Shown here one piece after another: positions 1-64,000 of a stretch of 64,000 nt of DNA. The DNA is from Marsupella aquatica. Taxonomy: Eukaryota; Plantae; Marchantiophyta. The stretch covers positions 15,221,037 through 15,285,036 of the forward strand of contig OZ316891.1 of the NCBI GenBank assembly GCA_973895155.1, read 5' to 3'. The notes below the pieces were generated by a model. It did no database searches. It worked only from the letters and a program-made list of their open reading frames with translations, and was not told the DNA's origin. A program made the position numbers and the translations under genes. Positions within the stretch are counted from its first letter, which is position 1. Each line of letters begins with the position of its first letter.

Positions 1-82
1 TATCACCTAAGCACAATCAGTCGAAGACCTTCTAAATTTTGTTCTCAATCAACAAACTTTAGTGCTAGGCACTAAGGGGCCA

Positions 83-3000
83 TCACCGGGCTTCACTTTT
101 AGGAGAGAACCATCCTAATTCACCTGCAAATTTGTATACAATCCTCTCGTCCCTATGGCACTGACCATCGTGATAGTCCATCACCAATGTAACCAAGAAC
201 TGTGTACTCACCTGGCCTTCTGATGGAACAGCAGCAATGTTCTCTGCTTTTTCATTCTCTGCTTCGTCACCAGCGTCAGGTGAAGGACGGGCAATTGATA
301 CTTCTTGGATTGTTCCTGGGGGTGGGGGCTGAGGGGCTCTGGGGGGTGGTGGCGGAAGTGATACAGAAACTGCCTGACCTGTTCCAGCAGGAGGGGGGCC
401 AGGAGGTGGAGGTGGGAGAGAAGTAGAGAGCAGACCAGACCCTACATCCGGGTGTGAAGGGACAGGAGGTGGAGGAGGTACTGGGACAGGAAGAGGAATA
501 ACCGGATCCCCAACAGTTGAGGACCCTTCCCCGTCAGCAGGCAAAGGGGGAGGAGGAGGAGGAGGAGGAAGAGGCATTGGTCCTGTTTGTTGCTCTCCAG
601 ATGTCGATGCTGCTCCTCCAGCTGAGAGGGGAATTCTGGGCCCTGAAAAAAAACACTGGTATGAGAAAAGTGGACATGCGCCATAATCAAGCTTTATAGG
701 TGCAATAAACCTATAGTACCAATTCAGGAAAGGACATTAATCAACCGCGACTGCCATTAATCCACATCATCTCGAATTGAAATCTGCCCAGAGGACAAAA
801 TGTAAATTAAGCCAGTATCTTTCTACTCTGACTAATGCGTACCAATCGCTGACTTGTACATAGGCGGTTTGCCAGGAGGAGGGGCTCCACTAGGGTTCAG
901 AGATGGATGATAATAGACAGAGTCCTGCACCACAAAAATTCACACGGGAGAACCAAATTAAACTACAGTAACTTAAAAATTAAAATTTGCCAGGCGTTTC
1001 AGCATTTGAAGACACATACAGCGAGGATCGTACACACAACAGAGGACTGCAGAAAAACAGCAACATAACCTCGAGAGTCCTACATACCTCAGGTTTAGGA
1101 TGCTTTGCTCTTTCTTCTTCTTCTGCTGTTGCTCGTCTCCGTGGTGCAGGCAAGTGACTGATAAGGACACCCGATCGCCAGAGTGCAATAACCATTTCGG
1201 GAGCAAAGACGAAGGACACTAGATCAGTCACAGTTCGAATCATATCGAAAAGGCAAGCACCAGAAAAAGCTACGCAGCATTTCTTTCTCAAGCTTTGGCT
1301 ACAAGCTCAACCAATTGCATTTCCTCTGATCACCATCTGAGCTCATGAGAACAACCTGGCCACTAATTCACAAACAGAAAGGAATTACAAAATACTACGA
1401 CTTATGTAACACGCTGATGAGGATTTCAACGTTCTTCTCTCTATAAGAAAGGGAAACAAACCTGAACATAACTGGCTCCTCACCCTTCTCTCGCATCTTG
1501 TCTTCATACTCCTGCAGTTACAAGATTGTCACATCAGCATTCATGAACGATTGCAACACCTAGTGGTCAGGCGTGATCGTAAAAAAGCATTGGAATGGAT
1601 AAGGTCATTTTTTCTCAAGTTGAGGTCTTGAAGGAGAGGGAATAATATCCGCATGGATGAAATTTTTCGAACAGATTTTTTAAAAGTCAATGCTTTCAGC
1701 TCCCACAGTCCAGGACAGAGAAAATAACTTGCAGCAATGACCAACTAGTACCTTTCTCTTCTTGATCACCAAGTTCAAGGTATCTTCCAATTGTCTCTTC
1801 TTATGCCTTCTAGTCTTATCCAGCGCTCCATCAGCCTCTGCACAGGAAGCACATAATTTTCGGTCAGGCGCAAAAGGATCGAAGGAGAACTTTCAAAAGC
1901 TGCCTGATCCCCCTACATTCTTATCCAAAATAGACGTTACGAATCCCTACAAAAACGAATGGCCACTTGTTAAAAAGAGCCACAAATGGTCCGAAGATGT
2001 GCTCCTCCACTGTCATCCAATGTTTTAAAATCACTAAGATCAAACTTGACCCTAAATTCCCCACCTAGCGGAAAGGTTAGCATAAGTGAATCGTCCCTTC
2101 AATGCTGCTCAAATATCCCAATCTCATTAAGTGACAACTTCCACCATCTGCCAAAAAACGTATTGCAAGGATCATCCATTTTCTGCCCGGCAGCGTCTCG
2201 TAGCAGAATCTTATTGGCGTGCCAAGAGCATGTACTGTGACCTGCCTTACAATGACAAATTCCTTACCAAGCACATGTTTTGGCATTCTCTGACTTCAAT
2301 GTTATTCTTCTTTCCAAAAAATCATTTACATCATGCAGAACTCTAAACTAAGTGCATTCCTGAAGCTAAGACCACAATTGCAACGGGAGAGAAGAAATAA
2401 TGCCCGTCAGAACATACTCATCATCTCGAGTTTCCTAATTTGCTCTTTGATTGCTTCAGGGTCCTTTTTCAGAATCCCCACCTCTCGAACCTTCTTCCTC
2501 TCCTTCTTATTCTGCGTAAACCAGTACAAATAGAACAGAACCAAATTAAGGCTAGCGAAGGGAACAGAGAAAACAAATCTTCAGTCATTACGCGACGACT
2601 TTAAACTCGCACAAAACAAGGGTTTGCTTGGCCCTGAGGCAAATGCGGGCATACCCGCTTCAGCTCCTTCTTGCGGAGCTCCTTGCGGTACGCATCTGTC
2701 GGATTCATGACCTTCCCACCCTTTGTGGTCTTCATTTAGCCCTACTGTAATATAGCAGGCCCTAAGCCCTGGTCTTTCTCACTCTCAAGAGTAATGTATT
2801 CTGCTTCAATTGCCACCCTCAGAATCCGTGACGGCAAAAACCCCTAACCTCATTACACAGGTGCTCCGTCGTCCACCGCCTTGGCTTTCCACCTCCTCCT
2901 TCCTCCTCCCTCACTGTCCTCGACTTCAACCAAATTCTCGACCATACACAAATCGTTCGAGGACCATAGCCCTAAAATCTTCTTTCCACCAGTCCTGTCT

Positions 3001-3300
3001 CACTCTTCTCCCTTGTGCAGAGTTTGTCGTTCGACCAAATTTTTGAAGAACAATCACCCGCACCTAACGTCTCATTTCTCTTTGAATCGCTCTCTGCGTG
3101 GCTTCTCGTCAGAAATCGCGCACGGCTCTAAAGTAGTCTCCTTCACAATGCCTGTATCCTCAATGCAGACTTTCTGTTACCAATCTTCTTCACCTCCATG
3201 AGAGAGCCGTCACTTCCTGGCGCAGTCAGCACCTAGTCACTTCATTATTTGATATCGCGAGGAGAAGGGTGGACAACCCTCTTGTCCAGTTCCATCGGAT
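83..3300 (-). pseudogene. Heavily degraded coding-like segments (Pro-rich, Glu/Lys-rich), probably a TE relic
   Basis: Poly-Pro ORF at 83-577 and fragmentary minus-strand ORFs; no recognisable domain. Confidence 0.3.
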
Positions 3301-3535
3301 ATGTGCGGTCGCTCAACCCCTCGCCCCCTCGGCTGCTCAAGGAGAAGGGCACACATTGCCGATCTCTTCTCCTCCTTCCTCCTGATCTGTCACAAGAGTA
3401 AAATCATCCGGAAGGTTTTGGCTTCTTTCGACTACGTCAAATTTTGGTTCTACTTCTTAATATTGGCCATAACTTTTCACTCAACTCTCAATAGTGAAGC
3501 TTCTAAAGAATAGCCAGGTTGGAAAGTGGTTATAA

Positions 3536-4680
3536 TTTTATTTCCATAATTCAGATCTCTTATATCTAATTTACTATTACTATCGTGAATGCTCGATGAT
3601 AATCAGCGTGTACGTTTTCAATTCCACCCTCAACCATACCTGCCTGCATAGTCATATTGTCTAGAGATTTTACTCTAGACCATAGGCCCTAATTCTTGCC
3701 TTGTGGATCTGGTTCTATTAATTAGAGATCTATCTAAATACTATAGTATGTAACCTTTCTTTTTCATAATTTGTTTCAAGAGATGTCATTCTGGAGTCAA
3801 GCTTCTTCAGTCTTTCATGAGTGGTGACATTTTTACTAACCATTAGATGGCCCTCAATGTTTCATTGCACCTTTTCATGCCCAACTTGTCACTCTCCCCA
3901 CAACCGGCACATCCCTTCAAATCCAGTTGTTACACAGATTCCCCCAACTTTTCAACTACCTGGTCATCAAACTGATGCTCTATAACATTTCCACTCAACA
4001 TCACTTATCATGGACGATTAGCTCAATACCCGTGCGTTGCACAAATATGTGGTTGCACAACGAAGACGATGCGTTGAAGACGTAGTGACGTAGTATGCAC
4101 AAAAGATCTTATTTTGCAAAAGGATGACATTGCCCAAAAGCTGTTATTTGTACAAAGATGTCATTTGCCATATTTATGTTGTTGTACAAAGATGACATTT
4201 TGTGAACAATGTTGTTTGCAAGAATGATATCATTGTGCAAAAGATGTTGTTTGCAAGAAAGATGTTGTGTAATAGATTTCTTCATAGAAGATGACATTGC
4301 AAAAAAGATGTCTTAGTTGACAAGAAAATGTGAATGTGTAAGTGATGTTGTTTGTGAAAAAGATGACATTGCACAAAAGTTGTTGTTGCAGAAATAATGT
4401 GTTGTAAAAGATGTTGTTTGTGGAGAAAATATGGTTATGCAAAGATGATGTTTGTGGACAAGATGCCATTGCTCAAAGATGTTATTGTGTAAAAGATGAT
4501 GTTCATGGAAAAAATGACATTTTGTGGATACTTGACACCAAGACTCCCTAAACTTTCTACTTACTAACTTTCTCCAATAGTGCCTGTCTATAGAGGGTGG
4601 GTCCTAGACCTTCTCTTGTGCTCATGGATGGGAAGGAGAGAACACTCCTTGGAACTTGTGCATTTTCCCCTCAACCTCTC
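3536..4680. repeat. Dispersed repeat, copy 1 (contains degenerate AAAGATG array)
   Basis: Colinear with 15637-17120; copy 2 has an extra ~320 bp at ~16033-16350. Confidence 0.85.
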
Positions 4681-7643
4681 CGATTTCCGTTTGACTTTTC
4701 TTCTTAATATTGTAACTTTCGCAACTCATGACTTGGGCTCGCCCTTGGCCCCAGGAAGACATCAATCCCCTCAAATATACTCATGGAGACCTGTCACCCC
4801 CAGACCGGCTTTGGTCTACTATTTTTGGCCCTAAACCTGGACTCCAACCCGCACGCATGGACATGCAACTAACTTGCTATGTCCATAACTTTCTAGCTAG
4901 ACGTTCGTAAGCGGAGTGCCTTAGCCTGTTGTGATCAGGCCAACCCAGTGCTCATGGCTAGGCCTTCAAAACCCGTCATCAGTTGGGGGTCCAGGACCGC
5001 CATTCCTGGGCCGCGCCATATCTCATGCGCCAAACGTCCATTGCACATGAAGTAAACTTCTTTAGCCTTGGGCCCAAGAGAAGCTCTCACTCAAACCCTC
5101 AGAATTCAAGGTCCATCTGGGGGTCCATATGGTCCACCCTAAGCCCGACCCTTCCCATTATCTGACCAACTCCAAGCTAGTCTAAGTCCTTAGTGTGCCC
5201 TTAACATTAAGGGACTTTTAAGGGATTGTTTGATGGGCCACACCAATGCAAGAGACATGATTGAGACATTAGAGGGGCCTAATATCCATCAAGAATTCAT
5301 CCTCCATGGCCCCATTGTCTCACCCGCCGCCCCCTTGTCTCACCCACCTAACCTTGGTGACGTCCCTCTTGCTTCCGTAAATTTTGTCTCTAGCTTGCCC
5401 CTAATCCAATTCGTAAAGCCAATATCATTTTGTGCGTATGTTTCCCCAAGTTTAAAAATCATATCAAACTTAACAAATATTGGCCATCCAATCTAGAGTG
5501 GCAAGAACCCTATGATCTCAAGTTTGTTTGTTAGACCCCCCCCCCCCCCTTCTCTTCAATACCATACTTGCTAACTTGGTTCAATGCCAAGACCCATTGG
5601 GGCAGAAACACTGCTCAAGTAACTTTTCAATTGAGCATTTTTATTCACCCATGCATTCCCAATGTTGTACGGCCCCTTCCGCAACTCACACGATTTAGTA
5701 TCACCCTCTTAAATCTACTTGTATATTTGGTTCTTGCCACCCCACTGTCAAGGGCCACAGCACGGTTCAGATTAGTTTTTCAACGGAGTAATTTTATTCA
5801 TCCCATATTCCCAATATTGTCCAACCCCATTTCAATGTTTACTTGGCTACTTTCTCATCAATACGATGTCCCTTGGGGTCATGGTGTGGTCTGGGTCACA
5901 TGTCCACTTTGGCTTTTGAGAGGAGGTGGTCCCTTCATAATGCTTCTGGGGACTTGTCACCCCGGGCCAACTTTGAGTCACTTGATCTGGCCCCCTACCC
6001 ATTGGTGTTTCAACCCATTAAAATCTTTTAAGAGGTGCTTCAAGGAGAGTCAAGGCCCAAGGCCCAAACATTCAAGCATAGAAGGGAAACTAAGGGGGAT
6101 GCTAGGGAGGCAAGCAAACCCAAATGGTCTATGCGCCGGATGAAATGATACAGTCCAGGCACCGCTCTCAGGGTCTTGAAGGTCTCACTAAATAGAGCCC
6201 CCCCCCATCACGTACAACATTATGATGCCTCAAACCACCTCAAATGTAAGGTTCTACCACTATAAAGTTGATAAATTATTGGAAAATTGTAAAATTATGA
6301 TTCAAAAGACCCTAAAGTTATTACAAGACTTAAAATTGGATGTAAAAAAACCAAAGGTTTTTCCAGGAAATTTGTTAAGTCTTCCCTTGAACCAATAAAA
6401 CAACTCTATGCTGCATTGCACTCACTCCCAATTTGGTGATAGTGAAACCCCGAGGTCAAGGTGAGCCTTGGGAGGGGGAAACTTGCCTTGCAAGCCATGT
6501 TGGTCCAGGCACAGCAAATGCTGTCAAGGTGAACCATAAGATAGGGAGGGGCAAGCCAAGGCACAGAGACATGGCAAGTGCACGAAGGGGCGAGCCATGC
6601 CACGCCAGGCAAGGCAGGACGGATGCATTCAAGTGCAACAAAGGTCTGTCAAGGTGAGCCATGGGAGGGGGAGAGGCGAGCCAAGGCACAGCAAGCAAGG
6701 ACCGAGACTGATTAAGTCCAGGTGCACAGTAGGAGCTGCGCAATAATGGCATGCGCAAAGAGGGGCGAGCAATGGCGAGGCATGGACCGAGGCAAGAGGG
6801 GGAGGGTTGACGCCTTAGGGCAGACTGGGCATCAAGGAGGATGCATCACCCCTCCCTATCCCATCCATTTCCCATCCATGCATGCAGAGATTGCATTTAA
6901 ACTCGTCATTAGACTTCTCTTGATGCATCACCCCTCCCCATCCCATCCATACACTCAGATGATTGCATAGTTAAACTCTTGCAATTAAACTCTTGTGTAT
7001 ATTAGACTGTAGTATCTTATTGTCTTGCATTGAATGAACATCTCCTAGGTCCACAAGGTCCTCTCTTATGCATGGATGTGATCCGAAGGATCCTCCTTCA
7101 TCCTTGTGTGCCATGCATGGAATGCAGTAGCTCCCATGTCTCTCTTTTTTTTGTCTTCCATTTGATTCATTCTTGCTTGGAAAGGAGTTCAGGTGTTCAC
7201 CCTTTCATTTGTTCACAATAAATTTAATTCTCTCTCTGGCTTGGTCCCTCACTTGTTGACACTGCAAACATTAACATTTGTAACACGACCACTCTAAAAG
7301 ATTGCAGGGTGAGCTCAGAGAGGCATGACTATGTGGTAGCTCACTTGAGTAGACAGTGACTCATAGGTCTTGGGTTCAAAAGTTGTGACTGACTGATCAC
7401 TTTCTGTGGGGTTTCATAGATTTCCCCTTAATTTATTTATTTTAAAGAAAAAAAAGTAGGCAGGAGTGCACATTATAGTTTTTGATTTCCTTCAATCAAT
7501 CAAAGGAAAAGTAAGCGGGAGTGTATATTATAGTTTTTGGTTTCCTTCAATCAAACAAGTATAAGTGTGTTGAAGTTGGCCCCTCATTCCTTCCTACACT
7601 TTTGTAGAAGCACTAACAAAATCTATTAAAAAAACTGAGACTA

Positions 7644-8193
7644 CCGTCTTCCCCCTAACACAGCGCCCGGGCGTTGTGTTCAAAAGTTGAAAATTTAGTG
7701 TCATTATACAAAAAAACATGTTTTCTTCAAACACAACGCCACATTTACACAGCGCCCGGGTGCTGTGTTCGAATTTGGCATTGTGTTTGGGGATGACGTT
7801 GTGTTCGAACTTGGGCACTATGTTTGAGTGAGGGGTTTGCTGTAGTGTCTTCCGTTACAATGAAGTGTTCGAAGTTGGCATTATGTTGGAGTGAGGACAT
7901 TGTGAAAGCAAACAAAAAGCTATCGACAATGAGCGCACCCATGAGCGCACTGAAAGCAAATATGTTTCACATTATAATTATATGCTTACCATTATAATTA
8001 TATGCCACTATTCAAACACAACGTTAATTTTCAAACACAACGCCAATATTCAAACACAACGCCACATGTTACAAAAATCCAAAACAAAGTGTCAAAACTC
8101 AAACACAACGCCCAGGGCTCACTAATTGAATATAACGCCCCTTGACTCACTATTCAAATATAGCGCCCGGGCGCTGTGTTCGGGGGAAGACGG
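7644..8193. mobile_element. Tc1/mariner-type MITE
   Basis: TA TSD; long TIRs starting CCGTCTTCCCCC.AACACAGCGCCCGGGCG; internal AACACAACG subrepeats. Confidence 0.85.
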
Positions 8194-8494
8194 TAGCATC
8201 TGGGCTGGGCTCTGACAAGTGATCCTGGAACTCTAGTAGAGGTATTGTTTCCTTGCTGAAGTTCAGTCTATCTAGGTTGTGACCTCTATTATGCCAACTT
8301 TTCAAGAGGGCATCAGCTTCATCCAATTCTCTAGTCAAGTGACCAGAATACTTACCAAAGTATGCCTACATCCCTATAGTTGCAACAAAAACACCAGCCA
8401 TTTATGTAGAGGGAACAATACTAAGGGATATCATTGGGATCATCATTATATGAACTTGAATGCACATTCTTTGAATGCTAATAGAAATGATGAC

Positions 8495-9670
8495 TGATCA
8501 TCATTTTGACATACATAATATCTCAGAAGCCTACACCCCAACTCCCGCTTCTAACAGATGATTATTTATATAGATTCTGGTAAAAATCATCCAACATGAT
8601 CATCATTTTGAGGTATACATAATATCTCATCCTTCTTTCTATCCACATAAAATTTGATGGGGCCCTGTAGTCAGGGTGTAGGGGCTTCACTCTAGAAACC
8701 TAGACCCCAACCCCAACTTCTCATTTTACTATATAGTAGCAAACAGAGTGAAGGGCTACACTCTAGAGTGAAGCCTCTAGACCCTAACTCAAACAAGGAT
8801 AAAATGTATTGACTCTCAATAAGACAAATCTAAAAGGTGCACCAAAAAACAGGTATGCAAAGATAACGGAAAAGAGTATCAATTTTATTTTATTTTTTAA
8901 TTTTTTTTGTTTTTAGTTCTGTTTACGCTTAAGGAACCGGTAGTCAGGCTAGTGAAAATGAAGCCTGAATAGACCCCTAGGTTTGTCAAAATGCTCTCAT
9001 GGATTTTTTCAACTCAGATGGACCTCATTTTATTCACAATGTCACAAGGAATATTCCTAATTAATCTAAGGTCCATGGGAGCATCATTTTCCAGGCTAGT
9101 AGTAAAAATCATCAAATATGATCATCATTTTGAAGCACATAATATACCATCCTTCTTAGTTTCCATCCACATAAATTTTGGTGGGGCCCTAGATACTTAA
9201 TATACCATCATCTTTTCCATCTACCTAAACTTCCACAAAAGTTAAAATGCCAAAGCCAAAATGTGTCAGGTTTGGAAGTAATCAATGCAATTCCCGGAAA
9301 TAAGCGGCCGTTTGCTCCAGATTTTTAGACCACCTCAAGAGGAGGTCTAAGTTTTTGACAAAAAAACTTGCACATATCAGCAAAAAAAAGGGACCCACAA
9401 GGGGCCCATTGATAGATGACTACTGTAGGTTCCCTAATGCTTGTGGTCCATTGTGCCCCCAAGTTCATGTAAAGTGAAGTGTGGCCAGTTCCCACATATG
9501 GATGGTTAGGATTGCATCTTTCAGTTAGAAAAAAGTAAATGCTGCCCCCAAGTTCTTGTAAAGCCACCCTAAGATGCCCTCCTTCTTTCCATCCACATAG
9601 ATTTTGTTGGGGCCCTAGAGTCACATCCAGAGGCTTCACTAGAAGCCTAGACCCCAACTCTAGCTTCTCA
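8495..9670. repeat. Region of interspersed subrepeats downstream of FAD2
   Basis: GATCATCATTTTGA x3, ATCCACATA...GGGCCCT x3, and AGCCT..ACCCCAACTC variants. Confidence 0.55.
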
Positions 9671-10042
9671 TGGCCATTACTCCATTAGTTATATACACAA
9701 GCTTCAATGCTCATTATTTGACTGGTAATGAAATGCTGACAAAAACCATCATGCATTTTAACATACACAATATATCATCTTCCTTTCCATGCCAGTCAGT
9801 TGAACCAGCCAGTCAGTTGAACCATGCATCAGGAAAGCCTCTTCCGGAGAGCTGCAGCAGATCCTAAGGAGGACCACCAAAGCTTGGTCACCTTCCATGC
9901 CCACAAACAGACAGTAATACTTCTGTCTGAACAGCTAGCCCACAAAAGCAACTGTTCTGCTGCTAATTCTGCTCCACTCACCAGATTGGGCTCAGCCCCG
10001 GCATGACTCCGACTCTAAATAACCCCTATATGCGTCAACCGA

Positions 10043-11188
10043 TCAAATTTTGTTCTTGTACCAGAGAATTCCGTTCTTATCAGGATCAGCCTCGACGTAG
10101 ACGCATTCTTTTGTCTCTCGCCAAAGAGCCTTGAGCACGGGGGTGCTATCAAAGTGGTAATAATCTCCAAGGATGGGTTTCAAAAGCTTGGTCGCCTCTT
10201 GAGCGTGGTAGTGTGGCAACGTAGAGAAAATGTGATGGGCCACGTGAGTGTCGGTGATATGATGAAGGATATGATTGAGGAAACCATAATCCCGGTCCAC
10301 AGTAGACAGAGCACCACGCAGCCAATCCCATTCTTTGGAGTCGTAGTGAGGCAGAGAAGCATGTGTGTGCTGGAGGAAGGTTATGAGAACCAGGAACCCA
10401 TTCACAATGAGCAGGGGAACTGCATACACCTTCAAAAGCCAGAGGATTCCGAAAGCTTGTCCCAGTCCGTATAGACCGCAGCCAACAGACACTAATCCCA
10501 AATCACTCATGACGATAAACAGCTTCTCCCTACTGTTGAAGATGGGAGCATTGGGATTGAAGTGGTTGGCAGGTCTGTCGTACTTCCTCCCAGACACGTT
10601 GAAAAGCAAGTATAAGGGCCATCCCATCGTGAGGGTCATAACAATGGAAAGAATCCTGCCAGGGTGACTTTCCGTAAGAAACTTTAGGGGCCTAACCGAC
10701 TCTTTCGGCCTCGGAACGAATACTTCATCACGCTCAATGCTTGCGATGTTGCTGTGATGCCGACGATGGCTAAACTTCCAGGAGAAGTACGGTACGAGCA
10801 GACAAGAATGGCAGATGAAGCCAACCAGGTCATCCACCCACTCATAGTCACTGAATGCGTGGTGACCACACTCATGTGCAATAACCCACACCCCTGTAGC
10901 GACACAACCCTGAGCAATCCAATATGCGACCCACAGAAAGCCGCCCAAAGCGCCATCGACGTTCTGAATGTAAGTAGTGGCGTAAAAGAGAGCGCTGATA
11001 ATGACAAGATCTGTGACGATATACGATCCTGATCTTAGCAATGAACGTTTGAAGCAATGCGAAGGGAGAGCCTTCTTCAAATCACCCACGGTAAAAGGGG
11101 GTTTGGCAGTGGGAACGCGGCTGACTGCCGGATCTCGTGCAGACGTCCTTTTCGCCATCTCGTGTGCATTTCTTCCAACAGCCCCCAT
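10043..11188 (-). CDS. FAD2: Microsomal omega-6 (delta-12) fatty acid desaturase, 381 aa, single coding exon
   Basis: Intact ORF with three His boxes (HECGHH, HRRHH, HVAHH) and FAD2 motifs [36 protein letters not shown]. Aromatic ER-retrieval-type C-terminus WYKNKI. Confidence 0.97.
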
Positions 11189-11244
11189 TGCGTCGCTAGT
11201 ACTGCTCGAGACAAATCCCTGAATGCTTGTTCTCTCGTTGTCTT

Positions 11245-11255
11245 CTATATATATA
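11245..11255 (-). promoter_or_regulatory. Probable TATA box of FAD2
   Basis: Minus-strand TATATATATAG about 60 nt upstream of the FAD2 ATG. Confidence 0.5.
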
Positions 11256-11793
11256 CGAGTCTTCGTTGCACTCCCATAGGGAGAAAGTGCATGGAATGTA
11301 ATCTTGGGTCGCGATGCCCTATGCGGAGGTCCTTGCTACGGGTGGGGATGGAGGGGCATAATGAGTGCACGGGGGGGGGGGGGGGGGGGTTGCATGGAAG
11401 GGAGCAAAATCTGATGCATGTCTCGTTTACTATCGGATGGATACGAAAAAAGAGATGCTTTAATCTGACGATTCAGTTTCATTCCTGCTGATATTCAAAT
11501 TCATAATGGGACTACGGACGAAAGTGACCAAATGGGCGGGATTGCCTATTATAGTGTTAGATATAAATATATCAGAGTGCAAAAAAGCACAAACTAGATC
11601 GGGAGACAGGTCCCAAAGACAAAGCAACCCAATAAAGGAAAAAATATATATTGCTACATAGCTAGTGTACACCCTGCCTTTCCAAAATATTCCATGGGAA
11701 GAACAATTTTAAACTTGGTCTTGCCACAAAAAGTCAACATAAATACTATCATCCCCAGAGAATTGTCAAACTTACAGTAGCATCCTAGGCCTA

Positions 11794-12500
11794 CCGTCTT
11801 CCCCCAAACACAACGCCCAGGCACTATATTGGAATAGTGGGCCATGGGATGTTATATTCGAATAGTGCGCCCAGGGCGTTGTGTTTGAGTTTTGACACTA
11901 TGTTTTGGAATTTTTTTACCTTGTGGCGTTGTGTTTGAATGGTGGCATTGTATTTGAATAGTGGCGTTGTGTTCAAATTTAGGCATTGTGATGAATTTAA
12001 GATGTAAGCAAGAATGATAGGCATAGAATTTATGGAGCTTTCGGACCATTTCAGCCCTGGCCAAATTTGGTGAAGCAAAATAAAATAACGGCTTAGAAAA
12101 TCATTCTCTGATTTCTATGGGTTTGCACATGGATGTAACTATTTGCAGAGTTGTCAAGTGCCATTTCAATTGAGTATGTGTGGGAAATATTGCTCCTAGC
12201 ATTGTCGTCAAGATGTGAAGATTATTAACAGCTTTTTGTTTACTTTGCTTATGCTTTGATTGTAATTCATGAATTTGCACTTTTTGTGCTCAATGCTGTC
12301 AAGATTAGGAAAACCTGAAACACAACCCTCAATATTCAAACACAATGCCACATTCGAACACAAGGTCATATCCGAACACAACGCCCGGGCGTTGTGTTAA
12401 AATGACGTTGTGTTCGAGTTAAAACTACTTTTTCTTACCAAGACTAAAAAATTTCAACTTTCGAACACAATGCCCGGGCGTTGTGTTCGGGGGAAGACGG
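11794..12500. mobile_element. Tc1/mariner-type MITE, same family, ~0.6 kb upstream of FAD2
   Basis: TA|CCGTCTTCCCCC ... GGGGGAAGACGG|TA. Confidence 0.85.
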
Positions 12501-15500
12501 TAGGCAAAGCAAAACAAAAATCATTCTCCCATTGATTCGTTGCCTGCTGAATATGTGGTGCTTTTAGTTGGGTCTATAGTTTGTTATAGCTTTTGCAGCA
12601 GACTTTGGGTTTCTAGAAGATAATAAGTTAAAATAGCTATGTATTAGAACGAACAACCTATATAGAAGAATCTTCAAAAGGATACGCAAAAGTCAGGGCC
12701 CTCGTCAAAGTCAGTCTGTTAATGAAGGCCAAAACATCTGTGTCTTTTTATCCTTTTCACCCTCCTTCGCTTTTTGAAGAAATAGAAGGAAATGAAGAAA
12801 ACTGCAGGTAATATTATTTTGTGAGAATGAATCCCAAGTAACTATACAACTTGCAATGATGAAGGGCATAGGAATTGATCCCTAGTAACTATACAACTAG
12901 CAATGATGAAGGACATAGGAATTGAAGCGCAGTTAAAATATTCAATCTCAAACTCTGTGCCCTGGACAAGGTGGCGCACGCCCAGAGGAGGATATGGGTT
13001 ATGGGAATGTCAGAATGATTTTTATGTTAAATATGATACAAGGTATACATGTTGCATCTATGTGACGTAGTGGCAGCAGATCTATGTGACGTAGTGGTAG
13101 AAGAGGACAGTTCCGTCCATGAGGTGCATCTATGTGACGTAGTGTTTGAAGAGGACATTTCGGTCCACGAGGTCGTGAGTTCGAATCGAGGCACAAAGCA
13201 GTTTTTCTTCACCCGTCGATGAATGGCAGAGATGTAATTGAACTTAAAGGGGTTCGATAAATTTTGACATGGAATAATAAATGGAAAAGGTGGCAGAGAA
13301 ATAATTGAACTTAGAGGGGTTAGATAAAGTTATACATGGAATAATAAATGGAATAGACAGCCATCCTAGGCCCAAATTAAAATAATTCATCACCAAAACA
13401 AATTGGAGTTGGGAGACTCAAACAGTGATGTATCATAAGGGGAAGTTGCAAAAACTCGAGCAAATCCATGGGTGCCTGCTTGTTCTCTCCTTGTCTTCTA
13501 CAAAATATGTCAATTTAGGTGGCTGTCTGGTACTAGTGGAGCATTTTCTTGACATGCCTTGTTTGTGCTATCTCCTGTGTATATCACACTTCCAATGAAC
13601 AAATGTGTCAATCCAGGCGACAGGATCCCAAAGGCAACCCAATAAAGGCAGAAAGCAAAAGAAAACCCCTGGGAAGACCAAAAAGCCAGAGCGTCCTTTA
13701 GTCTTCTTCAAATTCAACGGGCTACCAGGTCGAATTGAATTTTTAGTAAGAATTTTCTAATGGTGAGCTTATAAGACATGGGTTTTGGCTAGGTTCAGCG
13801 TTTTGTTCCTTTGCAGTTTATGGTATTCATGGACAATTGACTTCGTGTCATTCCCTTTGAAGTTGAATGTGGACCTTACAATGAATGAAAACAGTTGGGT
13901 TGTCATGCACAACGACCTGTCTACTCACATATGGTGTCTATATGTCTTGCATGGCAAAGAGTGGGCCCAAGTAAATTTGTCTTTTTCTTGTCTAGAACTC
14001 TTGATCACCTCCTGAGGTGGTCCGAACATCTCCAAGCATTGGCTGCTTGGCCACGGGGCATTATTTTACTGAAATTCGTTTGAACAGAATTGTGGTCTGG
14101 AGAAAATCTTTGGGGCAAGAAATGGCACTCCAATTGACTCTCGATGGGACTCCCCTGCTTTTTTGCTCTTTTGGTCTTCCTGGGAATTTTCACTTGTTTT
14201 GTCCCCTTTTTTGGTCTCCTGTATGCCCCCTTGGGCACCTTTTGCTTTTGGTGGTGTGCTATATACTTTTCTGGGATTTCTTGGAGCCAACCTTTTTTTT
14301 GCATAAGACATAGCTGCCACTGAATGTTTTCTACTAATCACACTGCCACTGTTTTCATTTGTGGATTAAAAAGCAATTAACCCAAGTTAGCTCTTTCACA
14401 TCCAATGGCTGTCATTGCATCCAATTTTTCTATCAGACTGCCTGGGTATCCCTCAAGGTGACTTTGACTAAGGGGTGGGTCCAGTGGTCCATACACCCAC
14501 CCTCTTTCCAGGGCTAGCCTATCCCTGCGCAGTCTTTGCCAGATCAAGCTAGGGGTGGTCAAAGTCACCTTGAGGAAGACTAGAACCATGCACAGAGTCT
14601 TTGCCTCTATCAAGCTAGGGAGGTCAAAGTCACCCTTGAAGAAAACTGGAACCATCCAATTGTCAAACTGCCCAGGGTCTTCACTTATTTCCTTTCTACC
14701 CATCACTCGACAGTAAGTATTGGGTTTATTTATTGGGTTGAGAATAATACTTTTAAATTTCTGTAGAATAATATTAGGGTTTTTTAAATCCAATTTTGAG
14801 AATTATAAGAGAAAATAGAATTCCAGGAACAAATTTTGGGGATATTTTTAGAAAAATAGTTCAAAATTTCTTTTTTTGGTATTTTTAGGGTGTTTAGTAG
14901 CTAAAAACGTGGAGTGTATTATGAGACTTCCTTTAGAGTGAGGCCCCAAGTCTGGGTGCAATGACAGCTACTGGATGTGAAGGGGTTATTCCAGATTTTG
15001 AAGCTCCTATATGGTGAATCCAACTTTCACATTTTGTCTTATTCAGATCTTGTGTCAAGTATTTTGATTTTAATGTGCCTTAAGAAAGTGAATCATCAGT
15101 ATTAATTTGATTTTGAATTAACTTTTGTACCCCTTTTAATTTTAGTGAACTTATAGTATTTTGAAAGTATTTGGCTCCCCTCTTAAATGTTTAATCTTTC
15201 ATTCACTCCTTAGTGAATTCTCTTTCTGTAATGAAAGTGAGAGAAATGAGTTTGAACAATGTGCACATCTAGTGTACTAAGTTCCCCTAGTGATCTCCTT
15301 TACAGAATTTATGGTTTTAAGTGAGTTGACTGTCATTACTTAGAAGGAAGTCTAAGTGAAAATCTGTATGTGCACAACTCTTTAGTAACTTTGTACTTTC
15401 TTGGTCATAATATGTTTTTTTTTGCATGTGTATTTATGGTTTTGTGTGTTATGGCACTCACTCTTAATTAAGAGATATTAATTTCTTGGCATATACTTTA

Positions 15501-15636
15501 TATGTACCTAGTCACCTACTTCTTTTATCATAAAATTAGATATCACTACAAGACAAAAAAAAGACATGTTCCAAGATGAACATGCTATATCCAGGTTAGT
15601 TTTCTTAACATAAAAATGAAAACAGTGACATTGTGA

Positions 15637-17120
15637 TTTTATTTCCATAATTTCAATCTCTTATATCTAATTTACTATTTACTTTCATGAATGCTCGATG
15701 AGTATTCAGCGTGTACATTTTCAATTCCACCCACAACCACATGTGCCTGCATAGTCATATTATCTAGAGATTTTACTTTAAACCATGGGCCCTAATTCTT
15801 GCCTTTGATCTGGTTCTATTAATTAGATATCTATCTATCTATATATTATAGTATAGTATGTAATCTTTCTTTTTCATAATTTGTTTCAAGAGATGTGATT
15901 TTGGGGTCAAGCTTAGTCAGTCATTCAAGCGTGGTGACATTTTTACTAACCATTAGATGGCCCTCAATGTGTCATTGCGCCATCTTCATGCCCAACTTGT
16001 CACTCTCCCCACAACCTTCATACCCCTTCAAACTCAAGGGCCTCAATCCAGGGAGTGTCCCATATCATGCACAAAGTTTTGGGGGAATAAAAACCCTAAA
16101 ATGTGAGTCAGTAAAGTTTTTGTGAGTAAATGTTTTACCCCTAACTTAATGGAAATTTCTTGGTATATTCCCAAATTTGGTTTTAAAAAACCCTATGATT
16201 CTTATAGTTCTCAAAAATGGATTAAAGCAACTAATGTTCTTTAACAAAAATTTAAAAGTCTTTCATTATAGAAACCCAATAAAAAAACCCTATACTTATT
16301 TGCGCATGATCGATGGGTTGGAATAAAAGAAGTGAGGACCCCAGGTCCTCAAATCCAGTTGTTACACACGTTCCCCCAACGTTTCAACTACCTGGTTATC
16401 AAACTTATGCTCTATAATATTTCCACTTAACATCACTTATCATTGACGATTAGCTCAATACCCATGCATTGCACAAATATGTGGCTGCGCAAAAGAAGGT
16501 GATGTGTTGAAGACGTAGTATGCAAAAAAGATGTTATTTTCAAAAAAGATGACTTTGAGCAAAAGATGTTATTTGTAAAATAGATGTCATTGGGCAAAAG
16601 ATCTCATTTGCCATATTTATGTTGCTTTACAAAGATGTCATTTTGTGAACATGTTTGCAAGAATGATAACATTGTGCAAAAGATGTTGTTTGCAAGAAAG
16701 ATGTTGTGTAATAGATTTCATGAGAGAGAAGATGACATAGCCCAAAAGATGTATTGACAACACAAAGTGAATGCGTAAGTGATGTTGTTTATGAAAAAGA
16801 TGACATTGCACAAAAGTTGTTGTTGCAGAAAAAATGCTTTGTAAAAGATGTCGTTTGTGGAGAAAATATAGTTGTGCAAAGATGATGTTTGTGGAAAAGA
16901 TGATATTGCTCAAAGATGCCATTGTATAAAGGATGATATTCATGGAAAAAATGACATTTTGTGGATACTGGACCCCAAGACTCCCTAACTTTCTACTTCC
17001 TATCTTTCTCCAAAAGTGCATAGTCTGTAGAGGGTGGGTCCTAGACCTTCTAACGTGCTCATGGATGGGAACCTTGGGAGGATGCTCCTTGGGACTTGTG
17101 CATTTTTGCCTCAACCTCCC
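15637..17120. repeat. Dispersed repeat, copy 2
   Basis: Colinear with 3536-4680. Confidence 0.85.
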
Positions 17121-18049
17121 CAATTGCCCCTACCCTTTTGCATAGCCCCCCATCCCTTTCCAGTTCTTTCTTTGCCTCCCTTTTTGCTTCCCCTCCTTCT
17201 TTGACACCCCTTTCAGACTTCTTCTGTGCCTCCCCTTTTTTTTCCCTTTTTCTTCAGCACGACAACACTATAATCTGTACGACGCCTATTGTAAAAAGTG
17301 GCAGGAAATTCCAGTATAGTTTTTAAGACTGCGCAATGCCTGGTTACATATCTCAACTGCCCAAGAATGAAGGCAACAAATGGGGAGAAAATAATCTCCA
17401 GGGCGGAGACCCAATAAATGAGAGCAAACAACCTAAAAACCCTGGGACAAATTAGTCTCCAATTCTCAAAAAAAGTATGACTAAGGAATTATAGCCCTTT
17501 CAAGCAACTAGAAAAACCTGATAAAGCTCTGGACCAAATCACACAAAAAGGTAAAAAAGAAGAGCTTGTCTGGAGTCCCTACATCCAAAAGCCTTGGCCT
17601 TCTAAAGAATTGTGCTTGTTTGATCTATAGTGCAACAAGCACTTGTTGCTGAAGAAGGCAATGAGGGCAAAACTTTTGGGATAAGGTTGCCTTTCTACAC
17701 AAAAGACTGCACATGCATGCTACTAAAGTAATAATCAAAGAGAGAATAATTATGGAACCCCAAACACTTCCAAAGTACGCTAGTAATTTAATGCGCGTTA
17801 GCCTAACATTCATAAAGGCAACTAAGGAGATGGTTGAATTAAAATGGGTCAGCTGGTGGCATATGCAACTTGGCTGATGACTATGGATTATGGACCTTGG
17901 AAGTTCCTTTCCAAATTTTTGGCACCACTTGCAGCCACATCAACATCTTTTGCCACAAACAGAAAAGTTTATGTTTGCACTTACAAACAAACATGATTGT
18001 TTGTGTTTGATGTGAGTTAAAGAAAAAAACTTAGACTCTCTCACAAAGC

Positions 18050-18550
18050 ACAAAAATTGTTGAGGTGAGAAAACATGTCAAGGTGAGGAAAAGATGCTTA
18101 GGTGAAAAAAATTTGTTGAGGGGAAAAAAAGATGTTGAGGTGCAGAAAAGATAGTGAGGTGAGAAAAAGATGTAAAGATGAGGAAAATATGTCAAGGAGA
18201 GGAAAGATGTCAAGGGCGAGGGAAGGATGTTGTGGTAGAGACGAACATGTCAAGGTGAGGAAAACATGGTGAAATGAGAAAAAGATAAGATGTCAAGTGC
18301 GGAAGGATATTGTGGTGAGATAAACATGTCAAGGTGAGGAAACATGGCAAAATGTAAAAAAGATAAGATGTCAAGGTGAGAAAATATGTCAATGTGATGA
18401 AAAGATGTCAAGCCAGGTGAGAAAAATTATCAAAGAGATAAAAAGATGTGGAAAATAGAAAATATGTCAGAGTGAGAAAAATAAATTGTGGTGAGATATG
18501 TCAATGTGAGAAAATATGGCGAGATTAGAAAAAATGTCAAAACAAGGTAT
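18050..18550. repeat. Degenerate ~20-bp tandem array (AAGATGTCAAGGTGAGAAAA)
   Basis: The same motif array occurs at ~28975-29420 and ~54715-55060. Confidence 0.75.
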
Positions 18551-18897
18551 ATAAGGAGAGATATATATGCAAAGACTAGAAAGATATTCACCCTGTGCGG
18601 ACCCCATCTTTTTTGACTCTTTCAGTAAAACACCATTATTACCCTATACGGTTAGTATAGCCATAATATGTACTTAAGATACCGCCGCCAAACGAAGGAA
18701 AAGAAAGCTACGTACACAGCCATGGTAGGTACCGTACCTTTACCAAGTCATGAGTAAAGGGGCAATCATGAACGCCACCAGAATAATGCCTTGATTAGGA
18801 TTGTCAGAATTGAGCCGCTGAATCGAGGCACTTCACGATTACGAGACAACGACTGTCCCATCCTTCTGGACATCCGCAAACCAAAGAGGCTCCACAT

Positions 18898-21800
18898 TTG
18901 AGCTTAAGGCAGGAAGGCGGGCTAGTTTTCGTCTCACAACACATTAGAACTCTCGACAAACCACCCCCCCCTACGAGAGCACTTGGCGATCACCAGCACC
19001 ATCCACTCACTCCTCACTTACATCGAGCAAAAATGGAAGCGGCAAGAGCACAAAGAACAGAGGTTCCCCCGACCAAGAACAAGAAGGGAGCCCTGTTGGC
19101 CAAAGAGAAGATCCGCAACTCCATTACGAAGGTCCAACGTATCAAGGAGAGTCGATCGATACTTGACAGAGCCAGGATTTACGGCTTGGTCCGAATGGAC
19201 CGCTATCTATCAATATCTCAAGGAGGAGAAATCTGTTCACGAATCACTAAGGTAATAGTGTCACCCAAGGAGATGTTTATTACGTACCGGGGAAAGACTT
19301 ATACTTTCTCCAACCAAAAGTTGTGCGCAATGTTTGATCTTCCTAGGGTAGGAGGGCTGCCTCTCATGTACCAAGTAGACCCTCTCGAGGAAGCAGGCGG
19401 AGGTCCGGATAAGTCGAGGAAATATACAGTATGGCGCCATCCAGCAAAAGGAGTACTGCAACTTCATCAAGTTTTGCACCAAGTGATGGTTAAGAGCGGG
19501 TACCATCATGCCACACTACCAAGAATTGCCATCGCAAGGGCCCTATTTGTGGGATCCCCCATCCGCTTCAACTATGGAAGGCAAGTGTATCCGCTGTGAT
19601 CGACGCAAAGGGCTATCCAAAGTTCCCGTCACTATTAGCGTATCAACTAGGAGTTGTAGTACACAATATTTTTGAGATCCTGGAGACAGTCAGTAGAGCT
19701 CCGCCTGACAATTTGGACTCAAGAGAGTCGGAGTAAGAAGATCAAGAACAAGCCCAGGAGATAGTACTAGTAAGGGCTGAGTTGGGATCCACAGCTAATG
19801 TTAATGTGGATCCACCGGAATACAATGAAGAGGATTTTGAGACTGACGAGGAGGAAGAGGAGGGCAAAGCAGCTCAAAACTCGGATGCAGAGAGTGAGGG
19901 AGGAGCAGAAGACTTACAAAACCTGAGTGAGCAGGCCGAGCAATGTCGCAAGAGCCTCAAGAGGAAACAGAGGACAGTAACCCTCCCGGAGGAAAATGAA
20001 AACAAAGAAGAAGAAGAAGAAGAAGGGAGGAATGCCACCTTCCAACAACCCACGCTATCCGAACTTCTGGATACCACCAATTTGGCAGAGTTGAGAACTC
20101 CTGCCCAACGTCTGGAGTTCATAGGGAAGCCAATCCCCAACACCAGGGATCTACGTTACTGGTTGAGAGATTTGAAGGAGAGCAAGGCAATGGCAAGGAT
20201 AGCAGTCTTGGAATATGAGGGCAAGCTTCGGGACATGGAGAGGCTGAGGGTAGCAGAAGAGAAGGTTGAGCGACTCCTCGTAAAGGTACATAAGAAGTCT
20301 GAATCTAACAAGCTCGCATTGAAACAGCTGGAAGACTTAGAGGGATTGCTAGACAAAGCGAGGGAGAAGAATGAGGAAGCAACCACATCCCTGCAGCAGG
20401 CCCGAGAGGCGGTCCGGATGGAGAAAGTTGGGTCACAGGGCCAGTCATAGGCCCTAAAGGTTGAGTTAGGAAAGGCCCAGAAGGAGAGAAAGAAACTGTA
20501 GGAGCTATTGGCTGACAAGGAGGAAGAATGGAGTCACCTCTTGTCGACCGCTGAAGAGGAGTTAAAGGAGCTAACCACCCAGCATGCGATGTGCGGTTCT
20601 GTGTCCCAGTAGAAAGCCGATGAGCTGCAAAGGGTAATTGAAGAGTTGGAGCAGAGAGTAGGGGAAGGAGAACAATTGGCACTCCGGCTGTCCGACCAGC
20701 TGGCTGCGCATGGGAAAAGAACGGAAGAGCTCGCAGAGAAAGAGGCGTCAGCCAGACTGGGGGCTTTGGAGTGTGAAGAGAAGCTCCAAGAAGTAAGGAG
20801 AGTCAATCATGAGCTACAAGGACAATTGGAGGAGAAGCAAGCATACATTGTCGCATTAGAAGAAGAAGGAGAAAGAAGGGAGAAGGAGAGGAAGAGATGG
20901 CTATAGGAAGTAGCAAGTAAGGAGCTTGTCCAGCAATGCAGTAAGATGGTCCGGATTCCGACGAACACTTATGAGGCATGGGACCTAGAAGTGCAGAGCC
21001 TGCGGCATGAGGCTGCCACGGTAGCTAAGTTATTGAGGATGCACTAGCAAATTTGGTGCACAAAAGAAGGCTGGCACAACTCAAGAAGGTGAGTGTAACC
21101 TCGTGGAAACTATTCACGGGGCAGACGGGGGGGGGGGCAGAAGATAGCATCTCAAAATGCTATTGAAGTTGATGAAGCTATGGGGTTGGAAACCCTCCGT
21201 GTTATTTTGGCCGCAGTAGGGATTAACAAGAGGGCCATTCGTCCGGACGACTGCGACCAGATTTGGTACGACATCCTGGTCCGAATCAGATTTATGCTTC
21301 CATTCTTTGAATGGTCGGGAGCCATTGGTTCACCCAACCCACAGACTTATATTTTAGATTGGGAGGAAGGGCCAACAGCAAAGTCACACAAATCTTGCTG
21401 TCTGAACTGGAGTGGGAGCACGTTGGGCACCCCCATTATGTGGTACTCATGGCAGATACGGATACTACGCATCCTGGCTGCTCGGCATAGAAACTCCATT
21501 GGTTCTATAGTTTAGCAGTACATAGGAAAGTCTTTGATTTAGTAGAAGTAGTATTGAAGTCATGGGCGACGAAAGAAATCCACACCAACTGTGGGAAGTA
21601 TACTCTGCCCCGCCTAGTTACTTTTCTCCAAACGGCCGGATGGCACAACGAAGAGAGAAATGGGACAAGTGTGATTTTTAATCCTTACTACACCTTCCAT
21701 CTTATAGTAACCAATGAGTGGATGAGCTTTGTAGACCTCCCCGTTCTACCCCAATTCAGTCATCTTGCCATGACTCATTTTTATTCATGGTAGAGATCCA

Positions 21801-22498
21801 GCTGTAGTGGCTTGTGCGGGGGACACTATCCAAACCGATGAGCTTCCCTTTGATCCAGTTGATTTAGTCTGGGTGTTTGGGAAAAGACATCCTTTTGGGA
21901 AAGGGTGACCCCTGTGGAGAATGTAATTAGATGGTTAGAGGCAATATGGCAGCATGATCCCCGGGTTAGGATGCGACTGCCCCAGCACGAGGCCGACCCA
22001 CCATTAAGTCTTTTGGCTCAACTCTGGTGGTGGATAAATGCTCTTACAAATCGATATCCTTTCGGGCGTTTGCTTGCGGACCCCCGCTACTTCCGGTGCT
22101 ACTGTTTTGCGCGCTCTTTAATTGAGGTAGTGGATCAATCCGGACGAGCAGGCAAAGTCGACGTGGATCTTAATGGCGAGATGAAGTGTATAGGGATGCT
22201 CATGTGGAAGCTGTTTAGCCGGGCGGGGCCAGCAGCCACACGGATATACAATTTGTTAATAAGCGCCAAGTTCTTGAAGGGGGAGGACCCCATAATTAGA
22301 TGCAGAGGACCACCAGCGCCAACTCGAGCGTACCTCATGGTATACCAACCCAATCCTGACACCGTGGACAACAAAATTGAGCTTGAGGATAAATGGGGTC
22401 CTAACACTTACAAAGAATACCACAATTGGTGGGTGGTCATGGGTGAGACGCCGGGGAAATGGGAGGAACGACGCTTGAGACAGTGGAATGAGCTTTGA
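18898..22498 (+). pseudogene. Degenerate coiled-coil / Trp-rich ORF(s), probably TE-derived
   Basis: Long E/K/R-rich heptad region (19782-20906) in one frame with scattered stops, flanked by frameshifted coding-like segments. Confidence 0.5.
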
Positions 22499-22989
22499 CG
22501 ACAGCGTTGGAATCGCCGCTGGGTTGCGGCAGTGGCAGCAAGGGATCCAAAGGTATCCGCGTGGGAGGCCGCCCATGAAAGAGAAATAAGGTGGCCGCCT
22601 ATTGTGCCAGAGGAGTGAAAGAGCGGCGGATAGAATTAGGTTAGGGAAGGCACATCGCTTGGTAGAGCGACGGTGGCCATTGCCCCATTCTTAGGACAAA
22701 TTGTAAAGTATTTAAACCCCTGGACTATCGTGGGCAGAGGGGGAGAGCATTGCTCAGTTATATGGTACATATTCTTGCAAGCATAATTGCGTTGGTGTGT
22801 AATGTTCTTTTCCCGTTCTGATAAGTCAATCTTTATTGAATTTACAGTAGAGAATGTCGTTGAGGAAGTCAAGTTTGGATGCTCACAATAGTGACAACAG
22901 GAGGAGATTTTCCCCTGTATTGTAGTCTATCCGGACCAGCGTCAAGAGCGGACAAGCTCAATTGTTCTTATTGACTAGGTGTCTCGCCT

Positions 22990-23235
22990 CTCGGGGGGGT
23001 CACTTCCATGGAAGTGGCATATTATGTGCGACGAAGTATAGGGCCATTTAAATGGTTTTGGCGGAAGACTTATTAAGTTTTCTATGGAAATATAGGGTTG
23101 TTTAATTGCAAAATGCATGTACGTGTCATCACATGATTGGTGCTGTACAACTTTCTAGAAAGTGACTTAGGGGGGTCATAAATGACCCAAACCGTCGCAC
23201 GTGATGTATGACCCTTCATATAGTGACCCCCCGAG
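22990..23235. mobile_element. MITE, 246 bp, 8-bp TSD, same family as 38281-38553
   Basis: TSD TCTCGCCT on both sides. TIRs CTCGGGGGGGTCACT / AGTGACCCCCCGAG. First ~80 bp align with the 38281 copy. Confidence 0.85.
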
Positions 23236-25147
23236 TCTCGCCTACAATAAGAGTAAAGATGAAGAGCCCCAATGGTGAGGTGAGTCAAGGAGTCTAGCTG
23301 GAAATTAACCCCTACGCACCACCTCGCGTCTCCATCCCGTGGTATAACTCATAGGACGACAGCCTTTTACACATTGATCTGACGGCATACGCACCATTTG
23401 GGGGTGGATAAGGGAAAAGAGGTAGTGTCCCCTTTTCCTATCCCCCGGGTGGTTCGGACGCAGTCGGAATGGCTCACCTCCGCTAATGAGTACCGTCTTG
23501 TGACCTCATGGTCAGAATAGGAGAAGGTGTGCTCGGGGGAGGTTCGGACGAAGTAGAGCACTCTGAGTGGACATCCAAGCTAAGCCTAGACCTATACTTG
23601 GTCCGGATACAATCATGATAGGACGTTGGGTGCGGAAGCCTATAGCCAGGATGCCGAAACTGAAAGTTAGGATTACGAGAACTATGCATAATCATGCCTT
23701 TAGAAAATTAGTCCGTGACTTGGTGCCCCTTTTTGATCAGTGGTGTATAGGTGTCTTGAATATCCAAGGGGCTTTCCACGTAGTAGTAGGAGTAGAAGAG
23801 TTGTAGTGGTGTTCAATTCATATTGGTGCGAAGCCTGATAACCCAGGGCTGTAGAAGGGTTCCCTCGGAAGAGGATTGTTAAGTAGGTACAAAGGTCTAT
23901 TCGCTCATCCCGAGCCAAACACGGCACTCATCAAGGGAGAAGACTGGTCCGGATGCATAATCCTGACTTGGGTTTGCTGCTTCCCTGTGCTCCACCCCGA
24001 TGACACACCCATTATCCAATTGATGGGCATATTAAAATGGCCACCCTCTTCTCCATGAAATAATTCATGTTTTCATCTTGGGTAGAGTATGGGCAGGCTC
24101 AGGTCAACTGGGCAGAAATTTAAAATAAAATTTGTATATGGGTGGATCTCAGGATGCTAAAAAGTTGTTCTATAATCATGGGTTAGGATTTTCTCCGTTG
24201 TGTTTCTCAATTTGCAAAGAGAAGAGAATTTCCGACAAAATAAAGCACTACTGTGAGATAAGGATGTTTATGAAAGAAGGGTTAACTAACCATAAATTTT
24301 AGAATTTTTACGTTTAAGATCTCAAATGAGGCTGAAGAGGTACCTGAAGACTACTTTGAAGTGGTATGAGACTTTTAAGCCCATTTGAGGTCAACCCGAA
24401 TTGATATTAGAGAAGGAGGATCGACCCGGAACTTTTTACTATAAGCCGTGATGAGATATAAAAGCTTATACCGCGACTCTACTAAACAACAGCTGTCCAT
24501 TGCCAAAGTTTTTAAAACCATAAGTCAAACACAGGCACGACCACAGCAGAATCCGGATATAAAGAAGGAGAGTCGATCCGACCTCTCACACCTCTCAAAG
24601 CTGAACTTAGTAGGTTTTGAGCTCCCGAGCGCATTAGGCTGTTTAAGCAGTAGAGTGAGGAGGCTCTACCCTTTTGGTAGAGGATCTTGGGTCCGGATTA
24701 TAAGACCAATCTTGCATTGCATGATGAGAGCCTGGATATGAGGGTACTGACTAATTCGTTGTGAGGGGAATGCCTACTCCACCGCTGGAAGTGAAGGCAG
24801 GAAGTTTAAGATCCTGATTGTGGATACATCGGTTGTGAGAAGGAAGGCCAGGTCGACCCGGACATCACCATTGCAGGCCCGATTGAGTCTAGCTTTTCCC
24901 CAAGTTTGATGCACCTGTATTTTGGTTGACGGAATCTTGATACACTTTTCCAGAAAAGCTCGTCAGTTTATCAGAAACGCTGCGGCCAGGTCGACCCGGA
25001 CATTTCTACCAGTGGTCAACACCGAAGAGATTGAACATTCTGAAGCCGCAACATTGTAGAGCTCGCCGTAGAGGAGGCAGACCATTTACCAAAAAATAAT
25101 TTGCTACTTCCAGAAATTCTATGGAGCAAGGGGCGGATTGAGCCGGA

Positions 25148-26863
25148 ATGTCCACTTCTCGCATTTCTAAGGGGCATTCAACCTCAACATCACCTGCACC
25201 CACTCCGGTTAAAGCCCCTGTGAGACGATCAAAGAGAAAGGAGGTCCCCATTGCCATGAAAATTTTGAGGCCAGCTATTCCGGACAGTGAAGCTGAGAAG
25301 GTCAAATTGAGGGAGTCTTTGCTCAGGATGGGCTGTGAGTCTCTGATGGAGCTACCCTGGAGTTATCAGAGCGAAGATATGATCAGAGAGATCCGATCCA
25401 AGGAGTGTCCGACTGAGTTTAAGGATACCTCCAGAGGCCAACCTAAGCGATGGACTCAGATGATGGTTGCAGGAGCTTTTGTATTGGAAGATGAAGGAGA
25501 AGGTCCAGTGGGGAGAGCTGTCAATCTAATCCTTCCTTACTTCAAAGGAGCCATCAATAGTAAGGACGGGTTCAATATTTCTAAGTGTTTGGATCCTGAT
25601 TTGAAACGAGTCTTCAGCTTCCTGCTACCCCTGCTATATCCTGAGAAGCCACGAAGAGTTACTGTTGGAGTTGGCTCTACCATTGTTGCTGCTTACAAGG
25701 GAGAAAAAAAAGTCAACTAGGCTAAGCTTATCTTTGATTTGATAAGGAAGTTGGTACAGAACCTGTCCAATAAGAGTCCTACTCCCCTCTCCTGCTACCT
25801 GATACATCTATATAGCTTTGAAGGAGTCTTGTTCAGAGAGGAGAAGAAATTACTATTGGCCAAGTTCAACTTCATAAAGTATGGAGAGGCAGATCCAGAT
25901 ATCACCCAGGCCACCTCTGATGACAGTGAGGATGAGGAACCAGCAGAGACAAATCCTCGAAAGACCCGGTCTGCTGCCCGGAACCTCGACCCAAACTTTG
26001 CCAACCCGGCCTTCGTCGACCCGGCTGAATTTCCGGATGCACCCGGCCATGCCTCCCTAGACACCCTAGCTGATTTCCAGATCATCTCAGACACATTCCA
26101 GAAGGTAAAGAGGAAGACCACTGTGATGGAGAAGGCCATCACTGACATTTCTCAGAAGTTAGGAGTGAAACCAGGGCAGATTCTTGAAAAGATCTCCACC
26201 ATGAGTGATGCCACAGATAAGAGGAAGTTGGAGAAGGAGAATGAGTTCCTCAAGAAGAAGGTATCTGAACTCAAATAGCAGTTGGAAAGAAGTAAGAAGA
26301 AGAATGAGCTTGAGCATACTCTCCAACTCAGTATCACTCAATCTTTGGATCTGATTGAGCCTTTGACTGAGATAGCTTCTCTAGATCTTCTTAAGGCCCA
26401 AATTTATGATGAGTATTTGGCCAAGAACACCACACCCATCCCTTTCTCCAAGATTAACCATTTAGTGGTAGATGTGAGTGCTAGAGTGGATGATGCACTT
26501 ACGGGTCTCTCAAAGACCTGTGAAGCCTTAAGGGAGATGAGTGACTTGACTACAGAGGAGCTATTAGCTGATACTGAGATTCCTGCCTTTACTACTAGAT
26601 CTTTCTCTCCTAGTCCTCATGAAGGAGTCTATTCCACTGGTCCCTCATCACCCCTCAACCCTCCTGGTTTCCCCACTCCCAGTACACACTTCCACTCCCA
26701 TTCTTACACTTATTCTCATGACCCAAGTGCCCGTCAGGAGAACATGGATATTGACCCGTCCATCCCTTTTACCACTGGCCAGCAGGGAGTTTTCCTTCGA
26801 CCAGAACCCCTTGCCATAGCTAACCCTGAGGAGGTTCCTTCCCAAAAGCTAGGACCAGAATAG
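25148..26863 (+). pseudogene. Degenerate ~570-codon ORF of unknown function, probably a TE accessory gene
   Basis: Three ORF-track pieces in one frame, separated by two TAG codons. Globular N-half, acidic linker, coiled coil and Pro/Ser-rich tail; no introns. Confidence 0.65.
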
Positions 26864-28974
26864 AGTTATATTTAGAGAGTTAGAACCACATTAGTTTAGA
26901 CTTAGAAATAGCTATATAGACTAGTATATGAGTAAGTAGACTCCAGTATTTTGTTGGTGTATCCATTGGAAACTCTACTCCATTTTCGACTAGGATAGTT
27001 CACTTTTATTTACATATTTCTTTAGACTTGGGTTTTGAAGAGACATGTCTTTTCATAATCTCCACTTTTAGTACAAAAGGAGGAGAACCCAAAGTCAACC
27101 CCGGGGAGAGAGAGATGCATTTGATTTCCCCATTTTGATTTTGGAGAAATCTATGTCTTTTCTTCCCTTCTTTTTACCAAGATTAAGTAAAGAGAAGTTT
27201 CAACATTAGCAACCCTTTGAGTTGTTGTGCAATATTCAATGAATACTAGCGTGTGCCTATGATGATATTGGAAGATCAGCAAGGTCTGTGACCAATTCAT
27301 ATAGAAGATTCACCAAAGAGAAATTGGAATTTACGTGAAACTCAAATAAGCAATCTTAAGGATAGTAGGAGAAGTAAACCAATTCGAGTATCCTAGTACC
27401 GTCTTAAGCAAGACCAGAAAAGTGTCCCGGGTTGATTTACATTGTTGTCTTCTAAATTCAAGAGATGGAGAAGAGTTGCTATGAGAAATCAAAAAGCATA
27501 TACAATGTTGATTTCCGAATCTTAAATTAGGCCATAATCCTTATTGAAGGAGTGGTGATGGTCGGAATTCAATTTCCTTGCGCTTTGAAACCTCCTACCT
27601 ACTCTCTCTAGTTTCAATCTTTGTTAATTCTAGTCTTTATTATTGCATTGTGAATCCTAAGGATTACCCACTTGAGTTTGTGATTAAACACTTATGTTAA
27701 GGAGATCATTAGAAATCTCTCCAACCTAAGAATGTTGGTGTAAACTTCTCAAATTGTGTTAATTCAGTCTTTTCGATCTTATCCACTCCTAACGGGAACG
27801 AAATCGAGTTATTAAGGAGTAAATAGTCATTTATCTCTTTATCACCTTGCTACAACTACAGTGTTTGATATTTAAGCCAATAAAATTTTTGCTTTCCTTG
27901 TTTTCTTGACCAAGGTTATATTTTGCTGGCTTTTTGTGTTTTCTATTTTTTATTTTTATTTTTTCAATTGTTTTTGGAAAACCAAACATTTATTCATCAA
28001 CAGCAAAAATACATGGAACCCGCTTGAGAGGAGCAGTCCGCAAGATCAATGCTTTGCAAATTTCACAGCTCTCAAGCCCTAAATATTGTGTTGAGGGAGG
28101 ATGGTCCAAAATGAACGCCGCCAGGGATCAGGAACCAGGGAAGGAGGCGGATTCTGGAACCAACCTCCTTAGAGAGAAAAGTTTTAGAAATTCTTGTTGA
28201 AGAGGGCTGAATTCCCATGAATTGGAAAGGGGAGGCCCCCAGAGTGCCAAAAGACCTGCGCTTATATGGACCGGAGCGTTGGATAGGCATCCCACAATTG
28301 GGAGAGGAAAGCAAGATGCACCAAGCTCCCCGGACAAAGAGAGCATGATGAAAGGATTTCCGACGATTTCGATCACAGCCTGGATCCAGAGCACACCCGG
28401 TCAACGCAACAGCCTATCGGAGAATGGAGAATGCAACAGGCACAACCTTGTATTATAGATTTTAATTTGATTAATATTTATTTCAATTTCTTTATCTATT
28501 GCATTAAAAATAATGCTCCCATAGACCACAACATTGGTCTTCTGAAACCCCCATGGACCACATTTCCCAAAAATTGAGTATAATTGTAATAAATTGATTT
28601 CATAAATTCAAATGGTTTAAAGTTTTGAGGATGTGCTAGAGGAGCATAAAGCTACACTTTTATCCAAGTCACGATGAATTTTGGCCATTTTGGTCGAGTA
28701 AATCATCATGGCATGTGGACGGGTAAATTTCAATTGATTAATTTTCATTGTGTTAATATGAAATATTAGGGCTAGTGTTTTTTCATGTTTCCTCCTTCTC
28801 TAGTTGCCTTGCAGATAAAAAACTGAAATGATCTCAAGAATCATAATCATCAAGTTATAAATACAAAACTCCCATGGATGACCAAAATGGGCTCGACGGG
28901 AGCACTGTGTTCAACATGGAGGTCCATTGGAGCTTCAATTTCATTTTATTTGTAACTAACCCAATACCTGTGCG

Positions 28975-29420
28975 TGGCACAAAAGATGTTGAGATGAAAA
29001 GAGATGTCAAGGTGAAAAAAGATGTCGATGTGAAAAAGTTGTTGATGAGAGAAAAAGATGTCAAGGTGAAGAAAAAATTTTGGGTGAAAAAAATTGTCGA
29101 TGAGTACAAAGGATATCAAGGCAAAGAAAAGACATTGGTGTGAAAAAAGTTGTCAATGAAAGAAAAAGATGTCGAGGTGAGGAAAAGAAATCAAAGTGAA
29201 AAAAAGATGTTGAGGAGGGAAAATATGAAAAGATGAGGAAAACATGTCGAGGAGAGGAAAGATGTCGAGGGTGAGGGAAAAATATAATGGTGAGGTAAAG
29301 AACACAAAAAAATGCTCGTGCATTGCACAAAAGATGTCAAGGTGAAGAAAATATGTTGAAAGGAGAAACAAATGTCAAGGTGAGGCAAAGTTGTCGAGGA
29401 AACACAAAAAATGCAAACAA
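28975..29420. repeat. Degenerate AAGATGTCAAGGTGA array
   Basis: Same motif family as 18050-18550. Confidence 0.75.
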
Positions 29421-31663
29421 ACTCATTCCCTATGCATTGCAAAAAAAGATATTGCATAAAAATGTCATTGTTTGATGATGTTTATCATTGTTCCAAAAAT
29501 GTTATCATTTTGGTCATTATTGCGAACCTGTTATTGTTGAGTATGAAGACAAGAACCTGGAGATGCAAGATAGTGATAGTGGCCATTACATCACGGAGTG
29601 GTAACATGATCACCCAAAAAAAAGATGCAATTTTTATTAAGATTACAATTCTTAATATTTGTAATACATAAAAAATACATTAAAATACATTAAAATATAC
29701 ATAATAATTTTTAAATGGGGGGCAGGAAAATACAAAATAATCTCACGTTATCCCCATCTCTGTTTTCCCCTACCTTTTTCATTCTCCTCTTCGTCAAATT
29801 TTCTTCCTTTTTCCTTTATCTGGTCCTCCCCCTTTTTTTCCCTCCATGCCAATTTCTTGTTACCTTCTCCTTGATCTTTGGATATTGCTTTATATTTATA
29901 CCTTTATGAGAATATAACAACTGCACCCTTGAGAGTTGTACTCCCTATGGGAGAGTAAAAATGACAATCTAGTACAATTCATAATTGTGTTCTCAAGTAC
30001 AATTGTTTTGTGTACCTTGGCCATGGAACCAAAGTGGAACTATTTCATACATCAAACTGTCACAAAAAGTTACCCAAACGATCTAACAGCTGTCATTCAT
30101 TCCCGTCCAAAATGCATTTTATAACGGACTAAGGACTAAAACGAGCGGGATTCAATATTATAGATGTAGATAGATCTGAGACTTTTGATTTGTTTAAGTA
30201 AGGACAATGAGTGCAACTTTATTCCACCTGGAATAGAACTGATTCTGGAAAGTTTGGGCAAAATTAGCCCCAGTCCACTACTTAAATTAACTCATGTACA
30301 AAGCATGTTGCATGCATTTGGTGCTCTTTAGCCTCTTCTTATAACAGATAAACAAAACACGCTCTGGTGTATGTACTATTTTTAGAAAGAAATCTATAGT
30401 GGTGATATGATGGCCAAAGATGGACCAGACCTTGAAAAGTGAAGCTGCCTTGAAGTGTGGCAAATATATGAGAATCTGAGTATGCTTTATTTTTGTCAAG
30501 TTCAATATCTTACCCATGGTGTTCACGTTAAATAAAGTCAAAAGTTTGAACAATAATCAAAAGTTATGCCCTGGAACCATTCAAGACCCCTTTCAAAAAT
30601 TACATGAAATCGGGGGCAGCTTAAAATTACATCCTAAATATATGTGGGGGACTGCCATTTTCATGAAATGATAATAGGACCAGTGCAAATAGGATTCAAC
30701 ATGATACCATTACTGTTTCCTGACGTTTGAGCTAATTAGGTTGGGTATGGCAAGAATCAATATGATCACCACATTCAATCACTTTTAGGAACTTATTTGA
30801 CTTCCTCAAAATGGTCTCAAAAGTGGTTATTAAACAGTGTTATTTTATTCACAATATGGGTTTTTAGAGATTGTGATCTTCTTGTGGGCTCACTCCCTCT
30901 AACGATATATTGTGGAGGTTCCTTTATTGAAAGCATTCATAGACATGTATCTCAACTTATTGTTTTGAATTGTGCTAAGAGTTTAATTATTTATAATAGA
31001 GAATTGTCTTCTCAATTTCCAAGGGAATTCTCAGAAGCCAAGATGAGACCCCTGAACAAGTATGACTCGTCTATTGAATACGCTGTTGGTAATTAGAAAC
31101 TAAATTGCACCCAGCAAATGTGGATGGTTTCTAATGGCAAAGAGTAGGACACGTAAACCATTTCAGGTATATTAGTTTCACTGGCTTTCACCCATGGCTT
31201 TACACGATAAAGCCCTCAAATAAACCTTTGTAAGATGATTATCAAACTGAGTTGTCGTGGCGTAGAGCTCTTAGTCATTGATTCGAGTATTGCAAGTTCA
31301 ATCCTAGAGCTATTGAAGTATGGATTGATCTTAGCCCTTGATTTGAGTACTCCTAGCTCAATCCGGACCTCATTTCTTCATTAAAATTTCTTTATTGGAA
31401 CACAGATAGCCGAGATAATCCTGGCCACCTGCTTCTTCTGTATTTATCTATAAATATAAATATGGGGGGCATATCCCCTACTTGCTGGTTGATCCAGAGT
31501 GAGCTCGTATAGTAGGTTGATTAATGAAGGGAAGCATCATCACCAACCTTTGCATTTGCATTAGTCTTGGAGGGTTTCATATTTGTTTTCTCGAAGCACT
31601 CATGAGCGTTGGAATAGCTTTGCAATAATGTCGTAGAGGTTGATTGCGAGGTTACGAAATTCT

Positions 31664-32689
31664 TCAGAGGTCATAATCATCGAGAGAGGCCATGAGATGA
31701 GGGCCTGGAGAGTTTCGAGCACTTGCACGAGCACTGCTTCGATGACTACGAGTGGGTGGGGTCTCCCGAGGGTCAAATCCGGGACGCCCGGGGGAGTGGC
31801 TTCGAGATGGGAGTCGAGATGGCGCTCGTGATGAGATTCGAGACGCATTCCTTGATGGAATTCGAGGTGACCCACCTCTCGGAACATACCCACCTCGTCC
31901 ACCTCTCGATGGACCTCCTATGAGAGGGCCAGGGCTCCCTGCTCCGGAGATGGACAAGTTTGCTGCGCCTCGGAGTCGTTGTCCCTTCGCACCGATGGCG
32001 TGTCTGCGGCCTCTAGATCTCCGTCTTCTCTTTCGTCTCCTTCTATGGCGTCGTCGTCCCTTTCTGTGAGATCTCCCTCTCCCCTTCCTATGGCGTCGAG
32101 ATCTTCCTCTTCGTCTTCTTCTTCTTCTCCTTCGTCTACGATGCTTCCTACCTCGCTTTCTTCCCTTACTCTTCCTTCCTCTTCTTCTCCTCCTTCTTCG
32201 CCTTCTCCCTTTTCTTCTCCCTCTCCTCCTTCTGCGGCCTTTGCGACGGTGGTGTCGCCTTCGTCGTCTTCTAGCTTCAGCGATTGGCACTAGTTTGAAT
32301 CCCCTTCTGGTCTTGATGATCTTTCCTTGTTTTTGGAGCTTTTTGAGGACTGCGTTCAAACGCCTGGTGCCGGTGCTGCTTGTCAACGCGAATCCGTAAC
32401 TGTCCTTAATGTCTTGCTTTATACTGTTGATTGGGCAACCTCCCTTCTTCTTCAGCTTTGCAATGGTTGATTGCACAGCATTTGTGAGTCCTCTTGCGCT
32501 CTTTACATCAGCAGGATGCCTGGCCATTGGCCCCACGGAGCCCTCGTTGGAGGCACTGTCATCTCGACTAGGACCTCGGGACCGTGTTGAACCCATTGCA
32601 GATGATCCGTCAGATGAGTAGCCTTGAAACTCAGATTTTTCAGAATAAGCGCTTGAAATGCTATGACTCCTCTTTGGCCGAGACTTCAT
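31664..32689 (-). CDS. Histone H1-derived protamine-like sperm nuclear basic protein, paralog 1 (~341 aa from ATG MKSRPKR)
   Basis: Ser-rich N-terminus, then a linker-histone globular domain (AVQSTIAKLKKKGGCPINSIKQDIKDSYG...LNAVLKKLQKQGKIIKTRRGFKL). Followed by a ~90-aa poly-Arg/His/Gly/Lys tract, SR-type repeats and an acidic end (DDYDL). The ATG at 32689 aligns with the paralog start and is preceded by an acceptor-like TGCAG. Confidence 0.88.
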   Translation of the reverse strand: MKSRPKRSHSISSAYSEKSEFQGYSSDGSSAMGSTRSRGPSRDDSASNEGSVGPMARHPADVKSARGLTNAVQSTIAKLKKKGGCPINSIKQDIKDSYGFALTSSTGTRRLNAVLKKLQKQGKIIKTRRGFKLVPIAEARRRRRRHHRRKGRRRRRGRRKGRRRRRRRRRGRKSKGRKRGRKHRRRRRRRRRRRGRSRRHRKGRGRSHRKGRRRHRRRRKRRRRSRGRRHAIGAKGQRLRGAANLSISGAGSPGPLIGGPSRGGRGGYVPRGGSPRIPSRNASRISSRAPSRLPSRSHSPGRPGFDPRETPPTRSHRSSARASARNSPGPHLMASLDDYDL

Positions 32690-35600
32690 GATCAACTGCA
32701 CAATATCTTTACTTGCTAATACCAGACCATGACTTGTGAGATCCAATTAGAGTGATGAAGATAATTTACAGTGACTCTGGAGTAATCTAAGACGGGAGCA
32801 TAGGTCCCAAGAGACAGGACATTTACTTATATGAACTATGGAGAAGAACATTGCAGATTGTAAACGGCATTGTGGTCAATCTTGGATTTTGACAATCTCT
32901 TAACTTTAGACCACACAATCTGGAACAAAGAAACGGCCCCCCTCACGGAGACCAGGAGTTTCAGCAATGAGGAACTCGAAGGGGCACATATTGACCACTT
33001 TTGGCATGAATCAACGCACACGGATCACAAGGTCGAACCCCGCGACTGTTTGCATCAACCATCATGCCTTCTCATTGTAGCAGCCATGGATCAATCTTAC
33101 GACCTTTCACCGCAAACACCATCTACTGTAGTAGGTCGAAAGGGTGAGTGAGGATTTTTTGCATTCGAGTGAATGTTATTCGAAACAACAAATGTCTTAC
33201 ACTTGGAACGAAAAGTTGCAAGTCATGGCAAAGGATACCATCAGGGGTACCGTTGGACTACGAACTTGCTGAGCCTCGTAGGAATGGTTGGACGAGCCCC
33301 CGGACGAGCCGATTCGCCAACGGAAAATCCAGTTGACACAATTTGTAGAATGGTTGGACGAGCCGATTCGCAAACGGAAAATCAAGTACACAGATTTTGT
33401 AACGCAAGGGACGAGGTTTCTCACCAAAGTAAACGATAACTATTTTTGAGAAATGAAATCTGAAACGACGTTGCACGAGTCCAAAGGCACCAGAGTAACA
33501 ATGGACTTAGGTGTACACATGTGAGCTGAAAACTTTGCGTGTACTCGAAGTGGTAATCCACTGTTTAACTGCTCTATTGCAATAGTTGAAGGCACCCATT
33601 TCACTGGTAGGAAAAACCCAAATTCACTCTACAGACTATGGAATCCTGTCTGAGACAACCGACTCACCTATTCTTCCACATTTCTATCATCAGCCGTCTA
33701 ACTCGGTTCAGATTAGACTTGTGGTGAACGGATTCAGCTAGCTACACTGTACCTGGTTTAAAGTGGGAGTTACTTTCTTGAGCATTCACTGGAATTGTAG
33801 ACTTCTACTCCTGGGACTATGACGAATTTATTTGCGTCTTAAAAAAAAAGGCCATAATGTTGTATAAAAACATGAACACCTGCCGTGAACCAAAACCGAG
33901 GTCATCAACAAGAGAAACACTACGACAGTCGCATATTGCATTGGAAAAATAGTCAGTCAACGACCGTAAACCCTGCCGTAAACATGAAAACTGTGCATAC
34001 ACGAACACATTGCAAAGAATGAAATTTCCAATTCCACCAATCCATCAAATGAATTTTTCTCGTAAATCATGTCATACGGAGGTACCTAGCTTGTACAACG
34101 CCTACAAGCTGTTTTAATTACTTCTTGAGGCAATTCTCTTCACTAACAAGCAAATGTGTATAATGATTCCAGAAACCTCTGTAGTGTAATAACTTGTGCG
34201 TCGAGCCATGGTGTGACTAGGTCGTTTGGTAGGTAGCGTTTGTGCTTACTAATTGAAGCAACCAAATTGTAACCTCAAGTTGGGCTTAGGTGGGTTTCCC
34301 AGTGCTTCAAAAGTAGGAAATGGCATCAGCAGTTACCCATGCCGGATGCCTATCTACTGTACGACGTAACACAAGTCAGGAACAGATAAAAATAAGTATT
34401 CCTCATTTAGCAAGGAGATCAAGTTACCATACTGATCAGCAAATTCTATCTTCGGAAGAGAAGCCTGTAATCTTGACCAGCATCCCTCTACAGGACTTCA
34501 AAATCAAAATCTCAAAGATTAAACAATGACCCAAAAATGTGATAGAACTACGCAGAGACAGATTCAGATGCGTGCAGAGAGTTCGGAGAAATTTGTGGAC
34601 TTGACATGGAATCATTTACCGCCTTTTGATATGTACTGTAGAGCACAACCAAGTTTCCCATCAGTCACTACTTGTGGAGCGGGAGATTCTATGTTATTGG
34701 CAACAAGAAATTGGAAATTGGACATTTAGAGTGTAGTAGGGTTTCTGTTGTTGGCTTCCCATGATACGTGTCCGCACGAAACTAGTCACGTACTGGAGTC
34801 ATTTCGTGTTTGTCTTCACCTCAGACAGTACCTGCGCTACTTAATAACACGTCCTGACTATTGACATCGCTGTTCCGCATTAACTAAGACCATATGACAA
34901 TGGTGGTACATCCAAGGCAACTGCTGCTCTTGCCTCCTATTCATCTTCGTTTGTTTCGATGCTGGAGCATCTCACCGGGATATTTTCAGATTGTCTGAGT
35001 TATGTGCTAGCATGTGCTAGCAGATTACTTCATATATGATTCAGTTACCTCCAATCCCGAAGGAAGCATTGCATATAGGAACATTGGAGAATGACTAGTA
35101 GAAATCACATTCACGTTTCAATTGGTTAAATGAATCGATTCAAATTATTGGCTACGTCTTTGTATGAGATCGCCACTATTCCTCATTGAGCACAGGAGTG
35201 AGATTACCAAGTTTGGTTTCAACAGCGATCTGATTCTGTTTGCTTGGCGAGGCCAATGGTGAGCCGAAGTGGTTGCAAGATGTCTTGAATAATAGTGATC
35301 AACGTGATCTAAAGATTGAGCATCTCGTTGTCGCTAGCAGGGCTCCAATACGCGACACTCAAACAGTGAGGGAAAATTATGATTTGGACCCAGGCCACTC
35401 TTCCCCGAACATGGCGCTGTATTTGAGTAGTGGACCAGCGTGCGCTTTATTCTAATAATGCATACCCTGGGCGTTGTTCGACTTTGACTCTTTGTTTGGG
35501 AATGGTTTTACTTGTGTTCTGTTTGTAAATTTACATTGTGTTCTAGTATTGACATTTGAGTTCTTGCCGCCTAAATCTAAAGGAGTCTGGCTCACTATAG

Positions 35601-35892
35601 ATAGACTCACATCAAAAGCTCTAATGAATATTTTTTAACAGCTTTTGAGGACATTGTCACTTATTTATGTTATACAGGAAATAACAGACTGAGCTCGGGT
35701 CATAGAACTAGCGACCAGTCTCCATCCTATGGACGTAACTTAGAACCTTGATCTTTGTCCTCATCAAGCCACTTTTTGCCACTTTTTGCCACTTTTTGTT
35801 GTTGTTGCCTTGAAAGAGGAAAGTAGACTCATCCAACAGAGTATCATAGATGTTCTACTTTGGAGTATATCTTTGGAGTATATATGCACCAG

Positions 35893-36075
35893 TGTAGGGT
35901 AGCCCACAAGGGGAACTGTACCCAGGGATCCGACAGGGACGCAGACCAGGAGGGAGAGAGGGTTAACCAGGGCCCCAAAGCGGGCTACCCAGGGGCTGAG
36001 GAGAAACCAGAACTCCCATCACTGCACCCCACCCACACATACACAGTCACACATATCCTCCACACCCCTTGCGTG
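35893..36075. repeat. Dispersed repeat shared with 52333-52555
   Basis: TGTAGGGTAGCCC and ACCAGGAGGGAGAGAGGGTTA occur in both. Confidence 0.55.
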
Positions 36076-36364
36076 TGAAGGGGCAATTGAAACTGACACA
36101 TCTCGGTTCTATTCGTCCCCTGGTCAATTGACCAAAGCCAGCTGGTTCTCATCAAGCCACTTTTGATCCGCTGAGGTAAAGAGAATAACAAATGCCTGAT
36201 GTGTATCCTAGATCGAGCTCCTCACTAGACGCCAACTACTCACACATTGAGCCACACTGCGTAAAATTTTGATATTCACTTTAAGCTGGCTGGGTTTAAA
36301 ATTGCCAAGAGTAACTAAACCTAGTACACATTTTCTGGCAAAGGTTGTCAAGAGTTTTTTGGCA

Positions 36365-36518
36365 ACTCGAACACAACATCGAACTCAAACACAACGCCCT
36401 AGCACTGTGTTAAAGTGGCGTTGTGTTTGCAAAAAACCATATTTATTAGTGAAGAGATCACTTTTTTCCCATTTTCAAACACAACACCCGGGCGTTGGTT
36501 GTGTTTGGGGGAAGACGG
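36365..36518. mobile_element. Right arm of the same Tc1/mariner-type MITE family
   Basis: AACACAACGCCC subrepeats ending GGGGGAAGACGG|TA. Confidence 0.7.
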
Positions 36519-36577
36519 TAGGGTTGCTTGAGAAAGTATATGGTCAACTGTACTTCTGGACTTATGCCGGGAGACAT

Positions 36578-36711
36578 TGTCGTGCGCATACATATCGCTA
36601 CACAACATACATCGCTTGTCACATACATCCAAACATAGTCACACTGCCATATCACAAACACAAGAGAATGGAATACAAGTGGAACTCATGTCCACACATG
36701 TCCAAAACCCA
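36578..36711 (-). repeat. Repeat A, terminal copy (134 bp)
   Basis: Direct repeat of 37045-37178; forms the element's 3' terminus next to the TSD. Confidence 0.93.
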
Positions 36712-36714
36712 CAA

Positions 36715-37042
36715 TAATCTCCATACAATCGGCACAACGATCCCGATCAACAATACCCCATCGATCCCGCACCGATCCGATCACACACGTATGTCAAGCC
36801 AACGCACCTTGCACTACTCAAGGAATCCACGTTACACAAGCGGAGCTCACAGCCACCATAGCCACTCAAGCTCCTCTCTCTCCAAGGCTCAACATTGAAA
36901 GATGACCTTTCAATGCCTCACAAGTGAGAAGTACCCTCTCACACAAACCTGACGGAACCTTATCGGCTCCAATAGCACTCATACCAAACGTACATACTCT
37001 AATAGCACGATATACTACTACACTACTCAGAATGGTGTGACA
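36715..37042 (-). repeat. Repeat B, 3' copy (328 bp)
   Basis: Direct repeat of 46611-46938. Confidence 0.93.
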
Positions 37043-37044
37043 GC

Positions 37045-37178
37045 TGTCGTGCGCATACATATCGCTACACAACATATATCGCTTGTCACATACATCCAAA
37101 CATAGTCACACTGTCACATCACAAACACAAGAGAATGGAATACAAGTGGAACTCATGTCCACACATGTCCAAAACCCA
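37045..37178 (-). repeat. Repeat A, inner copy (134 bp), directly after the PPT
   Basis: Matches 36578-36711 with about 3 substitutions. Confidence 0.93.
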
Positions 37179-37355
37179 TAATCGCCCCCCTAGTTGGGAG
37201 TAAGGTCCCCTAACTCTAGCTAGCCATGAGTTCTACAAGGTTGATATACACCTTTTTAGGTGTGAAGATCAGGAGGCCGGGTGCAAGTAAGCCCCATCGA
37301 TCACCTACCTGCAATCCATATCTGCCAAGAGAACACAAATGATAACTAGTCGGCT

Positions 37356-38900
37356 TCACCGACACTGAGGACACAACCATGATCCACTAGGAATCACCTG
37401 CAATGGTGGTGTCAAACATGACATGTGCCATCCTCTAGAACACTTATCACAAATAGTAGAACATAGTAGCTGCTCCTTGAGCAGATCCACACAACATACA
37501 TTTCAAGCCAGCACGAACATGTGCCAAGCTTGGATCTACTGTACCATCAATGTTGGGAAGGTGACATGGTGCACAGTTGCGCACATGATCCTTCCAAACC
37601 ATACCATCGCGTCCCTCCAACATCAGGACACCAGAAGGCAACACTTCACGCACACGTAAGATTGTCCGGCCTGCGGTCACATCAAGTGTTGTGGGTGCTG
37701 TCTGCTGCAAATAAACATAATCACCAGGATGAAATCGTCGAATGCTTGCACGGTAACCTCCTCCACGAATAGTGGCATACCTCAAAGTATCACGATGTTG
37801 GGCAATGGCAAGGTTGTCAAAAGCCATGGGCATCACTCTCTGAAATACCCGTGCTCTCTCTGAACACACCTTGACCCAAACATCAGGATCATCCAAGTTC
37901 ACAACTGGTGCAGCATCACGACGAATAGCTGCTGGCAAATCTGGCTCTCTACCATAGAGCAAAAAATAAGGTGAGAAGGATGCAAGTGATGCTTGCCGAC
38001 TGAAACGGTAGCCCATAGCTAACCAAGGTAGCTGGAGATCCCAATCTCCCAGATGACCAACCTGCAAGCCATACTTGCGCAATCCTCTCTTCACAGTTTG
38101 CACAACTCTCTCAGCTAATCCATCTGCCTTAGGATGATCACGAGAGGTAGTACGATGATCAATCAAAGCTTGTTCACACAAACTCTCAAACTCTCCACGG
38201 AACTCAGTTCCCTGATCAGTCAACACCTCAGCTGGTGCTCCAAAATGACTGAGTACACGATCCAAAAATGTAGCAGCAACCTCGAGGGGTTCACTTCCAC
38301 AAATGTTGACATCATGTGCGAACAAAGTAAGGGGCATTTTATTCATTTTAGGGAAGTACTTAGAAGTAGCGAGGAAGTAAGTAAGGGGGTAACAATTCAA
38401 AAAGTGCCACTTGTCATCACATGATTCATTGCTTGCCACATGTCAATAAATGATTGATGGGTTTTTTGAGCCTCCTATTCCTTTTTGAGAGAGTGATTAA
38501 ATAGGGGCGTTTGCACATGGTATACAATAATTTCATAAAGTGAACCCCCCAAGGCAGCAACTCCTCCACTGGCTTTATCTGGCAACGTCACTAGCTCAAT
38601 CCACTTGGAGAAGTGCTCCACCATGACCAAAATATACCGATTATGACGTTGGGTAAGAGGTAATGGACCAGCAAAATCCAAACTCCAACGATATCCCAAA
38701 CCCATGATCGACAACGGGTGCAACTGGGGAGTGGGAGCATTAAATGATGCTCTCACTCTATCATATACCACACACTTAGCTATCAATTGTTGGACATGAG
38801 TGTGCATACCACGCCACCAATACTGTCTGCAGCAAGCTGTAAGTGCACTTTACACCAAAGTGACCCAACTCCTCGTGCGCATGTCGCACCAAATGTACTC
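37356..38900 (-). pseudogene. DDE integrase with C-terminal PHD finger (MITE-interrupted, frameshifted)
   Basis: HEELGHFG zinc-binding region, WSLDFAGP, VLTDQGTEF, GLAERVVQTVK. Then CMLC and, after a frameshift, ICDKCSRGWHMSCLTPPL...WLCPQCR*. Confidence 0.9.
38281..38553. mobile_element. MITE, 273 bp, 8-bp TSD, inserted in the integrase
   Basis: TSD GCAGCAAC (38273-38280, 38554-38561). TIRs CTCGAGGGGTTCACT / AGTGAACCCCCCAAG. Removing it rejoins GVAA-TFLDRV. Confidence 0.88.
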
Positions 38901-39279
38901 TCTGTGATGGTTTTGGGACCACCAACACTCTGTCATCATGCAGTACTGTCAAAAGATGGTTTCCCTCCCATCAAAACCTCTTGGCTCTCTGTAGAACCCT
39001 GTCACGTTCCTTGGCATCAACACTACCAACAATAGAACCACTACGCAGATATTCCAACACTCTCACATCATTGTGAATATCTTGCTGTCCAGTAGTTACC
39101 TCACTAACATCCACATCTGAAGACTCATCATCCACTCCATCCAATGAGGTAGAGTCCACAGATCCACTGTATGCTGACACCCAACAAAGAAAGGCAGATG
39201 CATGCCATCCTGGCACCATCTCCTTATCTGACTCATCATGCCATCTGGCTCCAGTCTCATCTTGCTGACTGGTACATGG

Positions 39280-39644
39280 ATTGCGGCTTAATCCATCTGC
39301 ATCCAAGTTCACTTTTCCAGGCCTATGCACCACCTGGAAATCATACTCCCTGTAACAACAATGTCCATCGTGCAAGCTTTCCTATAAGCTTGTAAGACTC
39401 CATTAACCACTTAAGAGGCTGATGATCAGTGATCAAGGTGAAGGGGTTACCAAACAAGTAGCAACGAAAGTGTGCAATAGCCCACACTGCTGCCAAACAC
39501 TCTCCCTCATAAGAGCTATACTTAGCCTCTGCTGAATTGTTTGATCTACTGGCATAAGCCACAACAAACTCATTCCCCTCATCATCCTTCTGAGCCAGCA
39601 CTGCTCCAAGTCCTACTCCACTCCAATCAGTGTGTAGCTGAAAT
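39280..39644 (-). pseudogene. RNase H of the gypsy-DNMT element (interrupted upstream by a MITE; frameshifted near its end)
   Basis: FQLHTDWS..GLGAVL, VAYASR, YSSYEGECLAAVWA, ITDHQPLKWL, YDFQVVHRPGKVN.DADGLSR. Confidence 0.93.
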
Positions 39645-40282
39645 GGCCTCATTCACAATTGGGTGTACCTCGCAGGAACCACTTTTAGGACTCAAAAACA
39701 TACTTTTTTAGTGAAAAATGACTTTCGTAACATGGAAAAAGGTTCATCATGATTTTATCTGAAGACATTTAAGTCTATTTTTTTCACAATACTATTTTAC
39801 ATGGTGTAACCTACCTCACCATGTAGATACATCAAGTTTTCAACTATTTTAAGGGATCCTGTTATTGATGGCCCTAAATAAGCCAAAATTACTGATTATT
39901 TTTGTCCTGTACATAAAGGTTTAGTGTGTGTCACTATTTAAGTTTTGAAATATAAGATTATGCTATTAGTATGCATGCTTTGGTAAAATTTTATATTCTA
40001 AAATGCATTTTTTAGAGTCCTTTTGAGTCCTGAAATGATGTGACCCGTTGCGTGACAAGTCCTTTTATCAATCTTTGAAGGACATATAAGGAAAGCTTCA
40101 AAGTCTCAAATGCTAGATAGTTTAATGAATGTTACCAACCTATAGGATGTTTATTAAGTATAGTACATCAAATTTTCTATATCATCTCATTACACCCTAA
40201 AAATGATATCCTAAAGCATAATAAACTATGGTCACTTTTGAGTGTGACGTTCCTTTTGGGTCCTCCAATTGTGAATGAGGCC
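39645..40282. mobile_element. Non-autonomous DNA transposon, 638 bp, 4-bp TSD (Sola1-like?)
   Basis: Perfect 18-bp TIR GGCCTCATTCACAATTGG and TSD AAAT. Excision restores SGRPF-QLHTDW of the host RNase H. Confidence 0.88.
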
Positions 40283-40345
40283 AAATGGTCTGCCTGAAAT
40301 GGGTCTTCTCAAAAGAGGGGATGATGCCAACCTTTGCTTCAACTC

Positions 40346-41362
40346 CTAAAAGGCATGCTCCTGGTCATCACCCCAAATCCATTCCTGATCCAACTTAGTG
40401 AGTATGGTCAAAGGTTTAGCAAGCTGGCTAAATCCTTTAACATACCTCCTGTAGTAGCTCGCCAATCCCAAGAATGCACGAACTCTACTCACATCAGTAG
40501 GACAAGGAATCTGTGTAATGGCCTCCACTTTAGTCTGTTGTACACCCAATCCCCTTGGGTATATAGTGTGGCCCAAATACTCAATCTGGTCTTGGAAGAA
40601 CTTACACTTGCTAGGATGGAGCTTCAACCCATGTGCTCTCAATCTCTCCAACACAGTCTGCAAGTGTTGCTGATGTTCTTCCACAGTAGAAGAATAGACC
40701 AAAATATCATCAATATAACATCTGACAAAATCCAAACCTGCAAGGATTCGATCCATGACTCTCTGGAACTCAGCTGGTGCATTCTTCAACCCAAATGGTA
40801 AGAATAACCACTGATACAAACAATTTTTGCCATAAGAATCAATCCCCCAGAATGTTGTCTTGGACCTGTCAGCATGCCTAATTGGAAGCTGATGGTACCC
40901 TGCCCTCAGATCCAATAAACTGAAAACCTTTGCATGCCCCACAACATCAAAGATCTCCTCAAGTGTGGGCATGGCATATCTGTCAGATTTTGTCTGGCGA
41001 TTAATGGGTCTGTAATCACCACACATGTGCCTATCTGTGTAATTGCCATGCACATCCTTCTTGGCTGGCATCACTGTGGCAGATGCATACTCCCCATATG
41101 AAATCTCCACCAATCCAGCCTCCAACAAATCTTGAGTTCTGCTTTGAATCAGAGCTCTCTCCATGTCACTGTAATGGTATGGCCTACGAAAGATTGGCGC
41201 ATCACTAGCCAATTCAATCTGAATACCAGGACCCTTTAATGTCCCCAAATCTTTCATACTAAATGCAAAACAATTCCAGTAACTCTTCAGGAATCGATGC
41301 ATGCGACGTCTCTCCTCCCTTGTCAACTTAGGGCCAAGCTGTGGTTCCCAACTCTCCACCAA
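40346..41362 (-). pseudogene. Ty3/gypsy reverse transcriptase
   Basis: CGDYRPINRQT, FSLLDLRAGYHQ, LPFGLKNAPAEFQRVMD, YIDDILVYS, KCKF, YLGH. Confidence 0.97.
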
Positions 41363-41559
41363 ATCCCTAATATCTCTTTGTAGGGTAGAAGAGATATCCG
41401 ATGATTGCTATTTAGCAGTAGATTGAGCAGTCCCTTCCTGCTCAACAATCTGTCCAGCCTTGGCCAATCCTGCCATAGGTCCATGGATTGTCTGCTCGCC
41501 CTCAGCTGTGGTCAGTACTGTCTCAGTGGACCGCAAGCTCACCAAGGGACAATCAGTAA

Positions 41560-42560
41560 TTCCAGCAGAGCGCATTTGCAACTGTTCAGCTACTCCCAAG
41601 CTGATAATCCAAGTCAAACAATTCAGATCCATTGCTTGACCAAGAACCTGGCGCCGCAAACCCTCTGACACAGAGGCAACTGCAGTGGTGCCAGTCAAAA
41701 ATCCCATAGCACGCTCTCTCTCATCAGCAATAGGCTCCACTAACTGCTGGAGAGCCGTGTCCCACACAAGTCCAGGGCCACCTCCTCTGAATGCATATGA
41801 AGCAGAGTGGCTTACAAGAGTGGGTAATGCACAACGTGGGCGCCCAACTGCATTGACCACTGCCAATGGAGGTCTATCAGGTTGGGTCACACCCTGTGCA
41901 CGATGCCCTGGATCCAAAATATCATCCACCACTAAGGCTGGTGAGCGTGGAATGCTGTCAAATGCGCGCTTTAGCACCTCACATGGGATCAAATTGATCC
42001 ACCACAAGCGTGGACGATGTGCACGAGAACCCACACGTGCAGCATCCAATAACACAACAGGTCCAATCCAAGACCTCACCTGGTGAACACTGGCAACAAT
42101 CCGACTATGATCATCACCTAACAATGGCACATTCTCCAAAATGTATGCTGGAGACTGTGTTTGATGTAGCTGGAGATGACGCAGCACCCATAACATCTCC
42201 CAAAATAGTGCAGAGCGTGGATCATGAAGTCCATGCCCAACGCCAGCTCTAGATTGGCCCTAACATGGCCAACCAGCAATCACCAAATCAATGGGGCCAA
42301 CACGATGCAGATGATCCGCCCCCAGCAATGAAATATCAGCAGGTAGTGCATGCTGATAACCACGAGCAGCATCCACTAGCAGCAATTGTGGATATCTATC
42401 CACCAACATAGCCACATGCCGCAATGAGACCCTCCGTGCTGTCTCATCTGTCTCCACATACAAATAACGACGCACAAGAATTCTTGCCTGAAGAACAACA
42501 GCCAATCTAGTGCTAATCCCACCAAAAAGATCCAACAAACAAATACCCTCCGCTGGATAT
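41560..42560 (-). pseudogene. DNMT3-like C5 cytosine DNA methyltransferase domain within pol (one nonsense codon after catalytic PC)
   Basis: Motif I LLDLFGGIST, II YVETD, IV IDLVIAGWPC*G, VI YILENV, VIII RAHRPRLWW, IX ERERAMGF, X LGQAMD, all in linear order and one frame. Confidence 0.9.
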
Positions 42561-42697
42561 TGCCAAGCAATAGGAGTGGTATCCAATGGTGAAAGAGTCA
42601 CAGGTCCATCTGCAAGAGATTGCTCTGCTCCTAACTGTGGTGTAAAAGCATGACGCCATGCATCATGTACCAATCGTACTGTTGCCTGTGGCAAGGC

Positions 42698-43528
42698 CTA
42701 TGCAGTGCCCCACACTGGTGGCACAACACTACCAACAGGTAATCCTTGCATGATGTGCTCCTCATGAGACTCCTCCAATGGTGGAACATCGGCTGCACGC
42801 GCATTACCCTCAATCAAATCATCAGGTCCAGCAATTACACCACTGAATGCTGCCAAAGACAATGGTGTGGATTTAGCGCCTCCCACAGGTCCACTAAATC
42901 TCACTGGCAATTTGCTCAATCGAGCATCTCCTGACTGCCAATCAGGTCTATATGACACTAATTCCTCCCAAAAATCAAGAATAAATCCCATGGGGTAGAG
43001 CACTGTACATCCCACCAACACATCATATGACTCTGCCTTAGTCAGAATAGCTCGCGCCTGTATCTGTGAGCTATCTGTGGTATGACCTTCCTGAATCCTC
43101 AAATCAAGAGGTCTCCTGGTAATGTGTTGTGTAGGTGTAGGTCCCCCCAATGAAGTCTGAATGGGAAAGGGACAATTCTCCAAATCCTCTGGACGCAATC
43201 CCAATCCACGTATGACAGACTTTCCCAACATCAAGGGCTGAGCACCAGTATCCAGTAACACCCTCTCTGGCTGGTATACTGCTCCAGAAGGCCCAACTAA
43301 TCGGAAGATACCACTCCGATTATCCAATGATACAACACTAGGTTTAAACCTAGTCCTCTCAAATGCAGGGCGTGCTGGTAAATCCACCAACCTCGCTCCT
43401 GCTGCATGCCATGTCTCACTAGTAGCAGTAGGTGGCATGGTCTTCACTGCATCAACACTGCAAGTTGCTTCTGCATGGGAAGCAACCACTGGAGTGTCCT
43501 CACAGAGTGTAGCTGCCAATCTAAACAC
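42698..43528 (-). pseudogene. Retropepsin-like aspartic protease region of pol
   Basis: VLLDTGA catalytic motif and YDVLVG C-terminal motif. In frame with the downstream DNMT, separated only by a TAG. Confidence 0.85.
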
Positions 43529-43641
43529 TTATGCAGGACCAACTCCCAAGTTCAGCATGTCTGTCGCTGAAAATAATGGGGCGCGTACCATGGCAGTAGC
43601 CGCCCCCAGCAAGGTACCTATCATCCCTACTGCATCACTAC

Positions 43642-45381
43642 CTATTCTGCCAACTTACCCACATCAGGGTTTGTCCGAACCGGGTTCATAGAGGCAGTCT
43701 GAACTGTCTCTGACAATGTAAAAGACTGAGGAAGCTTTGTCTGTCGACGTGCATCTCCCCTCTGTGGATCTAACTCCACTATTGCTCCTCGGGGCTCAAG
43801 AGCTTTGGCTGCCCCACGTGTCAAAGCTGCTGATGCATCAATATGTGTAGTGCCACACATGAATCCCATGGTGGCAAGGTCTCCATCAGCTCCATAAGAT
43901 GTGGAAGGTCCATAGGATATTGATGCCCCATCACCAGAAGTAGGTCTCACCTGAGAACTAGCCATGGCAGCTAGCTGTTGCTCCAATTGAGCAATCTTAG
44001 CATCCTTTGGATCTATGGTTACAGCAGGGGCAGCGTCACCTCCCTGTCTCCCTGCATGTGGCATGCCACGACCACGTCCACCGCCTCTACCTCCTCCTCC
44101 TCTTCCCTGATCATGTGTACGGGATCCTCCTCTCCGTAACTCAGGATGGAGTGAGAAACACCTATCCTTGGTGTGTCTAGGAGCTCCACAGTGATCACAC
44201 TGTCGCTGATCAGGCGCTGATGCTCCCCCTGATCCTCTATGATCTGGGCAATATCTCTGTGCATGATCCCCACCACAGGTCCAACATCCTGACTGCTGTC
44301 CAGCATAAGAGGGCACAGATCTCTGGCTGGTAGACTCTCGTGCAGTAGGCTTCTCCCTCTGGCTCTTCCGTGCAGTAGGCTGTGGTGTGGATGTGGATGC
44401 AGCCTTTGGTGCTTCCTTGGCAAATCCGGAAGTCACCACCTTCTCATTCACCATATTGAGCTCAATGTGCTCAGAAAGTGTAAAAACAACTGCTAATGTG
44501 GGATCTGCATCCCTAAGCAGAGTGACATCTCTCACTCTGCGTCGCAATTCTCTGTCCAGAATTGCATACCAAAACTGGACTGCTTGAGCCTCTGTCACTC
44601 CCTTGGTGACAGTGATCAATCTGCGCATACAAGTGTATGCCTCACGTAGACTCTCTCCAGTCTTGCGCTGGAACTCTTGAAGACCCTTCAACTTATCAGT
44701 TCTTACACCCTGATAGTTCTGCTTTAGTACCTCAAAGAATTCCACCACAAGGTTAAATGCTAGCGCAACTCCAATTCCTGTCACAATCACACCGGCAGGA
44801 GTAGCGGTGGATGCTGCTGGAGTGCTGCTGGTGGATGGTGTGCCACTCTGGCTAGTGCTGCTAGAAGAAGCAGCAACTATGGCAATGGGTTGGGCAGCCG
44901 CACTAGTGCCATAGGTGATGGTCACGTAATTAGGCGACCAATGCTGCCTCCATGCCTCAATCTCAACCAAATGAGCCTTCCGAAACTCATGGTAGTCATC
45001 CATGGGTGGCCCCTCCAAATGCTGAAATAATCCCTTCCATGCCATGAAAGGGGTAAACAATGTGGCGTTACGCAATGTCTGCATATCGCACCACGTATCA
45101 AACTCCTGGATGAAGTCATCCAGATCAATCGTGCCAACTGCACCAGAGTATCGTCGTGGGCCCTTTGTAGCCCCGTACATCTCGTCCATATCCCACAACA
45201 AAAGTGCAACCACCTGATGATAAGGAGAATTGGTCACTGAGTCCTCATCAAAATCACTGTCTGAAGCTGCACTGCTAACTGCTACCAATGCTGCTGGCCG
45301 AAACTGCGCCCCACTCCGAGTGAAACCGGTCCGTCGTCCATCGGGTAACCCAGCAGCACCAGAAAAATCCGTGGTGACCAA
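43642..45381 (-). pseudogene. Retrotransposon Gag (capsid-like region plus two zinc knuckles)
   Basis: FQRKTGESLREAY gag motif; CWTCGGDHAQRYC and CDHCGAPRHTKDRC knuckles; RG-rich segment. Offset from the pol frame near 43640. Confidence 0.85.
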
Positions 45382-46610
45382 CCCTAACCTAATCTATGTG
45401 CTAACCCTAAGGGCAGTCTGTCCCTATCAGCACCACAAGCACTCACCATGGTGTGTTGGACATCACTCCAACATCACCAGGAGAAAAATACACAGCACAC
45501 TAGAATGTCCGGTTGCAAACCCGGATCACTCCTATGGAATCAAGTGCCCATACCGAACCAACATGGCGCATAAACAAGAAACAAGTGTGGAGAGGATCCA
45601 ATCAACAAGAATAGTCAAACACTAACTCTCCACACCAAGAGTGATCACACATTGATCAAACAAATATTTATAATGTTCAATGAAAGGCCTTCATAATAGG
45701 CTTCATGATGTCCCAATGTTATAGATGAGAAACCATGCAGAATTGGTTCAATCTGTGTATTTAGATGAACTCAGAACTATCAAAAACCTCTAAAGAGCCT
45801 CTGATTTGGCCCGAAACAAGGCTCTAAGCAAACCGGAAAGTGTATAAAGCCCCATGGCGTTTGAATCTAAACAACAAGTTGTGAAAACTTGTGTGTACAC
45901 AAGGTGGGATGAGAACTTGCCAGTTAAGCGCTTGCGGGTGGGAATAGTCCCGGGATGGGTGACCTCCTCGCGCTCGACCTCGTGCTTCCCCTCGTGTTCA
46001 TGACCTGGAATAGCCCCAGGATGGGTGACCTCGACCTCGCGCTTGCTTGCGCTCGCGATGGGTGACTTCACGCTCGCGGTTGGGAGCACTTTCGGGATGG
46101 GTGACCTCACGCGTCACCTTATGCGCGCACAATTGTGTGTGTACACAAAACAGAAGTCGTCGGGCTCAGAAATGGCAACATTTGCCACTCGAAAGTAGCA
46201 ATTTCCTTCACAAAAACGGCAACGTCGATGGCTCTCGACCTCTGCAAACCTGTTGCGCATGGTTCTGGGACATTTCGTGAGCGTCCCTTGACAATAAAAC
46301 ACTGCGAGCACTCAAAATTCCAACAGATTTGTCCACAAAACAGCAATGCGATACAAGCAGCAACCTTCGGCCATCTCTTTCCAGATCTAGACTCCGACTC
46401 AATCCAGATCCAACAACGTTAAGCTTGGCCAGAACCAGATCAAATATCAACAGAGTACTCAAACAATAGAACCAACGATCCAAGAAACATGAATCCGCGT
46501 CAAACACAAATCCAATTGATTCGAGCTACCACGAACCGTCACCGTCAACAACAAACTCAGACTGAGCTTTTGTCCGCACAACAGAGTTTGAAGCTCATGA
46601 TCTTTCAATG

Positions 46611-46938
46611 TAATCTCCATACAATCGGCATAACGATCCCGGTCAACAATACCCCATCGATCCCGCACCGATCCGATCACACACGTATGTCAAGCCAACG
46701 CACCTTGCACTACTCAAGGAATCCACATTACACAAGCGGAGCTCACAGCCACCATAGCCACTCAAGCTCCTCTCTCTCCAAGGCTCAACATTGAAAGATG
46801 ACCTTTCAATGCCTCACAAGTGAGAAGTACCCTCTCACACAAACTTGATGGACCCTTATCGGCTCCAATAGCACTCATACCAAACGTACATACTCTAATA
46901 GCACGATATACTACTACACTACTCATAATGGTGTGACA
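46611..46938 (-). repeat. Repeat B, 5' copy (328 bp) of the gypsy-DNMT element
   Basis: Matches 36715-37042 with about 7 substitutions by eye. Confidence 0.93.
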
Positions 46939-47039
46939 ACATAGAGGAGACCATATATCTCGCATCTAACTAGTGTCATAAAGTGTAATCAAAAGTTGTG
47001 AATCTAGCTACTCTCTAGGGTGAAGACTCTAGACCATAA

Positions 47040-47457
47040 TGTTAGGTATTGCTCTTAGTCTTGTGACTTATGAGCTAACCACAATTAGGTTAACTCAGGT
47101 TAGGACTTAGCTAAGGTTAGCGGTAGTGCTGTTGTGTATATTGCCAGGGCTGGTGCCAGCCCCTGGTGGGACTAAGGCTCATTATTATGGAGCTAGTTGA
47201 GAGATAGGGAGAGCTAGTGCTGTGGATGCTTGGTATGGTCGGTCGGCCTAGAGTGTAGTAAAACTCTTGTGTGTTCCCGTGGACGTAGCCTCATGACGAG
47301 GTGACCACGTATCTCTCTATGTCGACTCTTGTGTGTTCCCGTGGACGTAGCCTCATGACGAGGTGACCATGTATCTCTCTGTGTCGACTCTTGTGCGGGC
47401 TCTTGTGCGTTGGATGGTTCATGGGCTTGCGGTTGCGATTGTCGTCTATGCTCAACA
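47040..47457 (+). mobile_element. Solo LTR related to the copia element (opposite orientation)
   Basis: TGTTAG...CTCAACA aligns with the reverse complement of 55354-55697. 5-bp TSD CATAA. Internal ~62-bp tandem duplication at ~47264-47390. Confidence 0.92.
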
Positions 47458-47475
47458 CATAACTCTAAGTGACAA

Positions 47476-47632
47476 TAGGGCGTGTCAAAGCACAGTTGTA
47501 CCTGAGTTACGGCTCAGAACAAAAAACATACTTACGGCTATGGGTGACCACAATACGTACCTCGTAAGGGTGGTACGTCCAAAAACATAAAGTCGTAACC
47601 AAAGTGTTACGGGAGAACTTTGACACGCCCTA
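47476..47632. mobile_element. Short MITE (hAT-like TIR)
   Basis: Perfect 15-bp TIR TAGGGCGTGTCAAAG / CTTTGACACGCCCTA; no clean TSD. Confidence 0.7.
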
Positions 47633-50151
47633 ATGTACACAAAGAAGTGATTTCACTGAAAAGTTGCTGTTTATACCAAAATGCTTAGAAGATTTTTAAA
47701 ATTTATATGAACAAGTTTCCCCAGTAAATTTTTAATATATGAACAAATTCTTTGGAGATTTCAGGGGACCCCAAAACCCAAGACTTTAATAATTATGTAT
47801 TCATTGTGTGAATAAATATGATATTATGGTAATGTACAGCATAGCATGTACAAGCCCTAAACCTCAACCTGTAGCCAATGGCAATGGTATTCATGTTTTT
47901 AGTTTACAGCTCTTTCCTACATTGGCACTAAGGATGCGCGGGATTATACAACTGCCATGGTTTTCGTATTATTTGAAAAAATGCCACTTTTGCATCTATG
48001 GTTAGTTTGGCTAACTTGTCTTTCACGTGTCATGTCCTGATTGAGTGAATGTTCCCTCCAGACTCTGTAGGGTTGGAATTTCTGTCCTGACTGGTTAAGG
48101 CAAAATTTCTGTTGTCCTGTGTTTGCCCACACTCTCAGTTGGGAGTCTAAACCCTAAACCAAAGTTTCAACCAAAGCATTTCAACCAAAGTCTTCCTGAC
48201 AATGATTGTAGATGATCATCTTTCGAGCTGGATTTCTCTGCAACTCCTCAATGTCTCAAGGGGCACTTTAGTTTGACATTGGGAACAGCCTTGCAGTGAA
48301 ACCCACTCACCTACCCTCCCTTGCACCTAGTGCGAGAGGGGGCTTGAAACTGAGGCTGGCCTGCAGGTCTCAATTCCCAGTGGCACTTACAAGTAGTTGG
48401 TTTCTCTTGCTGATGGAGCTTGATTTGTTTCTCTCTAGAAGTGGTCTAAGCGCTCTGAGTAACGGATAAAGCTTGAATCCTTTCTGGTCCTAATTCTTAC
48501 CCAATCAAGCTCCTCAAATTAGGAATATAGCTTTTGAGAGTCTTTACAAGATGGACACCAAAAAAATGCAAGGCATGGCTTGATCAGACAAGGTCCTGCT
48601 TGATTTGATGAAGACAAATTGAAATGAACACAACAACATATGACTAGCACGGACATTCTTCTGTTTATGTTAAAGTTTTAGAAAAATACCTGAGTGCACT
48701 CAATTGGATATGTAATTTAACGTGATAGTCACCTGAGTGTTTACCATTTTACTTAGCTTGCAGTCCTCATAACACATTTTGACTATATTTGGTCATATAA
48801 ACCAGGATATAAACCTTACACAAGTTACAATGGTAAATAGTTGCTTAAGAATCCCCGAGCCTGGCAATTATAGTTCTTGATAAGTTTTTGTTTATTCCTT
48901 CTCTTTGTCAGATTGTTTACCTTTTGGGCCCTGCAAATTCAAAAGATGACCACTCTATAAAAGAGCAGGACCTTATATTTTACTTCTTGGTGTAGCATTG
49001 ATCCCCTCATTCTAGTTTCCCTCATAACAAGATTAAGGGCTCAAAACTGTTGGTGGCTGAACTTCTAGAAAGTGAGGCGCAGCCAAGAGCCCTTCATCTG
49101 CAATCAACCCCCTCAAACTTGGAGGGAGGCACTTTGGGTGACTTGTGGGTTACAAACAGGACAATCATATTCTTCCACCTTCCTTTCCAAATGTTGCTGA
49201 GTGAAAAATGCTGATCATAACTCAAATCCAAGAGCTTGATCTATCAGAGCAGCAAAATGGATGGTTTTCTCTATTAAAGTTTCATGCTAGAAGAGGGCGT
49301 CCTGATTTGTTTTTGCATTTTTCCCCACAAAAGTTTTAAACCAGGAGAGGGTGTCCACAAAACATTTTGCTCAACATGACTTATATAGTTATAGGTCCAA
49401 TCACAACCGTCCAGAAATGTCAAGATTCTGACAAAATCCGACATTGTTATCTTCGTTCAATTATAGTGGATTCCAAAAGTTGGTTGTGTAAGTAAAACAA
49501 TTAACTGTTCCACTCATTCAGTTGTTCCCAAATGGGCCAAATGGGGAGAGTATGATAGACAAGGTGACCATTCAGTCACAGGCTACAATTGAGTAACAGT
49601 TAAATCTGCCCAAAAAGTTGCCTAACCCCCAAAAAGTACGAGGTGAATTATTTCTCCTCTCTTGCTGGACGAAGCTAGTCTCTACTCCTCCAGAGCTGAA
49701 TTTGTCTTTTGAACTCTGAATGACTTACCAATGAGCACCTCCTTGGAGGCCTGAACACACTTTCACCCAGGTATTGAACACCCACTAGTTGACGTAACTC
49801 ACCCTCAACTTGAATGGTAGTCTGGTTTCTGCCAATTTAACTCTATTTTTGTTTGTCGTAATCATCATCAACGGGGAACTTGAATAGTTAATGCTGGTTG
49901 ACTCATGTTTCATCTGGGAAACTTGAACTTCAATAGTAATGCTGGTCGACTCATGACTCACGTGGTTTTCAGAAGTAAACATAGATAAAATGGAGTAAAC
50001 CATCTCTTCTTTTCAGTGACTTATATTCATTATCTCGAGACCTGACACATTTATGCTCAGGCATTTTAACTTTATTATAAGGAACTGGCTTTGGATGGAG
50101 AGACAATGAAAGGCCCCCCCACCCTCTTGTAAAGCCACCATAAGTCTATTT

Positions 50152-51171
50152 TCAGTCGTCATAATCATCATCATCTGGGGCAGCCGATTCCGACACTTTG
50201 GCCCTTTTGCTCGCTCGCTGGTACGCCGGACGAGCGCGCGCAGGCGATGGATTTCGTGAAGCAAGCCGCGATGCAGCTCGCGATGGCAGCCGAGACGCAG
50301 CTCGCGATGGCAGCCGTGATGCCGACCGAGATGCGAGCCTGGACGCGGTCGTCGATGGCGGAGAACTCCCCTCAGGCGCAGAACCTCCACCTCCGCCCTT
50401 GACCGGACCTCCGGGCAGAGGTCGCTCATTCCCCTTGAAGGACAACTTCGCCACTCCTCTCCGAAGCTTTGCAGTTTTGCCGGGCGCATCTGCGTGCTTG
50501 CGGCCATGTCGTCTTCTTCTCCTCCTCCTCCTCCTCCTTCCATGGCCTTTGCGGCCCTTCCGTCGTCCATGTCTTCTTGTCCTTCGACGACGACGACGAC
50601 GACGATGCTTCCTTCCTTTCGCTCTTCTGAATTTCCTGCGTCTTTTACCCCTTCCTCTTCTTCTCCTCCTCCTCCTCCTCTTCCTGCCTTTATGGCGGTG
50701 ATGCCTTCTCCGCCTCCTCAGCTCCGATGCCGGCACGAGTTTGTATCCTTTGGTAGTCTTCACCAATTTCCCGTCTTTCTGAAGGTTTTTTAGGACGGTG
50801 TTGAGGCGCCTAGTGTTGTGAGCGCCAGTTAGGGTGTATCCATGGCTGTCCTTAAGGTCTTGCTTTATGCTTTTTACCGGGCACCCGCCCTTTTTCTTCA
50901 GCTTGGCAATTGTGGATTGAACGAGTCGTGTGAGTCCAGACGTGGTCTTGGCCATGCTTGCGATGCTCATTTTGGATGCGGAGCCACTTGGCTGGTATGA
51001 ACCATTATCGTCATTGCTGTCGTATCCCGTCGCATCGGTGGCATAGCTTGCTCTCGAGTCCTGCGTGGATGTCATGGATGCACCCGATGCACCTGACTGG
51101 GACGAGTAGCCGTCGGACTTTTCTGACGAAATGCTGGAAGCACTAGGGCTCCTGTGACGTCGGGACTTCAT
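50152..51171 (-). CDS. Histone H1-derived protamine-like sperm nuclear basic protein, paralog 2 (~339 aa from ATG MKSRRHR)
   Basis: Same architecture as paralog 1. H1 globular domain LVQSTIAKLKKKGGCPVKSIKQDLKDSHG...LNTVLKNLQKDGKLVKTTKGYKL, poly-Arg tract, repeated ASRL(A/P)SR, acidic tail DDDDYDD. Confidence 0.88.
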   Translation of the reverse strand: MKSRRHRSPSASSISSEKSDGYSSQSGASGASMTSTQDSRASYATDATGYDSNDDNGSYQPSGSASKMSIASMAKTTSGLTRLVQSTIAKLKKKGGCPVKSIKQDLKDSHGYTLTGAHNTRRLNTVLKNLQKDGKLVKTTKGYKLVPASELRRRRRHHRHKGRKRRRRRRRRGRGKRRRKFRRAKGRKHRRRRRRRRTRRHGRRKGRKGHGRRRRRRRRRRHGRKHADAPGKTAKLRRGVAKLSFKGNERPLPGGPVKGGGGGSAPEGSSPPSTTASRLASRSASRLPSRAASRLPSRAASRLASRNPSPARARPAYQRASKRAKVSESAAPDDDDYDD

Positions 51172-54100
51172 GGCTACAGGGCCACTTTTGACTTGACTGG
51201 GTCTCAGAATCGAGTGACGACGGACAAGGTTCCAGAGCTCAGGCTGCTCAGGATGTCCAGGAGTCAAAATATTAGATGTACGATTTGGATTCTGACTATT
51301 CTGTCTTTCGAGAATTATTCCGGTTAGACCAATCGATATACAGGGTCATCTACATACCAGCCGAGGGAATTAAATTGAACGAAACTTGGAGATGGAGGTT
51401 CTAGGAATCCTTTTGAAGAAAGAGAGCCTGCTCCATGAAGAAAATGTCGACACCTTAGACAAACGTCGAGAAAGACATTGAATCATACCCTCAGCAAAGG
51501 CCATGGAGAAGTGCAAAGTTTAGACCTACAGAGGCCCACCGAATTGCCATGGAGAAAAATCTGCCACTGGACCAACGACAGGACAAATGTGGACAAAGAC
51601 ATCGAGTGATCTCTTCATGAAAGGGCAGTTCATGGAGAGGTGCAAACTTTGCAGCTCTAGTGCCACCGACGAGCACACGGATCAACCTCTACACTCATGC
51701 GGCAACATCACACCTTTTCAAACTATCATCCATCGTGCCTTTCCAGATCTGAAAGACATTGAATCGCCAGGTATGGTACTTTTTGGCCAATGAAATCCAA
51801 ATTGTCCCGTAGGATTGCAACCTTGGTAACTTCTGCAACATGTTGACAGTGTAGAGAGAATGTTCCTCAAATCAGGAAGGAAAAAACACAAGTCGCCATG
51901 TCAATGTCAACTTCTGCAACGTGATGACAGTGAGAGAGAATGTGCCTCAAATCAGGAAGCTAGAAGCCATGTTAATGAAATCTTTCAGGAACATGTTTAA
52001 TGTTCTTATCCTGAATGACTGATTGTCTGAATTACCAATCCAGTGTTTAACATCGAATCGGTTTCACACTGACCCCGCCTCCTCCACAAACTTTATGTCC
52101 TTTTCCTTGTTTTATTTTTCCATCGACAACAGAAAGAAGAAGATCCACTACCTGAAATGATATCTTTGGAGCTTGCACACAATACGGCCCTTTGTTTCTT
52201 TTTCCCTGGGAAACCCAAAGAACATCTGAGATCATCTTTGGAGCATGCAACACCGAAGCCCCCTTTTTTTTCCCTTGAAAACCGAAAGAAAATCAGCCCA
52301 TAGGAGATGATCAGCTCTGGATCACGCACCATTGTAGGGTAGCCCGTGAGGGTGGACATACTCGGGGATCAACTGTAGGGTAGCACATGATAGGGAGTCG
52401 ATCTAACAAAGGACCCCACCAGGAGGGAGAGAGGGTTACATTAGGGTTCCAGAGTGCCCAACAAGGGGCCAAGGAGACAACCAGTTCTCCCCACTGACAC
52501 CTCACCCAACTTGCAGGCATATACACCCTCCACTGACTTCCTTTACATCCTGATGTGTAAAGCTAGCCTTGTGGAGTGGGGTTGGTCACACTCCTCATAT
52601 TGTGGTCCTTGCTTTCCGTGTCTCCTCAATTGGATGTTGTAAGGGTTTGGACATCCTAGCATGTAAAGCTTCCCCCCTGCAATGGGGGGGTTGCCTCCCA
52701 CTCCAACTCATGTTGTACTCACATAAGACTAAGGACCCCAGTACAAATGATGCCTGGCTATGTCAGCTCTTGCAACTTCCTCATGTGAACAGAATACGAG
52801 TTCCCTTCTGTAGACAACATAGGACTAATTGGAATGATGCCTGGCTTTGTGGAGGTCTTGCAACTTCCTCATGTGAATAGAATCTGGGTTCCCTTCTATA
52901 GGCAAGCCACCTAAATTGTTCAGAATGAGTATTTCTCAATTGTTATTATCCAAGTTTTGGTTTGTGCTATGAAAGCCATTCTTTGTGTTTGTGAAATTGG
53001 ATGTAAACCACTAACAAGTTATTACTTCTTATTTTTTGCTTTTTATCCTTGTTTTGAGTAACCCCTTCACATTAAACTTATTCCCAGTCTGAGATTGACA
53101 CAAAAGGGAACACACAATGCCCCCATAACCCTTAGCCCCTAAACCCTAAACCCCCCAAACTACCCAATATTTACTAACGTGTCCCCCCAAACAAAATGAT
53201 TTATCAATCCGCGCCCCATTTGTATTTGGGTAAGTATTAACTCGTATCTGGGTTCCAGTTGCCATGTGGCAAGTTGCTACTAGTTAACTCACCGCGACCC
53301 CTTTGGCCTCTAAACCCTAACAAATGCTTAACAAACGTGAAAACTAATTATGGGCAAATTAAAGCTTAACTCAGCCTAAATTTACAACCTCAAATTCTTT
53401 GTCCCTCCTTTCCCACCCGGACCTCCTACCCATTTCCCCTCTCCCAAATCCAACTCAATTGTTTCTCTTAATTACCCTTCAATCTTTTTCATCTGATTTG
53501 TTTGACGAGGGTAATAGAACATTTGTGGGAAATTCTTGTTCTTCAAATTTGTTTTTAGCACGTAGGTCCTCAAAGGTAGGCATCAACATAAAAAGTTCAG
53601 CCCAAACAGACTGAGACGACAAAAGGCTAATTTGTTTTATGGATCATACAATGTTGACATTAATCAGTACCACAAAAACACAAAAGAACAAGCGACTAAC
53701 TTAACGTTCTATCGGTTTAAAGTGCACACTGTCATTGTTAATTACCAACATCTGATCTCATCTGTCAATCAACATGGACCTTTTCTTGAGACAATTGGGG
53801 CATGGTCCTCTTTGCTAGTCACTGATCAATTGAATATGTAGATCAATCAGATCTAACTTATGGTTTATAAGTTAATGAATTAAATTGAAGAAAATAGTTA
53901 TTATAATTCAAAAAGCAAATAAATGGTTATACTTGGTTACTATTTTGTACCGCTATTTGTAGGTGGGCATAGTAATTGTCATTTTCCCCAAATTTTAGTG
54001 TCTAATCATTTTTTCTGGCATCAAGGCAAACACCAATTGTGGTATTGTTTGTTACTGCAAGTACCATTGTTCATGTTTGTGGTGGAAATTGATGATGTGG

Positions 54101-54589
54101 CCCAATGAGGAGCCAGGAATTTTGCAAGGACTTGTTAAGGGGGTCCCGTAAGTACCCTATGAGAAAATGCTTTAAACCCTGCACCTTTTATACTCCCAAA
54201 ACCCAAGCACACCACTCTAACATCCTGGAAGCTCTTTGGAGGTTGTAACATTAAAGATATTTATTTGCATATCTGCCTTTGGCTTTGCCATTAATTTTCA
54301 CTTCCACAAACAGGTAGCAATAATTTTAATTGTCAGTACATCACCAAGAGCTCACTTAAACATTCTTGAGAGCAGCCAGGACTGACCATTCAAAAAATTC
54401 ACTATTTGTCTCTTCGTCTCCAATTCTTTTTTAAACCTCTTTTTCTGATTGGTCAAGTGAAGTAAGTCTTGAATTTCTATTCTCACATAGACTAATTCAC
54501 TTTCTAGGTTTTTAAATTTCACATAGACTAATTTTCTTTCTTTGTTCTTTCAAGACTGGCAAGACATTACACTCTCAAGAGTCCTTCCT

Positions 54590-55060
54590 TGCCTCCCCTT
54601 TTGCTTCCCTCTTTCTTGGGCACAGAAAGCACTATTATTTGAAAGATGACCACTATAAAAAGTGGTTGGATTTTTTGTTACATATGTCAACTAGCCAGAT
54701 GCATATGCATTTGCACAAAAGATGTTAAGTTGAGAAAAGATGTGAGTGTGAGGAAAAGATGTCGAGATGAAAACAGATGTTGAGATGAGGAAAATAAGTA
54801 GAGGTGAGAAAAAGATATCAAGATGAGGAAAAATGGCGAGATGAGAAAAAATAAGATGTCAAGGTGAGAAAAGCTGTTGCGATGAGTAAAAGATAGCCAA
54901 GTGAGAAAAAATATTGAGGAAAGAAAAAGATGTCAAGGATTGAAAATATGTCAAGTGTGAGATAAAAATGTAGTGCAAGAGAAAGATGTCAAGGCAAGGT
55001 AAATATGTAAAGGAAAGATAATTAGGTCAAGATTAAAAAAAGATGTCAAGACAAGAGATG
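54590..55060. repeat. Degenerate AAGATGTCAAGGTGA array with flank similar to 17170-17360
   Basis: TTGCCTCCC.TTTTGCTTCCC and TAAAAAGTGG are shared with the 17.2-17.3 kb region. Confidence 0.65.
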
Positions 55061-55353
55061 TATAAGTTTTGCAAATAAATGTAGTTGTTGAGACATAGTT
55101 ATGAGGGATCCCAAGCATACACTTGTTTATGTTCATGTTCAATAACTTGATGCACATAGAAATTGGAGTTGTGAGATAATTACCATCACATCATAAAGTC
55201 CAAGCACAACCAAGTGACAGGCTAGGTGATAGGGAACAAATTCTGTTATTTTAATTTTTTAATTTTTTGAGAAATAATTATGTTACATATTTTATTATAT
55301 TGAATTTTTTTCAAGTTTTTCAAACTTGAACTATATTATAGTCCACCCAAAAC

Positions 55354-55697
55354 TGTTGAGCATAGACGACATTCGCAACGGCAAGCCCATGAACCATCCA
55401 ACGCACAATAGTTGACACAGAGAGATACGTGGTTCACCTCCACATGAGGCTACGTCCACGGGAACACACAAGAGCTTTACTGCACTCTAGGCCGACCGGC
55501 CATACTAAGCATCCACAGCACAAGCTCTCCCTATCTCTCAACTAGCTCGGTAACAATGAGCCTAAGTTCCACCAGGGTCTAGCATCAGCCCTGGCTATAT
55601 GCACAATAGCACTACCGCTAACATTAGCTAAGTCCTAACCCGAGTTAGACTAACTGTGGTTAGCTCATGAGTCACAAGACTAGAGCAATATCTAACA
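55354..55697 (-). repeat. Copia 3' LTR
   Basis: TGTTGAG...CTAACA, direct repeat of 61626-61969. Confidence 0.95.
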
Positions 55698-55904
55698 AAC
55701 TCCCCCTTGACTCTTGTCTTGGGGACTGGACTAAATGCTATCATATGGAATCCTCAGCGGGAAGTTCTTGACAATCACCAAACCAGGTCTCCCCCTAAAA
55801 ACCACAAGGGTTAACTAAGGGTTAACTAGAACTAAGCCGTAGCCTAATAGGAATGAGTAATCCATATACAAATAGTCACACATTGCTAAATAACTCTACT
55901 TGCA

Positions 55905-58900
55905 CTACAACTGCAAAACCTGCAAAGTAGCACGGTGTCTTGAGAAACTCTCCAAAGGAATCACTTTGGTAAAGGCATCAGCGGGATTGAGCTTTCCATC
56001 AATCTTGACTAGCTCAAAAGTTTTATCAGACACTGCTTGCCTGATAAAATGGTACCTGATATCAATGTGCTTCACCCTGCTATCCATTACCTGGTTAGCA
56101 GCCAAGTGAAGAGCACTCTGACTATCACAGTTTAGAGTCATTTTTCCATGCTCTAAACCCATCTCCGCGATCAACTTATCCAACCAAATTGCTTCCTTTG
56201 CTGCTTTTGTTGTTGCAACATACTCTGCTTCTGTAGTAGACTGAGATATACACTTCTGCAAGGTAGATTTCCAACTGATACATCCTCCTCCAAGAGTGTA
56301 TACAAACCCAGTTGTAGACCTCTTTGTATCCAGACAGCCTCCATAGTCAGAATCTACATAGCCAACTAACGTTCTATCTGATCTGTTATCAAATAGTAAT
56401 CCATAGTCCTCTGTTCCCTTCAGATACCTGAGAGTCCACTTCACAGCTTCCCAATGTACCTTCCCTGGATTTGACATGAATCTGCTAACCTTGCCCATCG
56501 TTAGGGCCAAGTCAGGCCTAGTACAAGTCATCAAATACATCAGATTGCCTACTGCCTTCTCATAAGGAATCTTAGCCATCAGACCTTTTTCCACAACATC
56601 CGTAGGAGAGAAAGCCGATGATAACTTGAAATGTGAAGCTAAAGGAATACTCACTGGCTTACAGTTTTCCATGTTGAATCGTGCAAGTACTTTCCTCGCA
56701 TACTGGCCTTGACTCAAGCACAACTATCCAGTCTCAAAGTTCCTAAAAATCTCCATCCCTAAGATCCTCTTGGCCTTACCAAGATCCTTCATCCTGAATT
56801 CAGCACTCAATTTTGCCTTGAGACTGTCAACCTCAGATTGATCTTTAGCCACAATCAGCATGTCATCCACATAGATCACCAGAATGATGAAACCAAATAC
56901 ATCATTCTTGACTGATTTCGTATACACACAAGGATCATACACCATCCTTGTAAAACCTTGAGCAAGCATGAAATCATCAAACCGCTTGTTCCACTGTCTG
57001 GGAGACTGCTTCAATCCATACAAGGACTTGAGCAATCTGCAAACTAGGTTCTCTTGGCCCTTCTTCATAAAGCCTAGTGGCTGTCTCATGAAGATCATCT
57101 ATTCCAAGTTGCCATAGAGAAAAGCAGTAACAACATCCATCTGATCCATCACCAGATTAAAAAACACAACAAGCTGACACAAGATCCGAATTGTGGAATA
57201 CTTAGCCACCGGTGAAAAGACCTCATTGTAATCCACTCCTTTATCCTGAGTGAATCCCTTGGCAACAAGCCTTGCCTTGTAGATCTTATCTCCAACCTCT
57301 GAAGGACTGTCCTTCAACTTGTAAATCCACTTGCTGTCTACCACTTGCTGACCTCTTGGAAGCTCCACCAGCTCCCATGTCTTGTTGTCACTCAAAGATT
57401 GCAACTCCCTCTACATTGCTGCATTCCACTCATGCTTTTGCTCTGAAGCACAAGCCTCACTGTACGAAGAAGGCTCTCCTTCTTCCAAGATCAAAGCCAT
57501 GTCATCATCATCAGGTGCAATGTCAATATCATCTAGCTTAGATGAGTCTGCCCATTGACCATACCTGGTAGGAGCTCTAGTAGAATGACTGGAAGTTCTT
57601 CTAGTAGATGACTCAGGCTGATCTACTGCTGTTGCTGGTTGAATTTGAGGTACCCTAGCAACAATCTGCTCCTCTTGTTCCATCACAGGAACCAGCTCCA
57701 AGCCTGGAGCTTCTCCATCTCTCCTGTCATGAACAACATCATGACTAATCTCCCCCTCAACTGGGTCCGGGATGGAAGATTTCCCCTTGTCAGTATGGGA
57801 GTCCTGAGAACTCTCCCCCTCCTTTGATGATCTGGACTCATTAAAGGACACATCTCTACTGACAATTAGTTTACAGGTTACTGGATCCCATAACCTATAA
57901 CCCTTCACACTGTTCTGATAGCCAAGGAAAATGCACTTCTTCGACTTGGACTCCAGCTTGGATCGAAGCTGGGAAGGTGTAAGCACATAAGCATCACATC
58001 CAAAAATCCTCAGATGTGAATAATCTGCTGGACGCCCGTACCTCATTGCATATGGTGTCTTGAATCCAATAGAACTGGATGGAGAAAAATTTACCAATAA
58101 GCTGCAGTGTTAACAGCTTCAGCCCAAAACTCATGTGGTAAGCATGATTGACTCAACATACTCCTCGAGCGGTCCAACAGTGTTCGGTTGAGTCTCTCAG
58201 AAACACCATTCTGCTGAGAAGTATAACTTGTTGTGAGATGGTGGGTTATCCCCTGCTCCTTACAATACGTTCCAAATTCCCCAGAACTGTATTCACCGCC
58301 ATTATCCGATCGTAGATATCTCACCTTATTACCAGTCTGATTCTCAACTTGGGCTTTCCACTCCTTAAAAGTGGCAAAAACATCAGACTTACTGTGTAGA
58401 AAATATATCCACACATACCTTGAGTAATCGTCTATGAACGTGACATAATATAATCGTCCAGAATATGAGGGAGTAGGGGCTGGACCCCACACATCACTAT
58501 GTACATATTCAAGTACCTCCTTGCTGGTGTGAGTTCCAACTCCGAAGGGTTTCCTGTGCTGCTTCCCTAGCACACAGTGCTCACAAAATTCCAACTTACA
58601 AGATTGCAAATTAGAAAGTAATCCTTTCTTCTGAAGAATAACCAAACCTTTTTCACTCATGTGGCCCAAACGGAAGTGCCACAACCAGGCCGTCTCCTCA
58701 TGAGATAAGGTTACATTGGCTTCATCACAAACTACACAGCCCTCCAAAACGTATAGATTGTTATGTCTCTTTCCCTTCAATACAACTTTAGTACCAATTG
58801 AAACCTGAAGGACACCATTAGCAGAACTCCACTGATGGCCATTTGCTTCTAAAACTCCAAGTGAAATGAGATTTTTCATCATGCTGGGAATGTGTCTCAC

Positions 58901-59986
58901 ATTCCTCAACGTTCTTACAGCACCATCAAACATCTAAAATCTTAAAGATCCAAGTCCAACAACTTGACATGGGATTCCATTTCCCATTAACACTGACCCA
59001 TTGGAAACCGTGTAAGAACTGAAAAAATCTCTCCTAGAGCAAATGTGAAAAGTACATGCACTATCTAGAATCCAGTCATCACTCCCTGGATTTGACACTA
59101 CGTTGAGAGCATAACCTTGACATCACAATATGTCATCATCATCATTGAGTAAATCTACCTCTTGCGAGCTTGATGCTGCGTTAGCAGAGGTAGTAGGGAC
59201 CTTTACTCGACAATCCCTTTTCATGTGGCCTGGCTTGCCACAATTCCAACATGCAAGAGGCTTCCTCTCTTGCGATTTTCCTCTGGATTTAGATCTCCCC
59301 CGTGATGTAGATCTAAACCTGTTCTGTCCATTTGAGCGCTGCGCTGCTCTCCCACGGTTCACATTCAGCGCAGTGCCAGAAGAAGATGCTGTCTGTGATT
59401 GACCCAACTTCTTCTGAGCATCATCAGACAGTAAAGAGCTTACCACCTCATTATACGAAATGGACTTCAAATCTCTGTACAAGAGCACCTGTTTCAAGCC
59501 CTAATATGACGGCGGTAAGGAGCTTAGCAGAAGCAAGGCCTTATTCTCATCTTCAACTCCTTTTCCCAGGTTTGACAGATCCATCGCTAGACTGTCAAAC
59601 TCATCCAAGTGATCCTGCATCTTGCTCCCTTCCTTGAGCCTGAGGCTCATCAAGAGAGACTTCTTGTACAGCCGGTCTGATGCATCTTCCCGGTAGTACT
59701 TCTCTCTTAGAGCCTTGAACAGTGATGCGCAATCCACATAATCATCCAGTTGCTTGATGATGTGCGGCTTCAGATAAAGCATCACTGCATTAACAGCAAT
59801 CACCTGCTCCTGTCTCCACTGCTTTTCTGAGATCTCCTCCTCTCCATCATACTGCTCTCGCGAAGAGAGCAGTTGAGCTAAGCCCATGGCCCGAAGAACA
59901 CCCTTCACTTGCTTCTCTCACAGCAAGTAATTAGTACGACCATCGTACTTCTCCACCTCAAACTTTACTCCTCCGAATCTAGCCAT
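55905..59986 (-). pseudogene. Copia gag-pol polyprotein with several nonsense codons and at least one frameshift
   Basis: Start MARFGGVKFEVEKYDG; CWNCGKPGHMKRDC; WILDSACTFH; HSDVWGP, RSDNGGEY; YKARLVAKG, SLYGLKQSPRQW, YVDDML; CDSQSAL, KHIDIRYHF, NPADAFTK. Confidence 0.95.
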
Positions 59987-61625
59987 CTGCCTCTTCTTCC
60001 CAACTACCAACAGCTCTGGTAGTAGTACAGCTTCCTCCACTGCACGCCGCACCGGTGATCATACCGGTGTTACTTGTTCCTCCTCAAATGGTAGCAGCTC
60101 CTCTTCAGACTCTCCGTCTGACCATCGCGATCCTGAAGCTCCACCGATGCCAATTCTTCCAATATCCTCCGAGTCTCTCATATGAAATAATCACGAAAAA
60201 ACATATTTTTTCGAAACTTCTTATAAAACTCAAAACTCAACACCGCCGCGTACCCCACGAAGCTAGGAGTCCAATACTGAAAGCCGAAATCAAAATCAAA
60301 ATTCGACGGAAAAGTTATTCAAATTTCGGTCGGGGTGGGTAAAACCTTGGGAAACTCCCCCGTTTTGACCACCTCGGAGAATAACCAAAATACCAAGTAC
60401 AACCCGTCGTTGGAATCGCGATGTGATCGGTGCGCCGCGTTGCTAACTCCAGTGGCAACATCCTCACCCAAAAAGAACCAAAAAAGTTACCGTTCGGTGG
60501 ACAAAATCTTTGTCGGACGGCCAAAAAACAGCTCTCTATTTTTCTGGAATATTCCCGCACAGTCTGACAGGTCTCACAGGGGGCCGTTCCCCCTGTCGGA
60601 GCGGTTAAAACGGAGGGCGGCAGGTCCCGGCATAAGAGGAAAACCAAGAGGAAGCAAAAAAGGTTAAAAATAGGCCAAAAGGGGGCCCTTAAGTCACTTA
60701 AAGCCAAAAATACGCCATGTATATGTCCGGGGTCGCGCATACGGGGCCTGGAGTAGTAGTAAATCGCGAGGACGAGGGCGTACGCTGCCGTGTACGTGTA
60801 AAAAATCAAACCGGGGCCGAGGAGGAGTAGCGACGGCCGGCAGTCGCGAGGGCGACCGGCGTCGCACAGCAGGAAAAAGGGGGGGCAAAAAAATCGGGTA
60901 ACCAAAAAATTTGCCACTAAAAGTGAGAAAAAATCCCAGGTTACACACCTTAAACGCCGCATTTTTAAACAAGAAAAATGAATGCCGCCGACGGGAAAAA
61001 GTTGCCAAATTTCACCGGCACAGTCTACTGCTTCAGTAGAGAAATTAATTCCGCCGCGTCGCCTTCACTCCGCGTCAAGTACCAATCCCGGGCTCAAAAC
61101 GACCGCCTCACCAAGATCAAACCGTTTAGCCGTAGCACTTCGCGTTTCTTCCACCGAGTCGGGCGTCACAAAGAGAAACCCGATTCAGATGTGAACAAGC
61201 TCCATAGCTTGTGAAAAAACCTGAACGCCTCCTTCACTCGTCACGTTGCACTCGATAACAACTCGGGAGCAATCCAGCTACCGAAACGACCAGCTCGCTT
61301 CAACCTTCAACTTGAGCTATAATGTGCGATCCCTCCCGTACCGCACAGCTCACACCGTTGAAAAATGCAAACTCTGGTCTCTCCCCCGAAAACCCGTCGA
61401 ACACGAATAAAACCTGAATGACGCAAACTTCAATTCCTCCACACCACGGATACCGATCAGCGAGTTCTAACTACCGTTAGAAATCCCTCTCACTAACCTC
61501 TCCACTCAGCCACACACATTCGAGTTTCATGCGATGAAACTCCGAATGTACCAACGACAATGGACGCTGGAAAAAACCTGTCACGAAAAAACCTTGTCAC
61601 CTCCCAGGCATGCTCTGATACCACT

Positions 61626-61969
61626 TGTTGAGCATAGATGACATTCGCAACGGCAAGCCCATGAACCATCCAACGCACAATAGTCGACACAGAGAGATAC
61701 GTGGTTCACCTCCACATGAGGCTACGTCCACGGGAACACACAAAAGCTTTATTGCACTCTAGGCCGACCGGCCATACCAAGCATCCACAGCACAAGCTCT
61801 CCCTATCTCTCAACTAGCTCGGTAACAATGAGCCTAAGTTCCACCAGGGTCTAGCATCAGCCCTAGCTATATGCACAACAGCACTAACGCTAACATTAGC
61901 TAAGTCCTAACCCGAGTTAGACTAACTGTGGTTAGCTCATGAGTCACAAGACTAGAGCAATATCTAACA
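61626..61969 (-). repeat. Copia 5' LTR
   Basis: Adjacent to the Met-i PBS; direct repeat of 55354-55697. Confidence 0.95.
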
Positions 61970-63859
61970 AAAACAGCATGTCAGAATTTGAATGACCACC
62001 CCTGCATTTTTGGTGCAACAGTAAGGTATAGTTTTTGATACTTAGAAATTTCCAGAAATGCAGTCTATAAAAGTTTTTAAACAATTTCACAAACTAGACC
62101 TATTTTGTAAACTCATGACTTTTGTATGTGTTGGTGCTTGTTTTGAAGAACTATTTTACATGGATTTGGTTGCCAATCTTTTTCATGCAAATGTGTCCTT
62201 TTGTGTGTCTTTTGTTATGTCTTGCCACTTTTTGTCAAGGAAGAGTCGCCAATCATGCATGGTTATGCAAGTTGCGGATAGATTCTCTTCAAAACTTTTA
62301 GGAAAAATTGCACTAAACCAGTCACGCCCTTTGATGAGAGGTCTACTATCTTAGATTTTATTGCATGCTACAAAAACTTTCACTAATTATTTATTTATTG
62401 AGTAATACTCATAGTCTCTAGAGATTGGCAGGTCTAGTTGCAAAACCTTTCCAGTAATAGGCTCCATAATAGCCCAAGGCATAACAAAATGAAGCAGGCC
62501 TGGGATTATGAGTTACTTTGTTGTTGTGGTTCTTCAAAGTGAGCAGCATTACATAGATTTATTACTCCTGATGGCAGCCGATGTATTCTACACCAGATTA
62601 TAGACTAGGCCGGTGTTTGCGGGTTCTACACCAGATTATAGACTAGCCCGGTGTTTTTTTTATGTGCCGGCTTGCCCGCCTCCCAAGGGCATTGTGTAGT
62701 CTATTGCCTTTGCTTAGAGGCTCTTGTCCCCTTGCTTGGTGTTGATTGCCCCATATGTCCCTCCTTTTTCAAAAACTGAAAAGAAAACAAAAACAAAAAA
62801 ACGGCAGCTCTGGTTTAGTTGATTACACTTGTAATAGTAACCCGAGTTGTAACTGTGTCATTTGTCCGCTTGAGAAGGGGCATGGATTCTAGGTTTTCTA
62901 ACCCTAAAACTTTGACCTAATGGTTTATGCAATCCGGTCGATTTCTGTGACATACAATGTCGTGAGCGGCGTGCAGCCCGCAGGAGCGCCTCATGTAGGC
63001 TGGATCGCCCATCGTCCGTCTAGTCGTCCTTTCCATTTTCAACATAAGAATGCTGCTCTGCCCCGCCAGCGCCACACTCAGCGCAGTTCCTGTTTTGTTG
63101 TGCTCACTTTGAATTCGTCCCGGGCCTTTGTGTTCTCGTTATAGGTCACAATTCGATAGTCGTGTACTGCCTTCGAGTTGCTCTTGTTTTTGAAAGTGGA
63201 TGTAATGTTTGGAGGAACTGTCAGTTTGAGTCATCGCTGCCCAGCACTGCAACTTGTGGATCCAGTTGAATCTCTTCAGCAGGGATCATGGCTCTCTTTG
63301 GATTCAGTTGAACCTCTTCACCAGGGATTATGGCTCTCTTTCCCTTCCTGGTTCTCTTTGTATAATCGGGGGTTCGGTGACCTTGTGTCGACGTATTTCA
63401 TGAAACTGAACTAGCGACTCGGCGATAGTTTTGTAGCTCCTTTGTTACGGACTCGTCTTGCGTGTGCCTCACGTGAGTTTTATGCCCCAAGTTAAGGCAC
63501 CGAATGCTTGATGAAAGGAGAGCGTGTTGTAAGGTTTGTTCACTTCAGCTCTTGTGCAAGGCCGATGATTAAATAGCATTCTAAAAGAACACCATCTTTC
63601 GGGACGGAATAGCCCTCGGGCTTTGTCGATACGTGCTAATATGACGGCCTTCTACGAATTGTTGTCGATTCTCGGTAGTAATGTTATACAGAACTCACCT
63701 GGACAAAAAGCAGGGGCTTGTGACCTTCCATGAGCCGGTCCCTCGTCAGTTTCAGGGACACAAAACGCACCACCTAATGGGTGAGCTGTTGTGGGGCTTT
63801 GCCAATCGCAAATGGTTCAATCCGTGGTGCAACATCTCTTGATACAACTTTCTTGGAAT

Positions 63860-63997
63860 CTGTTTGTCTGCAGTATCCATCCATACTTCGAATCTGCATA
63901 CTTCGATACTGCATACTGTTTGTCTGCAGTATCCATGCATACTTCAAATCTGCATACTTCGATACTGCATACTGTTTGTCTGCAGTATCCATGCATA
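63860..63997. repeat. 56-bp tandem repeat, ~2.5 copies
   Basis: CTGTTTGTCTGCAGTATCCAT starts at 63860, 63916 and 63972. Confidence 0.85.
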
Positions 63998-64000
63998 GAA

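Follow-up and report, generated by a model that had tools for sequence, protein, structure and literature searches.

In a lineage of Ty3/gypsy retrotransposons, inserted copies start and stop at a palindrome inside the long terminal repeat (LTR), most probably because the element's own DDE integrase cuts there, as the comparison of copies suggests. Textbook accounts of retroviruses and LTR elements have integrase inserting the same ends that reverse transcription produced. Copies of this family show no such coupling of integration ends to cDNA ends, and the layout is family-wide and not a one-off. The copy described here is a dead Ty3/gypsy retrotransposon in a window of 64 kb (the whole stretch of DNA that was analysed) from Marsupella aquatica. 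In element sense, its order is B - internal - A - GC - B - A, bounded by a 4-bp target site duplication (TSD), with the following features (PPT, polypurine tract; PBS, primer-binding site):

36574..36577, no strand: TSD ACAT on the 3' side of the element, from the sequence; one copy in the empty-site contig
36578..36715, minus strand: outer A, the U3-proximal LTR part, ending ..CACGACA, the right integration end; 97.1% identical to inner A
36710..36722, minus strand: U5/U3 fusion, blunt join of two reverse-transcription ends at 36716/36715; the equivalent join varies in relatives
36716..37042, minus strand: inner B (end of U3, R, U5); 97.9% identical to outer B
37039..37048, no strand: att palindrome GACA-GC-TGTC, putative integrase cut site; 31 related inner copies fit, ungapped
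37045..37182, minus strand: inner A (start of U3), immediately after the PPT, from the sequence
37183..37191, minus strand: PPT, AGGGGGGCG; a G-run precedes A in all families
37360..39100 (borders approximate), minus strand: DDE integrase with C-terminal PHD finger; Pfam rve, Integrase_H2C2 below cut-off
38286..38548, no strand: MITE-like insertion with 11-bp inverted ends within the integrase, from the sequence
39341..39652, minus strand: RNase H; Pfam RT_RNaseH, 4.9e-36
39644..40283, no strand: MITE-like insertion with 19-bp inverted ends between reverse transcriptase (RT) and RNase H, from the sequence
40346..41407, minus strand: RT; Pfam RVT_1, 1.7e-33
41411..42697, minus strand: Dnmt3-like C5 cytosine methyltransferase with one internal stop; top PDB match DNMT3A, E 5.7e-09
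42698..43528, minus strand: aspartic protease region; Pfam Asp_protease_2, E 0.0017, below cut-off
43642..45393, minus strand: gag-like ORF with two CCHC-like knuckles, from the sequence; same place in related loci
46600..46611, minus strand: putative self-priming PBS directly after outer B; 12-nt complement of 46788-46799
46612..46938, minus strand: outer B, starting TGTC, the left integration end, from the sequence; sharp contig-depth drop
46788..46799, minus strand: putative self-primer, the first 12 nt of the transcript from a predicted start site; 3' arm of a hairpin
46939..46942, no strand: TSD ACAT on the 5' side of the element, from the sequence; right flank of the empty-site contig

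The original prediction placed B, the internal region, PPT, A, GC, B and A in this order between TGTC...GACA ends and an ACAT TSD, with a perfect palindrome at the inner junction. All of these features were found. The refined A repeats measure 138 bp (36578-36715 versus 37045-37182) and the refined B repeats 327 bp (36716-37042 versus 46612-46938), the integration ends are TGTC at 46938 and GACA at 36578 in element sense, and the palindrome, GACAGCTGTC at 37039-37048, is the sole GACAnnTGTC in the window; it would be the only template for both integration ends. The reverse-transcription borders, set in the window by the 12-nt self-priming site and the PPT, match the predicted A+GC+B unit, and inner B, GC and inner A form the single complete reverse-transcription LTR (37182-36716). 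At 36715/36716, U5 (..GGAGATT) exactly abuts U3 (ATTGTGGG..); the fusion that had been described as imprecise at 36711-36715 is a blunt join, and imprecision is visible only between copies. PBS and PPT are present and the TG..CA ends and 4-bp TSD fit Ty3/gypsy elements, in which TSDs span 4-6 bp, yet there is no terminal pair of complete LTRs; the proteins place the element in gypsy, whereas its structure is not that of a canonical LTR element.

The window copy and its relatives have the gypsy domain order gag-PR-RT-RH-INT, with the Dnmt3-like domain inside the gypsy polyprotein; this domain was found in all 26 related loci showing both protease and RT. A Pfam search with the gag-like ORF gave no match. 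A TAG-CAA-TCA in frame before RT is a possible read-through stop, and such a motif near the RT start was seen in only 4 of 40 loci. The window integrase is broken by frameshifts, stops and one insertion, while its D, D, E motifs are kept and the PHD motif is seen in translation. Profile searches with the integrase matched Ty3 Gag-Pol, foamy-virus integrase and PHD fingers, and the best PDB integrase match was Ty3. In an unbroken relative (L015), we identified rve at 51.9 bits (cut-off 32.6) together with the D, D, E motifs and a PHD finger (2.6e-10), and a scan of 10 of its 19 ORFs gave no match to a chromodomain. Using Pfam, we found no tyrosine recombinase in 20 (12 + 8) of the 61 window ORFs of ≥60 aa or in 10 of the 19 ORFs of L015. 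Thus, the predicted gypsy DDE integrase without a recognisable recombinase is borne out by rve, the D, D, E motifs and the lack of a recombinase match among these ORFs. A complement of 11-22 nt with ≤1 mismatch was present at the expected place in 11 of the 14 B copies tested, consistent with a self-priming PBS like that of Tf1/sushi and Tcn1.

Relatives were taken as the best 80 of at least 505 metagenome loci, which are old copies in short-read assemblies. For counting distinct 3' ends, we omitted 13 loci without an A/B match, 9 further records of an insertion already represented and 9 loci that are truncated, interrupted or at a contig end (L015, L024, L027, L028, L029, L032, L037, L058 and L076). 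Among the remaining loci, 28 3' ends read A-GC-B-A and 21 (43% of 49) stop after A, the latter including L009 and L026, in which GC or GCTG follows the end and which could be truncated A-B-A copies. All 13 visible 5' ends begin at B with no A ahead. Eight B-internal-A-B-A copies have a visible 5' end (seven loci and the window), B-internal-A exists as a second common form, and no mirror insertion (B-A-B-internal-A) was seen at the 13 visible 5' ends. Exact 4-bp TSDs flank 7 of 11 complete copies versus 0 of 110 mismatched pairings; among the other four, L056 matches at three of four letters while L043, L052 and L078 fail, and L036 was excluded from this count as its outer A is cut short. The original prediction called for a test of whether independent insertions have this layout in common, together with TGTC/GACA ends and 4-bp TSDs, and the relatives do; ordinary terminal LTR pairs, which it had named as the contrary outcome, are not what they carry (whole LTR in 0 of 13 5' ends).

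The integration ends are also visible in contigs of four sequencing runs. Contigs with unrelated flanks stopped at 36578 in all four runs (33, 21, 30 and 35 contigs in runs X1, X2, X3 and X4, respectively), with a flank agreement of 0.37-0.38. Further loose ends at 36720 (6-14 contigs per run in three runs; agreement 0.52-0.58) may tentatively be read as diverged B ends of other subfamilies, and at the B start (46938), there was no pile of loose ends among the matches listed. Runs X5 and X12 had few contigs at the element ends. The elements seem abundant and the family likely comes from mosses and liverworts; no relative was found in the viral contigs scanned.

A 397-nt contig of run X1 (depth 48.5) matches the left flank at 248-367 and the right flank at 151-251, and the two placements were read as one record because length, depth and strand are the same. 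They overlap by exactly 4 letters, giving an empty site with a single ACAT. With 11 substitutions and 4 gap letters in 124 and 5 substitutions in 101, this contig is, judged by its divergence from the window flanks, a diverged allele or paralogue. The left junction was matched without differences in X1, X3 and X4, with the matches reaching only 28-29 letters into the element and so falling short of the 31-letter rule; the source sample itself may be among these runs. No record bridging the right junction was present among the matches listed. Across 46938, the summed contig depth in run X1 falls from ~45,000 to 48.5, which is an indicator of sharp borders only and not of copy number.

The palindrome and the join of the cDNA ends behave differently among copies. 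The family form of att is CAYGACA-GC-TGTCAYG. All 31 inner copies examined fit its core, 27 of them with ≤2 changes in 10, in an ungapped comparison in which C>T and G>A count as half-matches and which favours a good fit; C>T or G>A accounts for 43 of the 47 changes. Five families share GACA-GC-TGTC, with LTR bodies that for the most part fail to align (when A and B bodies were compared between families, 18 of 20 comparisons were no better than shuffles). By contrast, 15 copies of one family carry 8 types of U5/U3 join, which lie dispersed over a star-like tree. PPT-side bases are retained in L008 and L043, a 19-nt insert in L006 partly repeats nearby B sequence, and the supported sisters L038 and L043 differ in junction type, a pattern that resembles end-joining. 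Because the palindrome is conserved across five families and the join is variable, we conclude that integration ends and cDNA ends are uncoupled.

We rejected the possibility that the cDNA ends serve as ordinary TGT..ACA att ends: U3 starts with AGTTG, ATACA or GTTTG in other families, the joins vary and no copy ends there. The idea that the element's Dnmt3 marks which att is cut was dropped because only the left half-site keeps CG.

It is highly likely that the internal att is used by the element's own integrase, and the layout suggests the following route. Transcription would start ~140 nt into outer B and end in inner B, and the first 12 nt of the transcript, which are complementary to the PBS, would prime reverse transcription. 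The positions of PBS and PPT predict an ordinary linear cDNA, [A-GC-B]-internal-[A-GC-B]. Integrase would nick both strands after CA in GACA^GC-TGTC to leave two recessed CA-3'OH ends, each with a 5' overhang of 2 nt, shaped like processed retroviral ends, and these would be inserted with a 4-bp stagger, in keeping with the ends and TSDs observed. The leftover U5 and U3 cDNA ends would be end-joined before or after strand transfer, consistent with the variable joins, and the net product would equal a 2-LTR circle opened in its 5' LTR. With its two identical att sites, a covalently closed 2-LTR circle would be expected to yield mirror insertions as well, of which none was seen versus the eight B-internal-A-B-A copies; a plain symmetric circle is therefore insufficient, and we added the assumption that the 5'-LTR site is the one chosen because second strand transfer makes it double-stranded first, which would account for the absence of mirrors. 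B-internal-A copies may have arisen through one-LTR circles, by double cuts or by later recombination between A repeats. The ordering in the last two steps, i.e., cDNA-end joining and 5'-LTR site choice, has about an even chance of being correct. Of the predicted route by a circle cut at an internal att, the uncoupled ends stand, a plain symmetric circle is not sufficient, and the circle and cleavage by integrase are putative steps. We somewhat favor the view that an old green-plant gypsy lineage moved att into the LTR as one inherited palindrome, with junction cleavage as its normal and only entry route.

A symmetric 2-LTR circle cut randomly at either att, with mirrors that form and then collapse to B-internal-A, shares the core claim with the preferred route. 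Collapse could occur by recombination between the adjacent 300-bp B repeats, B being 2-3 times longer than A; the proportion of A-only 3' ends (43%) is near the expected half, A-B-A and A-only forms are intermixed on trees and four of six complete A-only copies have exact TSDs. We nevertheless consider it unlikely, as it needs near-total collapse of mirrors (0 of 13) though old A-B-A copies persist at 80-95% repeat identity, and, judged by terminal branch length, A-only copies show no significantly greater age (p 0.16 and 0.53; a weak test).

Much less probable is an enzyme acting in trans, either a PAT/Ngaro/TOC-like tyrosine recombinase or a cut-and-paste transposase that uses TGT ends. In its repeats, the element matches the PAT-type order A1-B1-A2-B2 exactly (PMC4157794), and its ends are short inverted repeats; however, the ORFs searched in the window and the unbroken relative gave no recombinase match, neither the 4-bp TSDs at unrelated target sites nor the lost GC spacer fit a recombinase, and TG..CA ends are typical of the family of the encoded integrase, which is conserved across loci at 49-82% identity. 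Least credible is that the locus is a normal element (LTR of B+A or A+GC+B) altered by a single rearrangement or nested insertion, or misassembled. B and A together do form a 465-bp unit with TG..CA ends, the cDNA ends can be read as TGT..ACA and the right junction is unbridged among the matches listed. Against this, the layout recurs in 28 distinct insertions from three families, and two further families have the same palindrome; none of the 29 loci with B2 and sequence beyond ends at U5 in flank DNA (in L015, this sequence runs into its own PBS); seven same-flank groups (16 loci) agree in form; and the empty site indicates a clean single insertion. For the family, this explanation is already refuted.

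The closest described element is KnitGypsy-Dnmt3 of Klebsormidium nitens (de Mendoza et al. 2018, PMC5890265), for which the legend to Fig. 4c gives a DIRS repeat structure despite Gypsy domains; like the present element, it combines a Dnmt3-like methyltransferase in pol with DIRS-type A-coding-B-A-B repeats. The text of that article contains no att palindrome, self-priming, PHD finger or mechanism and no 'target site', and 'TSD' is absent from three of its supplement files. The present lineage reaches land plants, with named protein relatives from Marchantia, Calypogeia and Sphagnum; no Klebsormidium-named proteins were among the matches listed, and the likeness is one of structure and domains. 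The original prediction held that this mode was undescribed as normal for gypsy elements. The layout does appear in the 2018 legend, which is the only prior account found, and an account of the att site or mechanism was not found; Repbase Reports, theses, most subscription journals and bioRxiv supplements lay outside the coverage.

PAT-type tyrosine-recombinase retroelements have split direct repeats (PMC4157794), and DIRS1-like recombination is described as producing no TSD (PMC3266345). The present element shares split direct repeats and an integration junction inside the element with PAT, TOC, Kangaroo, Ngaro and Viper but has a DDE integrase, a 4-bp TSD and TG..CA ends, with no recombinase found in the ORFs searched, and its methyltransferase is for cytosine and not, as in tyrosine-recombinase retrotransposons, for adenine. 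Thus, the split-repeat layout arises without a tyrosine recombinase. The Tf1/sushi group and plant Tcn1 chromoviruses use tRNA-independent self-priming (PMC6317226), which the present element resembles in its complementarity only; unlike them, it has a PHD finger where they have the chromodomain, lacks a terminal LTR pair and has its ends within the LTR. HIV-1 integrase cleaves the palindromic 2-LTR junction (PMC1905944), and retroviral-family integrases are reported to cut a CA..TG palindrome internally, with circles able to feed integration (PMC1905944, PMC4372172). In HIV-1 and foamy virus, this palindrome is made anew from the cDNA ends on a side route, whereas here it is inherited in the LTR, separate from the cDNA-end join, and apparently the only route. 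To our knowledge, internal-palindrome cleavage has so far been known from HIV-1 and foamy-virus integrases, for which it is a side activity. The present lineage, which breaks the link between cDNA ends and inserted ends across many families, would be a natural genome-scale case of it.

IS3, IS30, IS21 and IS256 are DNA transposons whose transposase rebuilds the junction in each cycle, whereas here a ready-made junction would be copied by reverse transcription. Junction spacers in these IS families are 1-4 bp. IS3/IS30-type DDE enzymes, which start integration from a circle junction where the ends abut (PMC3299598), are, like HIV-1 integrase, a precedent for the proposed chemistry. If the preferred route is correct, one-LTR and end-joined circles, which lead nowhere in other LTR elements and in retroviruses, would become productive substrates, accurate primer removal would no longer matter, and a natural retroelement would integrate as an IS3-like junction cutter invisible to LTR-pair annotation tools. 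Whether circles can be true integration precursors, a long-standing question, becomes open to testing with a substrate of 16 bp. Pair-based finders would miss such elements because they have no terminal LTR pair, and a plant reference survey required such a pair. In Marchantia, the Dnmt3-like enzyme and PHD reader of such elements are annotated as host genes.

The layout of the Ty3/gypsy element at 36574-46942 (minus strand) given in the original prediction, with split repeat pieces A and B in place of an LTR pair, is borne out by the sequence of the window. In element sense, the order is TSD, B, internal region, PPT, A, GC, B, A, and TSD, with the following parts.

46938-46612, minus: outer B
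37191-37183, minus: PPT
37182-37045, minus: inner A, followed by GC
37042-36716, minus: inner B
36715-36578, minus: outer A

The two copies are 97.9% (B) and 97.1% (A) identical, and 8 of the 11 differences are transitions (C/T or G/A), as methylation decay is expected to leave. The inner A/B junction contains the palindrome GACA-GC-TGTC (37039-37048; att); GACAGCTGTC occurs once in the window. The element codes for gag, protease, a Dnmt3-like methyltransferase, RT, RNase H, and a DDE integrase with a terminal PHD finger, and is a dead copy, interrupted by two inverted-repeat insertions as well as by frameshifts and stops. Scanned ORFs of the window and of an unbroken relative, the metagenome locus L015, revealed no tyrosine recombinase.

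The 12 nt directly after outer B complement a stretch ~140 nt into B, which is the self-priming signal of Tf1-type elements. In 11 of the 14 B copies tested, the equivalent place has 11-22 nt of complement and no more than one mismatch; scores were poor for loci L003, L004, and L036. Every family has a G-run before A. The self-priming site after B and the G-run before A define the cDNA LTR as A-GC-B. Taking these borders, U5 and U3 meet exactly, in a blunt join, at the B/A fusion (36716/36715), which was originally thought to be imprecise. At 46776-46801, a hairpin has the self-primer as its 3' arm, and its 5' arm is just upstream of the predicted start; such a hairpin, which could hide the primer copy of the 3' LTR, is also found in B of L007, L029, L078, and L015 and is absent from family F2. 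Most families have a TATA-like motif ~30 nt upstream.

At this locus, an X1 contig of 397 nt (depth 48.5; its two rows are taken to be one record) aligned to the left flank with record positions 248-367 and to the right flank with 151-251. The two placements overlap in the four TSD letters and, thus, represent an empty site with one ACAT; this contig is a diverged allele or paralogue. An X6 contig from another study also starts at 46939, with an equal number of differences. The left junction was matched exactly in three runs, reaching only 28-29 letters into the element, and none of the contigs listed bridged the right junction. In runs X1 and X6, a joint of 46938 to 46780 connects the start of B, via 17 letters, to a point midway in a further B; this may be an insertion of one copy into the LTR of another.

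Among the window element's own kin, summed contig depth increases about thousandfold at 36578, where 33, 21, 30, and 35 contigs with unrelated flanks (flank agreement, 0.37-0.38) end exactly in runs X1-X4, respectively. Scanning metagenome contigs with an integrase-PHD alignment gave at least 505 related loci, and the best 80 were analyzed; 13 loci without an A/B match, 9 duplicates, and 9 truncated cases were left out before 3' ends were counted. Among these best 80, 28 distinct 3' ends have the order PPT-A-GC-B-A, and in 21 PPT-A is followed by flank; none terminates at U5 in flanking DNA. All 13 distinct visible 5' ends start at B with no A before it (in L052, GC precedes TGTC, again with no A). 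Seven of 11 complete copies have an exact 4-bp TSD, one matches in 3 of 4 letters, and three fail; in the control, 0 of 110 mismatched pairings matched. Loci with a common flank were always identical in form, which argues against assembly collapse. We conclude that the layout is real and family-wide. Within the best 80, the methyltransferase is present in 26/26 loci with both protease and RT.

The two junctions were compared across copies. Using an ungapped fit lenient to C>T and G>A changes, CAYGACA-GC-TGTCAYG at the inner att fits all 31 copies examined, 27 of which differ at two or fewer positions of the 10-nt core, and C>T or G>A accounts for 43 of the 47 changes. Across five families, A and B bodies outscored shuffles in just 2 of 20 comparisons. 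The att is kept although these bodies are mostly unalignable, and so is both inherited and under selection. The U5/U3 join has 8 forms in 15 copies of one family, and supported sisters differ; it retains PPT-side bases in L008 and L043 and has a 19-nt insert in L006. This is the pattern expected if every insertion involves a new joining of true cDNA ends. The GC spacer is missing from all inserted ends. The sequences show that the integration ends are uncoupled from the cDNA ends.

Processed retroviral ends have a recessed CA-3'OH and 2-nt 5' overhangs. If both strands of GACA-GC-TGTC were nicked after CA, in a staggered manner, the two resulting ends would have this form. We infer that the element's own integrase would use the internal palindrome and that the free cDNA ends would be closed by end-joining, which could come either before or after strand transfer. 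HIV-1 integrase is reported to cleave a palindromic junction internally (PMC1905944), circles are able to feed HIV-1 integration (PMC4372172), and integration from circle junctions is reported for DDE enzymes of the IS3/IS30 type (PMC3299598).

In a simple circle, the two att sites share identical sequence for at least 100 bp in both directions; mirror insertions (B-A-B-internal-A) should therefore be equally common. We found none versus eight copies of the window's form (chance, ~0.004 under equal cutting), and a simple circle alone does not explain this. We favor that the integrase would take the 5'-LTR site, the first to become double-stranded after second strand transfer. Alternatively, mirror insertions would collapse into B-internal-A, a form whose share among the best 80 of at least 505 loci is near one half (21/49). 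An age test of the forms did not separate 5'-LTR-site choice from mirror collapse.

The element's proteins are gypsy, and its layout has a one-line precedent: De Mendoza et al. 2018 (PMC5890265) describe KnitGypsy-Dnmt3, for which their Fig. 4c legend gives a DIRS-like repeat arrangement with Gypsy domains. In the text searched, neither that paper nor a preprint from 2026 dealing with retrotransposons that carry methyltransferases (10.64898/2026.05.21.726589) was found to give an att site, TSD, or mechanism. The DIRS order has split direct repeats (PMC4157794) and no TSD (PMC3266345), and a plant reference survey demanded an LTR pair (PMC6317226). Where gypsy elements with split or permuted repeats were searched for, the results were confined to reviews and papers on tyrosine-recombinase elements, and the layout's mechanism is without explanation in the literature searched.

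Named protein relatives are from Marchantia, Calypogeia, and Sphagnum. Marchantia gene models P0142, P0144, P0150, P0162, and P0242-P0244, which bear the names PHD-type or DNA cytosine methyltransferase, match pieces of the element at 67-84% identity and are probably copies of it. L015 (9317 nt) has two unbroken ORFs (1369 and 1047 aa), and its A-GT-B continues straight into its own PBS and leader; it is either a one-LTR circle or a set of young copies collapsed in assembly. An in-frame TAG-CAR-YYA stop, a read-through context, lies between gag-protease-methyltransferase and RT-RH-integrase (41399-41410, minus), which would bring methyltransferase production to Gag-like levels. This stop is present in 4 of 40 loci (L015, at 5083-5091, L020, L022, and L031); family F1 has TAG-CAA-CC, and in family F2 no such stop was seen.

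The window also contains the following features.

10043-11335, minus: intronless fatty-acid desaturase, FAD2-like (Pfam, 8.8e-29)
18814-26863, plus: run of six long ORFs, coiled-coil and acidic, no Pfam match
31664-32746 and 50152-51345, minus: pair of protamine-like paralogues flanking the element, each with a linker-histone domain and long runs of arginine
47040-47457: solo-like LTR related to that of the copia element, 100 bp from the gypsy element
55354-61971, minus: copia element with ordinary 346-bp LTRs (97.7%)

The six ORFs are probably transposon accessory genes. A MITE-like inverted-repeat family has three copies in the window (36367-36522, 12335-12504, and 7641-7809), one ~55 bp from the element insertion.

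Follow-up and report, generated by a model that had tools for sequence, protein, structure and literature searches.

A Gypsy retrotransposon of a liverwort with a DNMT3-like methyltransferase domain and a conserved stop before reverse transcriptase

The window, by which we mean the whole 64,000-nucleotide stretch of the Marsupella aquatica assembly analysed here, contains a decayed Gypsy element of 10.4 kb on the minus strand that carries a DNMT3-like methyltransferase (MT) domain between protease (PR) and reverse transcriptase (RT). Judged by its conservation, the in-frame TAG that separates this domain from RT (41408-41410) is inherited and not damage, and the layout read from the sequence is Gag-PR-DNMT, stop, RT-RH-IN-PHD, with the second part presumably reached by readthrough. 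We lean, with modest confidence, towards a model in which a Gag-PR-DNMT ORF1 ends at the conserved stop, the DNMT would be packed into the particle and methylate cDNA, RT-RNase H-integrase-PHD would be made by readthrough, and integration would proceed from end-joined circular cDNA.

The domain and the element that carries it

The motifs of the domain occur in canonical order: DLFGG (I), YVETD (II), GWPC (IV), ENV (VI), RAHRPRLWW (VIII), ERERAMGF (IX) and LGQAM (X). The permuted order typical of DRM was absent from the domain both by motif reading and by profile. With the frame repaired by an X at the internal stop, the translation of 41519-42571 passed the PF00145 search (E 1.1e-8; 35.4 bits vs a cut-off of 22), and the best match of the window domain among solved structures was DNMT3A (E 2e-9). 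We also built a family profile from 23 relatives and compared it with solved proteins; DNMT3A scored 8e-21 and the DNMT3A/B/C entries 8e-21 to 7e-16, as against 1e-8 to 4e-7 for DRM-type entries (DRM2 4e-7), 1e-5 for bacterial HaeIII/HhaI and about 1e-3 for DNMT2. An AlphaFold model of the domain (pLDDT 72, with residues 213-266 unreliable) gave DNMT3 chains for all Foldseek matches listed, the best with an E of 5.5e-14. In the ESM Atlas, the relative P0122 fell only in generic PF00145 clusters, of which the top one was mostly Streptophyta. By sequence comparison and predicted fold, the domain is a non-permuted DNMT3-type C5 methyltransferase and we regard this identity as secure; the preliminary description, which had called the motifs non-permuted and DNMT3-like rather than DRM, was right on motif order, profile ranking and Foldseek alike.

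The order PR-RT-RH-INT with a DDE integrase is that of Gypsy elements, and a PHD finger lies downstream (Table 1). The knuckles of the gag-like region were read from the sequence, as the region has no Pfam match, and Gag and PR are separated in the window copy by a one-base frameshift near 43643, where most sister contigs differ by one base. Contigs exit the element at 36578 into unrelated flanks, 8-28 per run, in three of four public runs.

Table 1 Features of the element in the window, from its 5′ to its 3′ end
Feature	Position	Strand	Basis or remark
Left 4-bp target-site duplication	46939..46942	-	identical four bases beyond right end at 36574-36577
Repeat A1, 5′ end, begins TG; likely promoter and transcript start	46612..46938	-	97.9% identity to A2 over 328 bp
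Hairpin in A, 9-bp stem, 5′ arm a near copy of the primer-binding site	46789..46811	-	sequence
Predicted transcript 5′ 12 nt (self-primer)	46788..46799	-	12/12 complementary to 46600-46611; start inferred
Predicted self-priming primer-binding site immediately past A1	46600..46611	-	complementarity and folding
gag-like region, two CCHC-type knuckles	43645..45189	-	ORF; 60% identity to N-part of Marchantia Mp_4g09160
Aspartic protease (LLDTGA)	42950..43330	-	PF13650 E 0.0017, below cut-off; 83% identity to P0122
DNMT3-like C5 cytosine methyltransferase domain	41519..42571	-	motifs, PF00145, profile, fold; private stop after motif IV Cys
Conserved in-frame stop closing ORF1, context TAG CAA TCA, readthrough-type	41402..41410	-	conservation in related loci
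Reverse transcriptase (YIDD)	40349..41407	-	PF00078 E 1.7e-33
RNase H region, split by nested insertion	39344..40345	-	PF17917 E 4.9e-36 on 39341-39652
Nested 638-bp element in RNase H, 18-bp terminal inverted repeats, 4-bp duplication	39645..40282	.	sister contigs skip 642 bases
Integrase, zinc-binding part and DDE core, frameshifted, interrupted	37520..38950	-	PF17921, PF00665, each below cut-off on separate pieces
Nested 273-bp element in integrase, imperfect inverted ends, 8-bp duplication (presumably hAT-type length)	38281..38553	.	sister contigs skip 281 bases
PHD finger at integrase C-terminus, split by frameshift near 37455	37359..37505	-	PF00628 E 5.5e-8, 33.2 bits vs cut-off 24
Polypurine-tract-like site immediately 5′ of B1	37183..37191	-	kept in moss-type family
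Repeat B1, ends CA	37045..37182	-	97.1% identity to B2
B1/A2 junction CA-GC-TG, palindromic; candidate internal integrase attachment site	37041..37046	-	sequence
Repeat A2	36716..37042	-	repeat comparison with A1
Repeat B2, element 3′ end, ends CA	36578..36715	-	repeat comparison with B1
Right 4-bp target-site duplication	36574..36577	-	matches left duplication

The ORF pieces within 40346-43528 share one minus-strand frame, with TAG codons at 42698-42700, 42260-42262 and 41408-41410 and a further one in the window copy at 40346-40348. Four of these pieces had been described as a single frame split by single TAGs; the common frame stands, but two of the piece ends given fall a few codons short of those found by the ORF tool (41408-42259 and 40346-41407). 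The stop at 42698-42700 was found in 0/52 related loci and that at 40346-40348 in 0/45, both counts coming from locally shifted alignments; the one at 42260-42262, which follows the catalytic Cys, occurs in 13/72 related loci and is absent from about 96-100% of sister-contig depth. These three nonsense codons are private to the window copy, which also has frameshifts near 43643, 39348, 38823 and 37455, two nested insertions and one altered residue in motif I. The window copy is dead.

The two A repeats of this copy differ at 7/328 positions and the two B repeats at 4/138, and by this divergence of 2-3% the insertion would be young in evolutionary terms, a figure that carries no absolute date. 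The terminal repeats of about 98% identity reported earlier are confirmed as to identity (97.9% over 328 bp), but they belong to a split-repeat end structure and are not ordinary LTRs. Fairly recent activity, likewise proposed, is moderately supported: the small repeat divergence speaks for it, and the private stops, frameshifts, insertions and altered motif I residue speak against it. Public runs show many diverged copies of the element, with 6,942-30,497 element-matching contigs per run in four runs, a number that is not a copy number. Among the 16 runs listed, none was an RNA run, which speaks neither for nor against transcription.

The window also holds an ORF for a delta-12 fatty acid desaturase (FAD2-type, 10043-11335) that is 83% identical to its Calypogeia fissa counterpart; identity falls to 73% in Marchantia, 70% in Riccia and 66% in Physcomitrium. 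This bears out the land-plant setting proposed from the sequence and makes a leafy liverwort the likely host. Two linker histone H1 genes (31664-32746 and 50152-51345) lie about 18 kb apart on either side of the DNMT element. A Copia-type element with gag-pre-integrase, rve and SH3 and with 97% identical LTRs occupies 55354-61969, and a related solo LTR, inverted, is found at 47040-47457, about 100 bp from the 5′ end of the DNMT element. Short repeats with common ends, possibly MITEs, occur at 7641-8196, 11789-12505 and 36367-36522, the last just outside the 3′ end of the DNMT element. Three degenerate arrays of a 19-bp purine-rich repeat were also seen (18030-18560, 28970-29420 and 54690-55070); between the first two lie about 10 kb of broken ORFs without Pfam matches (18814-26863), possibly an unrecognised large element.

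Relatives, selection and the conserved stop

Protein searches returned 173 near-length matches (at least 120 of them listed) and 53 longer ones. Named relatives among the matches listed were Marchantia polymorpha, M. paleacea, Calypogeia, Riccia and three Sphagnum species, and no vascular plant, hornwort or Physcomitrium name was among them. One family member, P0029, is filed in NCBI under a bacterial MAG (Candidatus Obscuribacterales), which is likely contamination. Among metagenome loci, of which the best 80 of 144 were compared, RT lies downstream of the domain in 62/69 with room for it and PR upstream in 41/55, which makes the domain a family trait and not a one-off capture; a frame open throughout was found in 0/34 of those carrying both PR and RT. 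In the linker, the closest of these loci match a protein of Sphagnum fallax, and they are therefore termed moss-type; several of them are one insertion seen twice.

Comparison of related loci with the window gave a dN/dS of 0.175 for the MT domain (37 loci; range 0.14-0.23), 0.124 for RT, 0.114 for integrase and 0.179 for Gag, values obtained with dS near saturation and from pairs that are not independent of one another. A dN/dS of about 0.18 indicates that the DNMT domain is under purifying selection.

A profile search recovered 586 clusters (50% identity) at E below 1e-30, and two layouts were distinguished in the best 150 of them: type I, in which Gag-PR-MT precedes RT, and type II, RT-RH-MT-INT-PHD; a further 44 of the 150 representatives were MT-only pieces. 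We reconstructed an MT tree of 149 rows, from which we excluded domains of <270 or >420 aa as well as pieces that could not be classified, apart from three with names, and an RT tree of 69 rows. Types I and II fell on opposite sides of one branch in both (SH-aLRT 85 in the MT tree and 97 in the RT tree), both trees being unrooted. The window groups with Marchantia, Calypogeia and Sphagnum with a support of 100 in trees that leave out host DNMT3. Ten clusters of each type were looked up for names: type I includes Klebsormidium nitens and Closterium (four of its ten carried names), and type II includes Scenedesmus (the one named cluster of its ten). The DNMT of the window and that of K. nitens lie on the same side of the dividing branch (SH-aLRT 85), again in an unrooted tree without host DNMT3. 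A neutral one-off capture of a host DNMT3 by the window copy or its family would be compatible with trees built without host DNMT3, in which nesting within host DNMT3 is not directly excluded; the 586 clusters, the separation of the same two architectures by MT and RT, and the low dN/dS nevertheless largely refute it, and we consider it very improbable.

Type II is very diverse (P0160-P0173 and many of P0175-P0316, with P0186 from Scenedesmus sp. PABB004), often replaces the P preceding the motif IV Cys by E, and has no description in the literature searched. The window element and the moss-type loci L001-L063 share about 66% identity in MT and mostly about 70-80% in RT, and the FAD2 of the window and that of Physcomitrium share 66%; a likeness between liverwort and moss-type elements that equals or exceeds that of FAD2 could reflect strong constraint or horizontal transfer among bryophytes. 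A swap of RT between lineages was considered and dropped, RT identity being mostly about 70-80% in the close family.

In the frame of RT, a stop stands at the equivalent place in 46/51 related loci with an adjacent RT, and it is followed by CAA in all but one of the 46. Located by motif alignment, the position in the 51 loci holds TAG in 33, TAA in 14 and a sense codon in one, with three not alignable. In the protein around the stop, the window and moss-type families cannot be aligned with each other. P0122 (85% identity) terminates at the same residue as the window ORF, and Marchantia Mp_4g09160 (1278 aa) and Mp_8g17980 (1248 aa) are Gag-PR-MT models ending 56 aa past the domain. In the branch that includes Klebsormidium, proteins likewise stop 5-13 aa beyond the MT match, the K. 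nitens record being marked partial; some algal relatives have no stop at the DNMT/RT boundary (P0208, P0251). We take the window context, TAG CAA TCA, to fit the CARYYA leaky-stop motif, and the moss-type context has 5/6 bases of CARYYA and an ATG three codons after the stop.

The preliminary description had joined PR, DNMT and RT in one polyprotein, a claim that is not supported as worded, since different families share the TAG that separates DNMT from RT; given this conservation, the DNMT closes the Gag-PR ORF and would be joined to RT by readthrough only. Since the moss-type ATG lies three codons past the stop, reinitiation or splicing could substitute for readthrough; we prefer readthrough as the route to Pol, with these two as alternatives. 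The conserved stop shifts the expected dose of the enzyme from the scarce level of Pol to that of Gag. In our model, the DNMT would be packed into the particle at Gag-like amounts while RT-RNase H-integrase-PHD comes from occasional readthrough; protease would release the DNMT, which would mark the cDNA before integration, such that new copies arrive methylated, in a CG and/or CHH context if the analogy with DNMT3 holds. Related DNMT3 domains of dinoflagellate DIRS elements methylate CG in yeast, according to the portion of PMC5890265 available to us.

Alternatively, the enzyme might act in the nucleus on chromosomal DNA or chromatin and not on particle cDNA, either silencing the element itself or steering it together with the PHD-bearing integrase. 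A PHD finger closes the integrase in the window and in 32 of the best 150 representatives (full RT-RH-MT-INT-PHD), the DNMT of type II elements adjoins integrase, and the slowing of transposition is among the options in the discussion of PMC5890265, as far as its available text shows. In the window family, however, the DNMT is tied to Gag-PR and not to integrase, which favours particle loading and action on cDNA, and we consider a nuclear role unlikely.

Another alternative is that the element retains the domain for a role without catalysis or one directed at RNA; it might bind nucleic acids in the particle, for example, or make m5C in RNA. The Klebsormidium domain produced no DNA methylation in yeast, a result its authors call inconclusive (PMC5890265, in the text available), many relatives have E for P before the motif IV Cys (AGWEC in 36, GGWEC in 9 and AGFEC in 8 of 149 domains), and CG depletion in the loci is not specific to the DNMT family. 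On the other hand, the G-x-[PSE]-C pattern of motif IV is present in 140/149 family domains, the motif IV Cys and ENV are retained in 140/149, and the nearest solved proteins are DNA enzymes, with the DNMT2 match far behind; such a role appears improbable to us. CG depletion had also been considered as a sign of self-methylation. The codon-boundary observed/expected ratio is 0.14 in the window element vs 0.59 in the neighbouring Copia element, but across loci the ratio in pol is 0.34 for the DNMT family and 0.29 for Gypsy elements lacking the domain (4 loci), which means no stronger depletion in the former, and this indicator was rejected.

Split repeats, predicted self-priming and integration

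The ends of the window element are arranged as A1...purine tract-B1-GC-A2-B2, that is, as split repeats of the form A...B-A-B. Ends of the TG...CA type with 4-bp duplications were found in 6/6 independent two-ended copies (window, L009, L038, L051, L055 (=L058) and L062), which marks them as the product of a DDE integrase. The joint between B1 and A2 has the form CA-NN-TG and reads CAGCTG in the window, L002 and L015; it is decayed or variant in five other loci of the family, was not seen in the more distant family L053=L054, and is too decayed to read in the most distant loci (L057, L060, L061, L073, L076, L079). A1 runs up to the primer site and B1 begins at the purine tract, and the A2-B2 joint is exact in the window and in 4/5 loci; the remaining one, L051, has a short insert and two purine-tract bases and looks like what end-joining would leave. 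Right ends of the B-A-B form also occur in other, more distant families (L048:14589-17213, a truncated piece, and L053:9107-9565).

The 12 nucleotides that start at the last base of A1 perfectly complement positions 140-151 of A, with a mean pairing probability of 0.93 if transcription starts there; as a control, 0/9261 interior 12-mers had a reverse complement in A. Primer and site have other letters in the moss-type family than in the window family and pair in both all the same. In 6/15 moss-type A1 copies the best match (11-12 pairs) lies at the primer site, and of the others five have deletions there, two have an altered binding site and two match better elsewhere. A TATA box lies 29-31 nt upstream of the predicted start in moss-type copies, and the window has none. 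The hairpin in A that resembles the primer site has the same layout in the moss-type family, with different letters. From these features, self-priming from the 5′ end of the element's own transcript is predicted.

The split repeats and the palindromic joint suggest that the element integrates from a circular cDNA, formed by end-joining and opened within the LTR, an integration route unusual for LTR elements with a DDE integrase. Transcription would start inside A1, and its first 12 nt would prime minus-strand synthesis in a Tf1-like manner; ordinary LTR-type copying would then yield a cDNA whose true terminal repeat is B+A, between polypurine tract and primer site. The ends of this cDNA would be joined, and integrase would cleave each strand behind the CA of the CA-GC-TG palindrome in the upstream repeat, leaving processed-looking ends and the order A...B-A-B. 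This route is supported by the coincidence of the repeat borders with primer site and purine tract, by the exact A2-B2 joints and the insert of L051, and by the lack of fixed differences between A1 and A2. A symmetric circle would also be expected to produce the mirror form A-B-A...B, and B precedes A1 in 0/18 left ends (15 independent), such that integrase would need a site preference for which we have no explanation.

One may postulate a linear route, in which extra strand transfers (B2 copied from RNA, as in DIRS elements) are followed by integrase trimming at terminal CA-GC-TG sites, with no circle involved. This scenario accounts for the missing mirror copies, and the second primer-site copy in the A hairpin could prime such a transfer; it leaves the borders of repeat identity exactly at purine tract and primer site without reason, however. 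Moreover, a comparison of 15 A1 with 6 A2 copies showed no fixed differences, and the L051 junction appears end-joined. We regard the linear route as a serious rival, though less likely than not. Right ends consisting of B only were found in nine loci, and such repeat-less A...B copies were considered as proof of one-LTR circles; this was rejected, since L038 and L050 resemble one insertion with and without A2 and show that B-only ends can arise later by recombination.

Returning to the circular route, its combination with the preceding results gives a tentative reading, on balance more likely wrong than right in its entirety, of an old green-plant Gypsy lineage that self-primes, loads a DNMT3 at Gag levels and integrates via an end-joined circle cut at a palindrome. 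If true, the lineage would span two architectures from chlorophytes to liverworts and mosses, including the model plant Marchantia, and would offer a natural case of circle-junction integration by a DDE integrase, with a pre-methylated insertion.

Relation to known elements

The closest described system is KnitGypsy-Dnmt3 of Klebsormidium nitens, a Gypsy element with a DNMT3-like domain (de Mendoza et al. 2018, PMC5890265). Going by the available part of that paper, the two elements share Gypsy domains, an intronless and non-permuted DNMT3-like domain, purifying selection and DIRS-like split repeats, the last given in the legend of Fig. 4c. The preliminary description had related the window element to the Klebsormidium one, and this relation is supported: the K. 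nitens protein GAQ93235.1 (P0275) has the order Gag-PR-MT, like the window, and its domain lies on the same side of the MT tree. The window element differs in residing in a land plant and in having a conserved stop between DNMT and RT, in the same frame, whereas the DNMT of KnitGypsy-Dnmt3 is in one ORF with RT and RNase H; PHD finger, self-priming site, target duplications and palindromic joint are features of the window element without mention for KnitGypsy-Dnmt3 in the available text of PMC5890265. No description of a land-plant or chlorophyte Gypsy-DNMT3 was present in the literature searched, of which supplements may list bryophytes and which covered few subscription papers, and none of its conserved stop, self-priming or integration route in the parts available. 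Within those sources, this kind of element is already known from one alga, and its land-plant occurrence, the stop, the priming and the route suggested by the ends are additional.

What benefit a transposon draws from carrying a silencing enzyme has been a question since the report of 2018, which concerned hosts that are difficult to manipulate. The long Gag-PR-DNMT gene models in Marchantia polymorpha, a plant with methylation mutants and genetics, make it testable. Such copies also raise the number of DNMTs counted in bryophyte gene sets, and their ends would likely be mis-called by standard LTR finders.

In Tf1, the 5′ end of the element's own transcript primes minus-strand synthesis. Like Tf1/Sushi and the plant Tcn1 chromoviruses, as described in the accessible portion of PMC6317226, the window element has no tRNA-type site and its own 5′ end complements sequence after the 5′ repeat. 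These chromoviruses carry a chromodomain at the integrase end, whereas the window element has a PHD finger, split repeats and a DNMT. PAT and Ngaro are DIRS elements with split direct repeats. The split-direct-repeat DIRS element SymbioDIRS-Dnmt3 (PMC5890265, in part) resembles the window element in its A1...B1-A2-B2 ends and methyltransferase domain. DIRS elements use a tyrosine recombinase, however, and the window element has a DDE (rve) integrase, TG...CA ends and 4-bp target duplications. Finally, the DAM-LTRs/EpiLTRs (bioRxiv 10.64898/2026.05.21.726589, which in its available part cites 'streptophytes (Gypsy-DNMT3)' as prior work only) are likewise LTR elements that carry DNA methyltransferases of their own together with a chromatin reader, but their enzymes are adenine methyltransferases or DNMT4-related domains, as opposed to the DNMT3-like domain described here.
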